The notes under the pieces are model-generated. The model saw nothing but the letters and a program-made list of their open reading frames with translations. It was not told the origin of the DNA and did not search any database. Position numbers and translations under genes: made by a program. DNA of 64,000 nucleotides from a virus. The stretch covers positions 5,310-69,309 of IMG/VR virus record IMGVR_UViG_3300021963_000105; one strand, 5' to 3'. Below are positions 1 through 64,000 of this stretch, piece by piece (position 1 is the stretch's first letter; each line of letters begins with the position of its first letter).

Positions 1-504
1 CTCATCCTCAATACGAGCCATATAATCCAATAGATAATCATGCCCCAAATCAGTTTCAATACCAACTTTCATTGCCTTATCTACCAAATCCTTAATCCTA
101 TCATAGTTACCTGCTTTGAGTAAATCTACGGATTGAATAATTACCTCTTTCAGATTCTGATTGATACAAAATGATGAGAATTCTTTCTTCACATAATCCA
201 TATCTTCTTGTCCAACTTGCGTATAAACTACTTTAAGTTGTTCAACTATGGTTTTTTGTAAAGATGGATTATCTACTTTGGATATTTCTGATTTGAATAC
301 ATCCAATGTAGGTTCTTTCTTAAACTCATCAAAATAATCTTTTATTGTTTCAACTATCCATTTATTAGCTTCCGATTCGAAAAACTTCTTATGGATAATA
401 TCACTTAATGAATCCAAAAGTTTAGCATCGGTTAATAATGCAGATATTACTTTTGATTGAAACGATTGACCGTATTTAGATAATGTATCTAATGCTTCTG
501 CCAT
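1..504 (-). CDS. Replicative DNA helicase (T4 gp41/DnaB-like), N-terminal part, truncated by window edge
   Basis: ATG at 504. Hand translation MAEALDTLSKYGQSFQSKVISALLTD...YDRIKDLVDKAMKVGIETDLGHDY resembles the N-terminus of gp41-like helicases, and the gene follows UvsX and the exonuclease. Walker motifs lie outside the window. Confidence 0.7.
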   Translation of the reverse strand, partial: MAEALDTLSKYGQSFQSKVISALLTDAKLLDSLSDIIHKKFFESEANKWIVETIKDYFDEFKKEPTLDVFKSEISKVDNPSLQKTIVEQLKVVYTQVGQEDMDYVKKEFSSFCINQNLKEVIIQSVDLLKAGNYDRIKDLVDKAMKVGIETDLGHDYLLDYMARIEDE

Positions 505-510
505 TTATTT

Positions 511-1554
511 TTATTTAACTATAATGTTTGAAAATGTTGATTTTAACCAATCGTTAATATCACTCCAATTTTGTAGGATTTTGTATTTGGCTCCTACTTT
601 AAAGAACTCCATCTTTTCAAACTTCTTATTTGGTTCTCTAAACCTATCTAAAATTTTCATCTTTTCATTGGTGGAAATTATAGGTTCGGCTAATTGCATT
701 AATTGTTGATTTCTTAAAATAACATCTTTGTTAGCTACAATATCGGAATACAATTTAGATTCTTTAATTTTGGTTTCCGCAATATCAAAAAACTCATCAA
801 ATTCTATCTTTCTATCTTCACTTAATTCAGGGAATCTTTTTAGTACAGTCTTCAATCCACAACCTTTCACACCCGGAATATTATCCGAATTATCGCCATC
901 CAGCGTTCTGAATAAAAGTAGATTTTGTGGATATAAGCCATACTCTTCAAATACCGCTTTCCTATCATATGTTTTCTTTTTAGTTGGAGAATAGACTGTG
1001 ACCTTATCATTTACCAATTGTAGGAAATCCTTATCAGTAGATACAATTACACACTCTTCATCCTCACCCAATAGTTGTGTAGTGATGTGTCCAATAACAT
1101 CATCTGCTTCGATTCCATCATACACCATTGTTGTAACAGGCAAACTATCTAATATATCCACTAACCAAACGAATTGCCGTTTCATAGATACCTGTTCATC
1201 TTCTTGGGTCATCATTTCGGGATATTGTCTATTAACTCTGAAACGATTCTTACCTCTTTCAGATTTATACCCCTCATAAATCTTTTTTCTACCATTAGAA
1301 CCACCCTTACCATCAAAAGTAAGGATAACTCTTGTAGGGTTAAATTGGCGAATACCAAACCCTATTGATTTTAATGAACCAATAACTCCACCCGTATGGT
1401 CACCATCCTCATTCATTGTAGGATTAGTTGTCCAGCTACGGATGAAGGTATTTAGTCCATCAATGATAAGAACTCTACTATTTCTCACTCTTTTGGAGTT
1501 TGAGTCGTGTTCCGTTTCTACTTCATTGAGTAATTTTTTGTAAAGTTCTTTCAT
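511..1554 (-). CDS. 5'-3' exonuclease / phage RNase H (PolI N-terminal, FEN-like)
   Basis: Motifs IIDGLN, FDG, EADDVI, STDKDFLQL and helix-hairpin-helix GDNSDNIPGVKGCG. Confidence 0.93.
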   Translation of the reverse strand: MKELYKKLLNEVETEHDSNSKRVRNSRVLIIDGLNTFIRSWTTNPTMNEDGDHTGGVIGSLKSIGFGIRQFNPTRVILTFDGKGGSNGRKKIYEGYKSERGKNRFRVNRQYPEMMTQEDEQVSMKRQFVWLVDILDSLPVTTMVYDGIEADDVIGHITTQLLGEDEECVIVSTDKDFLQLVNDKVTVYSPTKKKTYDRKAVFEEYGLYPQNLLLFRTLDGDNSDNIPGVKGCGLKTVLKRFPELSEDRKIEFDEFFDIAETKIKESKLYSDIVANKDVILRNQQLMQLAEPIISTNEKMKILDRFREPNKKFEKMEFFKVGAKYKILQNWSDINDWLKSTFSNIIVK

Positions 1555-1577
1555 TTTGTTTGTAACATATTAGTTAA

Positions 1578-2699
1578 TTAATCTCCAATAACCTGCGAAT
1601 CTACGAATAATTCATCTGAATCCAACGAACCACCTTTTTTGTATTGTAAGATTGTTGCCTCACAAATACGCTTGTAGATTTGGTCTTTAACCGAGTCATT
1701 AGTTTCCAATAATTCAGGAAAATCCTTTGATTGGAACTTAATTTCCTCACCAGTATCCGTATCCACATAAGTGTACCAAGCACCAGATTGTTTAAGTAAG
1801 TTATTGTCTTTCATACTGCCCAACCAAGCTCCGTAGTTATCAATACCTCTATCAAAGAAGATATCAAAATCTGCCGAACGCAATGGCGGACCCATACGAT
1901 TCTTTACAACTTGACAACGAACTTTAATTCCTACAATTTGTTCATTTCCGTTCTTGTCTTTTGCTTTAATCGTTCCCATACTCTTTAATCGTAAACGAAC
2001 CGAAGCATGGAAAGCAATTGCTTTACCACCAGAAGTTGTCCACGGGTCAGAGAATGGCATAGCGTTCATCTTCTGTCTTAACTGATTTGTAAAAACCAAA
2101 GTGATTTTCTGTCTACCAATTAAGTTAGTGATTTTACGCATTGCTTTTGAGATAATGATTGCCTTATCGGTAGCGTATCCATCTTTATCGTAATCAGCAT
2201 CCATCTCCTTTTTAGTTGATGCTGCTGCTACTGAATCCACTACAATAGTTACATACTTATCTTTTGATGCAGTTCTAACTTTTTCGATAATTGTTTCGGT
2301 AAATTCAAAACACTCTTCCACAGTTTCAGCTGCTACATAAAGCATTTTAGATACATCTACTCCAATTGCGTGTAAGAACTCCGCACTTACTGCATTTTCA
2401 GTATCAATTAATACTGCCAATCCACCTAATTTTTGCGTTTCGGCAAGAAGGTGGGCGGATAGGAGTGATTTACCACTCTGCTCCAACCCAGTAACTTCGG
2501 TAATTCTACCAACAGGCAATCCACCATAAGGGCGATTGGAGATAGCCACATCCAACAATGATGCTCCGGTTGATACCCAACCCTCTACATTTGTAGGTGC
2601 TTCATCCGAATCCAAAAAGAATGCCACTTTCTGGTCTTTAGATTGTTTGTTTAGAGATTCAGCAAGTATATCTGCTAACTCTATTTCCTTTTTTGCCAT
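1578..2699 (-). CDS. uvsX: RecA/UvsX-like recombinase
   Basis: GGLPVGRITEVTGLEQSGKS (Walker A), IDTENA, VVDSVAA, NQLR, TTSGGKAIAFHASVRL, VKNR. Confidence 0.95.
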   Translation of the reverse strand: MAKKEIELADILAESLNKQSKDQKVAFFLDSDEAPTNVEGWVSTGASLLDVAISNRPYGGLPVGRITEVTGLEQSGKSLLSAHLLAETQKLGGLAVLIDTENAVSAEFLHAIGVDVSKMLYVAAETVEECFEFTETIIEKVRTASKDKYVTIVVDSVAAASTKKEMDADYDKDGYATDKAIIISKAMRKITNLIGRQKITLVFTNQLRQKMNAMPFSDPWTTSGGKAIAFHASVRLRLKSMGTIKAKDKNGNEQIVGIKVRCQVVKNRMGPPLRSADFDIFFDRGIDNYGAWLGSMKDNNLLKQSGAWYTYVDTDTGEEIKFQSKDFPELLETNDSVKDQIYKRICEATILQYKKGGSLDSDELFVDSQVIGD

Positions 2700-2710
2700 A
2701 ATAACTTATT

Positions 2711-3565
2711 TTAGTTGTTGAAAAGGTCATCAAATGCAGATGTTACGTCATCCAACTTTGGTGCTTTATGTGCTGGTGTTTCGATTGGTCCTCCCAAATC
2801 GTGCGATTCAGCTTTTGCTGTTGGTGTTGGTATTACAGATTCCGCAGGTGATGCCGTTGAAGATAATGTTTGAGCTGATACTGATGTTTCTAATTCATCA
2901 TCACCAGTTGCCGATGGGTTTAACCATCCCTCTAACACACTTTTCAACTCTGAATAAGTTAATTCTTGATAAAGGTCTGTGATTTCCATTTGGTTTGTAA
3001 GGAATTTCTTAGTTTCCTCCGCTGATTCAACCAATGGTGTTTCTTTTGGTTTTACTCTGATTGTTGTAACAGGGTATGATGTACCACTATCTTCAGCCGA
3101 TACAATCTCAACAGTGATATCTCTACCAGTTGTTGGGTCAGTAATATCGCCGTAGTCTGGGTCAGCCATATATCCTAAGATTTCTTGGTAAACAGTCTTA
3201 CCAAATCCCCAAAAACGAACACCTTCTCCTTCTTCACCTCTTACCAATACAGGTACGAATGTACGAAGTTTCGGCTCCATCTTTTTCGCTGCTTTCCAAT
3301 CTTCCTTATCACCCATACGTTTTAATTTGTCAGCGAACTCAACAATTGGGTCAGGTCTGCCAAATGACATTGGAGATAAATAAGATTTGTTGTTAATGTT
3401 GTAATGAAAATAAAGTTCGATAAAAGGATTTTCTTCGTTGAACTTATATGGGACTAATCGGATTTGATGTTTGCCCGGTGCTGGTTTCCACAATTCTACT
3501 TTCTTCGATGTGGTTGATTGCAGTTTGTTCAGTCTGCCTCTGATAGCATCTAAATTAATAGCCAT
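2711..3565 (-). CDS. Single-stranded DNA-binding protein (T4 gp32-like)
   Basis: WKP...IRLVP, FWGFGKTVY, DITDPTTGRD and acidic C-terminal tail AFDDLFNN. Adjacent to UvsX. Confidence 0.85.
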   Translation of the reverse strand: MAINLDAIRGRLNKLQSTTSKKVELWKPAPGKHQIRLVPYKFNEENPFIELYFHYNINNKSYLSPMSFGRPDPIVEFADKLKRMGDKEDWKAAKKMEPKLRTFVPVLVRGEEGEGVRFWGFGKTVYQEILGYMADPDYGDITDPTTGRDITVEIVSAEDSGTSYPVTTIRVKPKETPLVESAEETKKFLTNQMEITDLYQELTYSELKSVLEGWLNPSATGDDELETSVSAQTLSSTASPAESVIPTPTAKAESHDLGGPIETPAHKAPKLDDVTSAFDDLFNN

Positions 3566-3652
3566 TTCTTTTAAGTTTTAAGAGTTTATGATTTATGGTT
3601 TTATTTTGGTGTCTTTCCTACACCGACGTCTTATATAAATATTACGTTCTTA

Positions 3653-3684
3653 CAAAGATACAAAGAATATTTGAGATTACCAAA
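3653..3684 (-). promoter_or_regulatory. Bacteroidota-type housekeeping promoter (proximal) for the SSB operon
   Basis: Minus strand TTTG-N20-TATCTTTG matches the -33 TTTG / -7 TAnnTTTG consensus. Confidence 0.8.
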
Positions 3685-3732
3685 TGTTTTTTTAAACTTT
3701 TTTTCAATCATATATTTTTCGTATAATTGTAA

Positions 3733-3764
3733 CAAAGATAGTAATAATTTGTTACAAATCCAAA
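3733..3764 (-). promoter_or_regulatory. Bacteroidota-type housekeeping promoter (distal) for the SSB operon
   Basis: Second TTTG-N20-TATCTTTG, exactly 80 bp upstream of the first. Confidence 0.8.
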
Positions 3765-3765
3765 C

Positions 3766-3796
3766 AAAAAAGGGAAAACTTTCGTTCTCCCTTTTG
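3766..3796 (-). terminator. Rho-independent terminator
   Basis: Minus strand AAAAGGGAGAAC-GAAA-GTTTTCCCTTTT followed by T-rich sequence, directly after the stop at 3798. Confidence 0.8.
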
Positions 3797-3797
3797 T

Positions 3798-4943
3798 TTA
3801 TCGTATGATTGATTCTTTTACCAATTGTTGTAGTTGATTAACTGCCAACCTAGCTTCATTTTGTGTGATTCCTTCACCACCTTTTTCTTCTTTTTCTTTA
3901 TTATATGATTCAACTGCTTTTGCAATTATATCTACCGGTATATCTTCTTTTGCTACTTTTTCAGCAATTGCATCCATAAACTTTTGAATTGCTTCATCTT
4001 CCTTACCACTATTCATATCCAATGGTCCTGCAAATACTGCGGCTTTAGCAATACCAGCTAATACAGTTTCTCCAACAATGTGAGGTACAAATTCTGTCAT
4101 TATGTGTCCTATAAATGGCATTACACCATGCGATAATCCACCAGTTAGTACACCCAATACACCTGCTACTACTACTTTTTTAGCAACTGATTTCATTGCA
4201 TCAGTTTGTTCATCAGTTAATGGCATTCCGTTTGCCCACATTACTACACCCTCACCTGCTTTTTTGAATGTTTCAACTTCGTGTTGTGCTCCTTTCTTAA
4301 TAGCATGCCATGCACCAACTGCCTTATCTTTTAGAGCTTGACCCCAACTTCTTCTTTTTGGAGTATCTCCTTTGTGTACTTTTTCTTTGAAGAACTCTTT
4401 TTCATCTTCTTTCCAATCTTTGATACCATCTTTGATTGCTCTAACATATACTTTAGGTTTTGCTACTGCCGTTTTAGCATTTTTTCTCCAACCTGCTTTA
4501 CTTTTATCAACTCCATGCCCACCATCATGCGAATGGTCATCATGCGAATCACCTGCTATTTTAGCTTGTGTTGCTTTTTCTTTACCCATTCTAGCTGCCA
4601 TAGCAGGGTCTGCTGTGAACAATTGAGCTTGAGTAGTTTTTTGTTGTTGGGCTTGAGCTGATGAAGATGCTTGAGTATCATCACCACCTTTTGCCGCAGA
4701 TGATTTATCTCCTTTTGGTTCGGGTGTAGATTTACTACTACCTTTAGATGTTTGTTTATCTGCTTTTGGTTTTACTTTTACCATTTTTTGTGCAGCAATT
4801 CTACCAGGGTGGTCTTTAGGTAATCTTAATAAATTACGGACAACACCTTGCTTATCTTCACCCTTTTTGTTTTTATATTTTACTGTTTTATCCAACGCAG
4901 GGTCAGTATTTGCTTCATCAAGTAAATTTGTTAATTTAATCAT
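3798..4943 (-). CDS. Hypothetical protein, possibly head-packaged; N-terminal domain shared with 7093..11307
   Basis: 381 aa. MIKLTNLLDEA N-terminus, NLLRLPKDHPGR motif, His-rich patch and a Gly-rich hydrophobic C-terminal segment. Confidence 0.6.
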   Translation of the reverse strand: MIKLTNLLDEANTDPALDKTVKYKNKKGEDKQGVVRNLLRLPKDHPGRIAAQKMVKVKPKADKQTSKGSSKSTPEPKGDKSSAAKGGDDTQASSSAQAQQQKTTQAQLFTADPAMAARMGKEKATQAKIAGDSHDDHSHDGGHGVDKSKAGWRKNAKTAVAKPKVYVRAIKDGIKDWKEDEKEFFKEKVHKGDTPKRRSWGQALKDKAVGAWHAIKKGAQHEVETFKKAGEGVVMWANGMPLTDEQTDAMKSVAKKVVVAGVLGVLTGGLSHGVMPFIGHIMTEFVPHIVGETVLAGIAKAAVFAGPLDMNSGKEDEAIQKFMDAIAEKVAKEDIPVDIIAKAVESYNKEKEEKGGEGITQNEARLAVNQLQQLVKESIIR

Positions 4944-5818
4944 TATGCTAATAAGTTATAGTACTCTTTAAAATGTTTGATTCTGTCTGCCAAACCAATT
5001 GTACCTCCGTTTACTCTTTTAGTAATCTTTGTTACAACTGCATCTGAACTCCCTTCATCTGCTATTTTATGTAATCCGTTTTTAGAAAAGAACCAAGCTG
5101 CTGATAATAATGCATATGGACCAGATACTTTATCCTGATTAACTGTCATATCCTCACCGATTGATTTACCAAATGCAGTATAGTTTTCTTTTCCAGTCAA
5201 TTGGATATATCCTCTTCCTCTGAATTTGTAGCCTTCACCACTACTTTCAGGACCATTACCCATTCTACCACCATATACTCTATTTGCAATCTTTTCCGGC
5301 TTTCTCTCATAAGCTGCTGCTAAAGCTGCAGTTGGGAAATACTTTTTGAATATGCCCATCAAACCTTTTGCAGAATAGTTTAGGTTTTCTTGCGTTGCAC
5401 GGAATCCTCCACTTTCGTGTCCACATTGTGCAAGGAAGTGTGCTAATCTTAATGGTGTATTAATTTGGAATTTAGCTGCAGTATCAGGAATCATTGCGAT
5501 TACATTATCAGGAATGTGTCCTTTTAATTTTGCTAAATTCAATCCAGCTACATTTGCCACCGGAACCGCAGGTGGTGGTGTTGCTGGTGATGGTACAGGA
5601 GCGGTTGGTTGTGCTACTGGTTTTGGAACTTGAGTAATACCCATAATTTTGTTCCAAGTATTAGGTCCAACAATACCATCAGCAGTCAAACCATTCTTTG
5701 CTTGCCAAGCTTTTACAGCTTCTTCCGTTTTAGGACCGAAATTACCAATTGGTTCTAAACCCAATTTGGCTTGTAATTTCTTTACATCTTCGTTATTATC
5801 TCCTCTTTTCAATAACAT
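4943..5818 (-). CDS. Endolysin: peptidoglycan-binding domain + Pro-rich linker + GH19 lysozyme/chitinase domain
   Basis: GNFGPKTEEAVKAWQ...GLTADGIVGPNTW (PG_binding_1), plus AHFLAQCGHESGGF, ENLNYS, FRGRGYIQLTGKENY and VNGGTIGLADR (GH19). The ATG at 5818 avoids overlap with the upstream gene. Confidence 0.93.
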   Translation of the reverse strand: MLLKRGDNNEDVKKLQAKLGLEPIGNFGPKTEEAVKAWQAKNGLTADGIVGPNTWNKIMGITQVPKPVAQPTAPVPSPATPPPAVPVANVAGLNLAKLKGHIPDNVIAMIPDTAAKFQINTPLRLAHFLAQCGHESGGFRATQENLNYSAKGLMGIFKKYFPTAALAAAYERKPEKIANRVYGGRMGNGPESSGEGYKFRGRGYIQLTGKENYTAFGKSIGEDMTVNQDKVSGPYALLSAAWFFSKNGLHKIADEGSSDAVVTKITKRVNGGTIGLADRIKHFKEYYNLLA

Positions 5819-5822
5819 AGTT

Positions 5823-6593
5823 TTAATATTTTTTAATTTCTTTGTATTCCAAAATTTCATTTGGTACTATAACTATTTCATTCCATAGGGCTGTTTTATT
5901 ATCTTTACAATCCTCTATGTTACGGCAAAGATTACTCTCATTGCCAGGATACGATAACCTAAACATATTAACTGCTTTGTTCCCTCTATCGGTTGCAAAG
6001 GTTTTAGCATCCGATTTGAATGCCGCTACTAATGTTCCTTTTAACTTTACTAATATATTACTTTCCGGTCTAAAAAAATCTTTAGCTTGTGTTGTGAATG
6101 TTGATACTGAAAATTTGTATCCATTCTTAACACTATCAGCTAAATTAATCAAACCTTCTTTTGAAGTCCAATGTAATGTGGTTACTTCCTCATCAACAGT
6201 ACCATAAGTATCCATTGTGAATTGTTTATCTAATAATAAATATGGTTCAGTTGCGCCTCTTGAATAAAAAAATGCAATTTTATCATTATCTATATTAACT
6301 AAATAATCTTTATATTCTTCTCTTAAAGACCAAACTCTATGATTTACAAAATCTTCAATAAAATCCAATACTTTTTTACGAGTTTGGTCTGGAAATTGTT
6401 GAGTTTCAATATATAGTTGGTACGAAAAGTGTTTATTTATTAAATCTATAAGTTGAGGACTATAATCAATTTGCCCACCTCTCGTATCAAATCCGTTCTG
6501 CTCCAAACCCAAAAATTCATAGCAAATCATCTCCCACTCTTCAATTGTGTGGAATGCATTTTCCGGTTTGAAGTATCCTCTAACTTTGTACAT
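5823..6593 (-). CDS. Hypothetical protein (weak ADP-ribosyltransferase-like motifs)
   Basis: 256-aa ORF in the dense minus-strand gene run, with a TATTTATA motif 6 nt upstream of the ATG. Confidence 0.55.
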   Translation of the reverse strand: MYKVRGYFKPENAFHTIEEWEMICYEFLGLEQNGFDTRGGQIDYSPQLIDLINKHFSYQLYIETQQFPDQTRKKVLDFIEDFVNHRVWSLREEYKDYLVNIDNDKIAFFYSRGATEPYLLLDKQFTMDTYGTVDEEVTTLHWTSKEGLINLADSVKNGYKFSVSTFTTQAKDFFRPESNILVKLKGTLVAAFKSDAKTFATDRGNKAVNMFRLSYPGNESNLCRNIEDCKDNKTALWNEIVIVPNEILEYKEIKKY

Positions 6594-6607
6594 ATCAGAT
6601 ATAAATA

Positions 6608-7021
6608 TTACTCACTTTTATTTTCATCTCCAAATGAGATTACTTCAAAAACACGAGTTTGTATCTTTTTAGTACCGGTTGCGTTTGTAAGTATAATTGA
6701 GTTTTTGAACTTTGGCCAATCAATCACAAAGTTGGAGTTTAGAACTCCACCATTCTCCTCTTTAACTAATTCATTAAGAGCATTGATTGTATATAAAGTA
6801 TTAGATTCTTTCTTTCTATGAATAAGAATTGTGTTCTCTAATGGTGTAGATGGTTGAAACGCAGTATCTATATTATACGTTATAAACAACTCATCCAAAC
6901 TGGATTTATTTTGTAAAATATAGATATAATTGTAAACTATATGATATATTTCTCTAATTTGTTGTAGAGTATTTTGTAACTCTTCTTTTGTTGTAAACGT
7001 GCAAAGTAACTGTGTCTTCAT
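6608..7021 (-). CDS. Hypothetical phage protein
   Basis: 137-aa ORF (MKTQLLCTFT...HRKKESNTLYTINALN) that fits the gene packing. Confidence 0.7.
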   Translation of the reverse strand: MKTQLLCTFTTKEELQNTLQQIREIYHIVYNYIYILQNKSSLDELFITYNIDTAFQPSTPLENTILIHRKKESNTLYTINALNELVKEENGGVLNSNFVIDWPKFKNSIILTNATGTKKIQTRVFEVISFGDENKSE

Positions 7022-7092
7022 CCTTCTTTCTTTGTATTATTTTGATATTCTTTTAATAAATATCAAATTAGGATTGAAACATAGTTTTGGAG

Positions 7093-10000
7093 TTATTTTT
7101 TAGCTTTATTTTGTAAACACTCTCTAACATCCTTTCCAAAATAACTTGCTACTTTTTGAGTAGTACCAGCAGTTCTCCATTGGTCATTAAATAATTCAAC
7201 TTCTTTACCTTCATTCATTACACTAACTTTTTCACCACCAGGTGTTACTCTTGATTTTTTCAAAAGATGTTCTTTAAGTCCTTTTTTACCTTCTGGTGTA
7301 TTCGTATCACCTTTATATCCACTTTGTTCAGCTATACAATTTCTAATCATAGATGCTTTAACTCCATTAAAACCCATTTGTATTAAAATTGCATCATCAT
7401 CAGCATCATCTAAATCTATGTAAGTTCCTAAATGCATTGCATCCATCACACCAGAAATATAAGCTTGTGTATGTTTTCCGTTATCCGCATCTGGTCTTTC
7501 AGTAGGATGATATCCATCCGGAGCATCATCTTCAAATAATTTTTCAGTTACTTTTGTATGAACAGCCGTTACAATATCTTTTTCAGTTTGCTTTATGGCT
7601 TTAGTTTCTTCATTTACACCAAATTCTCCTAATTTAATTGCTATCTTTCCAAAAGGTTCGTATGGCAATCCTATTTGACCTAAACTTTTGATAGGTCCAA
7701 TTTCTTTTCCACTATCATCTTTATAAAAAGTTCCCTCCTCCTTTTCTATAAGTCTTGAGTTTCCATCTTTGTCATATAATCTACTATTAGAATATTCTTT
7801 CATTAATTCTAATTTTTCTTTAGTAGATAACTTTTCCCAATCTTTACCTTTACTTTGAATGTATTTTGAAAATCTATGCTTACCATCAGTAGCAATAGTA
7901 TTCAAAGTATCCATATAATTTTTCATTTTTGGAGATTCGCATGCAGAAACTACACTATCATCAATTTTCATTTTAGCTTGGCTTTTTACCGTAGCTGCAG
8001 CTGCATTAGAAACTTCTAAAATACCTTCCTCAATTGTTTTAGAAACACCTTCAGATACATCATCACCAAATTTGATTTGCATTAATCTTAATCTTTGAGC
8101 TGGAGTTGTATTATTTTGAGGGTCTTTAATTTCCGAATCTTTTTTGTTTGAAATACTAACTATTGCAGTTCTTCCGTTTTTATCTTTTCCGATTGCAAAT
8201 GTGTCGTGATATGTTTTAAATTTTTTAAATAATTTTAATTGATGCTCATAATATTTCTTATCATCACCTTCGGATTTTTCAACCATATCTTCCAAATGAG
8301 CTTGAACTGCATCATTTAATTCTGTTGTTGATTGTACAACCTTATATGGTTGCGTAGTATCTAATTTAGATTCATTTAATCTATTAATAGTTGATAATCC
8401 ACCAGCGTATGCAGCTTTCATCCATTGTGTGTAAGCTTCTATATTTTCTGCAAATCCTGTTTTTCCTGGTTTGTAAAATACACTATTATCTTTATCAGCC
8501 ATTGCCTTTTCTAAATTAACTTCAGCAAATACCGCTCGTTCAGCTAATATTCTTAAAAACTCATCACTTTTTACGTCCAATCCCAAAGAACTAGCAAACT
8601 TTTTCTCTTCTGCATTTAATCCTTTACCTCTCAATTCTTCCGTTTTTGCTTGTATTTTTTCAGAATTTTCAGTTTTGAATGTATCTAAATTATTAATTGC
8701 ATGGCAAAATTTAGATTCACCCTCACTTGCCACAGGACCACCAGCACCAGCTATACCTTTTTCCCTATTAGATTCAACTTCATTTTGATATTTAGTTATT
8801 GTATCTAAATTACCTTCATTCAAATCATCCAATATTTCTTGTTGAGTAGGTCCATTTGGTGCATCTTTGTAATTCTTATTTTTATTATCAAACCCACTTC
8901 TGTCAACATTTACAGATTCTATATTAGATTGTGATTGTTGTTGTGATGCAATGTCATCAGCTGCATCTTTTCTATCTTTTTCAGGTATTTCTTTAAATTT
9001 ACCAGATTTACCACCCTCAACATCCGCAGAAAACTCTGCTTCAAATATTAATAAAAATGCCTTTTCATCACCTTCAAAAAATGCTTTTTTAGCAATAGTT
9101 TCCGTTCTAATAAATTTAGGCTCACCATTAGGTCTATCTGAATAGTATCCACCACCTACACTATATAATGTTTTACCAGATGGGGTTTTTGCAGTTTTAC
9201 CTTTTTCATCTTCCACTTTTGGTACACTAGCTATATCCGATTTAGGTCCTTCTTGATTTGCATCTGCTTTTTTAGCAGCAACACCTTGCTCTTCCGCAAA
9301 TTTGTTAGCCATTGGTATGATATCTTTTGCATCCATATCAATAACCCTAACTTTCATATTAGCAGGTTCTCCGTTTTTAATTGCCGCAGATGTTACAGCT
9401 GCCCATCTATGATGACCATCTACCACATATCCATCTCTACTTACATAAATTGGTGCAGTTATTGATGGGTGATTAGGGTCTTTTTCCAATGCTTTCGTCA
9501 TACCAGCTACCTTTGAACCAACTAATTCTGATTGAGTTGCTTTTAGGGAATCTGATGGGATTTCAGTATCCAATACTTTAATACCTCTATCTGCCAACAT
9601 TTGTTTGAATAATGGTTCGGTATCCACTTCACCATTTTTATCAACAGGCATATCAGCCGCCGGAGTTCCAGGTTGTGGTTTACCTTTGAATTGTGGCATA
9701 TCCTCTCTTGGTATTCCTAAATTGTTATCACAATATAAGTTTGTACCGGGAACTGTCACTTGGCATAAGTTATAATTTGGAGCTTTTTCACCTTTTGCTA
9801 TTGCATCTTTAGTCATTTTATCCAACGCATCAATTTTCATTGAGATTTCTTTTTGCTCTTGTGGTGTTATTTTATCAATATCAGATTGCCCACTAAATGC
9901 AGCAGAATCTGCTTTTGGCATTTCTTTTGTTACATCATTTGGTTCTACGGGTTGGAAATCGGAATCAGGTTTGGATGCTTTTTGCATCATTTTATCTACC

Positions 10001-11307
10001 AACTCAACATGGCTTTCACCTGCAATAGTAATTGGTATTTTTCCTTGTGATTGTAGTTTTTTTGTTTTTTCTATAAGATTTTCATCTCTGATTTCATTAA
10101 AAGCAACTTGAATATCGTTTATTTTTGTTTCTTTATCACCATAATCTTCTGGGAATGATAATCTATATAGTGTATCAATATCTCTATCGGTTGGTTCATC
10201 CCAATTCTCTATTGGCGGAAATCCGGCGTTTACTGCTTCATCTTGTATAAACTTTTTACCTTCATCATCTAAATAATCATTAGGAGACATGGTATCAGTT
10301 CCTTCACCCTGTCCAATCATACTTGCCCAGTTTCCAGCATTAACCTGTGATTGATTGAACCCTGTTTTCTCCATCTGTCTTTTGTATAGTTTGGATTGGT
10401 CATTATGTACATCTAATTCATCACCATCCCAAGTATCAATCCCAGCACCTAATTCTTTAAATTTAGGAGCAGCATATCTCATTTCATCGTGAAATACTAT
10501 CTCACCATTTTTTCCAGTCGAACCACCCTCCCCAACAAATACAATATCTTTCCATCTTTCTTGTGGAATATTTGCTTTAACATCGTTGATAATATCATCA
10601 ACCATTTTTTTATTTCTATGAACAGTACCATATATCTGCCCACCACCTTCCATTGGTATTGTTTGAATATCTTTACCCGATAGTTTACCTTTGAATTGTT
10701 TTGCCTTTGAATTTGGGTCTTTACTAACCGGTTCTAACTTTGTAGGTTCATCCACCTCATCACCTTTTGCTAATTTATCAAGAGTTTGTTTTTCAGCATC
10801 CATTCTAGCTGCCATAGCAGGGTCTGCTTTTGGGTCAAACATTGCATGTGGTTCTTCTTTTGGTTTTTCTTCACCACCACTACTAGCCTTTGGTTGAGTA
10901 TCACCACCTTTTTTGGTATTATGTGCCGATGGTACTGATTTTCCATCTTTTTCAGCACCTAATGATTTATTTAATGCTTTTCTTTCAGGAGTTCCAGCTT
11001 TTGGTAACATTGCTTCTGCAGCTTTTCTACCGGGATGGCTAGCGGGTAATCTTAAAAGGTTTCCAATTGGTGCTTCTTTCTTTTCTCCTTTTTCGTTTTG
11101 ATATGAAATTACTTTATTTAAAAGAGGGTTACTGAATTGCTTATCAGCTTCAGTTAGATTTTGTATTAACTCATCTTTTATCTCATATAATCCCATTTCG
11201 GTTAATATTTGAGATAATTCATTAATATGATTTGGATTAGATGGATTTGGCATACCATTATCCACTCTATAAGCCCACTCTTCTAATATATTATTAATTA
11301 AAGACAT
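7093..11307 (-). CDS. Large multidomain protein containing a ParB/Srx-like domain
   Basis: 1404 aa. LKATQSEL...PIYVSRDGYVVDGHHRWAA is a ParB-like signature, and charged low-complexity linkers separate several domains. Confidence 0.7.
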   Translation of the reverse strand: MSLINNILEEWAYRVDNGMPNPSNPNHINELSQILTEMGLYEIKDELIQNLTEADKQFSNPLLNKVISYQNEKGEKKEAPIGNLLRLPASHPGRKAAEAMLPKAGTPERKALNKSLGAEKDGKSVPSAHNTKKGGDTQPKASSGGEEKPKEEPHAMFDPKADPAMAARMDAEKQTLDKLAKGDEVDEPTKLEPVSKDPNSKAKQFKGKLSGKDIQTIPMEGGGQIYGTVHRNKKMVDDIINDVKANIPQERWKDIVFVGEGGSTGKNGEIVFHDEMRYAAPKFKELGAGIDTWDGDELDVHNDQSKLYKRQMEKTGFNQSQVNAGNWASMIGQGEGTDTMSPNDYLDDEGKKFIQDEAVNAGFPPIENWDEPTDRDIDTLYRLSFPEDYGDKETKINDIQVAFNEIRDENLIEKTKKLQSQGKIPITIAGESHVELVDKMMQKASKPDSDFQPVEPNDVTKEMPKADSAAFSGQSDIDKITPQEQKEISMKIDALDKMTKDAIAKGEKAPNYNLCQVTVPGTNLYCDNNLGIPREDMPQFKGKPQPGTPAADMPVDKNGEVDTEPLFKQMLADRGIKVLDTEIPSDSLKATQSELVGSKVAGMTKALEKDPNHPSITAPIYVSRDGYVVDGHHRWAAVTSAAIKNGEPANMKVRVIDMDAKDIIPMANKFAEEQGVAAKKADANQEGPKSDIASVPKVEDEKGKTAKTPSGKTLYSVGGGYYSDRPNGEPKFIRTETIAKKAFFEGDEKAFLLIFEAEFSADVEGGKSGKFKEIPEKDRKDAADDIASQQQSQSNIESVNVDRSGFDNKNKNYKDAPNGPTQQEILDDLNEGNLDTITKYQNEVESNREKGIAGAGGPVASEGESKFCHAINNLDTFKTENSEKIQAKTEELRGKGLNAEEKKFASSLGLDVKSDEFLRILAERAVFAEVNLEKAMADKDNSVFYKPGKTGFAENIEAYTQWMKAAYAGGLSTINRLNESKLDTTQPYKVVQSTTELNDAVQAHLEDMVEKSEGDDKKYYEHQLKLFKKFKTYHDTFAIGKDKNGRTAIVSISNKKDSEIKDPQNNTTPAQRLRLMQIKFGDDVSEGVSKTIEEGILEVSNAAAATVKSQAKMKIDDSVVSACESPKMKNYMDTLNTIATDGKHRFSKYIQSKGKDWEKLSTKEKLELMKEYSNSRLYDKDGNSRLIEKEEGTFYKDDSGKEIGPIKSLGQIGLPYEPFGKIAIKLGEFGVNEETKAIKQTEKDIVTAVHTKVTEKLFEDDAPDGYHPTERPDADNGKHTQAYISGVMDAMHLGTYIDLDDADDDAILIQMGFNGVKASMIRNCIAEQSGYKGDTNTPEGKKGLKEHLLKKSRVTPGGEKVSVMNEGKEVELFNDQWRTAGTTQKVASYFGKDVRECLQNKAKK

Positions 11308-11309
11308 TA

Positions 11310-11939
11310 TTATTTAAATTTAAATCCAGTCAATTTTTCTATTTGTGCTACCGGTACTTCGTTATTTTGAAATCCATCTGGATTTGATGTATCGTTATTA
11401 AATAGGTATGCATGATATTTTCCCGCTACATGAACTACTTTCCAACATTGAGTAGGAACTGATACTGAACCTATTTTCTTTTGTTCTCCAACTGAACCAC
11501 TCCATACCTTTACTTTTGAACTAATCAATGCCCAATCACGAGTTGCAGTTTCTAATGATTTCCAATCTCCCGCATTTAATCTATGTGTTTGCGCTACCAT
11601 ATTACTAAAGTAGAAACATTCGTCTTGAACCGCAGGTGTTTGGCAAAGGTTATCAGCTGCTGGCATTACGTGTCCTCTATCATATCCACTTTTTACATAA
11701 TCTGCTCCTATATTTGTTTCAGCAGGTAATTGTGGGTCTGGCTTAAAATTATCTTTTCTTTTTAGTGGAGTTGGGCAACCTACCATTGCTTTTGTTGTTT
11801 CCCATTCTACTAATACTGGGTATCTTTTTGATTTACTGAAGTGTGTTGTGTAGTTTGTGTGTTTGATTACTACGATGTCTTGTGCTCTTACAACAATTAA
11901 TGTAAAAAAGAACAATAGAGATAAACCTAATTTTTTCAT
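11310..11939 (-). CDS. Exported DNA/RNA non-specific endonuclease (NucA/EndoG family)
   Basis: GYDRGHVMPAAD, FYFSNMVAQ, LNAGDWKSLE and VPTQCWKV, with an N-terminal signal peptide MKKLGLSLLFFFTLIVVRA|Q. Confidence 0.92.
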   Translation of the reverse strand: MKKLGLSLLFFFTLIVVRAQDIVVIKHTNYTTHFSKSKRYPVLVEWETTKAMVGCPTPLKRKDNFKPDPQLPAETNIGADYVKSGYDRGHVMPAADNLCQTPAVQDECFYFSNMVAQTHRLNAGDWKSLETATRDWALISSKVKVWSGSVGEQKKIGSVSVPTQCWKVVHVAGKYHAYLFNNDTSNPDGFQNNEVPVAQIEKLTGFKFK

Positions 11940-11980
11940 ATGTTATAGTATTGTTTTGTATATACTATAAATATGTTTTT

Positions 11981-13267
11981 TTACACTTTTCCATAATCCA
12001 AACCCCAACTTGCTTTGATAGGAAACCCACCCTCTTCAATCATTTCCTTCAAATTCTTAATCATACTCTTATCCACATCCATAGGAACATCAAATAGAAA
12101 AGAGTCATAAGTATATAAAATAAAACGGATTTCACTCCCTCTAATATAATCCAATATCTTACGCATCTTATCAATGTTCATTTCAGTTTCTAGGGCTTGT
12201 AGGAGATAGTTAAACACCTTTTGTGGATTTGCTCCTTCAATCCAACTTAGGGGTATTCTACGATATTGAGTTTGTAAATACCCATTCTTTTGTGTTTCAA
12301 TCCACAACTCATCTATGTAATCAGCTACCCCGTTTAGATATGGGATTTGACGGAATGTATCATCGATTCCACCATATAGTAATTGGAATGTAATACCCTT
12401 ACCCTCATTCACATCACATCCATATTGTTCGGCTAACCACTCATGTACATTCCCATCCGGCATTTGGAATCCTATCAACTTACCAATAAGACGGGGGTGA
12501 TATGCGTTATAATCCATTTGTAAGAATATTCCATCCGATACAAAACACTCCCTACTACCATCCGATTTATTGAGAGCGGCATAGTTCACACCACCATGTC
12601 GATTGGATGGTCTACCCGTTACCGTAAATGGATTGTATTCGGAATATACTAAATTATCGGGTGAAAGATGTTTTTGAGCTTGAGGCCATCTATCAATAAA
12701 TTTTTTCCTATCGACCCGAATCCCATATCGTTCCATTTCTGAAAGGGTGGATATGAATGTTTCATTGTACCACTTATATGTTTGTGTAGAAGATTCATTA
12801 TGGAAGTACTTACCAAATAAGGGGTCTATAACCTCCACAATCTTCATTAGAGGAATTGATTGAATTAAGTCATCTCTATACCCTTTATGAGTTAGCGTTG
12901 ATAAGAGAGGATTTAAAGCCCCTTCATAGTCAATTACTTCACCACTCTTAATAAAGTATGAAGAATCTACATCATATAGGTTTACCAAAACTTTAAGTGA
13001 TTGTAATAATTTCTTCTTTTGGAATACCCACTTATCACCTCCAGTGTTTAGGATTGATTGAATATCTTTAAGAGAGAGTGAGAGAGCATCTGCGTGCTGA
13101 ATAGGTAAAACATATAATCCATCTACACATCGTACTAATATAAGAGATAGATTAGTTCGTAGGGGATGCTTTGTGTTATCCACCCACATAGGATACCATA
13201 TGGATACTTCACTTTCCAGCTTCTTTTGTAACTCATTTACTTCCTCTATGGATTCTACAACCTTCAT
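11981..13267 (-). CDS. Short, divergent family-A DNA polymerase
   Basis: MERYGIRVD, TVTGRPS, motif A DYNAYHPRL, motif B KGITFQLLYGG, NYLLQA and motif C YTYDSFLFD. The ATG at 13267 is chosen because the longer start lies inside a terminator/promoter. Confidence 0.8.
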   Translation of the reverse strand: MKVVESIEEVNELQKKLESEVSIWYPMWVDNTKHPLRTNLSLILVRCVDGLYVLPIQHADALSLSLKDIQSILNTGGDKWVFQKKKLLQSLKVLVNLYDVDSSYFIKSGEVIDYEGALNPLLSTLTHKGYRDDLIQSIPLMKIVEVIDPLFGKYFHNESSTQTYKWYNETFISTLSEMERYGIRVDRKKFIDRWPQAQKHLSPDNLVYSEYNPFTVTGRPSNRHGGVNYAALNKSDGSRECFVSDGIFLQMDYNAYHPRLIGKLIGFQMPDGNVHEWLAEQYGCDVNEGKGITFQLLYGGIDDTFRQIPYLNGVADYIDELWIETQKNGYLQTQYRRIPLSWIEGANPQKVFNYLLQALETEMNIDKMRKILDYIRGSEIRFILYTYDSFLFDVPMDVDKSMIKNLKEMIEEGGFPIKASWGLDYGKV

Positions 13268-13271
13268 TTTA

Positions 13272-13303
13272 CAAAGATACAAAAAAAATCCCACAAATCC
13301 AAA
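13272..13303 (-). promoter_or_regulatory. Bacteroidota-type promoter for the PolA-like gene
   Basis: TTTG-N20-TATCTTTG ending 4 nt before the ATG. Confidence 0.75.
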
Positions 13304-13318
13304 TGGAAAAGTGGGATT
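13281..13318 (-). terminator. Terminator of the tmRNA gene
   Basis: Minus strand AATCCCAC...GTGGGATT stem followed by a T run, immediately after the CCA end. Confidence 0.75.
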
Positions 13319-13698
13319 GGTGGAGATGGCGGGATTCGAACCCGCGTCCAGATAAGTTTCTAATGTAAATCGTTCACAAGTTTAGGATAGTGTTTTATCT
13401 TACTAACACTCCAAAAGAATTGGGGCCGAATGGTTAATTCAGCAGATTCCACCAACCGATTTAGAGTTTCGGTAAACTTAAAATGTTCACTTCTTTTTAA
13501 TTCCCATGAGTGATACGGGAACGATTAGGCAGCTACTGCGTAATCGAATGAGTTCATCCATGCCATAGCATCTTCGAACGTCATAGTAGATAATTCTACG
13601 TCTGCACTTATTGTTTGATAGGTCTTCAAAGGTTTCCATCTAACCTTACTTGCATCAATACAACCAGTCTTCATACCTGTCAAAAGCCGGTCATCCCC
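13318..13698 (-). ncRNA. ssrA: tmRNA (transfer-messenger RNA), 381 nt
   Basis: 5' GGGGATGACCGGCTTTTGAC and 3' GGACGCGGGTTCGAATCCCGCCATCTCCACCA. The acceptor stem GGGGAUG/CAUCUCC has the G3-U alanine identity pair and a T-loop. The internal reading frame ends YAVAA-stop (13605..13525). Confidence 0.95.
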
Positions 13699-13717
13699 AT
13701 ATTTTAAAGAACTTTTA

Positions 13718-13749
13718 CAAATATACAATAAATATTTTATATTTCCAAA
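13718..13749 (-). promoter_or_regulatory. Bacteroidota-type promoter for tmRNA
   Basis: TTTG-N20-TATATTTG, 19 nt upstream of the mature 5' end. The spacer also holds a TATTTATT late-motif variant. Confidence 0.75.
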
Positions 13750-14105
13750 TTTTCTTTATGAAATTGTAAAAGATTTGGTAAATACAATTTTAAAGAAGGC
13801 ATTTTTTCATACGAAAGATTTATTGATTTTTTATTTGAATTTATAACTTCATTTTCTGTTCCTTTTATTCTCCAAGTAAGTTGGACAGCTACATAAAAAG
13901 GATTTTCAGCAAAATCAATAAAAGATGATTCATTTATTTCATAAATATATCCATCCTCATCATTTGCTTTTTGCACAAAGTATCTCACAATATATCCAAT
14001 TCTATAATTATCATTTGTTGGGGTTGGAATGTAAGTTTTAAATTTAGGCAAATCAAATGTATTACCTATTTTATTTACTTTGTTATAATCATAAATACTT
14101 ACCAT
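13737..14105 (-). CDS. Hypothetical protein at the end of the baseplate operon
   Basis: 122-aa ORF closely following the 942-aa gene. Confidence 0.7.
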   Translation of the reverse strand: MVSIYDYNKVNKIGNTFDLPKFKTYIPTPTNDNYRIGYIVRYFVQKANDEDGYIYEINESSFIDFAENPFYVAVQLTWRIKGTENEVINSNKKSINLSYEKMPSLKLYLPNLLQFHKENLEI

Positions 14106-14109
14106 AATA

Positions 14110-16938
14110 TTATTTTATTTCTTGAATAAATTGTCTATACTTACCAGTAACAGAGGTAGTCCACAATGAATCCGACACACTTTGTTCCAATTCAGTTATT
14201 TGAAACACTCCATTTTTTTTATATTTATCAGGTATTCCATCTATAACAAACATATCACCTCTTCTTAATCCACTAATTCCCATAGTTTTAAATCGATATG
14301 TTATTGGTAATGGATGTGATAATTGATATTGTTTTTCATCACGTTTAGCAGCAAATGCATTTTGCTTTAACATATCAAAATAAGGTACATCTGTTAAACA
14401 ATATGACCTAAAGAAAGTTCTAAGTTTTGTCAAATCTTGCATTGCCTCTCCTACTTGCACCGATGAAATATTTTTTTCTTCAGGATTTGGTACTACATCT
14501 ATTTTTCTAAGATTTTCACTAGCCGTACCTTTTGCTGCATTTGCTTTTCTTTGAGCTATTTCTCCTTGAATTTTAATTCCAGTAAATCCGGTTATTTTTT
14601 GAAAATCCTCTTCTGCTTTTGTTTGCCTATCTCTTAATATTTTTGCCTGAGCTTCAACCGCAGCGTCATCAAATGCATAATAATATTCCAATTCACCAGA
14701 TGTATTATATCTTGTTTGCTGAGATTGCTTATGTTTAGCTTCCAATTCAGCAAGTTTTTGTCCAGCATCTTCATATTCTTTAATAAGTGCATCTTTTTTT
14801 GCATCATCAGCTGGCGTTGCTGGAGTAGGTGGTGGTGGTGGACCGGATGCATCTTTTGGAGCTCGTACCGAACTTAAAAATAAATCGGTAGTTGAATCAA
14901 AAAAAGAACCACCTTGGGCAAATTGAGAATCGGGATTACTTGAATAAGATAATCTACTCATAATTAATTTATTCGCCATTTCCGCTGGTATGGATAAATC
15001 TAAATTACTTTCTAAAAACGGAGATTGCCTTCCAGAATGATAAAAAGATTTTCGTACACTTTTATTGTCAGGCTTTCCGACAAAATTTTCATCAACTACA
15101 GTTAAAACAATATCACCTTTTTTTAAACCTTTTTCCGCATCACCTACTTTAAGTTTAGTTTCTACTATTTGAAAATTCCAATATGAATTTACTGCACTTG
15201 ACATTTCATTTAAAATATCCAATAATACTTCACTAATTGTTTTATTAGATTGTTTTATTTTTGAATTAAACATATCAAAATTTACATACAAATCTTTTAA
15301 GTATCCCCAATGATTTGCACCTTCTCTATATGGTATTACTGCAGGAGTTTCTACTTTTTGTACAAAACTAACACCACTTATGCTATTATCAACTGGTTTT
15401 AAAATATTACCATCTATTACTATATATTCCGCATGAAACGCTCCACCTTCGGTAGCACCTAATGTAATATTATTTGCATTTAAAAAAAATGCCATAAAAT
15501 CAGGTTGTTCACCAGGTACAATAAGTTTCCCAGGGTCTGTTGAAAACATATATTTAAAAGCTCCACATATAGAACTATCTATGTTTATTCTAACAGATAC
15601 ATTATTACCGCCCATATTTAATCCCTCAACAGCATTGTTAGAATTTAATATTTTTACAGCTAAATCCATTTTTATGTATCTGTTATTTGAAAATAAATCT
15701 TTTTTATCTATTTCAACTTTTGTACCTTTACTATCAGTTACTTCAATAACATCATAGTTCCAAAGTTGTGAAATATTACCCGTAGCAATAACATTTTTAA
15801 CTATTTCAAGTCCACCCGGTCTCACATAGTTACCTATATTTGTTTGAATTGTTTTATCAAAATTAATAAAACGAGTTAAACTGACTAATGGATTATTATT
15901 TATTTCTAATTTTTTTACCTCCTCAATCTGTCTTTGCTCAGCTAAATCATTAAACATATATTTAAATCTTTGCTTTGCTTTAAATACAGGATCTGTTGTA
16001 GCGGTAGCATCTTTAGAGTCTTCCAATTCCTCACCTTTATAGGACAAATAATTAGCACTTCCAGTAATCATACCAGAACTATCTAATTTATTAACTTTAT
16101 GTTGTCCTTGTAAATAAGTTGGTAAACCAGGTTGACCTCTTAAAGTTATACTTACATTAAATACCTCATTTTCACTACTTACACTACCACCTACTATAAA
16201 TCCAAGAAAACAATCAAAATTACCATCCGAATTTAATCTTACTTCATGCAAATGGTCATAATTTAACCCACGCTTAGCCGCTTCCGTTATTATTGCATTT
16301 TGGTTTGTATTAGGTGCGGTTATGGGTCCTACTAAATTCGGTGTATTCCACCCATATTCTATATACAAAGTATAACCTGGCTCCATAAAATAAGTTTGTA
16401 TCATTTCCAATTGCCCCAATGTAAAACATTTAATATTCATTGTACATTCTCTTGAGATTTGGTCCTGTCCTTCTTTAATTTCCAATCCAGTAATAATTGG
16501 AGATGGTCTTAACAACCTATCTGGAACCGAAAGTGGTGTTTCTTTTTCTTTTCCTGTTAAACTAATACCAATTGTACCACTTCTTGGGTTATTAATATTT
16601 GCATTTCCATAATAACTGTTTTTACGGTTAGCTTTAGTAGCTTTTCCTTTTTCATTTTTTTCAGTAACTGAAAAATCTTTATCAAACTCTTCCCAATCTT
16701 GTATGGATTTTAATATCATACCATCACTTTGTCCATATTTACCTCTTGCACCCGATATTGCTTTAACCCATGTATTTAATTTTGAAGTTTCTAATAAACC
16801 ACTTGTTTGGGCAATTGCTTCATAGTCAGATTCTTTTCCTCCGAAATTAGTTACTGCTAATTTAGCATTTATACTATTTGCTCTTGATTGGATTCTGTAA
16901 TAAATCTTATCTTCTATATCTGATAATTGTGGAAACAT
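14110..16938 (-). CDS. Putative baseplate hub / tail-tip protein
   Basis: 942 aa, downstream of the LysM gene. C-terminal TMGISGLRRGDMFVIDGIP...FQITELEQSV...WTTSVTG resembles the hub beta-barrel end. The call rests largely on position. Confidence 0.55.
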   Translation of the reverse strand: MFPQLSDIEDKIYYRIQSRANSINAKLAVTNFGGKESDYEAIAQTSGLLETSKLNTWVKAISGARGKYGQSDGMILKSIQDWEEFDKDFSVTEKNEKGKATKANRKNSYYGNANINNPRSGTIGISLTGKEKETPLSVPDRLLRPSPIITGLEIKEGQDQISRECTMNIKCFTLGQLEMIQTYFMEPGYTLYIEYGWNTPNLVGPITAPNTNQNAIITEAAKRGLNYDHLHEVRLNSDGNFDCFLGFIVGGSVSSENEVFNVSITLRGQPGLPTYLQGQHKVNKLDSSGMITGSANYLSYKGEELEDSKDATATTDPVFKAKQRFKYMFNDLAEQRQIEEVKKLEINNNPLVSLTRFINFDKTIQTNIGNYVRPGGLEIVKNVIATGNISQLWNYDVIEVTDSKGTKVEIDKKDLFSNNRYIKMDLAVKILNSNNAVEGLNMGGNNVSVRINIDSSICGAFKYMFSTDPGKLIVPGEQPDFMAFFLNANNITLGATEGGAFHAEYIVIDGNILKPVDNSISGVSFVQKVETPAVIPYREGANHWGYLKDLYVNFDMFNSKIKQSNKTISEVLLDILNEMSSAVNSYWNFQIVETKLKVGDAEKGLKKGDIVLTVVDENFVGKPDNKSVRKSFYHSGRQSPFLESNLDLSIPAEMANKLIMSRLSYSSNPDSQFAQGGSFFDSTTDLFLSSVRAPKDASGPPPPPTPATPADDAKKDALIKEYEDAGQKLAELEAKHKQSQQTRYNTSGELEYYYAFDDAAVEAQAKILRDRQTKAEEDFQKITGFTGIKIQGEIAQRKANAAKGTASENLRKIDVVPNPEEKNISSVQVGEAMQDLTKLRTFFRSYCLTDVPYFDMLKQNAFAAKRDEKQYQLSHPLPITYRFKTMGISGLRRGDMFVIDGIPDKYKKNGVFQITELEQSVSDSLWTTSVTGKYRQFIQEIK

Positions 16939-16942
16939 AACT

Positions 16943-17224
16943 TTATAATTGAGTTAATATTGATGATATATCTTTTGGTATTCTTAATATTGTACCGTCT
17001 TCAAATCCAAAAGATGCATTGTGTATATTATTAGCAGATGCGATTAACCATCCAAATGTGGAATCTCCATAGAATTGGTAAGCTAATGTATCCAATCTAT
17101 CACCCGTTTCAGTTGCAATATACACATCACTATCTTTTAATGGAATATTAGGATATATTTTTGGTCTATATACCTCTCTTCCATCTTTTTCTTTTTTCGT
17201 ACCGTTTGTATAATATCTATTCAT
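16943..17224 (-). CDS. LysM / tail protein X-like baseplate protein
   Basis: GDRLDTLAYQFYGDSTFGWLIASANN...GTILRIP. Confidence 0.85.
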   Translation of the reverse strand: MNRYYTNGTKKEKDGREVYRPKIYPNIPLKDSDVYIATETGDRLDTLAYQFYGDSTFGWLIASANNIHNASFGFEDGTILRIPKDISSILTQL

Positions 17225-17233
17225 AATAAACTA

Positions 17234-19339
17234 TTAAGGGGTTGGTGGGTCTTCTTCTCTTGCAGAATTGGCTGTACTTGGTACAAAATCTTCTCCACCA
17301 TCTGGACCAGGTTGTGCGGTATTTGAACTTTTATTTTCAACAGGACCCGCAGGAGCTCCAGTTACTGCACCACCTGCTCCTCCCGATGCAGATGGTGTTG
17401 GTGTAGGTGTTCCTCCTGCTATTGCTTTATCAGCTCCTTTTTCTTGAACAGGTAATTTGGATAATATATTACCTACAAAATTAGGTTCTTTCATAGCATA
17501 TAAAACTTTAACACCTTTATTTGAGTCGGTAAGACCATGTGTTGAACCAGGTGTTTCTACTAATTTAAGTGTCATTGCAACTTCTATAAATTTTGGTAAT
17601 AGATAACTTTCTTTATTATCTCTTTTTTGTGTTAATGCTGATATATAATAATCTTTTACCTGTGGTGTTGTTGGGTCTTCACTTTCATAAGCTACATTTA
17701 CTTGTTCCAATCCCGTTTCCCAAGGAGAATTATCATCAATCGTATATGTTAAAGATTCAATAAACGCAGGTTTGTTACGATACATATCACCTAATGAAAA
17801 TTCAATAAATGGAGGGGTTACATAGTTAAGATTTACATATGATTGAGGATACACTAATGAGCTTAAAAAAGATAATCTAGTCCAAGCTGCTTTATGTTCT
17901 TCATAGTTTAAAGAAAACACTTTAAAAGTAAAAGTTACACTTCGTTCAATACCACTATATGTATAAAAACTAAATGGATTTCCAACAAATTTATTACTTT
18001 CCCAAGATGGAGTAAATGTTTCACTTAATCCACTTATAGTTGCTCTAAATCTAACACTCTTCTTTGTTGCCACAGAATAAAATTTTAAAGGTGCAAAATC
18101 ATAATCATCTAAAGTTTTATCATTAGCTAATTTTACATCATCTGTTGGTTCTAATATTGTTTTTGAATTTAGCTCATCTGAAAATGTATTCATTCCTCTG
18201 TATGCTTCTAAACTCAAATCTTTAGAAAAAACTTTATTGCCTCTAGCATCAGTTTTATTTTCTAATAAAGTTGATGTATATTTATAAGCTACTACACCAT
18301 TACCATCAGTTTTTATATTACCTGTATATTTTGATTTTTCTCTTTTCGTAAGTGAACTTTTATCAAAATCATATATAAATCCATTTCCAGTTAATATTTT
18401 TTTATCATAACCCTGCGTTAAAAAATTTGGGTCATTTTCATCTGTTATAGTCTTTCCGTTTAATATTTCATTTAACTTTCCTGCTAAATCATTTCTATCA
18501 TTAAGTTCAACATTTGAATCTTTTTTTAATTGTTTAGTATATTTTAAATCATCAGTATCAAACGATAATGTAAGATATCTAAGTAATTCAACCGGAGTTC
18601 CGTTTTTACTAAAATTATTATTTCTAACAACGATTTGTGTATTTGAAGTTGTGTTTGTTTTATTTGGGGTTATACCTTTTGGCGATGTTAGTTTTTTTAA
18701 CGCATCAATTGGATGTAAGGCTAATTGAAGTAATAATTGTTCAGGTGTACCTCTAAGTTTTGAAAATAATTTAGGCTTTTGTATTATTTTACCTTTTCTA
18801 AATTCATCATTAAGAAATAGTCCGGTTGGTGTATAAATTGTAGGTTGTATTGTTTTTGCAACTTGTACTGCCGTTTCATAATCATATGTACCTAATTTCA
18901 TTTTTTCGGTAGACTTAGCTTCTTTTGCAGTAATTTTTACTATATCAGTACCATATAAAACAGGTTGAGATAACAATTGCAAAGGTCTTAATCCAGTTAA
19001 TTCTTCTTCTAAAAACGATTCTCCATCTTTTTGTGCTAACTTACTTGCTTTTAATTTATTTACTAATGGGAATGATGTATTTTTTAAAAATATATTTTTA
19101 GTTTCTATTTTAGAAAAAGGTCTATTATTTACATTTGTAGTAAATGCCGCCGTTTTTCCATCTTTCAATTGTAATGTATTAAACGCACGGATTGGACCCG
19201 ATATATCAGTACCATCGGTTGCAACATTATTTATTGTATATGATTTCTTTTGAGAATCTGCACTTTTTTCAGCAGTTTCTGATAATCCATTCGGAGTCTC
19301 AATTTGTTTACTACTAAATAATTCTAATATTGTTGGCAT
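17234..19339 (-). CDS. Putative baseplate / tail-tube initiator protein
   Basis: Lies between tape measure and LysM genes. ISGLSETFTPSWESNKFVGNPFSFYTYSGIERSVTFTFKVF resembles tube-initiator folds. Confidence 0.55.
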   Translation of the reverse strand: MPTILELFSSKQIETPNGLSETAEKSADSQKKSYTINNVATDGTDISGPIRAFNTLQLKDGKTAAFTTNVNNRPFSKIETKNIFLKNTSFPLVNKLKASKLAQKDGESFLEEELTGLRPLQLLSQPVLYGTDIVKITAKEAKSTEKMKLGTYDYETAVQVAKTIQPTIYTPTGLFLNDEFRKGKIIQKPKLFSKLRGTPEQLLLQLALHPIDALKKLTSPKGITPNKTNTTSNTQIVVRNNNFSKNGTPVELLRYLTLSFDTDDLKYTKQLKKDSNVELNDRNDLAGKLNEILNGKTITDENDPNFLTQGYDKKILTGNGFIYDFDKSSLTKREKSKYTGNIKTDGNGVVAYKYTSTLLENKTDARGNKVFSKDLSLEAYRGMNTFSDELNSKTILEPTDDVKLANDKTLDDYDFAPLKFYSVATKKSVRFRATISGLSETFTPSWESNKFVGNPFSFYTYSGIERSVTFTFKVFSLNYEEHKAAWTRLSFLSSLVYPQSYVNLNYVTPPFIEFSLGDMYRNKPAFIESLTYTIDDNSPWETGLEQVNVAYESEDPTTPQVKDYYISALTQKRDNKESYLLPKFIEVAMTLKLVETPGSTHGLTDSNKGVKVLYAMKEPNFVGNILSKLPVQEKGADKAIAGGTPTPTPSASGGAGGAVTGAPAGPVENKSSNTAQPGPDGGEDFVPSTANSAREEDPPTP

Positions 19340-19350
19340 CTTATTATATT

Positions 19351-21759
19351 TTATGCTAATGCAAAGTTATTTCTATTACTTTTTTCAGTCACACTTTTTA
19401 AATTTGATGAAACTTTTGAGCCATCCAAATATGTATCCTTATTTGCTGAAACTGCTGCTATCATTGCGTCCATTCTCTCAATCAATTTAGAATTGTAATT
19501 TGTTCCAATATTAGTTTGAATTTGAGATAATCCAGCACCCTGTCTTTTTGATTCTAACGAGCTTATTAAATTAGGAGCGGCTACTACATCATCGTTTGCA
19601 GATAAACTAAGTAAACCACCTTCTTTAGTTGATATTTTTGTTTTGCCATTGGCAGGAGACATAACATCACCAGCATGCACTTCAGAATCAGCTTTACTAA
19701 GACTTGAAAACAATCCAACAGTCATAGCACCAGCTAATGCCAATCCAACTCCAAATGGAATTTGTCCTAAACTGGAAAATATAGCAGAAACAGCTGTTTT
19801 TATACTATTATAAGCCATACCAGCTAATACAGCAGCTAATGCAATTGCAGGTGCTTTTGCTTGCGCAATACCTTCAGCTAACCATGCAACACCTTCAGCT
19901 GCTTTTGTTATTGGCCATAATGCATATTTTAAAACAGGAGCTAATGCCGATATGATTGGCATCAAAGCACCACCTACTGTTTCTGTAATTCCAGCAAATT
20001 GATTTTTCATGTCATCCAATTGACCAGTTATTCTTTGGTTTTCTGCAAATTCAGCTGTTTTATTTTTTAATTGTTCATCCGTTAAATTAGTTACATCTAA
20101 TCCAGCCTCAGCCGCTTCCATAGCTAATTTTTTATCTTTTTCACTTAAATGAGCAAGTCTTTCTTGCATATTAAGTTGTTTAGTTATTTCTTCAACCTCC
20201 ATACCAGAAGCTGCTGCTAATTGCTTTTGTGTAAAATAATCTTGCTTTCTAAAATCACCACTTCTTTGTATTTGTGCTAATGTTTCTTCTTGAGCTTCTG
20301 CTAATTTACCCTCCATAGCCAATGCTCTAGCTCTTGATAAATTAAATTGCCCTCCAACAAAAGTAGATGCCACCAATTCTTCTTCTATACCACTTTCAAA
20401 ATCTAATAATTTTTCTGATGTCTTTGCAAGTGTTGTTAATGTAGTACCTAATCTATTAGCTTGAATTGCTTGCTGCTTTAATAAATTTATATCACCTTTA
20501 AAAAATTTAGATGTAATTGCTGCACTATCAGCTATATCATCTAATACTTCTTTTGGAGCCGCTCCTGCTTGCTGAGCTAAAGCCGCTACTTGCATTTGCA
20601 TACTTGCCGCAGTTTCAGCACTAACACCACCAACACTTTCAAATACACTTTGTACTTTTGCTGCGTTTTCGGCTGTTGTACCTGTTCTAGCTACAATAGT
20701 TGATAATGCTCCTAATGTTTCTGTTGAAAAATGAGCAACATTACTAAAACTATTACCAAGTTGTTCGGATATATCATATACAGTTTTTGCCTCAACACCA
20801 ATTGACCTGTATTCCATTGCTATTTCATGCACTTGGTGGTCAAGATGTTCGGTTTGTTTTACAGTTAAACCCGTATTTTCTCTATATTTAGATGCAGCTT
20901 CATCCAATTCAACAAAAGCATGTACAGCTGCTGCTAATCCAGCAACCATCAATAGTAAAGGTCCGGCTGCCATACCAGCTGCTGCTAATGTTCTACCAAA
21001 ACCAATTGCACCTTTTACACTTTCTTGTAATTCTTCAGGAACTGCATGGAACAATTCATGTTGCTTTTCGGCTATTTCATTTATTGCTTCGGTTCTTTCT
21101 GCTAATTTTTCATTATAATGAATTGCATGTAATATATTTTCTTCTTGTCTTTTTGTTATTTCCCCTCGTTCTCTTAATAATTTTATTTCTCTTATTTTAA
21201 AATCAATTTCTTTCATCCCATGTAATTCACCAAGAGCTCTATCAGCATCTTCGGCTTGTGTCATCATTTCGGATGATAGACTATTCATTATGTCTAATCG
21301 TTTATTTGCTCTGTCTAAAGCGGCTCCTTCACTATTTTTAGCAACAGCTCGTTCTCTAGCCATTTCCGCATTTAATGCAATATATGCTTGACCTTTTGTT
21401 TTATCTAATTCTAATTGTTTTTTTATGTAAGGTTCTAAATTTTTATAAGATTTAGCAAATGAGTTAAATTCTTTTGTAGAATCTTTTTGAATGGCTTTAT
21501 GTCTTTCTAATCTTGTTAGTCTTTTAGTTTCTTGCGCTACTATTTGCTCTAAATTAGATGCATGTTGCTTTTCTAATTCAATTATTTTCTTTTCAGTATC
21601 TATTAATTTCTTTTTACCGGGTAGATATTTATTTTCTTGAATATCGGCAATACGTTTTTCAGCCTCTTCAATTTTAGCAAGAGATTTCAAACGATTTGCA
21701 TCGGCAGAATCGATTTGTTTTTGAGTACTTTTTATTTTATCATTTAAATCTTGAGCCAT
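19351..21759 (-). CDS. Tape measure protein
   Basis: 802-aa helical, Ala/Leu/Glu-rich protein with hydrophobic Gly/Ala segments, downstream of sheath, tube and chaperone. Confidence 0.8.
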   Translation of the reverse strand: MAQDLNDKIKSTQKQIDSADANRLKSLAKIEEAEKRIADIQENKYLPGKKKLIDTEKKIIELEKQHASNLEQIVAQETKRLTRLERHKAIQKDSTKEFNSFAKSYKNLEPYIKKQLELDKTKGQAYIALNAEMARERAVAKNSEGAALDRANKRLDIMNSLSSEMMTQAEDADRALGELHGMKEIDFKIREIKLLRERGEITKRQEENILHAIHYNEKLAERTEAINEIAEKQHELFHAVPEELQESVKGAIGFGRTLAAAGMAAGPLLLMVAGLAAAVHAFVELDEAASKYRENTGLTVKQTEHLDHQVHEIAMEYRSIGVEAKTVYDISEQLGNSFSNVAHFSTETLGALSTIVARTGTTAENAAKVQSVFESVGGVSAETAASMQMQVAALAQQAGAAPKEVLDDIADSAAITSKFFKGDINLLKQQAIQANRLGTTLTTLAKTSEKLLDFESGIEEELVASTFVGGQFNLSRARALAMEGKLAEAQEETLAQIQRSGDFRKQDYFTQKQLAAASGMEVEEITKQLNMQERLAHLSEKDKKLAMEAAEAGLDVTNLTDEQLKNKTAEFAENQRITGQLDDMKNQFAGITETVGGALMPIISALAPVLKYALWPITKAAEGVAWLAEGIAQAKAPAIALAAVLAGMAYNSIKTAVSAIFSSLGQIPFGVGLALAGAMTVGLFSSLSKADSEVHAGDVMSPANGKTKISTKEGGLLSLSANDDVVAAPNLISSLESKRQGAGLSQIQTNIGTNYNSKLIERMDAMIAAVSANKDTYLDGSKVSSNLKSVTEKSNRNNFALA

Positions 21760-21768
21760 TTTTTAATA

Positions 21769-21993
21769 TTAATAATCAAGACCAGCATCTTTAAACATTT
21801 TTCTCAATTGAGGACTTCTTCTTATTGTTTCGGCAGCTGCTCTGTTTATATCACCTAATTCTCTATCAATTTTAGCTAATTTAGGGTCCGATGCAATTAT
21901 ATCATCAATATTTTTAGGTCTATCATCTTTTTTTATACCAAAAAAAGAAAGAAATTTATCAAAATTACCTTCTGATATTTTATACTTTGCCAT
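21769..21993 (-). CDS. Small hypothetical protein
   Basis: 74-aa ORF preceded by a TATTTATA motif (22019-22026). Confidence 0.65.
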   Translation of the reverse strand: MAKYKISEGNFDKFLSFFGIKKDDRPKNIDDIIASDPKLAKIDRELGDINRAAAETIRRSPQLRKMFKDAGLDY

Positions 21994-22035
21994 ATTGTTA
22001 AATTTATAGTTATACTACTATAAATATGATATAAA

Positions 22036-22080
22036 AGAAAAAGTTAGGATTTTTGAGTATTATCTCTTAATCCTAACTTT
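22036..22080 (-). terminator. Probable terminator
   Basis: 12-bp inverted repeat AAAGTTAGGATT / AATCCTAACTTT followed by T-rich sequence on the minus strand. Confidence 0.6.
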
Positions 22081-22279
22081 TGATGGTTTAGCTGAACTTG
22101 ATTGCTTATTAGCTTCATTTTCTTTTTCTTTTGCTTCCACTAACTTATTGTAATAGAATCTTCGTAGGTATGTTGGCATTTTGTACAATTCCATCATACT
22201 AAATCCGTTACCATAATTACACATTTCAAATATTTGAGTGTGTAAATTGCTACTATGATTAATTGGAAGGCCAAAAAAA
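22060..22279 (-). CDS. Frameshift extension (lambda gpT-like) of the tail assembly chaperone
   Basis: The frame FFGLPINHSSNLHTQIFEMCNYGNGFSMMELYKMPTYLRRFYY overlaps the end of 22259..23014 at a T7 run. The ..LY.MP...R pattern is typical of the second chaperone segment. Confidence 0.65.
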
Positions 22280-23014
22280 GCTAACACCAAGTGTAACAGG
22301 TGCCTCCTCCACCTCCCCATTCTCATGGGTATATTCCACTTTCATATTTACATCAGGAGTGATTGATTTTACATATTCTCTAAATGCTCTACTATCTCTA
22401 GCTAACATTCCATTTATATACTTACCAATGTGTGATATATCCGAATTACCATCTACTGCGATAATCATATGTCTTAATCTTGTTGTAATATCATAAGAAA
22501 CATCTTTATTTACTTTTTGTAATGCTTCAATATCTTTATCAATTAATTTTTCATCACCATGCGTAAGTATTTTAAATGTAATTTTATTTTTACCAATTGG
22601 TGTAATAAATTCAAAACTATTTTTATTGTTAAAAATAGATGTATCAACTTCTTTAATTTTAATTGCTGATAAATCTATATTAGCTTCCACAACATCACCA
22701 ATTACTGATGAATAAAAACTTGATTTATATTCAGGTCCATAACCTAATAATCTTGTTGCTAATAATATTGCGTTCTTATCACCAATTACAATATCATCTG
22801 GATTTATTTTGTCCACAATAATAGATTCAAATAGTTTATCCAACACAACACCTTTTCTAATAAGGTTTTGAGAAGAAAGAATATCTTCTTCTTTTGCTGT
22901 CATATACTTTATTGTGATTTTTCCAGATGCCAATGGATGGTCTTTTGGATATAATTTACCTTCCGATGGTAAATCTAATACTTCCGTTGGAAAATCGTAT
23001 TCTCTTTCTGCCAT
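22259..23014 (-). CDS. Tail/baseplate assembly chaperone (T4 gp26-like; lambda gpG position)
   Basis: LDLPSEGKLYP, IKYMTAKEEDIL, GDKNAILLATRLLGYG, ending SFFWPSN. Lies between tube and tape measure. Confidence 0.75.
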   Translation of the reverse strand: MAEREYDFPTEVLDLPSEGKLYPKDHPLASGKITIKYMTAKEEDILSSQNLIRKGVVLDKLFESIIVDKINPDDIVIGDKNAILLATRLLGYGPEYKSSFYSSVIGDVVEANIDLSAIKIKEVDTSIFNNKNSFEFITPIGKNKITFKILTHGDEKLIDKDIEALQKVNKDVSYDITTRLRHMIIAVDGNSDISHIGKYINGMLARDSRAFREYVKSITPDVNMKVEYTHENGEVEEAPVTLGVSFFWPSN

Positions 23015-23073
23015 AACTTTTCTAATGTTTAAGTTTGTATATATAAATACATAAAAAGTAAAAAATTAGAAAC

Positions 23074-23104
23074 AAAAAAAAGGGATAACCTTTCGGAAAT
23101 CCCT
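23074..23104 (-). terminator. Rho-independent terminator after the tail tube gene
   Basis: Minus strand AGGGATTTCC-GAAA-GGTTATCCCT followed by a T run. Confidence 0.8.
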
Positions 23105-23126
23105 CTTCTTATATAATTAGCGAATA

Positions 23127-23624
23127 TTAGTACTCTAAGATAGCGTAATCGTATGTTAAAGTTAATGTAATGTTAGCTGGGTCAGTAGCGTTACTCCAAT
23201 CCAAATCACCAAAGTTAGCTGATTGAATGAATGCTCCTACCAATTTCCACTCTTCGATTACATCACCAACAGGTCCTAACATTTTGATAGTTACATCTTT
23301 CTTATAGAAGTCAGCGTATCCATCTCTACCAGTTACCGATTCATGTGATAAACGAACCCATTCCATTACTGCTTGTGCAGCAGAAGGTACAATTGGGTCA
23401 TAAAGAGTTACCTCTAAATCTTGCCATTCACCTTTACCTTTCAATTGTCTTTTAACATTGATGTGGTCCATTGTTACCTTTTCAAATGTAATTGATGGTC
23501 TATTTGCCGCTTTTACAGTGTATGCTTGGATTCCAGTACCAGTGAATTCCATCACAAAGCGGTTTTTCATTTTCGGTTCGAAATTCTGAAAGAAAATCTT
23601 ATTGTATTCTAATATTTCTGCCAT
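23127..23624 (-). CDS. Tail tube protein (T4 gp19-like)
   Basis: EPKMKNRF, WQDLEVTLYDP, YKKDVTIKMLGPVGDVIEEWKLVGAF, FGDLDWS, LTLTYDYA. Follows the sheath gene. Confidence 0.92.
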   Translation of the reverse strand: MAEILEYNKIFFQNFEPKMKNRFVMEFTGTGIQAYTVKAANRPSITFEKVTMDHINVKRQLKGKGEWQDLEVTLYDPIVPSAAQAVMEWVRLSHESVTGRDGYADFYKKDVTIKMLGPVGDVIEEWKLVGAFIQSANFGDLDWSNATDPANITLTLTYDYAILEY

Positions 23625-23677
23625 TTTGTTAGTCTCTATTTAGTAATAATAAATATTGTTTTTTTGTTTTTTCTATA

Positions 23678-26014
23678 TTATGCTGTAAACGATGCTCCGG
23701 TTGGTAAGATGTTGAAATCAATTACGATGAATTCAGCAGTCTTTGCCGGTTGTAAGAATATCTGTCCAGCTAATATATTTCTATCAATTACATCAGGAGT
23801 GTTGTTAGTTTCATCCATTACCACTCTAAATGCGTATAAACCTTGCTTCTTTTGGATGTTTTCCAAATATGGATTTACCGTTGCTAAGAAACTAGCTCTA
23901 GTCGTTGATGTGTTTTGTTCGAACACTAAATAACGAGATGTAGAAGCGATGTATTTCTTAACAGTGATTAACAATCTTCTTACATTGATTCTATCCAAAG
24001 CAGATGCTCTATCTTGCAATGTTTTTTGTCCAAATGCTACAATACCTTGTCCAGGGAATGCTGCAATTGGGTTTACTTTGTTCTCATAAAGAGTATCTCT
24101 TTCAGAGTGAGTTAATCTATTCAATACACTAACTGCTCCAGTGATACCACCTCTATTCAAACCAGCAGGTGCAAACCATTCAGCTGCCAATCTATCGTTT
24201 TGTGCAAATACTGCAGGTAATAATACCGATGGCGGAACACTCATTAATTTGTTTGTGTTACTATCAATAGTCTTAACCCAAGGGTAGTAAGTTGCTACAT
24301 AGTTTGAATCTACTGAATTAGCTTGTTCAGTTGCATCAGTAATTGTGTCATCCGAAGAGTTGAAATCTGCGATGTAGAAACAATCTTGTCTATCTTCACA
24401 CATATCAATTGCTCTTGTAGTAATCGATGGGTGTAATCTTCTTATAATACCAGGAGTTACAACCATATTGATATCCCACTCATCAGGATTAGATACAGCG
24501 TTGATTGCTTTAGCGTATGCTACTGAACCAGATGCTGCAGATGTTGAACAATTAAATCCTTGTACATTAGCTGCACTGATATCAGCTCCTAAATTAACAG
24601 TAGTTGTTGGATTAGTACCATCAAATCCGTTTTGGAATGCTAATACAAATTGTCTCTTAACCATGTCAGATGAAACTGAACCAGTCATTACATAATTTAA
24701 TTGAGAATCAAATGCAAATGCTACATTGGAACCAGTCTCAGCGTTTACAGGAATTGGTTTTAAATATTGTTTGTTATCTTTTGATATTCCAGTAGTTTCA
24801 AAATCAAATCCAGCATAATAAATTGGAGATGATGATGTGTTTCCAGTTGAATTTGTTTGGAAAGTTACTGCTGGGAATTGTCTAGCTTCAGCGTTGCTAT
24901 TTGCTTTAATTGGATTTGTATATGCTCCATGTCCAAATGGTGCTGCTGATATTGGGAATGAACCCTGAGCTGATACTTCAACTCTTACATATTTTGATTT
25001 GTTTGAGTAATCACCATATTCAGTAATTTTACCATCACCATCAATAGTCATATATCTATCACCAATTCTTCTTGCAATATAGTTTGGAGAAGCAGGGTCT
25101 AAATTTACATTGTTGTAAGTTTCCAAAACAACCTTTCTCTTATCAGTATCACTATAAGAACGAATTGTTACAGTAAATACAGAGTAATCAGTTGCTCCAT
25201 CTTCACCAGCTGCTTTTACATTAGAAATACCAACTTTAAATTTAGTATTGTATAATGTACCATCACCTAAAGTTACAAATTTAAATAAATCGTATCTTTC
25301 ACCACTAATCAATTGCGATTGTACCATTGGTGTTTCGGCAGCTTGTGCATCATATGCATAATCTTGAGTTGGTAATGGAATTGCATCAACTCTATTTAAT
25401 CCAGACCCGGTGTAAGAAGCACTTACAGTGTTTTCTAAATAAATGTAAGAGTATGCTTTCTTTGAGCCAAATGGAGATTCACCAAATACATCACCTAAAT
25501 CATTTACAGCTGTTGAAAATATACTACCACTTATAGATGCTGCTGATGAACCAGAAGAGAAGAATCCAGTCAATACAAATGAACCAGAAGTTGCTAATCC
25601 GCTACCTGTTATTGATGTGCTAGCTGCTTGAAATCCAACAGTAGTTCCACCCGAATATCCAACTTTAGTAGAATATAAAACTCCTACTATTTTAGAGTTT
25701 CCATTAATATCTACACCTTTAATTGCTAATGGAGATGGTTGCTGATATCCACCAACACCAGCTACTCTTACAATAGTTGCTGTTCCAGCTTCTCTAAGGT
25801 AGTTTTGTACTGCATATTCAGTATAATATGTTCCATCGGGTGTTCCGAAGATTTCTTCAAATTCCGATTGAGTTCTTACAATCGTTGGAACGAATGCTGG
25901 TCCTTGTTTAAAAGGACCTATAAATGCTGCGCCGATTTCACCGATTCCTTGCGTTAAGAAGGATAAATCGTTTTCTCTTGTGAATACACCGGGTGATACA
26001 ATTCTTTCTGCCAT
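23678..26014 (-). CDS. Contractile tail sheath protein (T4 gp18-like)
   Basis: SPGVFTRENDLS, AFIGPFKQGP, YYPWV, WFAPAGLNRG, GQKTL, DRINVRRLL, FEQN, LQPAKTAEFI. Confidence 0.96.
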   Translation of the reverse strand: MAERIVSPGVFTRENDLSFLTQGIGEIGAAFIGPFKQGPAFVPTIVRTQSEFEEIFGTPDGTYYTEYAVQNYLREAGTATIVRVAGVGGYQQPSPLAIKGVDINGNSKIVGVLYSTKVGYSGGTTVGFQAASTSITGSGLATSGSFVLTGFFSSGSSAASISGSIFSTAVNDLGDVFGESPFGSKKAYSYIYLENTVSASYTGSGLNRVDAIPLPTQDYAYDAQAAETPMVQSQLISGERYDLFKFVTLGDGTLYNTKFKVGISNVKAAGEDGATDYSVFTVTIRSYSDTDKRKVVLETYNNVNLDPASPNYIARRIGDRYMTIDGDGKITEYGDYSNKSKYVRVEVSAQGSFPISAAPFGHGAYTNPIKANSNAEARQFPAVTFQTNSTGNTSSSPIYYAGFDFETTGISKDNKQYLKPIPVNAETGSNVAFAFDSQLNYVMTGSVSSDMVKRQFVLAFQNGFDGTNPTTTVNLGADISAANVQGFNCSTSAASGSVAYAKAINAVSNPDEWDINMVVTPGIIRRLHPSITTRAIDMCEDRQDCFYIADFNSSDDTITDATEQANSVDSNYVATYYPWVKTIDSNTNKLMSVPPSVLLPAVFAQNDRLAAEWFAPAGLNRGGITGAVSVLNRLTHSERDTLYENKVNPIAAFPGQGIVAFGQKTLQDRASALDRINVRRLLITVKKYIASTSRYLVFEQNTSTTRASFLATVNPYLENIQKKQGLYAFRVVMDETNNTPDVIDRNILAGQIFLQPAKTAEFIVIDFNILPTGASFTA

Positions 26015-26072
26015 TTTTTTATCTCTAAAATTCTATGTTTGTTATTGTGTAAAAGGTTTTCCAATTTACACA

Positions 26073-26080
26073 TATAAATA
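26073..26080 (-). promoter_or_regulatory. Putative late-promoter motif TATTTATA (representative copy, upstream of the sheath gene)
   Basis: The same intergenic motif (plus strand TATAAATA) starts at 3634, 6600, 11966, 22019, 23042, 26073, 26578, 35186, 46387, 46407 and 63277. Confidence 0.7.
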
Positions 26081-26087
26081 TAAACAA

Positions 26088-26133
26088 AATACCCAAAACA
26101 TAAATTTTATATTAAATATATGCTTTGGGTATT
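26088..26133 (-). terminator. Possible terminator between the fibre block and the sheath gene
   Basis: Inverted repeat AATACCCAAA...TTTGGGTATT with a long AT-rich loop. Confidence 0.45.
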
Positions 26134-26156
26134 AAAAATAATAATTTGTAGTACTA

Positions 26157-26555
26157 TTAGTAATCTTTAGCCAATGGGTCAGGTGTTACTGAACCACTTG
26201 TTGGTGACCAGGGTAAACTAATATCACTAACTTCGGTAAATGATAATTTACTTCTAGTAATTTGTTTATCCATTTGTGTTTGAATGTGGTCCCAATAGTT
26301 AGTCATTCGATTTGAACCACTCACTACATTTTTAATCCATCCCAATACTTGCGTTTCGGTTAAATCAGAATATGCTGTAAAACTACCCGTATCTATTGTG
26401 TGTAAATCAAACGGAGTTGCTCCATTAAATTCACCAGTATTTCCATCTTCATCAGTACAAATAACTTTCCATCTTGTACCAATTACAGCCTCATCTATAT
26501 TTTCTGAATTTACTTTTTTAATTCCGGTCACAGACCATTCGTATGTATATCCCAT
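26157..26555 (-). CDS. Small fibre-associated protein (paralog of 26602..26949)
   Basis: TYEW...TDEDGN...TGSFTAYSDLTETQVLGWI...LPW. Confidence 0.7.
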   Translation of the reverse strand: MGYTYEWSVTGIKKVNSENIDEAVIGTRWKVICTDEDGNTGEFNGATPFDLHTIDTGSFTAYSDLTETQVLGWIKNVVSGSNRMTNYWDHIQTQMDKQITRSKLSFTEVSDISLPWSPTSGSVTPDPLAKDY

Positions 26556-26601
26556 TTTTTATTCGTTTATTATATATTATAAATATAGTTATTTTTAATT
26601 T

Positions 26602-26949
26602 TTATTGATTCCAAGGCAAATCATTAATATGGTTTGTGTTTGGTTGAGAATAATTTCTAGTCAATGCCATATCTATTCCAAATTTCATAGAATCGGTATC
26701 AGCTGCTTCATCAATCCAATTTACAACTTGATTTTCACTTACATTACTATATGGTGTAAAACTTCCAGTATGTTTTGACATAAATTTTACAAAAGTTGTT
26801 ATACTTGGAACTATTTCAACATTTCCGTTTTCATCGGTTGCTTTTAAATCCCAATGAATAGCCCTAATTGTATTAGGAAATTCTTGCTTATTAATTCTAG
26901 CAGTATCCGTAGATACTCCCTTTATAATGTATTCGTATGTAATTGCCAT
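26602..26949 (-). CDS. Small fibre-associated protein (paralog of 26157..26555)
   Basis: TYEY...TDENGN...TGSFTPYSNVSENQVVNWI...LPW. Confidence 0.7.
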   Translation of the reverse strand: MAITYEYIIKGVSTDTARINKQEFPNTIRAIHWDLKATDENGNVEIVPSITTFVKFMSKHTGSFTPYSNVSENQVVNWIDEAADTDSMKFGIDMALTRNYSQPNTNHINDLPWNQ

Positions 26950-26970
26950 ATTATTTACTTATAACTTTAA

Positions 26971-29900
26971 TTATTGGTTTTCTAAATTTTGAATTCTTGC
27001 TTCCAATTGCTCCAATCTACTTTCTAATGCTGCAACTCTATCTTCTAATGTATCGTGGTATCCTTTTAATTCTTTAATACCCTGAACAGTCAATCCATGT
27101 ACACCATTATAGTTAAGAGTTTTGAAGTATCTATTGTATTCACCACCAACCCAGTCTTCATCAACCAATACAGGTAATACTGCTTCAACTTCTTGCGCTA
27201 TTAAACCAGCTCCATGTGTTCTTTCCTCAATATCGTTGTTTCTATATGGAGAATCTTCAGTAAATTCATAAGTGTAACCACTAATTTGTGATATTTTTTC
27301 TAATGCGTTATCAATAACCTGTAAGTTGGTTTTTAAGTCTGCATCAGAGAAACCATTCCACTCCCATTGTGCACCTCTTGTTCTCAAGTGACCAGATTCA
27401 TCCAAATCCATCATTTTGGTGTATCCACAATACCACTCATATTTACGAGCGTTGGAAACAAAACCAGCAGATGTCCAGTCACCATTACCATTCACACTTA
27501 CCTCAAATGTTGCGTTTGCACCATTATCAGAGTTTGAAATACCAAATCCTTCGTATGCGTTCCATCCATTGGAAACACCCATACGATACATATGTGATAA
27601 AGGAACAAAGAATGCATCCAAACCAGCAGTTCTTGATACATCACCAGGGTCCACATACCAACTTGTATTTGCTCTATCGTAGATAATGTTAAGACGAACA
27701 TCGTTCATCTGCGATACACTATTAGGGTCTAAATAGTATCCAGTATCATCTCTATCGTAGATAAAGTTTGTTCTGATTTCATATAGATACGTTCTATTAC
27801 CAGAATAGTGGTTAATATAAGTTTCATATCCATTACGGCAATCCAAGTGTAAGTTACCATTTGTAGTAACAACAGATGCCCAACCATCAGGTCTACCATT
27901 TGAACCAGCCCACATATATGCTCCCCACGATGGATTAGGTCCGTAGAATGTACCACCTCTAATTCTCATTGCTGAATCAGATGTACTATTTGGGTCCATA
28001 TAGTATCCCGTATCATCCGAATCGTAGAATCTATTTGCGTAGAATGAACGATTGGTATGTGCATTGTTATCATACATTGCAACTTTGAACCAACCACTAT
28101 TGCTACTCCAGCTATGTCTCCACCATAATGAATCGGTTACACCACCCATCATCTGCCATCCGTATCCACTATTGTATCCGTTTACATAGTGATATGTTTG
28201 AATACCAACCCAGTGAGATGTATCACCAGGGTTGTTTGCACCAGGTCCCCAACTATCAAAGAATCCACTACCCCATGTCATTACGGTATTGAAGTCCGTA
28301 GTACCCCAACCCATTTGTCCTGTCCAATAGTTAGTATCTCCAGTTATATAAGGTCTCCAATAGTTGTATTTGTAAGTAATACCAGTCTTAGCTTGTGAAT
28401 CTGAAGTCCATCCGTTAATATTTGTACTTCTATCAGACGCAGGGTCTACTCTATATCCACTATTATTATTATCATAGAATACATTAGCATATAATTCGTT
28501 TACTTCATATATACCATATCCACTATGGTAATTGTGTCCGTAATGTCTAATTGGTCTATTTGAATAGTAGTTTAGATAGATATCAAGACCATTAAGTGCA
28601 TCTATATGTAAGTTACCAGAAAGATAAATTCTACCATTACCATTGTTTGCATATAAATAATCTACTACATTTATTCTATTAAATACAGATGTACCATTAG
28701 GGTCTGAATAATATCCAGTATTTTGTGCGTCATAAACTATGTTAGCTTGGAAGTTTTGTGCCCATGCCGTACTACCATTATCCCATCTTAAATTCCAACC
28801 AACCTGTGAAGTAGTAGAACCATATCCCAATCTCCAATCGTTTGCACCATAGTTCCACATCAATCCCCAATAGGTAGATGCGTTGTTCATTGCAAATCCA
28901 CCATTGTTATTGTATGCGTTTGATTGGAATGAGTTTCCGTTTGCAGCAATTACATAAGTAAGGTTTGATGTTCCATTAGGGTCACAATAGTATCCAGTAT
29001 TATTATAATCGTAGAATATTGGTGCTCTTGAAGAACCATATCCATATGATATACTACTTGCAATAATATCACCACTAATGTACATACCACCAGCAAAACC
29101 TATACGAGAATAAGTTGAACCATTGTTTCTTAATGCAAGGTGATGGTCGTATCCACTTCCATATTCATAACCAATACCATACATATTACCCAACGGCCAG
29201 CTTTCACCAATTGTCCAAATTACTTTAGATGATGTACCATTAACATTGTAATCACCCATCAAACCACCAGCATTTCTACTTACAAGATAATCCGAATACC
29301 ACATTCTACCCGCAAAGTTTCCTTGGTTAAAGTTTGAATAAGAGTTAGGGTCTACATAATATCCTGTATTATTTGAATCGTAAAATATTGGTGCTCTAAA
29401 TGAACTTACTTCGGTAGTATTATCACTATATGTGTATAATCTATCGTTTCCGTTATATTGTGTTCTAACACCAGGGTTTGTACTACCACCATCAACAGTA
29501 GTTGAGTTAAGAATAATAAAACCACCTCTAATTAAGATAGAATCATCCGCATCATTTTCAGTTCGGATAACTAATCTTGATGTTTCACCAGATGAAAGGT
29601 TAGTTGCCGTTTCATAGTAGATTTGTGCACCATCCGATGGATAGTTTACACCACTTCTAAAATCAATAGTAGCTCTACCATATGTACTTTCTGCTAATAA
29701 TACTAAGTTAGCAGTACCAGAACCATATGAACTTCTACCTGTGGATACATTTGCTGCTAATGTTAATCCACCTAAATTTGATGTACCATTGGGGTCTAAA
29801 TAATATCCAGTATTTGAATATTCATAGAATATAGCGGAACGCATTGAACTATCATGGTACATTAAATCACTACCAACTCTATAATATTCGGTACTAGCTC

Positions 29901-32900
29901 TCAATGCTCTATATGCATATGTGTGAGATGATGCCATTTGTGCATCAATACCATAATCAAGGTTACCAGTTATTTGAATAGCCCAGTCATTATTATTTGG
30001 TTTATTAATCCAAAGAATAGAATCCCCACCAGAAGCTTGATTATCAATACCATCCAAACGAAGTCCACTCATTACAGATGTATTTCTTGGGTCTACATAA
30101 TATGCAGTATTATTTCTATCACGGAATGTATCTGCATCTAAATTTCCAACAAACATACCCCCACCACCAAAAGTTGCGTAGTTTGTTTCCAAACTTAACT
30201 CTAATGGCCAATATCCGTTGTAAGTTGCCCAAGATGTACTATCATTACCACTACCTCTTAATACATAAAATATATTAGAGTTATTATGAATCATTGCAGA
30301 ACGATGGTCTGTATCTCTCAAATATATTGTTGGCGATGTATTTCTTAAAAATAAATTACCAGTTGTTGATAAATCGGATGTAATACCTCCACTAAATGAT
30401 ACACTACCCTGAAATGTTCTATTACCAGGTACACTTACTTTTATTACTTTCCAACCACTAATGTATGTAGTTCCACCACCGGTATAGTTAAATAATGCCT
30501 GCGGTGTCCAATATTTTGTTCCACTTCTAAATTGTCCAGTAGATGTACCAAATCCTGAAATATATCCGGTTACTTTAGTCCAAGAAGTACCAGGGTTGGT
30601 ATTTGACATTGTCCAATACCCAAACGAACCAGGGTTACCACCTAATGAACTAAATCCTTCATTATAATCAATAGAACCCATATAGTGAGTGTTTGTACCA
30701 GATACGTTTCGTATCCAACACTCCATATAGTAAACATCATTTGTATCTACCGTAATATAAGGGAATCCACTTCCATATACACCGCCAACATTTACACTAC
30801 CAGCTATTGATATTGCATATCCACCAGGGGCAGTTGAATCATTTACCCAACTTACATTACCACTATTAAAGTATGCCTGCAATTGAGTATTATTCCAAGT
30901 TGGGTCAAATTCAAATACAGTCTCACCAGTTGTGTAATGTCCAATAGGATATCTACTACTATCAACTCTTGATTGGTCTAATGCTAAACTACTAAATCTA
31001 CTATAAGAAGCTGGGTCCAAATAGTATGCGGAGTTAGAATAATCATAATAAGCATTGGCGTATATACCATTTGAGAATATTTGCATTACCTCTGAACCAT
31101 TTGTGAATATTCTAAATGATTCATCCGTATTTCTATATCTTATTCTACCAGCATAATCGCCACCATTTGCTTTACTAAAATCAATCCAACTACCTTCACC
31201 AGTTGATGTGGAAAGGTCAATAAATGCATATGCACCAGCATATACACCAATATTTGCAGATACTGCAGATGGTGTATTTGATGCTTGCCCAGCACCAGTA
31301 AAGTATCCACCTCCACCTAAATAACCATTAGTTGCTGATATTGTACTTGGTGTACTTACTGAAGTTCCAAATGTAAATGTACCATTGTTATCACCAGAAT
31401 TGAAAGCTAAATTACCACCAGTTGCTTTTATATTCCAAGAACGAGTTCCAGATTGGTCAAAACCTAATCTATCACCACTTGTCACCAATATACCAGGATC
31501 ACCAGTACTATTTATGTTTGAAGAATTTCTGAATATACCATTTGTTGTTAGATTACCAGAAGTATCTAACGTCATTTTTGATGTACCGCTACCATTTGTA
31601 TAAAAATACAAACCATATCCAGTTTCAGCCCATAGACCAGGGTCATAATTTGCATTACCTTCCCACAATCCTCTACGAGTAAATCCACCAACATTTGCAC
31701 TATTTGCAGCATTTCTCAATCTAAATCCACTACTTGCTTGTGCACTATAATATGATGTTGCAGTTACATCACCAGTAACAGTTAATAAACTACCATCAAA
31801 AGTTAAATTAGCTTCTGCATTTATTGTATTTGCACTAACCGCAGTTAATACTCTATTATCAGCTGGATTGGTGAATGAAGTGATACCTGCGTTTACACCA
31901 GAAGAACCTGATGAACCAGACGAACCACTACTTCCAGATGAACCACTTGTACCAGAAGTACCAGATGTTCCACTAGCGCCAGGTGAACCTGGTGCACCAG
32001 CAGCTCCACTACTTCCACTACTTCCACTACTTCCAGAAGAACCACTTGAACCCGATGTTCCAGAAGTTCCTCTTGTACCAGAAGTACCCGATGTTCCACT
32101 TGTTCCTGATGTGCCTGATGTGCCTGATGTGCCTGATGTTCCTGATGTGCCACTTGTACCAGAAGTACCCGATGTACCAGAAGTACCCGATGTACCGCTT
32201 GTACCACCAGTACCAGCAGTTCCCATTGTTCCACTACTTCCAGAAGTTCCACTACTTCCAGAAGTTCCAGAAGTACCAGAAGTACCGCTTGTACCAGACG
32301 TTCCACTACTTCCAGATGAACCAGACGTACCAGATGTACCAGCTGAACCAGATGTTCCAGCTGCGGCTAACCAAGTTGTACCATTATATCGATATATGTT
32401 GGTATCTGAAGTATTGTAATATATTTGTCCAGCTTTTGTACCAACAGGGTTAGATGAGAATGCTGGAATTGTTATTGAATCTTTAATTTCAACCGAACCA
32501 GTAAATTCTTGCTTATCATTTGTTGCATCTCCAAATATATTACTACCACTTGCGTAGATTAAAGATGCGGAAATGTATTGTACAAATATTTGCTGTGCTC
32601 TAATTGTACCACCAACAGTTAAATTACCACTAAGGGTTTCATTTCCAGTTACGGTTAAAGTTGTACCATCAAATTTAAGATTTGTTTCAGCAGTTACGTT
32701 TGGTGCAGTTCCATTAAGAGTAATTACACCATTATCAGTTGTACCACTTATCGTTAATGCACCAGAAGTTCCAGAAGTACCAGATGTACCAGCTGAGCCA
32801 GATGAACCAGTTGCACCAGCCGAACCAGATGTTCCAGACGTACCAGAAGTACCAGAAGTACCGCTTGTACCAGAAGTACCCGATGTACCATTTGTACCAG

Positions 32901-34476
32901 AAGTACCCGATGTTCCGCTTGTACCTGATGTACCAGATGTACCACCACTACCAGCAGTTCCCATTGTACCACTTGTACCAGAAGTTCCGCTTGTACCAGA
33001 TGTTCCACTCGTTCCAGAAGTACCAGATGTTCCGCTTGTACCAGATGTTCCGCTTGTACCAGATGTACCACCACTACCTGATGTACCACTTCCACCACCA
33101 GCACCAGTTACACCACTTGAACCAGAAGTTCCAGATGTACCACCACTACCCCCACTACCAGATGTACCAGACGAACCGGTTGTACCACCACTACCACTAC
33201 TTCCAGAAGAACCAGATGAACCCGAAGAACCCGATGAACCACCAGCTCCAGTTATACCACTTGTTCCGCTTGTACCAGAAGTACCACTTGTACCAGATGT
33301 ACCAGAAGTTCCAGAAGTTCCACTTGAACCAGTTGTTCCGGATGAACCTGTTGTACCAGCCGAACCAGTTGTACCAGCAGAACCCGTTGTACCAGCAGAA
33401 CCAGTCGAACCACTACTTCCACTTGTTCCACTTGTTCCAGAAGAACCTCCACTACCAGATGTTCCAGATGAACCAGAAGTACCAGAAGTTCCGCTTGTTC
33501 CAGAAGTACCAGAAGTACCACTTGAACCAGTTGTACCAGCTGAACCTGTTGTACCTGCTGAACCAGACGAGCCAGAAGAACCCGATGTTCCTCCACTACC
33601 ACTTGTTCCAGATGTACCAGATGTACCAGAAGTTCCAGATGTACCACCACTACCAGATGTTCCACCACTACCGCTTGTTCCACCACTACCAGAAGTACCA
33701 TCCGAACCAGTTGTACCAGATGAACCTGTTGTACCGCTTGAACCAGTTGTACCAGATGTACCACTTGTTCCAGAAGTACCAGAAGATGCAGCTGCATACT
33801 TTCTACCAATTCTACCTGTGGTTGTGTTTAATACCAATACTTCATCGGTAGTAACATCAGTTGCTATTGTATTTCCAGTTACAAATATTGAACCACTAAT
33901 ACCAACACTTCCAGTAAATTCGTGTTTATCAACTACATTATCACCAAATTTATTACTTCCACTTGCAAAAATAATAGAAGACGATATATAAGTTGCTTTT
34001 AATTCAGTTGTATTTATTGTACCAGCTACACTTAAATCTCCTCTAAAAATACCACTACCAGTTACAACTAAAAAGTCTTTTACTGTCAATGATGTTTGTA
34101 TTTCTAGCCCTTTGTTTGGTGAGATTATTGCCTGTGCTGAACCTGATTTTAATCTATCAATATCACCAATTGAAGATGCTGGAATATTTGTTATACCACT
34201 ACCATCTCCAACAAAAGTATTTGCAACTACAGAAGATGCAGAAACCGATGATGATACTAATAAAGAACCTGTTATTTTTACATTGTTTTGAATGGATAAT
34301 GTTCCCCCATTTGGAGAATTTATCTTTGAAGTTTGAACACCAGATGCCGTAATATCAGTTAAGACATTTACCGATTGGGGTGATACATTTATTACAGCCC
34401 CACCACTTACATATAGTGATAATAAACTTGCACTTAATTGATTTAAACCATCAGGACTTTTACCGTTGAATACCAT
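26971..34476 (-). CDS. Long tail fibre with Gly-Thr-Ser tracts and a C-terminal intramolecular chaperone (peptidase S74)
   Basis: 2501 aa. Ends with SDADLKTNL...ALEKISQISGYTY...GLIAQEVEAVLP...LNYNGV...GIKEL plus a coiled coil. Contains two GTS tracts and ten YD..NTGYY.DP linkers. Confidence 0.88.
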   Translation of the reverse strand: MVFNGKSPDGLNQLSASLLSLYVSGGAVINVSPQSVNVLTDITASGVQTSKINSPNGGTLSIQNNVKITGSLLVSSSVSASSVVANTFVGDGSGITNIPASSIGDIDRLKSGSAQAIISPNKGLEIQTSLTVKDFLVVTGSGIFRGDLSVAGTINTTELKATYISSSIIFASGSNKFGDNVVDKHEFTGSVGISGSIFVTGNTIATDVTTDEVLVLNTTTGRIGRKYAAASSGTSGTSGTSGTTGSSGTTGSSGTTGSDGTSGSGGTSGSGGTSGSGGTSGTSGTSGTSGTSGSGGTSGSSGSSGSAGTTGSAGTTGSSGTSGTSGTSGTSGTSGSSGTSGSGGSSGTSGTSGSSGSTGSAGTTGSAGTTGSAGTTGSSGTTGSSGTSGTSGTSGTSGTSGTSGTSGITGAGGSSGSSGSSGSSGSSGSGGTTGSSGTSGSGGSGGTSGTSGSSGVTGAGGGSGTSGSGGTSGTSGTSGTSGTSGTSGTSGTSGTSGTSGTSGTMGTAGSGGTSGTSGTSGTSGTSGTNGTSGTSGTSGTSGTSGTSGTSGSAGATGSSGSAGTSGTSGTSGALTISGTTDNGVITLNGTAPNVTAETNLKFDGTTLTVTGNETLSGNLTVGGTIRAQQIFVQYISASLIYASGSNIFGDATNDKQEFTGSVEIKDSITIPAFSSNPVGTKAGQIYYNTSDTNIYRYNGTTWLAAAGTSGSAGTSGTSGSSGSSGTSGTSGTSGTSGTSGSSGTSGSSGTMGTAGTGGTSGTSGTSGTSGTSGTSGTSGTSGTSGTSGTSGTSGTSGTSGTRGTSGTSGSSGSSGSSGSSGSSGAAGAPGSPGASGTSGTSGTSGSSGSSGSSGSSGSSGVNAGITSFTNPADNRVLTAVSANTINAEANLTFDGSLLTVTGDVTATSYYSAQASSGFRLRNAANSANVGGFTRRGLWEGNANYDPGLWAETGYGLYFYTNGSGTSKMTLDTSGNLTTNGIFRNSSNINSTGDPGILVTSGDRLGFDQSGTRSWNIKATGGNLAFNSGDNNGTFTFGTSVSTPSTISATNGYLGGGGYFTGAGQASNTPSAVSANIGVYAGAYAFIDLSTSTGEGSWIDFSKANGGDYAGRIRYRNTDESFRIFTNGSEVMQIFSNGIYANAYYDYSNSAYYLDPASYSRFSSLALDQSRVDSSRYPIGHYTTGETVFEFDPTWNNTQLQAYFNSGNVSWVNDSTAPGGYAISIAGSVNVGGVYGSGFPYITVDTNDVYYMECWIRNVSGTNTHYMGSIDYNEGFSSLGGNPGSFGYWTMSNTNPGTSWTKVTGYISGFGTSTGQFRSGTKYWTPQALFNYTGGGTTYISGWKVIKVSVPGNRTFQGSVSFSGGITSDLSTTGNLFLRNTSPTIYLRDTDHRSAMIHNNSNIFYVLRGSGNDSTSWATYNGYWPLELSLETNYATFGGGGMFVGNLDADTFRDRNNTAYYVDPRNTSVMSGLRLDGIDNQASGGDSILWINKPNNNDWAIQITGNLDYGIDAQMASSHTYAYRALRASTEYYRVGSDLMYHDSSMRSAIFYEYSNTGYYLDPNGTSNLGGLTLAANVSTGRSSYGSGTANLVLLAESTYGRATIDFRSGVNYPSDGAQIYYETATNLSSGETSRLVIRTENDADDSILIRGGFIILNSTTVDGGSTNPGVRTQYNGNDRLYTYSDNTTEVSSFRAPIFYDSNNTGYYVDPNSYSNFNQGNFAGRMWYSDYLVSRNAGGLMGDYNVNGTSSKVIWTIGESWPLGNMYGIGYEYGSGYDHHLALRNNGSTYSRIGFAGGMYISGDIIASSISYGYGSSRAPIFYDYNNTGYYCDPNGTSNLTYVIAANGNSFQSNAYNNNGGFAMNNASTYWGLMWNYGANDWRLGYGSTTSQVGWNLRWDNGSTAWAQNFQANIVYDAQNTGYYSDPNGTSVFNRINVVDYLYANNGNGRIYLSGNLHIDALNGLDIYLNYYSNRPIRHYGHNYHSGYGIYEVNELYANVFYDNNNSGYRVDPASDRSTNINGWTSDSQAKTGITYKYNYWRPYITGDTNYWTGQMGWGTTDFNTVMTWGSGFFDSWGPGANNPGDTSHWVGIQTYHYVNGYNSGYGWQMMGGVTDSLWWRHSWSSNSGWFKVAMYDNNAHTNRSFYANRFYDSDDTGYYMDPNSTSDSAMRIRGGTFYGPNPSWGAYMWAGSNGRPDGWASVVTTNGNLHLDCRNGYETYINHYSGNRTYLYEIRTNFIYDRDDTGYYLDPNSVSQMNDVRLNIIYDRANTSWYVDPGDVSRTAGLDAFFVPLSHMYRMGVSNGWNAYEGFGISNSDNGANATFEVSVNGNGDWTSAGFVSNARKYEWYCGYTKMMDLDESGHLRTRGAQWEWNGFSDADLKTNLQVIDNALEKISQISGYTYEFTEDSPYRNNDIEERTHGAGLIAQEVEAVLPVLVDEDWVGGEYNRYFKTLNYNGVHGLTVQGIKELKGYHDTLEDRVAALESRLEQLEARIQNLENQ
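31896..33783 (-). repeat. Two Gly-X-Y (GTS/GSS) coding tracts, approx. 32761-33783 and 31896-32358
   Basis: 9-bp periodic sequence translating to (GTS)n. Confidence 0.95.
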
Positions 34477-34495
34477 TCAATTTATATTTTTATTT

Positions 34496-34828
34496 TTATG
34501 TTAATTCCAATGCTGATATAATTACATCAGCCGATGAAGCTAGTGAAGATGTTACCGAAAGAAAATCATTTGCTTCCATTACCACTTTTTGCTCCCCACC
34601 AACTAAAATAGTAGAACCACCTTGTACAATTAGTGCATCTTTTACCAAATATACTGCTTTATTTGCAGAACTATCTCTTAACATTACACTAACTGATATA
34701 TTTTGTGAAGCTACATTAGCCACATTTACACCAATTACAGTTGTTGTAGTTGCTGATGGTACTTGATATGCTATCACACCATTTGTACCAATTGAACCAG
34801 TTATACTATTTTTAAATATGTTTGCCAT
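34496..34828 (-). CDS. Small structural/adaptor protein
   Basis: 110-aa beta-rich ORF, similar to the two ends of 46434..47306. Confidence 0.7.
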   Translation of the reverse strand: MANIFKNSITGSIGTNGVIAYQVPSATTTTVIGVNVANVASQNISVSVMLRDSSANKAVYLVKDALIVQGGSTILVGGEQKVVMEANDFLSVTSSLASSADVIISALELT

Positions 34829-34832
34829 TTTT

Positions 34833-35162
34833 TTATCCTAATGCTATTGAATATGCCAAAGCTGTATCCAATACGTTTACACCATCTACTTGTACCTGTC
34901 CTCCATTTATTACATTAACATTACCTTGCACAGTTTCCGAACCACTTAATAACATAGAACCTGTTACTTTTTGTATATCGTTTGAAAATGTACCCAAAGT
35001 TAAAGTTCTTGTTACAACTAAATTTTCAAAAGTAGCTTGATTTACTTCAATTTCACCCTTAAATGAACCAGTAAAAGACCCAGTGAATGAACCACTTAAA
35101 TTTGCGTAGGCATTTGCCGATTGAATTATCGAACCCGAAAATATAGGACTTTGTATTTTCAT
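34833..35162 (-). CDS. Small fibre-related protein
   Basis: SGSFTGSFTGSFKG and QKVTGSMLLSGS motifs like those in the giant fibres, ending AYSIALG. Confidence 0.7.
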   Translation of the reverse strand: MKIQSPIFSGSIIQSANAYANLSGSFTGSFTGSFKGEIEVNQATFENLVVTRTLTLGTFSNDIQKVTGSMLLSGSETVQGNVNVINGGQVQVDGVNVLDTALAYSIALG

Positions 35163-35208
35163 TTAATAGTTTGTAATGTTATAGATATAAATATAAGTTA
35201 TCTATCTT

Positions 35209-35652
35209 TTATGGTTTCTCCGGCCAAACTATATTAAAAGGGTCTGATTGGGATGTAATATCTCTCAAATCTTGTCTATATGATTGGTAGGAAGTTTTAA
35301 TACTTTCAGAAACATCTCCTAATTGTGTCCAATCACACTCTGATAATAACTGATTTCTTAATTCTCTAATTTCACTCCACTTTATTGCTAATCTTAATTC
35401 TTTTTCAGAATCAGATGTATTTGTTTGTACCCAATTTTGATAATAAATGCCATCCGTTAAAATTGGAGTTCCTTCCGATATATTTTTTGTATAATCGTTT
35501 GGCTTTTGGGTTTGTGTTACTTCAAATACACCAAACTCATTTAATGTTTCAGTAGGTATGTTTAACGGAAATGTATAAGTCTTATTATCTACTCTAAATT
35601 GTTGTAAAGAGTATGGGTATGTTATTTCGTTATCTATTATTCTTAAATACAT
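35209..35652 (-). CDS. Tail fibre assembly chaperone-like protein
   Basis: WSEIRELRNQLLSECDWTQL...YRQDLRDIT...IVWPEKP. Confidence 0.85.
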   Translation of the reverse strand: MYLRIIDNEITYPYSLQQFRVDNKTYTFPLNIPTETLNEFGVFEVTQTQKPNDYTKNISEGTPILTDGIYYQNWVQTNTSDSEKELRLAIKWSEIRELRNQLLSECDWTQLGDVSESIKTSYQSYRQDLRDITSQSDPFNIVWPEKP

Positions 35653-35653
35653 A

Positions 35654-36556
35654 TTATTTGAAAGTTGATGGTATTGATGCGTAATTAGTTAAACCAGTAC
35701 AATTTCTAAATGCACCGGTTCCAAACGGAGTTGGTGTTCTTAACCAAATTGTAGGAGCAGTTCCACTAATACTATTTGTAGTTGAACTCATATAATACAC
35801 ATTTTGAAATGTTGAAACCGATGTATTATAAGTAAATTGAATTACACCAGATGTTATTGCTGCACATTGTCTAAATGTTTGTGAAAAGTTTACTACATCA
35901 GGACATGCATCAAATAAAGTTAGAGGTACAGTTGTTAATGATGTACATCCATAAAATGTAGATGTAAAATCAACTGCCAATGGTACACTATTAAATAATC
36001 CAGACGGAACTGAAGTTATTGGTGAAAATGAAAATGCTGAATTAAATAATTGTGAATTTGGGGAATAATTAAACATATCCGATGGAATTGTTGTTAATCC
36101 AGTTCTTGACATAAATCCCGTCCAATCAATCAATTCATCCAATCCATCATATCCACCAACTGCCGATAAAGATGCAGATGATGGTATTGATGTTAAAAGA
36201 TTACAACCTTGAAAATTTAATCTTCTCAATCCGTTTATACCAAATTGTATTATAGCAGTATATAATCCACGATTAGTTGAACTATTATTTACAGTAAATG
36301 CAGGCATAAACCCACTTATACTAATCTGATAAGTATTTGCAGTTACATATGTATGTGTTAATGCTATATCGGATGATGATGTTATTACATCACTACTACC
36401 ATCTCCCCAATCTACAACAATATTAGGTGTTAATCCCTCATAATCATAAATAGGCAATCTAAATGCTTTATTAGCCGTTGTAGTTGTTATTTCAAATTTA
36501 AACGGATATAATGTACTACCTTCTCCCTGTGTTGTTAATCTTCTAAATATTCCCAT
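35654..36556 (-). CDS. PKD-like + BspA/DUF285-type leucine-rich repeat protein, candidate adhesin
   Basis: VVDWGDG...THTY followed by about 25-aa repeats such as LTTIPSDMF, ITSVPSGLF, FYGCTSLTTVPLTLF and AFRNCTGLT. Confidence 0.7.
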   Translation of the reverse strand: MGIFRRLTTQGEGSTLYPFKFEITTTTANKAFRLPIYDYEGLTPNIVVDWGDGSSDVITSSSDIALTHTYVTANTYQISISGFMPAFTVNNSSTNRGLYTAIIQFGINGLRRLNFQGCNLLTSIPSSASLSAVGGYDGLDELIDWTGFMSRTGLTTIPSDMFNYSPNSQLFNSAFSFSPITSVPSGLFNSVPLAVDFTSTFYGCTSLTTVPLTLFDACPDVVNFSQTFRQCAAITSGVIQFTYNTSVSTFQNVYYMSSTTNSISGTAPTIWLRTPTPFGTGAFRNCTGLTNYASIPSTFK

Positions 36557-36560
36557 AACT

Positions 36561-39500
36561 TTAATTCATATTTAATCCGGTCACAAATCCATAATAAGAT
36601 GTGCCACCATCAAATGTGTAAAATACTAATATATCTTCACCAGATGAAGTTAAGATTGGTGGTGTACCACCTACCCAATTCACACCACTCCAAGCCAATG
36701 AATATGCTCCTGCGTTTACTGCTAATAATGTAAATCCAAATGCTTTTCCAGCAGGTGCATTTGAGAATGATATTGAACCATTTCCAGTGAAAGTTCTCTT
36801 AAAGTTGTTTGCAGTTGATAAATCAATTGATGCACCACTACCACTACCCAAATCAGAATATGTTTCTCTGAAAGTTGTTGATGTTGTAAATCCAGTTGTA
36901 GATAAACTAGTAGATAGATTTACACCATTTGTTGCAATTATATTTAATGATGTTGGTGAAGTCAAATTAGGAGTTCCACCAGTATAAATGTTAAATGCTG
37001 ATGCGGATACAGGTCCAGTTGCCTGAATTACTCCAGTTACTGTCAATGTACTACCATCAAAAGTTAAATTACTTTCAACCGCTGCGTTTGGTGCTGCTCC
37101 ATTTAGGGTAATTAAACCATTATCAGTTGTTCCAGTCAATGTTAATAAACCAGACGAACCAGAAGTACCAGCTCCAGAAGTTCCAGAAGTTCCAGATGTT
37201 CCAGAAGTACCCGAAGAACCAAAATTTGTACCATCCAAACCAGAAGTTCCAGACGTTCCAGACGTTCCATCCGTACCAATAGCACCAGATGTACCCGATG
37301 TTCCTGAAGTTCCAGCTTCTCCAGATGTTCCCGAAGAACCAAAATATGTACCATCTAAACCAGATGTACCAGAAGAACCAGAAGTTCCATCCGTACCAGT
37401 TGAACCAGATGTTCCAGAAGTTCCTGATGTACCCGATGTACCACTACTACCAAATAAAGTTCCATCTAAACCAGATGTTCCCGATGTTCCAGATGAACCA
37501 GACGTTCCAGCAAATCCAGATGTACCAGATGTTCCACTTTCTCCACTTGTACCAGATGTACCACTACTACCAAAGAACGTACCATCTAAACCAGATGTTC
37601 CGCTTATTCCGCTTGTTCCAGAAGTACCAGATGTTCCAGCTCCAGAAGTTCCCGATGTACCATCGAAACCAGAAGTACCCGATGAACCAAAGAATGTACC
37701 ATCTACTCCACTTGTTCCAGAAGTTCCACTTGTTCCCGATGTACCAGCACCAGAAGTTCCCGATGTACCATCAAAACCAGATGTACCACTACTACCAAAA
37801 TATGTCCCATCTAAACCAGATGTACCGCTTGTACCAGAAGTACCCGATGTACCAGAAGTTCCAGATGTACCATCGCTTCCAGAAGTACCGCTTGTTCCAG
37901 ACGAACCAAAATATGTTCCATCTAAACCAGATGTACCAGATGTTCCGTTTGTTCCAGTTGAACCAGAACTACCCGATGAACCAGATGTTCCAGATGTACC
38001 AGAAGTTCCACTACTACCAAAATATGTTCCGTCTAAACCAGATGTTCCGCTTGTACCAGATGAACCCGATGTTCCATCTAATCCAGATGTTCCAGATGTA
38101 CCATCACTTCCGCTTGTACCAGAAGTTCCACTACTTCCGAAGTATGTACCATCTTTTCCGGATGTTCCACTTTCTCCACTTGTGCCAGACGTACCATCAA
38201 TACCACTTGTACCAGAAGTACCGCTTGTTCCAGAAGTACCCGATGTACCACTACTTCCAAAGAAAGTTCCGTCTATACCACTTGTTCCAGATGTTCCATC
38301 TGCACCAGCTACTCCACTACTTCCACTAACACCACTACTACCACTTGCACCAGAAGTTCCATCTATACCAGATGTTCCACTTGTCCCAGATGTACCAGAT
38401 GAACCAAAGTAAGTACCATCTAAACCACTTGTGCCAGATGTACCAGATGTTCCCGAAGTTCCATCAGTTCCACTTGTTCCGGAAGTTCCAGATGTGCCAC
38501 TTGTCCCAGATGTACCATCAGTACCAACTCCGCTTGTACCAGAACTACCCGATGTTCCGCTTGTTCCAGAAGTACCAGAAGTACCATCGCTTCCAGAAGT
38601 ACCGCTTGTTCCAGATGTACCAGATGAACCTTCAGCTGATGTACCAGATGAACCAGCTGTTCCAGATGTACCATCCGAACCATTTGTACCATCTAAACCA
38701 GATGTACCACTTGTTCCATCACTTCCAGATGTTCCGCTTGTTCCAGAAGTACCGCTTGTGCCCGAAGTTCCAGAAGTTCCATCAGTACCAGATGTTCCAG
38801 AAGTTCCGTCCGTACCAGATGTTCCGCTTGTACCATCAATTCCAGATGTTCCGCTTGTACCAGAAGTACCTTCAGAACCATCAGTTCCAGAAGTACCGCT
38901 TGTGCCCGAAGTTCCATCAGTTCCAGAAGTACCGCTTGTTCCGCTTGTACCAGAAGTTCCAGAAGTACCTGTTGTACCACTTGTACCGCTTGTACCCGAT
39001 GTACCAGACGTTCCATCAGTTCCAGATGTACCGCTTGTTCCAGAAGTACCAGATGTACCATCCGAACCTGTTGTACCACTACTACCACTTGTACCGCTTG
39101 TACCAGAAGTTCCATCAGTTCCAGAAGTACCACTTGTACCAGATGTACCAGATGTACCGCTTGTTCCAGAAGTTCCACTACTACCACTTGAACCAGAAGT
39201 ACCATTAGTTCCAGATGTACCGCTTGTACCAGATGTTCCAGAAGTACCAGATGAACCTGTTGTACCGCTTGAACCGGTTGTACCAGAAGTACCAGATGTT
39301 CCAGAAGTACCAGATGAACCGGAAGTACCAGCTAAACCAGCCGTACCAGATGAACCAGATGAACCAGATGTACCAGAAGTACCAGAAGTACCAGAAGTAC
39401 CATCCAAACCGCTTGTACCAGATGTTCCATCTGCTCCAGATGTACCAGCAGAACCCCCACTACCAGCTGAACCAGATGTTCCGCTTGTTCCAGAAGTACC

Positions 39501-42500
39501 AGAAGTTCCAGAACTACCGCTTGTTCCATCTATACCACTTGAACCAGAAGTTCCACTTGAACCAGTTGTACCAGAGGTTCCAGAAGTTCCAGAAGTACCA
39601 CCGCTACCAGCAGTTCCAGTTGAACCAGCTGAACCAGAAGTTCCAGATGTACCAGATGTTGCGGATGTTCCAGAAGTTCCAGATGTACCACTTGTACCGG
39701 CACTACCTCTAGTACCACTACTTCCCGATGTTCCCGATGTCCCACCACTACCGCTTGTTCCAGAAGTACCAGAAGTACCAGAAGTACCAGATGTACCGCT
39801 TGAACCAGAAGTTCCAGATGTACCATCCGTACCAGTAGAACCAGATGAACCCGAAGTACCACCACTACCAGATGAACCACTTGAACCAGATGAGCCGCTT
39901 GAACCAGATGAACCGCTTGAACCAGATGAACCCGATGAGCCTGAAGTACCAGATGTACCATCAATTCCAGATGTTCCAGATGTACCAGAAGTACCGCTTG
40001 TTCCATCTATACCACTTGTTCCAGATGTACCAGATGTTCCCGATGTTCCAGAAGTACCAGAAGTACCATCTGAACCAGTTGTACCAGAAGTACCTGATGT
40101 ACCAGATGTACCAGACGTACCTGCTGCCTGTTGAACATCTCTTGTTTCTAATTTTTTGGTAGTTGGGTCCCAAGTTACAACTAATTGAGAGTTTGAACCT
40201 GTGTAAAATTCAGCTACTAATACACTACCAGTAATATCTAAACTACCAGTTATTACCAAACTACCACTAAATCTCTGATTTCCTTTGTTTAGTAAGAATG
40301 AACCAGTATCAATACTTTGTGCATTTAGTGCGTATTGTGCAATTGATGCAAATGATGATGAGTAAACATACATTGATGCAGTTTGCTCATTTTTAATAAA
40401 TCCTTCCGCAGTTAATGCTCCACCTAATACATAAGATGCAGTTAATGCATATGATGCGGAAACTGCTAATGAAGCAGTGCCAACTAACATTGATGCAGTT
40501 TGTGCGTTTTGTACAAAGTTTGCCGTATCTACATTTGATGCGTTTTGCGCAAATAATGCGTAAGAAGCAGTTCTAGCATACGATGCACTTAATACGGTCA
40601 TCGATGCAGTTTGTGAATTCAGTACAAATTGTCCAGCATTTGCAGATGCAGATACTAATGCTTCTAAAGATGCTGTATTTAATCCCAATACACTACCAGC
40701 TATTGTTGCGTAATTAGCAGTTATCGCATGTGATGAAGAAAGTACAGTTCCAATTACTCTATCAGCTTGGATTGTTCCATTTATTAACGAACCACCACTA
40801 CCAATTACGATATGTCCACTTGTCAATCCACTAAATGTTACTTGAACAGTGTTATTATCAATTGCTAAGATAGATGCTGGGAGAATCATTTCATCTTGCG
40901 AACCAGTTCCATACACCTGTACCATTGGGTATCTAATATCCAAATTATGTACAATTGTCACCGAACTTGCGTTACTAAATGGAACAGTCTCCGTTAATGA
41001 TGTTTCAGGTTGAGGAATATAATATCCTCTATTTGTATCGTATCTTAAAGTATTGTATTCAGCAGATGCTTCAATACCAGCTCCGTTGAATGTATATGTA
41101 CCATTAAACGAACCACTCCAATGTGGAGAATATGCAAAACTTGCAGTTAATTCAGGTGTTGTTATGAAATCAGAATAAGTTCTACCATATATACTTGCTG
41201 ATGTATTAACAACAAATCCTTTATCAGGTGAAATCGATGCAGTATATGAACCCGATTTCATTATAAATGTTTCAAATGATAGGTTTGCAATATTAATGTT
41301 ATTTAAACCACTACCATCTCCAACAAATCTACTACCACTTTGAACAATTATACTACCACTTTGAACAACAATTGAACCAGTTACATGCAATGAACCACTT
41401 TCTATTGAAGTATCGGTGTTTATTTCCAATCCTCTATTTGGAGATATGATAGCAGATACCGAACCAGATTGGATTCTATCTAATTTAAGGTCTTGTAAAG
41501 CGTTAGCAGGAATATTAAATAATCCACCACCATCTCCAGCAAAATATGATGCCGTTACAGTTACATTTACATTTAATTTTTGTGGGTCAATGATTGCTCT
41601 ACCAGACCCTGATTGAATTCTATCTAATTGTAGGTTTGTTAATGCTTCAGCAGGAATGTTAAATAATCCTCTACCATCTCCATAATAAAGTGATGCTGAA
41701 ATTGAACCACTTAATAATGTACTACCACTAACAATTAAACTACCAGAAGCATTTCCAGCCGTAATTGTCATTGGTACATTTGATACTAATCCTAAATTTG
41801 GAGAAATAGAAGCAGTTGCACTACCACTAGCAATACGAGGTGTATCACCAGAACGCTCTGCAATTACACCTGTCAATTGAGAACCATCTCCAAAATATGT
41901 AAATGCTCTTACCGAACCACTTACCACAACACTTCCACTAAATGTTGAACCACTTACTACCGATGTTACTAAGAATCCAGTATCAGGTGCTACCGAAGCA
42001 GTTACTGAACCACTTTGGATTCTTGGTGCAGCTGCTGCTTGAACATTTTGTAAATTAGAACCATCTCCGTAATATGTAAATGCAGCAACACTACCACTTA
42101 CAACAGTACTTCCACTTAAAATTATACCATATCCACTTACTTGCGAACCACTATAATCAGGAGATATTACTTTAAATCCATAATCAGGTGAAGTTGATGC
42201 TGTTACCGAACCACTACCAATTAAAGTTGCTACTAATGCATCAGGTGTTAATGCTGAACGAGGAATATCAAATAAACCAGCACCACTACCACTAAATACC
42301 GATGCGGTTACTACACCAACAACTCTAGTATCACCAACTAATTTTATTTCAGATGGAATGTATATAGCATCTACTACATTAATAGTACCAGCCATTGCTA
42401 CATCATTTTCGCTGTTGTAATAAAGAGTGTTTGGTGCATCTTCGGGAACAACTAATGTAATTGGAGTTCCAGATGATACTCCATTATTTGTTGCGTAATA

Positions 42501-45500
42501 ATTATATCCGTTTGAGTTACCAACTGCACTTGCGGTGTTAATCCAGAATGGGTGCCCAATTGCATTTATATTAAAAATATAATATCCACCTCTTACTACC
42601 GTCAAATTTGGATTTGAACCACTAGCTGCACCACTAAACCAATAAGCAGAACTTCCATCATTTATTACATCAAATGTATTTGGTAATTCATCTAATGGTG
42701 TAGGTCTAGCCGATGATGAAACTACAAAACTACCACTAATAGTAGTAAATGTATTTACAACCAATCCTTTATTTGGTGAAATAGATGCAGTTGCCGAACC
42801 ACTTGCTATTTGATTGGAAACCTGTGCGTCAAGGGTTAAAGCTGAACGAGGTATATCAAATAATCCAGCACCACTACCACTAAACATTGATGCTGATATT
42901 GAATATTCAAAAAATGCTGGTGCATTTACTAATAAACCAGTATTAGGTGCTACTGATGCGGTTACACTTCCACTAGCAATACGGAATACCTCACTTGCTA
43001 ATGCTGATTGTGGGATATCAAACAATCCTTTACCACTACCACTAAACATAGAAGCCGATACTGTATTGGTAAAGAATGCAGGTACATTTACATTAAATCC
43101 TTCAACAGGTGAAATAGATGCCGTAGCACTTCCACTAAATATTTTTGTTGAATCAATTGCTAAATTAGCTAATGTTATGTTGGAAAGATATCTACCATCT
43201 CCAACAAAATATGAAGAACTTGGTACAGTTATATTATTTTTTACAACCAAACTACCACTTACAACAGTATCACCTATAAATTTAATTGTAGGGTCAATTT
43301 GATATTTTTCTTTTATAATAATTTGCCCAGCCATTCCACTATGGAATTGGCAAATATAATATAAATTAGAAGGAGAACCAGTTGGGGGAGTAAATGTTAT
43401 TGTAGCGTTTGCAGCTCCATTATTTACTACACCTAAATCGTATGTATTTCCAGTTCCAGTTGTAGGTGCTGTTTTTATCCAAAATGGATGACCTGTTGCT
43501 GCAATATTAAATGTATATGGTACACCTTGATATAAAACTAAAGTTGGATTTGAACCACTAGCTGCTCCACTAAACCAATATGCAGATGCCCCATCATTTA
43601 TTACATTAAATGTAGTGTTTAATGAAGATGTTGATAATTCCCAACCAGATGATGATACTATTAAACTACCACTAATTGTTGATATTGAATTTACTACAAA
43701 TCCATCTATTGGGTCTACCGATGCTGTTACCGAACCAGTTGCGATTCTATATCCTTCTTTTGATAACGCAGATAATGGAATATTAAATAAACCCTCACCA
43801 CTACCAGTAAATGCCGATGCTGATACATTGTTTGTAAAGAATGCATCAACATTTACGTTAAACCCATAATCAGGTGAGATAGATGCAGTTGCCGAACCAC
43901 TAAATATCTTTGTTGAATCAATTGCTAAATTGGCAAGAGTAATATTAGAAAGATATCTACCATCTCCAACAAAGTATGAACCACTATTAATAGTTACACT
44001 ACCACTTATATCAACACTTCCACTTATTTTAGAACCTTTATCAACCGATTCTACAACAAATCCTCTATCAGGCAATGCTGATGCGGTTACTGAACCAGAT
44101 GCTATTCTAAATACTTCTTGAGATAATGCGGATAATGGTAAATCAAATAAACCTTTACCACTACCAGTAAACATCGATGCTGATACTGAATATTCAAAAT
44201 TAGCAAATGTATTAACTACAAATCCAGTATCAGGTGCAATTGATGCAGTTGCCGAACCACTTGCTATTTTATTTATTTGGAATGCAAGAGCTGATTGCGG
44301 GATATCAAATAAACCAGCACCACTACCAGAAAAAATACCAGAACCAGTTGGTATTACTATATTTCCACTAACAAATAAGCTACCACTAAATGTAGAACCA
44401 CTTGCTACGGAAGTAACTAATAATCCAGTATTAGGTGCCACCGAAGCAGTTACCGAACCCGATTTAATTTCGTTAGATATTAAAGCATCTAATGTTAATG
44501 CCGAACGAGGTATATCTTTTAATCCGGCTCCACTTCCACTAAAGAATGAACCAGTTTCAACTTGTATGTTACCACCACTTACAAATAAACTACCACTAAA
44601 AATAGAGCCATATTGAACTGATGTTACAACAAATCCAGCATCAGGACTTACCGAAGCAGTTACACTACCACTTGCTATTAAAGTTGCTGTTAATGCGGGT
44701 ATATTAAATAGTTGAGAACCATCTCCAATAAAGAAAGATGCAGATACACTACCACTTACAGCTACATTTCCAATAAATGTAGAACCACTTTCTGCCGATT
44801 TAACAACAAATCCAGTATTAGGTGCTACTGAAGCAGTTACTGAACCTGATTTGATTTCGGTTGATATTAATGCATCCGATGTTAATGCCGAACGAGGTAT
44901 ATCACTTAAACCAGCACCGCTACCACTAAAATACCCACTACCAGTTGGTATAGTTATATTTCCAACAACAGTAACACTTCCACTAAATGTAGAACCACTT
45001 TCAATTGATGTTACCAAAAACCCATTTTCAGGAGTTACAGATGCCGTTACACTAGCACTTGCTATTAAAGTTGATAGTAATGCATCCGGCGTTAAAGCTG
45101 AACGAGGTATGTCAAATAATCTAGCTCCACTACCACTATATGATGAACCTGAATTTATTTCAATTCCACCACTTACAAATAACGAACCAGTAAAATGAGA
45201 ACCACTTTCAGCCGATTGTACTACAAATCCCTTATTAGGACTTACAGAAGCAGTTACACTACCACTTGCAATTCGACTAGCATCACCAGATAAATTTGAA
45301 ATAGGTATATCAAATAATCCTCTACCACTACCACTAAACATTGAAGCAGATACAGGAAATTCAAACAAAGAAAATGTATTAACTACAAAACCAGTGTTTG
45401 GTGCAATTGATGCAGTTGCCGAACCACTTGCTATTCTACTTGCTACCAGCGATTCTACATTAAGTGCAGATAAAGGTATATTAAATAATCCCTCACCACT

Positions 45501-46367
45501 ACCGCTAAAATATCCACTTCCAGAAGGAATAACTATATTTCCACTTACAAATAAAGAACCAGTAAATGTAGAACCACTTGCAGCAGAAGTTACTAAAAAT
45601 CCAATATTTGGCGAAACAGACGCAGTTACACTACCGCTTGATATTAATGTTGCTAATGGTGCTTTTGGTAAATTAAATAAATTTGAGCCATCTCCATAAA
45701 AAGAACCAGTAAACGAACCACTAAATGATGAACCAGATACAATATTTGCTACTAATACATCTCTTATTCCAACACTACCAGTAAATTCTTGCTTATCAGT
45801 TGATTGGTCACCAAATATATTAGAACCAGATGAATAAATTATTGATGATGATATATACGATACTATAAGAGATTCCGCATATATTGATTCAGATACATAT
45901 AAATTACCTTGGATTGTTGTATCCGTATTTACAACTAATCCTAAATTTGGTGAAATTGATGCGGTTGCACTACCACTAGAAATACGAGGTGATGTTACAG
46001 ATGGTACATTTATTAATTGAGAACCATCTCCAGTAAATGAACCTGTAAATAAACCACCAAATAAACCACCAAATGAACCAGAAAGTACAGCAGTTCCTAA
46101 AAATGAACCACTAAATGAACCAGAAAGGTCAGCAATACCTTTAAATGAAGATGTTATTTCACTTAATACAATTTTTTGTGCAAATCCTCTATTACCATCA
46201 CTATCCGAAACTAAAATAGCCGGATTTGATTCTAAAGATGCCGAAAATGAAGGAACACCAAAGTTTGGTTCAACTTGGGATAAATCTACAAATTCGTATC
46301 TGTCTGATGTTACATTTTTAGGTCCTTTTAATCGAACTCTACCACTTAATAGATTGCTTATTGCCAT
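36561..46367 (-). CDS. Giant repetitive fibre protein (3268 aa)
   Basis: About 21 I.SGS.TAS..P..G repeats, two cupredoxin-like inserts, about 990 aa of GTS repeats and a compact C-terminal beta domain. Confidence 0.8.
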   Translation of the reverse strand: MAISNLLSGRVRLKGPKNVTSDRYEFVDLSQVEPNFGVPSFSASLESNPAILVSDSDGNRGFAQKIVLSEITSSFKGIADLSGSFSGSFLGTAVLSGSFGGLFGGLFTGSFTGDGSQLINVPSVTSPRISSGSATASISPNLGLVVNTDTTIQGNLYVSESIYAESLIVSYISSSIIYSSGSNIFGDQSTDKQEFTGSVGIRDVLVANIVSGSSFSGSFTGSFYGDGSNLFNLPKAPLATLISSGSVTASVSPNIGFLVTSAASGSTFTGSLFVSGNIVIPSGSGYFSGSGEGLFNIPLSALNVESLVASRIASGSATASIAPNTGFVVNTFSLFEFPVSASMFSGSGRGLFDIPISNLSGDASRIASGSVTASVSPNKGFVVQSAESGSHFTGSLFVSGGIEINSGSSYSGSGARLFDIPRSALTPDALLSTLIASASVTASVTPENGFLVTSIESGSTFSGSVTVVGNITIPTGSGYFSGSGAGLSDIPRSALTSDALISTEIKSGSVTASVAPNTGFVVKSAESGSTFIGNVAVSGSVSASFFIGDGSQLFNIPALTATLIASGSVTASVSPDAGFVVTSVQYGSIFSGSLFVSGGNIQVETGSFFSGSGAGLKDIPRSALTLDALISNEIKSGSVTASVAPNTGLLVTSVASGSTFSGSLFVSGNIVIPTGSGIFSGSGAGLFDIPQSALAFQINKIASGSATASIAPDTGFVVNTFANFEYSVSASMFTGSGKGLFDLPLSALSQEVFRIASGSVTASALPDRGFVVESVDKGSKISGSVDISGSVTINSGSYFVGDGRYLSNITLANLAIDSTKIFSGSATASISPDYGFNVNVDAFFTNNVSASAFTGSGEGLFNIPLSALSKEGYRIATGSVTASVDPIDGFVVNSISTISGSLIVSSSGWELSTSSLNTTFNVINDGASAYWFSGAASGSNPTLVLYQGVPYTFNIAATGHPFWIKTAPTTGTGNTYDLGVVNNGAANATITFTPPTGSPSNLYYICQFHSGMAGQIIIKEKYQIDPTIKFIGDTVVSGSLVVKNNITVPSSSYFVGDGRYLSNITLANLAIDSTKIFSGSATASISPVEGFNVNVPAFFTNTVSASMFSGSGKGLFDIPQSALASEVFRIASGSVTASVAPNTGLLVNAPAFFEYSISASMFSGSGAGLFDIPRSALTLDAQVSNQIASGSATASISPNKGLVVNTFTTISGSFVVSSSARPTPLDELPNTFDVINDGSSAYWFSGAASGSNPNLTVVRGGYYIFNINAIGHPFWINTASAVGNSNGYNYYATNNGVSSGTPITLVVPEDAPNTLYYNSENDVAMAGTINVVDAIYIPSEIKLVGDTRVVGVVTASVFSGSGAGLFDIPRSALTPDALVATLIGSGSVTASTSPDYGFKVISPDYSGSQVSGYGIILSGSTVVSGSVAAFTYYGDGSNLQNVQAAAAPRIQSGSVTASVAPDTGFLVTSVVSGSTFSGSVVVSGSVRAFTYFGDGSQLTGVIAERSGDTPRIASGSATASISPNLGLVSNVPMTITAGNASGSLIVSGSTLLSGSISASLYYGDGRGLFNIPAEALTNLQLDRIQSGSGRAIIDPQKLNVNVTVTASYFAGDGGGLFNIPANALQDLKLDRIQSGSVSAIISPNRGLEINTDTSIESGSLHVTGSIVVQSGSIIVQSGSRFVGDGSGLNNINIANLSFETFIMKSGSYTASISPDKGFVVNTSASIYGRTYSDFITTPELTASFAYSPHWSGSFNGTYTFNGAGIEASAEYNTLRYDTNRGYYIPQPETSLTETVPFSNASSVTIVHNLDIRYPMVQVYGTGSQDEMILPASILAIDNNTVQVTFSGLTSGHIVIGSGGSLINGTIQADRVIGTVLSSSHAITANYATIAGSVLGLNTASLEALVSASANAGQFVLNSQTASMTVLSASYARTASYALFAQNASNVDTANFVQNAQTASMLVGTASLAVSASYALTASYVLGGALTAEGFIKNEQTASMYVYSSSFASIAQYALNAQSIDTGSFLLNKGNQRFSGSLVITGSLDITGSVLVAEFYTGSNSQLVVTWDPTTKKLETRDVQQAAGTSGTSGTSGTSGTTGSDGTSGTSGTSGTSGTSGTSGIDGTSGTSGTSGTSGIDGTSGTSGSSGSSGSSGSSGSSGSSGSSGSSGSGGTSGSSGSTGTDGTSGTSGSSGTSGTSGTSGTSGTSGSGGTSGTSGSSGTRGSAGTSGTSGTSGTSATSGTSGTSGSAGSTGTAGSGGTSGTSGTSGTTGSSGTSGSSGIDGTSGSSGTSGTSGTSGTSGSAGSGGSAGTSGADGTSGTSGLDGTSGTSGTSGTSGSSGSSGTAGLAGTSGSSGTSGTSGTSGTTGSSGTTGSSGTSGTSGTSGTSGTNGTSGSSGSSGTSGTSGTSGTSGTSGTSGTDGTSGTSGTSGSSGTTGSDGTSGTSGTSGTSGTDGTSGTSGTSGTSGTTGTSGTSGTSGTSGTSGTDGTSGTSGTSGTDGSEGTSGTSGTSGIDGTSGTSGTDGTSGTSGTDGTSGTSGTSGTSGTSGTSGSDGTSGTSGLDGTNGSDGTSGTAGSSGTSAEGSSGTSGTSGTSGSDGTSGTSGTSGTSGSSGTSGVGTDGTSGTSGTSGTSGTSGTDGTSGTSGTSGTSGLDGTYFGSSGTSGTSGTSGIDGTSGASGSSGVSGSSGVAGADGTSGTSGIDGTFFGSSGTSGTSGTSGTSGTSGIDGTSGTSGESGTSGKDGTYFGSSGTSGTSGSDGTSGTSGLDGTSGSSGTSGTSGLDGTYFGSSGTSGTSGTSGSSGSSGSTGTNGTSGTSGLDGTYFGSSGTSGTSGSDGTSGTSGTSGTSGTSGTSGLDGTYFGSSGTSGFDGTSGTSGAGTSGTSGTSGTSGVDGTFFGSSGTSGFDGTSGTSGAGTSGTSGTSGISGTSGLDGTFFGSSGTSGTSGESGTSGTSGFAGTSGSSGTSGTSGLDGTLFGSSGTSGTSGTSGTSGSTGTDGTSGSSGTSGLDGTYFGSSGTSGEAGTSGTSGTSGAIGTDGTSGTSGTSGLDGTNFGSSGTSGTSGTSGTSGAGTSGSSGLLTLTGTTDNGLITLNGAAPNAAVESNLTFDGSTLTVTGVIQATGPVSASAFNIYTGGTPNLTSPTSLNIIATNGVNLSTSLSTTGFTTSTTFRETYSDLGSGSGASIDLSTANNFKRTFTGNGSISFSNAPAGKAFGFTLLAVNAGAYSLAWSGVNWVGGTPPILTSSGEDILVFYTFDGGTSYYGFVTGLNMN
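37149..40121 (-). repeat. About 990-codon Gly-X-Y (GTS/GSS/GxD) tract
   Basis: Continuous 9-bp periodic sequence with mixed synonymous codons. Confidence 0.95.
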
Positions 46368-46433
46368 TAGTACTTTCTAGCTTTGATATAAATATTCACA
46401 ATTACATATAAATATAATTGATTAATATTATCG

Positions 46434-47306
46434 TTATTCGTTAGCGCTTTCTAATAAAGAAAGAATTACACTTAAATCCGATGAGCCAGAAACTATAAAA
46501 CCATATGTTTGCTCTAATACTAATTTACCAGACACAACAGGCGAAAGTGAATCCGCAGGTGGTACTAATACATTAGTTACTAATTGAATTGGTGGTTGTG
46601 CTACTAATACAGGATTTTCAATTGTATTAATAATTACATCTTTTAATTTACCAATTAAATACCCAGAAGAACTAATTTCTGAAGCAGTTGGTGTGATGGA
46701 TGTATTAAATGATTGTGTAACTGCATTTTGGTATATTGTACTAACTGATGTTGAACCAGTTATAGATTGATTTTTAATTATTTGTTGTGCTAATGTATTT
46801 GCATATTCTATTGTAAGTAGTGATGCACTATATTCAGTTGAATCAATTACACTAACACCATTTTTTGTAAAGAATGATTTTGCAAACTTATTTGTTCTAA
46901 TTGTTGTGTTATTTTTTATATCATATGCAAATGCATCAATTTCATCCAATGCATAATTTTCAAATAAAGATGATGTAAAAGAAAATGGAGTTTCCGATAA
47001 ATTATTTTGATATTGAACATATGCAGCTGTTTCCTTTCTAATAAATTGTCTATTAAGAGTTAATAAAGCAGATGCGGATACATAACTACCCGTTGCTTCA
47101 ATTCCCTCAAAATTTGGTATAGGTAATTCTTTATTAGATGTTACAAAAATAGTTACAGGTTGATTTTGATAACTATTGTTTGTTATTTGACAAGATAATA
47201 CAATAGATGAAACTCCAGAAGGAGTTACATATATTTCATCTTGCTCACCAGTCAGAGTTGCTACTACTGACTGAAACCTATTAAGAGGTACGAATACTTG
47301 TGCCAT
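46434..47306 (-). CDS. Structural adaptor-like protein with an inserted helical repeat
   Basis: The termini resemble 34496..34828 and the middle resembles the repeat of the 4167-aa protein. Confidence 0.65.
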   Translation of the reverse strand: MAQVFVPLNRFQSVVATLTGEQDEIYVTPSGVSSIVLSCQITNNSYQNQPVTIFVTSNKELPIPNFEGIEATGSYVSASALLTLNRQFIRKETAAYVQYQNNLSETPFSFTSSLFENYALDEIDAFAYDIKNNTTIRTNKFAKSFFTKNGVSVIDSTEYSASLLTIEYANTLAQQIIKNQSITGSTSVSTIYQNAVTQSFNTSITPTASEISSSGYLIGKLKDVIINTIENPVLVAQPPIQLVTNVLVPPADSLSPVVSGKLVLEQTYGFIVSGSSDLSVILSLLESANE

Positions 47307-47326
47307 TTTCTTTTATTTTATCTTTT

Positions 47327-50300
47327 TTATATTTGTAGTGCTAATGAGAACGGAGTTACTAATGAGAACAATGATTTACTAAATGTTCTACCAACTAAAG
47401 TTCCAGTAGCTTGGTTGATACTTAATCCAGTACCAATTCTAAAGTCACCATCCTGATTACCAGATGTGAAGTAAATTCTACCACCACCCAATTGAGTGAT
47501 TTCGTATGCCGGATTTGCAACACCACTACCACCTTGATTTGGAGGTAATGCTTTAAATGTTACACCTGCTCCGTTATATGAGTAGTCAATACCCGTTGCC
47601 ACAATTAGTGAACCAAATGATTCTAAAGGTGCTCCCGCCGCAATAAACTCTGCTCTTGTTCTTAAATATCTATTAGTTTCCAAAGTCTCTAATAGTTGGT
47701 CTCTAGTCACTGCAATTGCACTTCCGTATTGACCATTATAGTAAGATGATGCTGCCGCAATTGCTCTTTCATTTCCACCATATAATAAATCGGTTGCACA
47801 CGCATCTACAATTAAACCAGTATCACGCGAACAACTTGCCTCATTATATACTAAATATGGGAATGCTCCATTTGTGTATCCGATTGCTTTATCTTTTAAT
47901 TCTTGCTTTGAACCTCTTAACCTTGCAACAGCTGCTTTGCGTTTTGTACCAGGGAATACTAATTGAGTTTGAGTTACAATTTTCTCTGAAATACCTTTAG
48001 CATAATTAATACCATCCACAGTTTGTTTTTTCTGTCCAATCTGTCCGTTATCAGTATAAGATGGTTGGATTGCTACTGAAGGTATCTTATAATAGTAAGA
48101 ACCTGCCTCAATACTTCTTTCGTTACCACCATAGATTAAATCAGTTGCTACCGCATCTATAATAAATCCTAAGTCACGCGAACAACTTATTTCGTTGTAT
48201 TGTAATGTACTCCAAGACGAAGATAAGAACAATAATGTTTCTTTTTGGATAAATGATTTGTTAGCTACCAATAATTTCTTACCATATTCCGCAGATGCTG
48301 ATGGAATTAAGAATGTTGGGTTAGTTACAATTTTAGTTGATAATCTACCAGCATATCTTACACCAGTTACCGTTGGGTCTAATTGATTTTGCGTTGATGG
48401 AACTCCCTTATTAGTTGCATTTGATGGGAATAAATAGTAGTAAGTTCCAGCAGTTATTGCTCTTTCTTGTCCACCATATAATACATCCGTTGCTGCCGCA
48501 TCTATTAGGTATCCAACATCTCTACTACAAGAAGCTTGGTTGTAATAAACACCACTCCAAGATGAAGAAACATACTCAATTACTTCAGCTGCAATAAACT
48601 TCTTATTCTTTCTTAATAAATCAAATGATGCAGATGCTGCAGTTGTTGGTGTTACAAATGTAGTACCACTTACAACCTTTTGTGCAATTCTACTTGCGTA
48701 TTCAATACCATCTATTGTTTGTCCTAATTGTCCTACACTATCACCATCACCCAATAAAGTTGCTTTTGATGGATATTTGAAATAGAACTCACCACTCATT
48801 ACACTTCTTTCGTTTCCTCCGTATAATAAATCAGTTGCTACACCATCTACAATGTATCCAATATCTCTTCTACACTTATCTTTGTTGTAATCAAATGTAC
48901 TCCAACTTGCTGTTAGGTAGTTCATTGTTTCCTCCTGAATAAATGTTCTATTGTTTCTTAATAATGTTACAGATGCTGAAACAATAGTTGTTGGGTTTAC
49001 AAATGTTTTACTTTGTGCTAATTTAGTTGTCAAACCTTTAGCGTAATCTACCGCAGTTACAGTTGGTTCTAATTCAGCCGATGTTGCGTTAGATGGATAT
49101 TTGTAATAGAATATACCAGCTAATGCACTTCTCTCATTTCCACCATATAATAAATCGGTAGAAACCGCATCTACAATGTATCCTAAATCTCTAGCACAAG
49201 TTGCTTGTGAATAAGTAAACTCATTCCAAGACGAACTAACAAATGCTAAACTTTCACTTTGGATAAATGATTTGTTATTTCTAATCAAATTGTATGATTG
49301 AGATACTACTAATGAAGCAGTTTGGAATACTACATTTTGTAATACCTTTTGTGCTAAATTACTTGCGTATCTAATACCATCTAATGTTTGATTAAATTGT
49401 GATGATGTTGCAAATGATGCTGATTCAAAATAGAACTTACCATTTACAATTGAAGCGGATGCTACACCAAATAACATATCTTCCGCTGCTCCACTAATAA
49501 TCAAACCAACATCTCTCTTACATTTATCCTGGTCATATTGGAATCCACTCCAAGACGAACTCATATATGCAATAGTTTCATCTTTAATAAACTCAATGTT
49601 CTCCTTCAATAAGTTATATGCGTAATATACATTTGAAGCTGTTGATGGAGTTGAATAATTTGTTGGAGTTGGTATAGATGAACCAGTAGTTTCAACAATA
49701 TTATAAGTTATTGCAATTGATGCTGAAATTAATGATGCTTCGTAAGCAGTTCCAACTTCAGAACCAGTTACATATTGAGGTGTATTTGTCACCTTAATAT
49801 TATTGTAAGTATTATTTCTTACCAATGGTTCTGGGATTGTAATACTATTGATTACCGATGTTGATAATCTTCCAGCATATTTAATACCCTCAATTGTTTC
49901 AACCGATTGAGAATCAGTAGCTTGTGATGGATATTTATAGTAGAAGTATCCAGCTTTTGAACTTCTTTCGTTACCACCATACAATAAATCAGTTGCTACT
50001 GCATCTACAATATATCCCAAATCTCTAGCACACTTAGTTGATGAGTAATCTAAATTTGGATATTTTGCATCAATGAATGCAATACTCTCACTTTGGATAA
50101 ATCTCTTATTATCCAACAATAAGTTGTAAGCCGTAAGATTTCCAGCAGATGGAGATGTGTATGTTACATTATTTACCACATTTAATGCAGTTCCTTTTGC
50201 AAATCTCACACCATCTAATGTTGGGTCTAATTGTGCCGTTGTAGCTTGTGATGGATAATCATAGTAATATCTACCAGCAACAATACTTCTTTGGTTTCCA

Positions 50301-53300
50301 CCATATAAAAGGTCAGTTGCTACCGCATCTACGATATAACCAATATCTCTACTACAACTTGCTTCATTGTATTCAAACTCACTCCAAGAAGAAGATAAGT
50401 AAGCAATACTTTCACTTTGTATGAATCCTTTGTTAGCTTTTAATACTACAAATGATGCTGATGTTTGTAATGATGCGGATATGTGAGTTAATTTAATGTT
50501 TTGTACTACATTTTCAGCAATTCCACTAGCAAATTTCAAGGCTGTGATTGTTTGGTCTAATTGAGAACCATTAGCTTGTGATGGATACTCTAAATAGAAT
50601 TTACCATTTACTAATGATGCCGAATTACCACCATATAATAAGTCAAATGCCGAACCACTAATGATTATACTTAAATCTCTTTCACATTTTGTTTGGTTGT
50701 AATCAAATCCACTCCAAGATGAACTCATATATGCAATTGTTTCATCAATAATCATTTGTTGATTACCAACTAACAAATTGTAAGCGGAAGTTATTTTAGG
50801 ATTTCCGTTTGCGTTTGGATATGATGATGGTACATAAGTTTGAGAACCACTTCCGTTAGTAATTACATCAATTACCAATGCAAATGATGATGAAATCAAT
50901 TTACTTTGTAATCTAGCCGATGCACTACCACTAATAAGTTGTGGAGTTTCAGTTACCTTAATACCACCAGCATTATTTGATACATAAGTTGGTGCTACGG
51001 ATGTTCCGTTTTCAATTATGTTCAATATTGTAGCAAATGATGCTGAAATTGTAGTATCGTTTGCATCACTACTTCCAGTTGATGATGGTATTGGACTTAA
51101 TCCACTATTTGTAATTCCACCAAATGTATTTTCAACCAATGTAGGTATAGAACCAGTTCCATTTCCTATAATATCAGTAACAATACCATAAGATGAACTT
51201 ACACTAGCTGTTTCCGAATTATAAGTACCAGCTCCCAATGTTTGAGATACTGAACTTATGTGTAATAATGTTGGAGTTTCTAACTCAAATCCATAGTTAA
51301 AGTTTCCAGCCAATGCATCAGGTAATGAATCAGCTCCACCATAAATGATATCTCTGATTAAATTAAATGATGATGTTATTACACCAACCTCAACTGAACT
51401 AGCTGATATTGATGATGAATATTGTGTTACGTTTGTTACTTTAACCAAACTTTCAACATTTGATATAGTTGTTGGTTTAGCAGTTAATCCACCCTCAATA
51501 ATTTTAGTTACAATACTAAATGATGAAGATACATTAGTTACTTCAGTAGAACTTCCACTATTAGCAGATGTGAATTGAGTTACACCAGATACTTTTATGT
51601 TACCATCCGTATTTGATGTAATTACAGGAGAACTTAAAAGTATATTTTGTGCTACTTTCTTAGCTACCGCTTTAGCGTAATTAACACCATCAACAGTTTC
51701 TCTAACTTGAACTGCTTTAGTTGCTAATGATGGGAATCTATAATAGTAATCACCTGCAATAGAACCTCTTTCGTTACCGCCGTATAATAAATCGGTAGAA
51801 ACTGCATCTACAATGTATCCAACATCTCTTCTACATTTTGTTCTATTGTAAACTAAATCAGGATAAACTGCATCTATGTATTGGATTGCTTCGTCCTGAA
51901 TGAATGATTTGTTCTTTCTTAATAATTCAACCGAAGATGAAACATAGTAAGAAGCAGTTACCAATAATGTGTTACTAATTACTTTCTGTCCTAATCCAGC
52001 TGCAAACTTAATACCACTTATTGTTTGGTCTAATTGTGCATCAGGTGAAGCAAATCCTACAACAGTTGCTTTTGATGGATATAAGTAATAGTACTCACCA
52101 GCTTTTGAACTTCTTTGGTTTCCACCATATTTCAAGTCAGTTGCTACTGCATCTAAAATATATCCTACATCACGAGAACAACTTGCCTCATTATAGTAGA
52201 ATCCATCCACACCACTCCAAGAAGAACTTACATATTGAATTACTTCTTTTTGTATTAATGGTTTGTTTCTGAATAATAAATCATATCCAGCTAATTCAGA
52301 AGTTGTTGGTGTTGATAATAAAGTATTTCTTACAATTTTTTGTGCAATACCTTTAGCGTAATCAATACCTTCTAATGTTTGATTTAATTGCCCACCAGTA
52401 TCCCCATCGTTTCCAACAGTTGCTTGTGATGGATATAAGTAATAGTATTCACCAGCTTCTCTAACTCTTTCGTTTCCTCCGTAAAGAATATCAGTTGCTA
52501 CCGCATCTACAATATATCCAGTATCTCTACTACAACTTGCTTCGTTATAGTAGAACCCACTCCAACTAGCCGATACATATGCGATTGTTTCAGCTTGGAT
52601 TAATGATTTGTTTTGGAATAGTAAATCGTAAGCAGTTTGTTTTGATAAAGATGCTGATGTGAATGTTACATTTTGTAATACTCTTTCAGTAATTCCTTTA
52701 GCGTATTTGATACCACTTAATGTAGGTCCTAATTGAACATTGGTTGCGGTTGATGGGTATCTATAATAGAATTCACCAGCTTCAATTGCTCTTTCGTTTC
52801 CTCCATATACTAAATCGGTTGCTACTGCATCTAAAATATATCCAACATCTCTCTTACAAGTTGTTTCGTTGTAATCAAACTCACTCCAACTTGCCGATAC
52901 ATATGCAATTACCTCATCTGCGATAAAATCTTTGTTTTCGTAGATAAGTTGTTTAGCTTGTAATTTATTTTGAGTTACTTTTTGGAATTGCCCACCTCTT
53001 AATATTTTCTCCGCAAGATTTTTAGCGTATTGAACACCTGTCACAGTTTCTCTAATTTGAGAACCAGTTGCTTGCGATGGATATAAATAGTAGAATTTAC
53101 CAGCAGTTATACTTCTTTCGTTACCACCCCACTTGAAATCAGTTGCTACCGCATCTATGATATAACCAACATCTCTCTTACAAGTTGTTTGGTCATATTC
53201 TTTTGTACTCCAAGAAGAACTAATATAAGCAATAGTTTCATTTTGAATAAATTGTTTATTACTTACCAATAAATCATATGCTCTAATAGTTTGAGCTGAT

Positions 53301-56300
53301 GGAGAAACAAAAGGTGTATTTGTTATTAATTTTTGTGCTAATCTACTTGCGTAAATTACACCATCCAATGTTTGATTTAATTGTGCTCCTTGCGCTTGAG
53401 ATGGATATTCATAATAATATTTAGCACTTACAACTGATGCTGAATTTGAGTTGAATACCAAATCCTCCATTGCTCCACTAATAATCAATCCAATATCTCT
53501 TCTACATTTACTTTCATCATATGAAGCAGTACTCCAAGAAGATGATAAGTAAGCAATGGTTTCATCCTGAATAAATGTTAAGTTATTTTTTAATATTCCA
53601 TATGCTACCCACTTATTTGTATTATTGGTTGGTAGAATATAAGATGAAGTTGGTAATGCTAAATTACCTAATGTATTTGTAGTACCATTTGCTATTACAT
53701 TTGTTACAATTGAAATAGATGCCGATATTAAACCAACTTCCGTTGCAGTTGCAGATGAACCAGAAATATACTGCGGAGTTGCAGTTGTTTTAATGTTCAA
53801 ATATGTATTATTTGTAATAGTTGGTAATGAACCAGTTCCGTTTTCTAAAATGTTAATAACATAGTTGAAACTTGATGTTACACTTTTAGCTATTGATGAA
53901 GATATTGCAAATGATGAAGAGTATTGAACACTATCGGTTAATTTAACCAATCCGTTTACACTCTTAACCAAATTAGGTGTTGAACCAGTTCCAAATTCAA
54001 CAATATCTAATACAATATCAAAACTATCGTTTGAACCACTTATTAAATTATTAGATATTGAAGCAGTTGTAATAAATTGTGTAGTATTAGTTTGCTTTGT
54101 TGCAGATGTTGCGTTTGTTACAATAGTTGGTAGTGAACCAGTTCCGTTTTCAACAACATTTAATACAATATCAAACCCACTATCTACTTTATTTATTTCA
54201 GTAATTTGTGGTGTTATGAATGAAGTAGTTTGCGTACCACCAGTTATATTAACACCTTTATTTGTATTTTTTACAATAGTTGGTAATGAACCAGTTCCAT
54301 TTAATACAATGTTTATTACATTTGCAAATGATGCAGATACAATAGTTTTATCGGATGATGTTGCTGAATTGGAAGATGTATATTGAGTTTCCGAAGTTAC
54401 TTTAATTCCTTTTTGAGTGTTTTCAACTATTGTAGGAATTGCAGAACTTCCACTTAGGATTACTTTACTTACAATATCAAAACTTCTTTCAATTGCTATA
54501 TCACCAATTGATGCTAATTTAGCCAATTCTTTAGCGTATCTTAAACTATCAATTGTTTCAAATGCTTGAGAATCCGTAGCTTGGGATGGGTATAAGAAAT
54601 AGAATCTACCAGCAGTTATACTTCTTTCATTTCCACCATATACCAAATCAGTTAATACATTATCTAAAATAAATCCAACATCTCTTCTGCATTTAGCTGT
54701 ATTGTATTGTAATGCAGGATATGTATCTGAAATGTAATCGATTGTATTTTGTTGGATATAATCTCTATTTTCAAACACTAATGCTTTTGCATCCAATACC
54801 GCTTGAGATGGTTTAGAGAATACATTATTTACAACAACCTTTTGCGATAAAGCATTTGCTCTTTCAATACCAGTAATCGTTGGGTCTAATTGTTGAGTTG
54901 CCGATGGTACACCACCAACAGTTGCTGCAGATGGATATAAGTAATAGAATTCACCAGCTTTTGATGTTCTTTCGTTACCACCATAAACCAAATCAGTTCT
55001 AACTGCATCTATGATATATCCTACATCTCTCTTACATTTAGTTTCATCATATTGAACACCGCTCCAAGAAGAACTTACATAGGCAACTACCTCTTCAGCT
55101 ATAAATGTTTTGTTTAGAGATAGTAAATTACTTGCGTTTAATTTATTACTATCAGCAGATGTAAATGTTTGACCAACAACAATCTTTTGTGCCAATTTAG
55201 ATGCGTAATTTATTGCATCAGTTGTTTGGATTAATTGTGAACCAGTTGCTTGAGATGGGTATTTGTAATAGTAAACACCAGCTACTCTACTTCTTTCATT
55301 TCCACCATAATATACATCCGTTGCAACCGCATCTAAAATGTATCCTAAATCTCTTCTACAAGTTGCCTCATTATAGTCAAATGAACCCCAAGAAGAACTC
55401 ATGTAAGCGATTGTTTCATCCTTAATGAACTCTTTGTTGTTTTTCAATAAAACTGCCGCATTTTGGTTAGCATTTGGTGCCGCAACAAATGTTACATTTT
55501 GAATTATTTTTTGTGCTAATTTACTTGCGTAATTGATACCATCTAATGTTTGGTCTAATTGCCCATCGGTAGCTTGTGATGGATATTCATAATAGTATTG
55601 TCCATTTACTACCGATGCCGAATTTGCGTTAAATAAGAAATCTTCAGCTGCTCCACTAATAATTAAACCAACATCTCTTCTACACTTAGTTTCATCGTAT
55701 TGGAATCCACTCCAAGAAGAAGATAAATATGCAATTGTTTCAGCCTGAATAAACTCAATATTATTTTTTAATGTAGTGTAAACTAATGCTGAATTAGTTG
55801 CTGATACATAATTTGATTTAGGATATTCAGTATTTCCTGTTTCAATAATTTGAGTTACAATAGAAATAGATTGTGAAATAAAGTTTACATCTTCTAAACT
55901 ACCGCTTGTTGATGTTTGAGTTTCATTACTTACTTTTCTATGAGCAGTAACATTATCTACCAATGTAGGAACTACACCTAATCCATTTGTAATAATATCA
56001 ATAATAGTACCCATTGAAGAACTAATTGAAGCACTTTGAGCTCCAGTAGCTGCCGTTGATGATACTAATGATGTTGCTGTTACTTTTATGTTTCCAGCCG
56101 CAGATGATGTTATAGGTTGAATTGAACCTGTACCATTACTTATAATTCTAGCTACATAAGCAAATGATGATGAAATTGATGATGTTTGTGCAGTACTTGC
56201 AGTAGAACCAGTAGTTTGTAAACTATCAGTTACTTTTATTAATCCATTTATTGATGATGTAAATACAGGTTCTGCTGCAATTCCACCATCTATAATTTTA

Positions 56301-59300
56301 TTTACAATTTCAAAATTTCTATCAATTACATTTACTTCATTTGGTGTTGTATATCCATTTTGTATTTGAGTAATAGAACCAACATGCAATGGATTATTTG
56401 TATTCCAAACTTGAGAACTATTTTGAGCTACCAATGATGGAATTGCAGATACACCCCTTTTAATAATTCCTTCTATAATAGAGAATGAACTACTAATTGA
56501 ATTTTGATTTGCAGTATTACCAGAGAATGTAGATGTTACATTTGTTTCATTTGATACTTTTATTCCTCTTTCGGTATTTGTAATAATTTTTGGAGTATCT
56601 AACAACTGATTTGTAACAATATAATCTGCTAATATTTTTGCATATTTAACACCAGCTATTGTTTCTTTCTTTTGTTGTGTAGTTGCTATTGATGGAATAT
56701 CATAGTAATATCTACCTGAAGTTACACCTCTTTCAATACCTCCATATAATAAATCCGTTGCAACTCCATCTATAATATATCCAACATCTCTTCTACATTT
56801 TGTTTGATTGTATTTTAGGGATGGGTAAACTACATTAATGTATTGAATTGTTTCGTTTTGAATCAATTCTTTATTATCCAATAATAAGTTATATGCCGAT
56901 ATTGTTGATGAATTTGCAGATACGAATGTACTATTCATTGCTAAATTCTTAATCAAACCAGCCGCATATCTTACACCAGTTATAGTTTGCTCGGATTGAG
57001 TTGAAGTAGCTTGAGATGGATATTTGTAATAAAATTCTCCAGCTTGAATACTTCTTTCATTTCCACCATATTTGATATCAGTTGCTACCGCATCTAAAAT
57101 GTATCCAACATCTCTTCTGCATTTAGCTTCGTTATAATTAAATCCATCAAATCCACTCCAAGAAGAAGATAAAAATGCAATTGTTTCGTCTTGAACAAAT
57201 TGTTTATTATCTCTTATGTTATCCCAAACTTCATAATTATCAGTTTGTGGTGAAGTGTATGTTTTACCATTTAATAAGTTTATAGCCATTCCAGCTGCGT
57301 ATTTAACAGCAGTTGTTGTTGGTGCTAATTGAGTTGTAGTTGCTTCGGATGGAATTGTGTAATAAGTAATACCAGCTCTGATACTCTCTTCGTTACCACC
57401 ATATAAAAGGTCTTTTGCAACACCATCTATAATGTACCCAACATCTCTTCTACAAGTTGTTTCATCATATACAAAATCAGCCCAAGAAGAATTAACAAAT
57501 TCAATAACTTCTTCCTGAATGAATGATTTATTGTTTGTAAGAATTTCATATGCTTTAACTGTGTGAATATCGGTTTTAGCGATTGAACTACTAGCTATTG
57601 TTAAAGGATATGTTAATGTATTTTGTATTAAATATTCGGGTGTTGTTGATGAATTTACAATATCAAATGTACCCACCATATCTTGCGAATTATCCGCAAC
57701 ATAATATAATTTAGATGGTGCATTATATGGAACTTGGAATGTTATATTTCCAACACTATCTCCATTATTTATTACACCATTCATATAATCATACGCATCC
57801 GTAATTCCACTAATTGGTGCAGTTCTTATAAAAAATGGATAATTGTTTGGACCTACTGCCTCCGATGCCGAAACATAGAATTTGTAAGTTTCCCCTCTAA
57901 ATAATTTTATTGTAGGATTACCCTCAACCCCATCCCATGCATATGATGAACTATTAACATTTGTTATAGTGTATGCTCTTTTATGATTGGTAGGAATTAC
58001 TTCTATATTGCTCCCAGTACCATTTGCTAATATATTGTAAATTGTACTAAAACTTGCACTAACTTCATTTGTTTTTGCTAATGAAGATGATACACCCAGC
58101 ATAACTTGCTGAACATTTCCAGCATAAATTGTATTTTCATTATTAGAAACTAATGTTGGAATTGCACTTAATCCATTTTTAATAATATTTTGTATAATTC
58201 CAAAAGATGAACTAATTGAACCAGTCAAATTAGCTTTAGGAGTACCTATCGATATTGGTGATGTTTGTGTTGTTTTTATTAAATCAGCATTATTTGATTT
58301 AAAATTATACGAACCAGTACCATTGTTTAATATACTGATTGTTGCCGCAATTGATGCACTTATTTGAGTTAAATCGGAATTAGATGCATTAATTGAAGAA
58401 GTGATTTGAGTTGCTCCTAAAATATTGTATGGAGATTCTGCACTATATCCTTTATTTGAACTTTTTGCTAATAGAGTTGGGAAATTTGATGTTCCGTTTT
58501 CTACAATAGCACTAATCAAATTATAATCAGCCATTATCTCCGCAGTTTCGGATGCAGAGGCAGTGTATGATACATTTGTTAAACCAGCATTTGATTGAGA
58601 TATAGTTGTATTAACTCTAATACCTTCTGCTGTATTTAAGGTTGTTATAGTTGGTAATCCTTCTTCTAACCCACCTTTATTAAGAACATCAACAATTACA
58701 CTCCAACTATCTCTTACTCTTTGCTTTGATACCAAATCACCACCACTACCAGATATAAAACGAGAACCAGATGCGTACATACCATACAAACCAAACGAAA
58801 TGTTTGAGTTGTTTAGGGTAGCGTGTCCACCATTGTTTACTCTAATTGCATAGTATGAGAAGTTATTAAAGAAAGATACCAACTGAATGAATCCTCTACC
58901 ATTTACCAAACATCCCACACCATTTGGAGAAATCTGCGTATAGGCATCCAATACCATTGATGCCAAAGGTGATTCTGGGTGTACCGCATCTCCGTTTACA
59001 TACAATCCACCACCACCCGGCTTAATATCCTCATAAAGTTCCGTAAATGAGTTCTCCTGATTTGAAATCTGCGAGCAGTTCTGAATGTACGGAGAAGTTG
59101 TTATGAACGCTCCTGGCTGAAATGCAAAACCAAAACCTTTATCAGGATTTATTTGGTCTGGATACAACTCTAATCCACCAACCGTTACCTCCGCAACATA
59201 ACATCCACTATTTACCCAAAAAAGGTCTTCGTTTTTGTTTTGTGCTAATATCTTTGTAATACGAAGACCAGAACCCCAAATTGTTGAGTTCTTTGGAAGT

Positions 59301-59830
59301 ATTACGGGATTATCTTCTAAATATGTACCAGCTTGAACTCTAATTACATATCCGTTATATTTCGAACCACTATCTAAACCATATCTACCATCATAACCCG
59401 GCGTTGCCAATAATGATGCTCTTTTAATAGTTCTTAATGGATATTGTATCGAACGACCATCGTTGTTATCATCACCATCGGTGGATGAAACATAAAGAGT
59501 TGGAACATTTGCACCAAAATCTACCGAACGAATACCATCATATAAAGTACTATCAACTGATTTTAATGCATTTGATGCGGTTACAGAAAATATTGTATTA
59601 GGTGCCGATGTTTTAAGAGTACCATCAATAGTTAAAGAACCAGTAAGAAATACCGAACCCGTTATTTCACTTTTTGAACCTGTATCAGTTCCTAAAAAGA
59701 AACTTTGAGAAACTAATAAAGAGCCACTTATAATGACATTATTACCAACATTTAAGTCTTGCCCAACACTAAATGAGCTACTAATGTTTTGTTGTTCTTC
59801 AATTTGTTTACGAGGTATTAATCTTGCCAT
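47327..59830 (-). CDS. Giant virion structural protein (4167 aa): beta-helix-like head region plus 22 CxRD helical repeats
   Basis: YVSSTDGDDNNDGRS...PLRTIKRA and IRVQAGTYLEDNPV...IWGSGLR mark a pectin-lyase-like beta-helix start. Then 22 repeats of CxRDxGYIxDAVATDLxYGGNERS. Confidence 0.8.
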   Translation of the reverse strand: MARLIPRKQIEEQQNISSSFSVGQDLNVGNNVIISGSLLVSQSFFLGTDTGSKSEITGSVFLTGSLTIDGTLKTSAPNTIFSVTASNALKSVDSTLYDGIRSVDFGANVPTLYVSSTDGDDNNDGRSIQYPLRTIKRASLLATPGYDGRYGLDSGSKYNGYVIRVQAGTYLEDNPVILPKNSTIWGSGLRITKILAQNKNEDLFWVNSGCYVAEVTVGGLELYPDQINPDKGFGFAFQPGAFITTSPYIQNCSQISNQENSFTELYEDIKPGGGGLYVNGDAVHPESPLASMVLDAYTQISPNGVGCLVNGRGFIQLVSFFNNFSYYAIRVNNGGHATLNNSNISFGLYGMYASGSRFISGSGGDLVSKQRVRDSWSVIVDVLNKGGLEEGLPTITTLNTAEGIRVNTTISQSNAGLTNVSYTASASETAEIMADYNLISAIVENGTSNFPTLLAKSSNKGYSAESPYNILGATQITSSINASNSDLTQISASIAATISILNNGTGSYNFKSNNADLIKTTQTSPISIGTPKANLTGSISSSFGIIQNIIKNGLSAIPTLVSNNENTIYAGNVQQVMLGVSSSLAKTNEVSASFSTIYNILANGTGSNIEVIPTNHKRAYTITNVNSSSYAWDGVEGNPTIKLFRGETYKFYVSASEAVGPNNYPFFIRTAPISGITDAYDYMNGVINNGDSVGNITFQVPYNAPSKLYYVADNSQDMVGTFDIVNSSTTPEYLIQNTLTYPLTIASSSIAKTDIHTVKAYEILTNNKSFIQEEVIEFVNSSWADFVYDETTCRRDVGYIIDGVAKDLLYGGNEESIRAGITYYTIPSEATTTQLAPTTTAVKYAAGMAINLLNGKTYTSPQTDNYEVWDNIRDNKQFVQDETIAFLSSSWSGFDGFNYNEAKCRRDVGYILDAVATDIKYGGNERSIQAGEFYYKYPSQATSTQSEQTITGVRYAAGLIKNLAMNSTFVSANSSTISAYNLLLDNKELIQNETIQYINVVYPSLKYNQTKCRRDVGYIIDGVATDLLYGGIERGVTSGRYYYDIPSIATTQQKKETIAGVKYAKILADYIVTNQLLDTPKIITNTERGIKVSNETNVTSTFSGNTANQNSISSSFSIIEGIIKRGVSAIPSLVAQNSSQVWNTNNPLHVGSITQIQNGYTTPNEVNVIDRNFEIVNKIIDGGIAAEPVFTSSINGLIKVTDSLQTTGSTASTAQTSSISSSFAYVARIISNGTGSIQPITSSAAGNIKVTATSLVSSTAATGAQSASISSSMGTIIDIITNGLGVVPTLVDNVTAHRKVSNETQTSTSGSLEDVNFISQSISIVTQIIETGNTEYPKSNYVSATNSALVYTTLKNNIEFIQAETIAYLSSSWSGFQYDETKCRRDVGLIISGAAEDFLFNANSASVVNGQYYYEYPSQATDGQLDQTLDGINYASKLAQKIIQNVTFVAAPNANQNAAVLLKNNKEFIKDETIAYMSSSWGSFDYNEATCRRDLGYILDAVATDVYYGGNERSRVAGVYYYKYPSQATGSQLIQTTDAINYASKLAQKIVVGQTFTSADSNKLNASNLLSLNKTFIAEEVVAYVSSSWSGVQYDETKCKRDVGYIIDAVRTDLVYGGNERTSKAGEFYYLYPSAATVGGVPSATQQLDPTITGIERANALSQKVVVNNVFSKPSQAVLDAKALVFENRDYIQQNTIDYISDTYPALQYNTAKCRRDVGFILDNVLTDLVYGGNERSITAGRFYFLYPSQATDSQAFETIDSLRYAKELAKLASIGDIAIERSFDIVSKVILSGSSAIPTIVENTQKGIKVTSETQYTSSNSATSSDKTIVSASFANVINIVLNGTGSLPTIVKNTNKGVNITGGTQTTSFITPQITEINKVDSGFDIVLNVVENGTGSLPTIVTNATSATKQTNTTQFITTASISNNLISGSNDSFDIVLDIVEFGTGSTPNLVKSVNGLVKLTDSVQYSSSFAISSSIAKSVTSSFNYVINILENGTGSLPTITNNTYLNIKTTATPQYISGSSATATEVGLISASISIVTNVIANGTTNTLGNLALPTSSYILPTNNTNKWVAYGILKNNLTFIQDETIAYLSSSWSTASYDESKCRRDIGLIISGAMEDLVFNSNSASVVSAKYYYEYPSQAQGAQLNQTLDGVIYASRLAQKLITNTPFVSPSAQTIRAYDLLVSNKQFIQNETIAYISSSWSTKEYDQTTCKRDVGYIIDAVATDFKWGGNERSITAGKFYYLYPSQATGSQIRETVTGVQYAKNLAEKILRGGQFQKVTQNKLQAKQLIYENKDFIADEVIAYVSASWSEFDYNETTCKRDVGYILDAVATDLVYGGNERAIEAGEFYYRYPSTATNVQLGPTLSGIKYAKGITERVLQNVTFTSASLSKQTAYDLLFQNKSLIQAETIAYVSASWSGFYYNEASCSRDTGYIVDAVATDILYGGNERVREAGEYYYLYPSQATVGNDGDTGGQLNQTLEGIDYAKGIAQKIVRNTLLSTPTTSELAGYDLLFRNKPLIQKEVIQYVSSSWSGVDGFYYNEASCSRDVGYILDAVATDLKYGGNQRSSKAGEYYYLYPSKATVVGFASPDAQLDQTISGIKFAAGLGQKVISNTLLVTASYYVSSSVELLRKNKSFIQDEAIQYIDAVYPDLVYNRTKCRRDVGYIVDAVSTDLLYGGNERGSIAGDYYYRFPSLATKAVQVRETVDGVNYAKAVAKKVAQNILLSSPVITSNTDGNIKVSGVTQFTSANSGSSTEVTNVSSSFSIVTKIIEGGLTAKPTTISNVESLVKVTNVTQYSSSISASSVEVGVITSSFNLIRDIIYGGADSLPDALAGNFNYGFELETPTLLHISSVSQTLGAGTYNSETASVSSSYGIVTDIIGNGTGSIPTLVENTFGGITNSGLSPIPSSTGSSDANDTTISASFATILNIIENGTSVAPTYVSNNAGGIKVTETPQLISGSASARLQSKLISSSFALVIDVITNGSGSQTYVPSSYPNANGNPKITSAYNLLVGNQQMIIDETIAYMSSSWSGFDYNQTKCERDLSIIISGSAFDLLYGGNSASLVNGKFYLEYPSQANGSQLDQTITALKFASGIAENVVQNIKLTHISASLQTSASFVVLKANKGFIQSESIAYLSSSWSEFEYNEASCSRDIGYIVDAVATDLLYGGNQRSIVAGRYYYDYPSQATTAQLDPTLDGVRFAKGTALNVVNNVTYTSPSAGNLTAYNLLLDNKRFIQSESIAFIDAKYPNLDYSSTKCARDLGYIVDAVATDLLYGGNERSSKAGYFYYKYPSQATDSQSVETIEGIKYAGRLSTSVINSITIPEPLVRNNTYNNIKVTNTPQYVTGSEVGTAYEASLISASIAITYNIVETTGSSIPTPTNYSTPSTASNVYYAYNLLKENIEFIKDETIAYMSSSWSGFQYDQDKCKRDVGLIISGAAEDMLFGVASASIVNGKFYFESASFATSSQFNQTLDGIRYASNLAQKVLQNVVFQTASLVVSQSYNLIRNNKSFIQSESLAFVSSSWNEFTYSQATCARDLGYIVDAVSTDLLYGGNERSALAGIFYYKYPSNATSAELEPTVTAVDYAKGLTTKLAQSKTFVNPTTIVSASVTLLRNNRTFIQEETMNYLTASWSTFDYNKDKCRRDIGYIVDGVATDLLYGGNERSVMSGEFYFKYPSKATLLGDGDSVGQLGQTIDGIEYASRIAQKVVSGTTFVTPTTAASASFDLLRKNKKFIAAEVIEYVSSSWSGVYYNQASCSRDVGYLIDAAATDVLYGGQERAITAGTYYYLFPSNATNKGVPSTQNQLDPTVTGVRYAGRLSTKIVTNPTFLIPSASAEYGKKLLVANKSFIQKETLLFLSSSWSTLQYNEISCSRDLGFIIDAVATDLIYGGNERSIEAGSYYYKIPSVAIQPSYTDNGQIGQKKQTVDGINYAKGISEKIVTQTQLVFPGTKRKAAVARLRGSKQELKDKAIGYTNGAFPYLVYNEASCSRDTGLIVDACATDLLYGGNERAIAAASSYYNGQYGSAIAVTRDQLLETLETNRYLRTRAEFIAAGAPLESFGSLIVATGIDYSYNGAGVTFKALPPNQGGSGVANPAYEITQLGGGRIYFTSGNQDGDFRIGTGLSINQATGTLVGRTFSKSLFSLVTPFSLALQI

Positions 59831-60213
59831 TATACTATTTCTGCTATTTTTCCTTTAATTTCAAAATCGGTTGCATTTACATCTTTTGGTAATCTAGTTA
59901 TATCTGCCGTAAATATTATTATTATATCCGTATCAGTTACACTTACACTATATCTATCCTGTGGTTGTTTTACTCCATATAAATACACATCAATATAATC
60001 TTTAACATCATCAACCTCTAAAATATCAAAAATAAATCGTTTATTTATCAAATATAAAGTAAAATAAATTTCATCATTTACTTCTATTTGGTTTGGAAAA
60101 TAGCTATAAATAAAAGTATCTGTATTAACTTGTAATACAAATTGCTTAAATCCCAATCTATCTCTTTGTTTAAGATTTGTTCCTAAATCAATATTTGGTA
60201 TTTTTCTACTCAT
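59830..60213 (-). CDS. Hypothetical neck-region protein
   Basis: 127 aa, overlapping both neighbours. Shares a DVY..G...Y...I.F...EIKGKI domain with the two upstream genes. Confidence 0.65.
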   Translation of the reverse strand: MSRKIPNIDLGTNLKQRDRLGFKQFVLQVNTDTFIYSYFPNQIEVNDEIYFTLYLINKRFIFDILEVDDVKDYIDVYLYGVKQPQDRYSVSVTDTDIIIIFTADITRLPKDVNATDFEIKGKIAEIV

Positions 60214-60566
60214 ACAAATTTTTCTATATCACCATTTATTTTTACCTCATCCTCATCATTAATTGTATATGGGTCTCCAAATCTATCAAATTGAGGAAAA
60301 TTTTCTCTTTTAAATTTTATGTAAAAATCGTTATCAACCATTTCAAATACATAATCAATATCTCTTATAAATAATCCGTTTATAAAAACATCAAATCGTG
60401 CAGATGGTATTCTTAAAGGTTCTAATTTTAAAAATAAAGTTTTTACTCTAACACCATTAATTCTAAAAATCCAATAATATGGGTGCAATAAATCAAATGA
60501 TTCCAATATAAATTCATTTGGTTCATTTACTTCTTTCATTATACTTTTTAATCCAGTTACTTTCAT
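60210..60566 (-). CDS. Hypothetical neck-region protein
   Basis: 118 aa with ATGA overlaps at both ends. FDVFINGLFI...DEVKINGDI. Confidence 0.65.
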   Translation of the reverse strand: MKVTGLKSIMKEVNEPNEFILESFDLLHPYYWIFRINGVRVKTLFLKLEPLRIPSARFDVFINGLFIRDIDYVFEMVDNDFYIKFKRENFPQFDRFGDPYTINDEDEVKINGDIEKFV

Positions 60567-61630
60567 AGTTCTTGAAATTTACCAGTTATTGCAACTTCAT
60601 CTTGCTCATCTATTGCAAATGTTAATCCAATAAATGTAAATGTTATTTCATTTAGTGTACCATTATATGTATAAGTGTATAGAGATGGAGATATAAAGTC
60701 ACCATTTATATAAACTCTAAACCAGTTTACAATATCAAATACACCAACCAATTCGGATGGTAATATTGGTTTTTTAACATTAGTTAATTTTACATTACTT
60801 GAATTTACAAAAGTTGCCATTTGAGAACCTCTAACTGCTACAAAATCAATTACCTGTGCATATTCATTGTATAATGTTGGAGATGTAAATCCATTACCAC
60901 CACCAGTTAAATCAGTTTCAATACCAAATACAACTCTTTTTTTAGAATAATCTTGCTTAACAACAGGCTTTTTACCATGCATTTCTGGTAATAGATATGC
61001 ATTTACTGATATATTAAATGTTGTACGAATTACTCTTTCAGTTCCTTCTCCAACTTCTTGTTGATTTTCAAACGAATCTATTTTTGCTCTAAATCTAAAT
61101 CCATCTTGAGTTCCCCAATATCTATCACTAGCATATTGAAATTGTTCTACGATTTGATTCATATGTTCCGTAAATGATGTCCAAATCATTACTTCATATG
61201 TTACTGTTACATACGATGGCATTGCAATATGATATTGTTCGTATGTAGGTTTTGTATTATTTTGTAAACTAAATCTATCGTATCTATTTTTTTTAGAATA
61301 TTTTTTAAAAGTAGAAATTATTAATTGCTCTCTAAAATGCTCCATAGATTCATTTCTTTCTACGGTATTTCTTTTGAACATTACCAATGGTATTTGTATT
61401 CTACCCCTCTCATCTCTCAAATATCCATTTTGTCTAGCACCTTCCCATCTTTCAGCGTTACCATATATCAATGGAACTTTTACAGGTTTTTCATTTTCAA
61501 CTAATTCAGGAATTACAGTAGAACTCATATATTCAGCAATAGTAGAATCTATATCAATAAGTTTTACACCTTTGATAAATTCTTTTTCTATTGCTATTTG
61601 TTTAGCTCTATTTGTTTCTCTTATATCCAT
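60563..61630 (-). CDS. Tail terminator / sheath stabiliser (T4 gp15-like) with a C-terminal extension
   Basis: VKVPLIYGNAERW, IQIPLVMFKR, PSYVTVTYEVMIWT...MNQIVEQ, RVIRTTFNISVNAYLLP. Follows the neck genes. Confidence 0.7.
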   Translation of the reverse strand: MDIRETNRAKQIAIEKEFIKGVKLIDIDSTIAEYMSSTVIPELVENEKPVKVPLIYGNAERWEGARQNGYLRDERGRIQIPLVMFKRNTVERNESMEHFREQLIISTFKKYSKKNRYDRFSLQNNTKPTYEQYHIAMPSYVTVTYEVMIWTSFTEHMNQIVEQFQYASDRYWGTQDGFRFRAKIDSFENQQEVGEGTERVIRTTFNISVNAYLLPEMHGKKPVVKQDYSKKRVVFGIETDLTGGGNGFTSPTLYNEYAQVIDFVAVRGSQMATFVNSSNVKLTNVKKPILPSELVGVFDIVNWFRVYINGDFISPSLYTYTYNGTLNEITFTFIGLTFAIDEQDEVAITGKFQEL

Positions 61631-62091
61631 TATACTACTCTCATTTCAGTTTGAATTGATGTTCTTCTACTCATAAATGTTGAACAAATTATTGAAAAAT
61701 GCTCTTGGTCACCAGTTCTACCACCTATTAATTGGTCTTCTCTTACATTATCAATTTCAAAGTATGCGTTATTGTGAAAAATAATATCTCCAATTTCAGG
61801 ATAAAATCCGGTATCTTTTAATGAAAAACGATTGAAACGAAAATCTACAGTTTGTCCCACATCCGAACCAAATCCTTCATATGTAACTAAAGTATCTTCT
61901 CTTTGAATCATAGCGTTACACTCAACACCCTGATAATAAGTTTTGGAAAGTGATTCTCCATAAAGATTTGTTTTTGAATTTTCTATGACAAGTTTATATA
62001 GTACAACAGCCGTTGTTACAACTGCATCTACTAATTCTCTTGATATTCCCTCAAAAAATCTGATATCTCTATCTAATGTAAATCTAGCCAT
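61630..62091 (-). CDS. Neck / head-closure protein (T4 gp14-like)
   Basis: NLYGES, PEIGDIIF and YFEIDNV. Follows the gp13-like gene. Confidence 0.7.
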   Translation of the reverse strand: MARFTLDRDIRFFEGISRELVDAVVTTAVVLYKLVIENSKTNLYGESLSKTYYQGVECNAMIQREDTLVTYEGFGSDVGQTVDFRFNRFSLKDTGFYPEIGDIIFHNNAYFEIDNVREDQLIGGRTGDQEHFSIICSTFMSRRTSIQTEMRVV

Positions 62092-62094
62092 TTA

Positions 62095-63249
62095 TTAACC
62101 TATGTATATTGCTAATGGTACTTTTCTCAACATTTCTTGATGTTGATTTGCTTCATTATTTCTATTTTCAAATTGAACTTTTCTGCTCAACTCTTCCAAA
62201 TTTTCTCTTAATTGAGTCATTAGAGCTTCTTTTTCCGTTTGGGCTTCTGCTCTTAATGCGGCACCATCCAATGATACTTCGGAACCAGGTATAGGTATTG
62301 TGGAGTATTTTTCTCTAATTGCTCCTAACAATTCTTTAACTAATGCAAGAGTATATTTACGAATCCATTGCTTACCAACATCGTTAATATCACAATATGG
62401 AATAAAATCATATCCTACATTTGAATAATCAGCAACTACATTATTTTGTACACCTACTGAATTTTCTATAAAATCCTCTCTTACATAGTAATCTATCCAA
62501 AGTTCTTTTACAGTTGATGTTGCTGGTCTTGGAAATATTGTAAGTTTATTATTTACAATATTGAATGTATGTGCCGATTTTCTTATTTGGTCATTAAATT
62601 CAATTTGTTGAATACGAAGTAAATCTTCAAATATTGGCATCAATACGAATTGTGCAGCTGGAGAGAATGAACCAAATCCAAATTCATCAATTAAGTTCAA
62701 CGTACCTTGTCCAGAAACTGAATATGGGTCAAAGAAACGAGAGATTGCTGGGGTTACTTCAAAATATACTTTTGCTATATCAATTGCCTTTCCACCTTCT
62801 TCAGGTACTGCTATTAATTGATGTAAATCATATTCTTGCTGAGAACCAGTTAACATTATTTTTACTTTCTTATATTCCGTCTTACCACCTGCTCCAACTA
62901 ATGTACCATACGCATCAGAAATTGAAACTATTTGACCTAAATTAGTACCATTTACTAATTTTTGAGAATAGTTAGTTCCAGCTGCTTTACCCTTTAAGGT
63001 TTCTAGATTGTTTCGTATATTAAATTGATTAACTTGTGCCCCATACTCTGATGTTGCCTCTTCAAAACATGCGTAGAAGTTTTCATCTACCAATTCCACA
63101 TTTTGGATTGGATAACCTAATCTTCTAGCACACCATAAAGCAACCTTTGGAGCATCCGATTGGAATGTATAATCCTCATCATATATTTCAAAAGGTGTTT
63201 GACCGGGAAAGAATGATGATGAACCGGGATATATTAATTCTTGTGCCAT
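62095..63249 (-). CDS. Neck / head-tail adaptor protein (T4 gp13-like)
   Basis: RRLGYPIQNVEL, QWIRKYTLALVKELLGAIREKYSTIPIPGSEVSLDG. Confidence 0.85.
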   Translation of the reverse strand: MAQELIYPGSSSFFPGQTPFEIYDEDYTFQSDAPKVALWCARRLGYPIQNVELVDENFYACFEEATSEYGAQVNQFNIRNNLETLKGKAAGTNYSQKLVNGTNLGQIVSISDAYGTLVGAGGKTEYKKVKIMLTGSQQEYDLHQLIAVPEEGGKAIDIAKVYFEVTPAISRFFDPYSVSGQGTLNLIDEFGFGSFSPAAQFVLMPIFEDLLRIQQIEFNDQIRKSAHTFNIVNNKLTIFPRPATSTVKELWIDYYVREDFIENSVGVQNNVVADYSNVGYDFIPYCDINDVGKQWIRKYTLALVKELLGAIREKYSTIPIPGSEVSLDGAALRAEAQTEKEALMTQLRENLEELSRKVQFENRNNEANQHQEMLRKVPLAIYIG

Positions 63250-63330
63250 TTATATGTCTTCGTAATTGATGTTACATATAAATATAAAGAATCAAAAGAA
63301 TAGTGTTTGAAAAGATTTATCGAATCAAAT

Positions 63331-63999
63331 TTATGAATTTATAGTAAATGTTACATTACTTTCAAAATTTGTTAAAGTAAGTGGTTCGTATCTATATCTT
63401 AATGAATTATAGTTTTGTAATACTTCTTCATCCGTTAAAACACGATTGTAAAGTTTTAGTGAACTCATTCTACCTGTATAAGATGCGTAACCAGCCCCAA
63501 AGTTAGATATTGGTTCATTATCTGCCAATGTAAGATAATAATCATTTGCTGGATGTTCTTTCATAAAATTAGATGATGTATCTGTTAATTCACCATTTAT
63601 ATACCCACTCATAGTATGTGTACTATTTGAATATGTCATTACAAGCTGATACCACTTACCCATATCCAATGTACCAATTCCTTGATATCCCACTCCACCT
63701 ACCCATGCCCCAATTCTTAATATACCATTAACCAATTCCATAAGAGATACCTGCCATCCAGCTTTATCAATTTCTCTTAAAATAGTTCCTGTGTTATTTT
63801 CTGGCTTAATCCAAACTTCATATGTAAAATCTCCAAAAAATGTTGAACCAAAATTAGGAGAATCTGCGTAAGCACCATTTACAAAATATATTGAACCATC
63901 ATTATTACCATCAAAATATCCACCATCAATCAATGTATAATTGTATCCATTTCCAGATATATCTGCCCAATTAGTTCCGTATGTGGGATAACTATTAGT
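63331..63999 (-). CDS. LamG/concanavalin-A-like lectin domain protein, 5'-truncated by window edge
   Basis: The frame stays open to the edge (SYPTYGTNWADISGNG). FTYEVWIKP, WYQLVMTY, YING and LYNRVLTDEEVLQNYN. Confidence 0.85.
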   Translation of the reverse strand, partial: TNSYPTYGTNWADISGNGYNYTLIDGGYFDGNNDGSIYFVNGAYADSPNFGSTFFGDFTYEVWIKPENNTGTILREIDKAGWQVSLMELVNGILRIGAWVGGVGYQGIGTLDMGKWYQLVMTYSNSTHTMSGYINGELTDTSSNFMKEHPANDYYLTLADNEPISNFGAGYASYTGRMSSLKLYNRVLTDEEVLQNYNSLRYRYEPLTLTNFESNVTFTINS

Positions 64000-64000
64000 T

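What the first reader, a model, noticed from the sequence alone, without database searches (positions are those of the whole stretch)
47640..57555. Giant phage structural protein with 22 tandem phycobiliprotein-like repeats, each keeping the bilin-attachment C-x-R-D motif
Seen: 22 repeats of about 100 aa, consensus LL..NK.FIQ.ETIAY.SSSW..F.YNE.KCxRDVGYI.DAVATDL.YGGNERS..AG.YYY.YPS.AT..QL..TI.G..YA..LA.K. C, R and D are invariant in all 22. Known, recalled from memory: alpha-phycocyanin reads [23 protein letters not shown], where Cys84 binds the bilin covalently and Arg86/Asp87 contact it. The copy at approx. 48815-48886 reads KDKCRRDIGYIVDGVATDLLYGG, a gap-free match out to the GG. Some copies also have AFPYL or KYPNL where phycocyanin has KFPY, and TIEGIKY resembles YIEALKY. 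Inference: these are trimmed globin-fold domains that could bind bilins or other tetrapyrroles on the virion, giving a pigmented or photoprotective fibre, or a lure for Bacteroidota that feed on cyanobacterial material. The promoters indicate a Bacteroidota rather than a cyanobacterial host, which makes this odder. I believe similar repeats occur in cyanophage structural proteins but know of no functional description.
Basis: partly seen in the sequence, partly recalled or inferred. Interest (0 to 1): 0.92.

Follow-up and report, generated by a model that had tools for sequence, protein, structure and literature searches.

The report
Phage fibre built from phycobiliprotein-like domains
A giant tail-fibre-type protein of an uncultured aquatic phage is a chain of 22 shortened relatives of the pigment-carrying phycobiliproteins of cyanobacteria, each keeping the pigment-attachment site, so the virus particle may itself carry bilin pigment, which nobody has tested.

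Summary
Observation confirmed. ORF 47327-59830 (-) encodes 4167 aa with 22 repeats of about 108 aa. C-x-R-D is present in 22 of 22, and 22 of the protein's 26 Cys are this Cys.

The repeats are remote homologues of phycobiliproteins:
- hhalign gives 95.8% and 93.3% over about 100 columns, with C/R/D on Cys84/Arg86/Asp87. Reversed and shuffled controls score 1.2% or less.
- The AlphaFold model's best structural matches are phycobiliproteins, Z 10.6.
- Pfam's own cut-off is not reached.

The family is large: 1338 representative proteins. C, R and D are kept in 96-98% of 1273 repeats.

Among 50,697 phage records the repeats occur only in cyanophages and one uncultured marine virus (174 records). 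There the bilin-lyase homologue cpeT usually lies just upstream. All 3 complete relatives of this phage, plus one 70% complete, encode heme oxygenase and a bilin reductase. The window's own 35%-complete record does not.

Bilin attachment is inferred, not shown. The host is unresolved. The scan found this family before on other DNA. I found no paper describing it.

The parts
47327..59830 (-). Whole gene: 4167-aa virion fibre-type protein (P0001)
   Evidence: Single ORF. PHROG hits: phrog_4527 'short tail fiber protein' E 5.9e-205, phrog_5342 'tail fiber protein' E 4.5e-174, phrog_701 'virion structural protein' E 9.6e-72. It lies in the tail module: a T4 gp15-like sheath stabiliser is encoded at 60563-61630, the sheath at 23678-26014, and a fibre-assembly-like gene at 35209-35652.
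58721..59830 (-). N-terminal domain, aa 1-370; no repeat of either kind
   Evidence: Best stretch of phrog_5342 'tail fiber protein' is aa 112-216. No Pfam family. Holds 3 of the 4 non-motif Cys. Boundary set by eye.
57968..58717 (-). N-terminal run of short helix units, aa 372-621: 4 found by HMM plus 1 candidate seen by eye at about aa 372-412
   Evidence: hmmsearch with a helix-unit profile finds units at aa 423-456, 482-521, 530-570 and 580-621. The candidate at about 372-412 was not reported by the HMM.
57575..57967 (-). Inserted non-repeat domain, aa 622-752, between the first unit run and the first core
Evidence: Read from the translation. No Pfam hit.
56585..57574 (-). Block 1: phycobiliprotein-like cores r1-r3
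   Evidence: C.RD at aa 793, 904, 1012; coordinates.
55805..56584 (-). Spacer 2: 5 helix units
   Evidence: Units at aa 1102-1144, 1164-1201, 1209-1251, 1260-1300, 1309-1332.
54479..55804 (-). Block 2: cores r4-r7
   Evidence: C.RD at aa 1383, 1491, 1599, 1714.
53627..54478 (-). Spacer 3: 6 helix units (the first starts at aa 1772, inside the tail of r7)
   Evidence: Units at aa 1772-1812, 1821-1863, 1872-1914, 1923-1965, 1974-2016, 2025-2068.
51623..53626 (-). Block 3: cores r8-r13
   Evidence: C.RD at aa 2109, 2217, 2325, 2433, 2551, 2666. The segment aa 1974-2284 (2 units plus cores r8, r9) folds with pLDDT 88.3 and pTM 0.88.
50807..51622 (-). Spacer 4: 5 helix units
   Evidence: Units at aa 2757-2799, 2808-2848, 2868-2908, 2919-2960, 2970-3014.
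49820..50806 (-). Block 4: cores r14-r16
   Evidence: C.RD at aa 3049, 3159, 3267.
49643..49819 (-). Spacer 5: 1 helix unit
   Evidence: Unit at aa 3362-3393.
47621..49642 (-). Block 5: cores r17-r22, including r19 (48650-48994), the copy that was folded
   Evidence: C.RD at aa 3437, 3545, 3653, 3768, 3883, 4000. r19 model: pLDDT 85, five helices. Best structural matches: allophycocyanin 8or7_A, Z 10.6, rmsd 2.9, 103 aligned; photocobilin 8j2y_B, Z 10.6.
47327..47620 (-). C-terminal domain, aa 4071-4167, plus stop codon
   Evidence: Best stretch of phrog_3442 is aa 4074-4165, matching the C-terminal end of that profile.

Best explanation
Shown: the gene encodes a giant tail-fibre-type virion protein of an uncultured aquatic jumbo myovirus. 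Its shaft is made of 22 domains of about 108 aa. These are remote homologues of phycobiliproteins, covering globin helices A, B, E, F and G but lacking the X-Y hairpin and helix H. Each keeps the Cys-x-Arg-Asp of the bilin-attachment site on helix E. The domains alternate in blocks with 21-22 short helix units.

Inferred: each domain takes up a linear tetrapyrrole in the infected cell and binds it covalently through this Cys. The bilin would be made by the phage's own heme oxygenase and ferredoxin-dependent bilin reductase, which complete relatives encode, or by the host in the case of cyanophages. Attachment would be autocatalytic, as in BBAGs and ApcE, or helped by a CpeT-type lyase. The released virion would then carry a chromophorylated fibre.

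More speculative: the bound bilin makes the fibre light-responsive (gating adsorption) or photoprotective.
For: HOMOLOGY
- A profile of 1273 repeats against 28 diverse phycobiliproteins: hhalign 95.8%, P 6.5e-9, repeat columns 4-103 on PBP 38-146, C/R/D on Cys84/Arg86/Asp87.
- An independent replicate (94 cores, mostly from IMG/VR loci, against 27 PBPs) with the tool's own hhalign: 93.3%, P 2.8e-7, 101 columns.
- Controls: reversed PBP alignment 0.3%; 20 column shuffles reach at most score 15.5 against 50.8 for the real comparison.
- The three thirds of the repeat each map collinearly, with P 8e-4, 8e-7 and 1.8e-3. With the 10 motif columns deleted the rest still aligns collinearly, at score 19.7.
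- hmmsearch of the 22-copy profile against PDB sequences: 8 of 9 listed hits are phycocyanin alpha chains at the Cys84 motif, though only at E 0.27-0.76.

FOLD
- AF2 model with pLDDT 85. The best VIA matches are allophycocyanin, photocobilin globin, ApcE bilin domain and phycoerythrin, Z 9.5-10.6.
- Foldseek's top 19 listed rows are all phycobiliproteins, but at E 0.25 or worse.

CONSTRAINT ON THE SITE
- In 1273 near-full-length repeats from 150 representative proteins: C 96%, R 96%, D 98%.
- In a set with 28% mean column identity, C, R and D stay at 90% or more.
- There is one Cys per repeat and almost none elsewhere.
- A paper I read in passages states that CXRD is the covalent bilin motif of PBPs and of BBAG-1/-3, and that these BBAGs self-assemble with bilins without lyases (PMC10151467).

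BILIN SUPPLY
- Relatives whose sheath is 70-77% identical to the window's encode adjacent heme oxygenase and FDBR in 4 of 5 records: 3 of 3 that are 100% complete and 1 that is 70% complete.
- They have no psbA, hli or nblA.
- The only PF00502-like signal in them lies inside the giant ORFs.

LYASE LINK
- cpeT occurs in 66 phage records.
- 16 of the 20 distinct phages listed also carry cpeT. It always lies 2-6 kb upstream of the repeat match on the same strand.
- In 5 of 6 further cpeT phages, the giant gene starting 0.3-1.8 kb downstream holds 4-6 repeats. In Sf-CH3 pcyA sits directly in front of it.
- Across five genomes, repeats and cpeT agree in 5 of 5: P-HM2, Syn9 and S-PM2 have both; P-SSM2 and Mel-JY01 have neither.
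Against: - No chromophore was or could be observed here.
- The window's own record has no HO, FDBR or CpeT, though it is only 35% complete.
- 0 of 44 other fragmentary records with the repeats (7-71% complete) hold an FDBR, including one at 71%. In the complete relatives the bilin genes lie more than 100 kb from the fibre gene.
- Only 1 of 5 relatives has CpeT, and 0 of 6 records searched (the 5 relatives plus Mel-JY01) have CpeS.
- Among T4-like cyanophages, FDBR does not track the repeats: P-SSM2 has FDBR and no repeats, while S-PM2 and Syn9 have repeats and no FDBR.
- 174 records hold repeats but only 66 hold cpeT. In P-HM2 and Syn9, cpeT is far from the repeat genes.
- T-type lyases are described as serving Cys-153-type sites, not Cys84-type sites (PMC10452541 passage).
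- The domain lacks X-Y and helix H, so the pocket may be incomplete.
- The two most conserved residues, D55 (99.7%) and Y71 (98%), are not phycobiliprotein features. PBP-invariant R93 and Y97 are not kept.
- Pfam's cut-off is never reached.
- Z about 10 is within the range that helical bundles can reach by arrangement alone, according to the tool's own note.
Confidence: 0.5

Rival explanations
1. A phycobiliprotein-derived fold reused purely as a building block. The domains are homologous to phycobiliproteins but carry no chromophore. C, R, D, D55 and Y71 are kept because they hold the trimmed bundle, or the interface with the helix units, together.
For: - D55 and Y71, which are not PBP features, are even more conserved than C/R/D.
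- The X-Y hairpin and helix H are missing, and PBP-invariant R93 and Y97 are replaced.
- The number of helix units equals or nearly equals the number of cores, which suggests a structural pairing.
- Many repeat-bearing phages carry no bilin gene of their own.
Against: - In phycobiliproteins the Cys, Arg and Asp serve the chromophore, not the fold (established knowledge; CXRD role stated in PMC10151467).
- A lone, unpaired Cys kept in 96% of 1273 diverged copies of an extracellular protein is hard to explain by packing alone.
- This reading would not explain the association with cpeT, pcyA and HO+FDBR.
Confidence: 0.3
2. The conserved Cys does a different chemistry: it binds a metal together with the conserved Asp residues, or forms a covalent cross-link (disulfide or thioether) between domains or chains that hardens the fibre outside the cell.
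For: - One Cys per repeat, with invariant acidic and aromatic partners D44, D55 and Y71.
- C41, D44, I48, A51, D55 and Y58 fall at i, i+3/4 and i+7 spacing, so on one face of the predicted helix 38-58 (my inference).
Against: - No known precedent in the globin or phycobiliprotein fold.
- The copy number is odd in some proteins (for example 23 and 15 cores), so simple pairwise disulfides would not close.
- The motif is the same as the bilin site, including Arg and Asp.
Confidence: 0.12
3. The resemblance to phycobiliproteins is convergent or due to chance, driven by a short motif in an unrelated helical bundle.
For: - Single-sequence and Pfam searches are not significant: PF00502 matches 1 of 22 repeats at E 0.14, and PDB hits are at E 0.27 or worse.
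- Foldseek E-values are 0.25 or worse.
- Helical bundles often reach middling Z (note).
- The ESM Atlas feature search gave no phycobiliprotein cluster.
Against: - Two independent profile-profile comparisons give 93-96% over about 100 columns.
- All controls are flat.
- The three thirds map collinearly, and signal remains after the motif is deleted.
- The top structural matches are phycobiliproteins and other bilin-binding globins.
Confidence: 0.03

Closest known systems
Light-harvesting phycobiliproteins (CpcA/B, ApcA/B, CpeA/B; Pfam PF00502)
   Same: - Globin-type helices A, B, E, F and G in the same order.
- Cys-x-Arg-Asp on helix E aligned residue for residue.
- The Gly at the end of helix E is kept.
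- The alpha-type motif K-C-x-R-D-I/V-G-Y is closest: alpha alignment 94.4%, beta 51.6%.
   Different: - About 108 aa instead of 160-175.
- No X-Y hairpin and no helix H.
- PBP-invariant R93 and Y97 are not kept. The repeats have their own invariants, D55, Y71 and T86 in profile numbering.
- 22 copies in one chain of a virion protein, rather than alpha/beta subunits in a phycobilisome.
- Below Pfam's cut-off.
Bilin biosynthesis-associated globins (BBAG-1/-3) and photoglobin/photocobilin globin domains (PMC10151467; PDB 8j2y)
   Same: - Non-antenna members of the bilin-binding globin clade.
- BBAG-1/-3 carry CXRD and attach bilins without a lyase (passages).
- The photocobilin globin is a joint best structural match, Z 10.6.
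- Like BBAGs, the repeats occur in genomes that also encode HO and an FDBR.
   Different: - BBAGs are single small cellular proteins clustered with the bilin genes. Here the domains form arrays in a phage fibre, and the bilin genes lie more than 100 kb away.
- I had no BBAG sequence to compare, so the branch of the clade is unknown.
ApcE (phycobilisome core-membrane linker)
   Same: A large multi-domain protein with a phycobiliprotein-like bilin domain. Structural match 4xxi_A: Z 10.2, rmsd 3.3, 99 aligned. It attaches its bilin autocatalytically (recalled, from no call).
   Different: One PBP-like domain followed by unrelated REP linker domains; a cellular antenna component, not a virion protein.
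Giant 'short tail fiber' / 'virion structural' proteins of T4-like cyanophages (for example S-PM2 YP_195253, 3779 aa; PHROGs 4527, 5342, 701)
   Same: The same repeat family: S-PM2 has 9 matches in two giant ORFs, P-HM2 has 5 and Syn9 has 3. The fold is the same in BFVD models, TM 0.7-0.8. They are also located in the tail or baseplate module.
   Different: - Those proteins hold only 3-6 copies among other domains, and some copies have lost the Arg (S-PM2 has one C-V-D-D).
- The window's protein is almost entirely built from 22 copies plus helix units.
- None of the record or UniProt names seen mentions a phycobiliprotein relationship.

Membership tests
Phycobiliproteins (Pfam PF00502) | Sequence reaches Pfam's curated gathering score (22.2 bits) | tested here: not met
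   - The whole protein gives no PF00502 among the 7 families listed at E up to 1.
- 1 of 22 repeats matches, at E 0.14.
- No match in the 69-kb record.
- In relatives, 12.2-14.8 bits, only inside the giant ORFs.
Phycobiliproteins (Pfam PF00502) | Homology over the globin core detectable by profile-profile comparison | tested here: met
   hhalign 95.8% (P 6.5e-9) and 93.3% (P 2.8e-7) over 100-101 columns. Reversed and shuffled controls give 1.2% or less.
Phycobiliproteins (Pfam PF00502) | Globin-like fold with helices A, B, E, F, G | tested here: met
   Predicted only. AF2 pLDDT 85, five helices. Best VIA matches are 8or7_A (Z 10.6, rmsd 2.9, 103 aligned), 8imk_G, 4xxi_A and 5aqd_M, and again in the 311-aa model. 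Z is in the range where helical bundles can match by arrangement alone.
Phycobiliproteins (Pfam PF00502) | Cys-x-Arg-Asp on helix E at the position of Cys84 | tested here: met
   22 of 22 copies. C 96%, R 96%, D 98% of 1273 repeats. Aligned to C84/R86/D87.
Phycobiliproteins (Pfam PF00502) | N-terminal X-Y hairpin and C-terminal helix H, used for alpha/beta monomer and ring assembly | tested here: not met
   The alignment covers only PBP positions 36-146. R93 is replaced by Asp. Whether the upstream helix units stand in for the missing helices is unresolved.
Phycobiliproteins (Pfam PF00502) | Covalently bound bilin | not testable with these tools
   Needs spectroscopy or mass spectrometry.
Bilin-binding globins outside antennae (BBAGs; PMC10151467) | CXRD motif (BBAG-1/-3) in a globin domain | tested here: met
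   The definition of the motif comes from passages of PMC10151467.
Bilin-binding globins outside antennae (BBAGs; PMC10151467) | Genome also encodes heme oxygenase and an FDBR, typically clustered with the globin | tested here: inconclusive
   - Own record: none, but it is 35% complete.
- Relatives: 4 of 5 have adjacent HO+FDBR, but not next to the fibre gene.
- 0 of 44 further fragments have an FDBR.
Bilin-binding globins outside antennae (BBAGs; PMC10151467) | Sequence closer to BBAGs than to antenna phycobiliproteins | not tested
Phage giant tail-fibre / virion structural proteins (PHROGs 4527, 5342, 701) | Significant match to the family profiles | tested here: met
   E 5.9e-205, 4.5e-174 and 9.6e-72.
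Phage giant tail-fibre / virion structural proteins (PHROGs 4527, 5342, 701) | Encoded in the tail or fibre gene module | tested here: met
   Neighbours are a gp15-like sheath stabiliser, an adaptor-like protein, a LamG protein, a fibre-assembly-like protein and the sheath.
Phage giant tail-fibre / virion structural proteins (PHROGs 4527, 5342, 701) | Physically present in the virion | not testable with these tools
   Rests only on the names given to relatives in records.

The most novel reading that the evidence does not exclude
The fibres of these phages carry covalently bound bilins and act as the virion's own photoreceptor. Light absorbed by the phycobiliprotein-like domains would change the fibre so that adsorption happens only in the light.

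This one mechanism would explain three puzzles stated in papers I read in passages:
- the light-dependent, photosynthesis-independent adsorption of S-PM2 and P-HM2 (PMC6628666);
- the unresolved role of phage cpeT (PMC3037559);
- the 'mystery' or 'enigmatic' phage bilin-synthesis genes, including the hemO-FDBR cassettes of phages thought to infect non-photosynthetic hosts (PMC3037559, PMC11480375).

Anecdotal fit: S-PM2 and P-HM2, which need light to adsorb, carry the repeats. P-SSM2, which adsorbs in the dark, does not.
Probability: 0.15. Interest if true: 0.97.

Novelty: new variant of a known kind. Interest (0 to 1): 0.85.

Why it matters
Phycobiliproteins and their relatives are known as cellular antenna or bilin-binding proteins. 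This work shows that a large family of phage virion proteins is built from the same domain with the attachment site intact. The family has 1338 representative clusters and includes model cyanophages such as S-PM2, P-HM2 and Syn9.

That supplies a concrete candidate acceptor for phage-made bilins and a candidate substrate for the phage CpeT lyase homologue. The roles of both are called unresolved in the literature I read (PMC3037559, PMC2984593, PMC11480375). It also makes the idea of a light-sensitive tail fibre, raised for light-dependent adsorption (PMC6628666), directly testable with cultured phages.

If no bilin binds, it is still a clear case of a host-type pigment-protein fold recruited as a fibre module.

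Tried and rejected
- Direct sequence searches gave nothing significant: Pfam on the whole protein and on each repeat, and phmmer of the whole protein against PDB (0 hits).
- Foldseek against PDB gave no match at E 0.001 or better, although nearly all top rows were phycobiliproteins.
- The ESM Atlas feature search gave only phage-tail clusters at 0.85-0.88, below the level worth trusting.
- A search for free-standing single-domain versions found 19 short proteins, 15 of them on contigs under 2.5 kb, so probably fragments of giant genes. I did not follow the three on contigs longer than 8 kb.
- No lyase-like or bilin gene lies next to the gene in the window. The four ORFs just upstream have no PHROG hit, and Pfam identifies only a gp15-like sheath stabiliser.
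- The small ORFs beside HO/FDBR in relative G004 are not globin-like.
- My first promoter pattern (TTG-N19-TAnnTTTG) gave 6 matches against 2.2 expected, mostly on the non-coding strand, so I first judged the Bacteroidota claim unsupported. After reading note e1-6196490 I tested TTTG-N20-TAnnTTTG, which is clearly enriched. Because Mel-JY01, a Microcystis phage, shares the motif, I do not accept it as proof of the host phylum.
- No RNA holder is listed among the public runs.
- I could not obtain model coordinates. Pocket shape, burial of the Cys, and which helix unit touches which core could therefore not be measured.
- Complex prediction, read laying and the RNA tools were not used.
- The Gasper et al. 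2017 paper on phage CpeT is not held. What I say about T-type lyases comes from a review passage.
- Paper searches for a description of phycobiliprotein-like domains in phage proteins found none. The library holds only CC-licensed PMC papers and bioRxiv, and supplements were closed, so domain tables in the supplements of cyanophage genome papers could mention it.

Full report
WHAT IS THERE

The finding lies on the minus strand inside one ORF, 47327..59830, 4167 aa. C-x-R-D occurs 22 times, at aa 793-4000, with 108-118 aa between copies inside a block. 22 of the 26 Cys of the protein are this Cys. An alignment of the 22 units (A1) shows invariant Y36, C41, R43, D44, D55, Y71, S76 and T93, and 33-54% identity to copy r19. 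The extended motif occurs 22 times in this frame and nowhere in the other five frames, and no other ORF of the window has it. No DNA-level tandem array is detected, so these are old, diverged copies. Near-identical DNA is held in 20 listed public runs of 12 studies labelled aquatic, pond, marine or freshwater metagenome.

CONTEXT

The window is the last 64 kb of a 69,309-bp IMG/VR virus record that CheckV rates 35% complete. The gene sits in a myovirus tail module. The neighbours are a sheath, a gp15-like sheath stabiliser, an adaptor-like protein, a LamG protein and a fibre-assembly-like protein. PHROGs place the protein with giant 'short tail fiber', 'tail fiber' and 'virion structural' families, with E down to 5.9e-205.

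IS IT PHYCOBILIPROTEIN-LIKE?

Direct searches fail. Pfam finds no PF00502 for the whole protein and matches 1 of 22 single repeats at E 0.14. phmmer against PDB finds nothing.

A profile of the 22 copies against PDB sequences lists 9 chains. 8 of them are phycocyanin alpha subunits, matched at the Cys84 motif, but only at E 0.27-0.76.

AlphaFold2 on r19 with A1 gives a five-helix bundle, pLDDT 85. An all-against-representatives structural search ranks these first:
- allophycocyanin 8or7_A: Z 10.6, rmsd 2.9, 103 aligned
- a photocobilin globin, 8j2y_B: Z 10.6
- another allophycocyanin-type chain
- the ApcE bilin domain
- phycoerythrin

Colicin pore domains and sensor globins follow. Foldseek's top 19 listed rows are all phycobiliproteins, though at E 0.25 or worse. 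The tool warns that helical bundles can reach such Z by arrangement alone, so I tested homology at profile level.

To obtain phycobiliprotein sequences from a tool, I scanned bacterial genomes with a pattern back-translated from the motif printed. I then collected all PF00502 genes of three cyanobacterial genomes, which gave 28 diverse subunits. For the phage side I searched 1.84 billion representative proteins with A1. 1338 have E up to 0.001. From the best 150 I extracted 1273 near-full-length repeats.

hhalign of this repeat profile against the 28 phycobiliproteins gives 95.8%, P 6.5e-9. Repeat columns 4-103 align to positions 38-146, with C, R and D on Cys84, Arg86 and Asp87.

Controls:
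- The reversed alignment gives 0.3%.
- 20 column shuffles give scores of 8.3-15.5 against 50.8 for the real comparison.
- The first, middle and last thirds of the repeat each map to the collinear part of the phycobiliprotein, with P 8e-4, 7.7e-7 and 1.8e-3.
- With the ten motif columns deleted the rest still aligns collinearly, with score 19.7, above all shuffles.

As an independent replicate, 94 cores taken mostly from IMG/VR loci (A3) against 27 phycobiliproteins (A4), run with the tool's own hhalign, give 93.3%, P 2.8e-7 and 101 columns.

I conclude that the repeats are true remote homologues covering helices A, B, E, F and G. The X-Y hairpin and helix H are absent. PBP-invariant R93 and Y97 are not kept. 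Membership in PF00502 by Pfam's own threshold fails.

CONSTRAINT ON THE SITE

Conservation over the 1273 repeats:

| Position | Residue | Kept in |
|---|---|---|
| 41 | C | 96% |
| 43 | R | 96% |
| 44 | D | 98% |
| 55 | D | 99.7% |
| 71 | Y | 98% |
| 86 (profile numbering) | T | 91% |

In A3, whose mean column identity is 28%, C, R and D are still at 90% or more. Passages of PMC10151467 state that CXRD is the covalent bilin-attachment motif of phycobiliproteins and of BBAG-1/-3, and that these BBAGs bind bilins without lyases. D55 and Y71 are not phycobiliprotein features. That leaves room for a different or additional role.

WHERE THE FAMILY OCCURS

tblastn of aa 2069-2736 against 50,697 phage records hits 174: Synechococcus phages 149, 'Cyanophage' 16, Prochlorococcus phages 8, and one marine single-cell virus. 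The proteins are annotated as tail, short tail fibre or structural proteins. BFVD models of such cyanophage proteins match my model at TM 0.7-0.8. None of the names seen mentions phycobiliproteins. IMG/VR holds at least 582 matching stretches.

LINK TO BILIN GENES IN CYANOPHAGES

In S-PM2 the CpeT-like gene ends 1.45 kb upstream of the giant gene, which holds 4-5 repeats.

tblastn with that CpeT finds 66 records, again all cyanophages apart from the one marine virus. Of the 20 distinct phages listed, 16 are also in the CpeT list. In each, cpeT lies 2-6 kb upstream of the repeat match on the same strand. The 4 without cpeT are DSL-LC03, B23, B3 and S-B64.

For six further cpeT phages I fetched the region:
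- In 5 of 6 the giant gene starting 0.3-1.8 kb downstream holds 4-6 repeats.
- S-SCSM2R has none in the adjacent gene.
- Sf-FP1 was not tested.
- In Sf-CH3 the order is cpeT, three tRNAs, a 2OG-Fe(II) oxygenase, pcyA, then the giant gene.

Across five whole genomes, repeats and cpeT agree in 5 of 5. P-HM2, Syn9 and S-PM2 have both. P-SSM2 and Mel-JY01 have neither.

Against a simple link:
- 174 records have repeats but only 66 have cpeT.
- cpeT is far from the repeat genes in P-HM2 and Syn9.
- FDBR does not track the repeats: P-HM2 and P-SSM2 have it, while S-PM2 and Syn9 do not.
- Synteny is generally conserved in T4-like cyanophages, and these phages are related, so the counts are not independent.

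LINK TO BILIN GENES IN THE WINDOW'S OWN LINEAGE

The record itself has no HO, FDBR, CpeT or PF00502 match. Five longer relatives have a sheath 70-77% identical to the window's.
- 4 of the 5 encode an overlapping HO-FDBR gene pair: 3 of 3 that are 100% complete and 1 that is 70% complete. The one without is 52% complete.
- The FDBR is closest to PcyA but scores 97 bits, below the 206-bit equivalog cut-off.
- Only one relative has CpeT and none has CpeS.
- None has psbA, hli or nblA.
- The only PF00502-like signal in them lies inside the giant ORFs.
- 0 of 44 other repeat-bearing fragments (7-71% complete) hold an FDBR. This fits the distance of more than 100 kb between the genes, but it is also a plain negative.

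Section 14 of PMC11480375, which I read in full, calls the purpose of hemO-FDBR cassettes in phages thought to infect non-photosynthetic hosts enigmatic, and names BBAG-like globins as one possibility. PMC3037559 passages call phage pcyA and pebS a mystery and cpeT unresolved.

HOST

The closest cultured relative is Microcystis phage Mel-JY01 (sheath 46.9%, recombinase 55.0% identical). Next come an uncultured 484-kb phage and then Flavobacterium phages.

The pattern TTTG-N20-TAnnTTTG is enriched in the window: 5 matches against 0.72 expected, and 0 of 100 shuffles reach 5. Four matches are intergenic on the coding strand. It is strongly enriched and strand-biased in three complete relatives, with 29, 18 and 26 matches against controls of 0-2. 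It is not enriched in S-PM2 or P-HM2. But Mel-JY01 also has 6 on one strand, with the same extended motif. The motif may therefore be a lineage-specific promoter. The host phylum stays open.

ARCHITECTURE

Between the blocks of cores lie short helix units of about 43 aa. The HMM finds 21, and I see one more candidate by eye at about aa 372-412. The order of units and cores is 4(+1),3 / 5,4 / 6,6 / 5,3 / 1,6.

Nine proteins show this block grammar, counting the window's own:
- 5 have equal numbers of units and cores.
- 4, including the window's protein, are off by one.

More distant family members show alternating units and cores, or unit-poor patterns.

Earlier notes of this scan on other genomes proposed that each core is completed by a unit lying upstream, in nested order. 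I tested this only in part. A 311-aa piece with two units and two cores folds confidently as one body (pLDDT 88.3, pTM 0.88). Several phycobiliprotein matches span model residues 34-307 with only about 105 aligned. That means the tail of the outer unit plus the second core, which is consistent with nesting but not proof of it.

MECHANISM AND ODDS

| Reading | My odds |
|---|---|
| Phage fibre built from phycobiliprotein homologues with an intact attachment motif (shown) | about 0.9 |
| The Cys carries a bilin made in the infected cell (inferred) | about 0.5 |
| The bilin makes adsorption light-dependent (speculative) | about 0.15 |

Passages of PMC6628666 report that P-HM1/P-HM2 and S-PM2 need light to adsorb, independently of photosynthesis, and suggest light-sensitive receptors or tail fibres. 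S-PM2 and P-HM2 carry the repeats. P-SSM2, which adsorbs in the dark, does not. That is three phages, an anecdote.

NOVELTY

Five paper searches found no description of phycobiliprotein-like domains in phage virion proteins. The library is limited and supplements were closed. The scan itself reported the same family earlier on other DNA. My tests agree with those notes.

Noticed in passing
window 47621-58717: Short helix units of about 43 aa (pattern S-S-F-x-I-[IV]-x-x-I-I-x-N-G...P-T...I-K-V-T) come in runs before each block of cores: 4(+1),3 / 5,4 / 6,6 / 5,3 / 1,6. Of 9 proteins with this block grammar (the window's included), units equal cores in 5 and differ by one in 4. This suggests each core pairs with one upstream unit in nested order.
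   Followed up: partly
L001 3896-17211; L240-L244: In T4-like cyanophages the bilin-lyase homologue cpeT sits 0.3-1.8 kb upstream of the giant repeat gene. tRNA genes and a 2OG-Fe(II) oxygenase often lie between them. In Sf-CH3, pcyA sits directly in front of the giant gene.
   Followed up: yes
window 3653-3684, 3733-3764, 13272-13303, 13718-13749 (minus strand): A promoter-like motif, TTTGG..N..(C/T)GTAT(A/C)TTTG, lies before the SSB gene, the polymerase-like gene and the tmRNA-like gene. It occurs 18-29 times on one strand in complete relatives and 6 times in Microcystis phage Mel-JY01.
   Followed up: partly
window 26015-26156, 46368-46433, 63250-63330, 23015-23126 (minus strand): A second recurring motif, about TATATTTATATGT, lies upstream of structural genes. 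It may be a late promoter.
   Followed up: no
window 13318-13698 (minus strand): ARAGORN calls a 381-nt tmRNA gene with a 26-residue tag ending in YAVAA.
   Followed up: no
L230 643-2617 (relative G004): The heme oxygenase (187 aa) and a PcyA-like bilin reductase (209 aa) overlap. Downstream come a coupled 124-aa ORF of no known family and an S-adenosylmethionine decarboxylase.
   Followed up: partly
window 57575-57967: A non-repeat domain of about 130 aa is inserted between the first run of helix units and the first core, which is the innermost position of block 1. It has no Pfam hit.
   Followed up: no
window 26971-34476 and 36561-46367: Two further giant ORFs (2501 and 3268 aa) in the same module have no C-x-R-D repeat and only 4 and 1 Cys.
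   Followed up: no
L001 8500-13327: The RefSeq record of S-PM2 lists 16 tRNA features inside the giant CDS, all bearing its locus tag. This looks like a coordinate error in that record.
   Followed up: no
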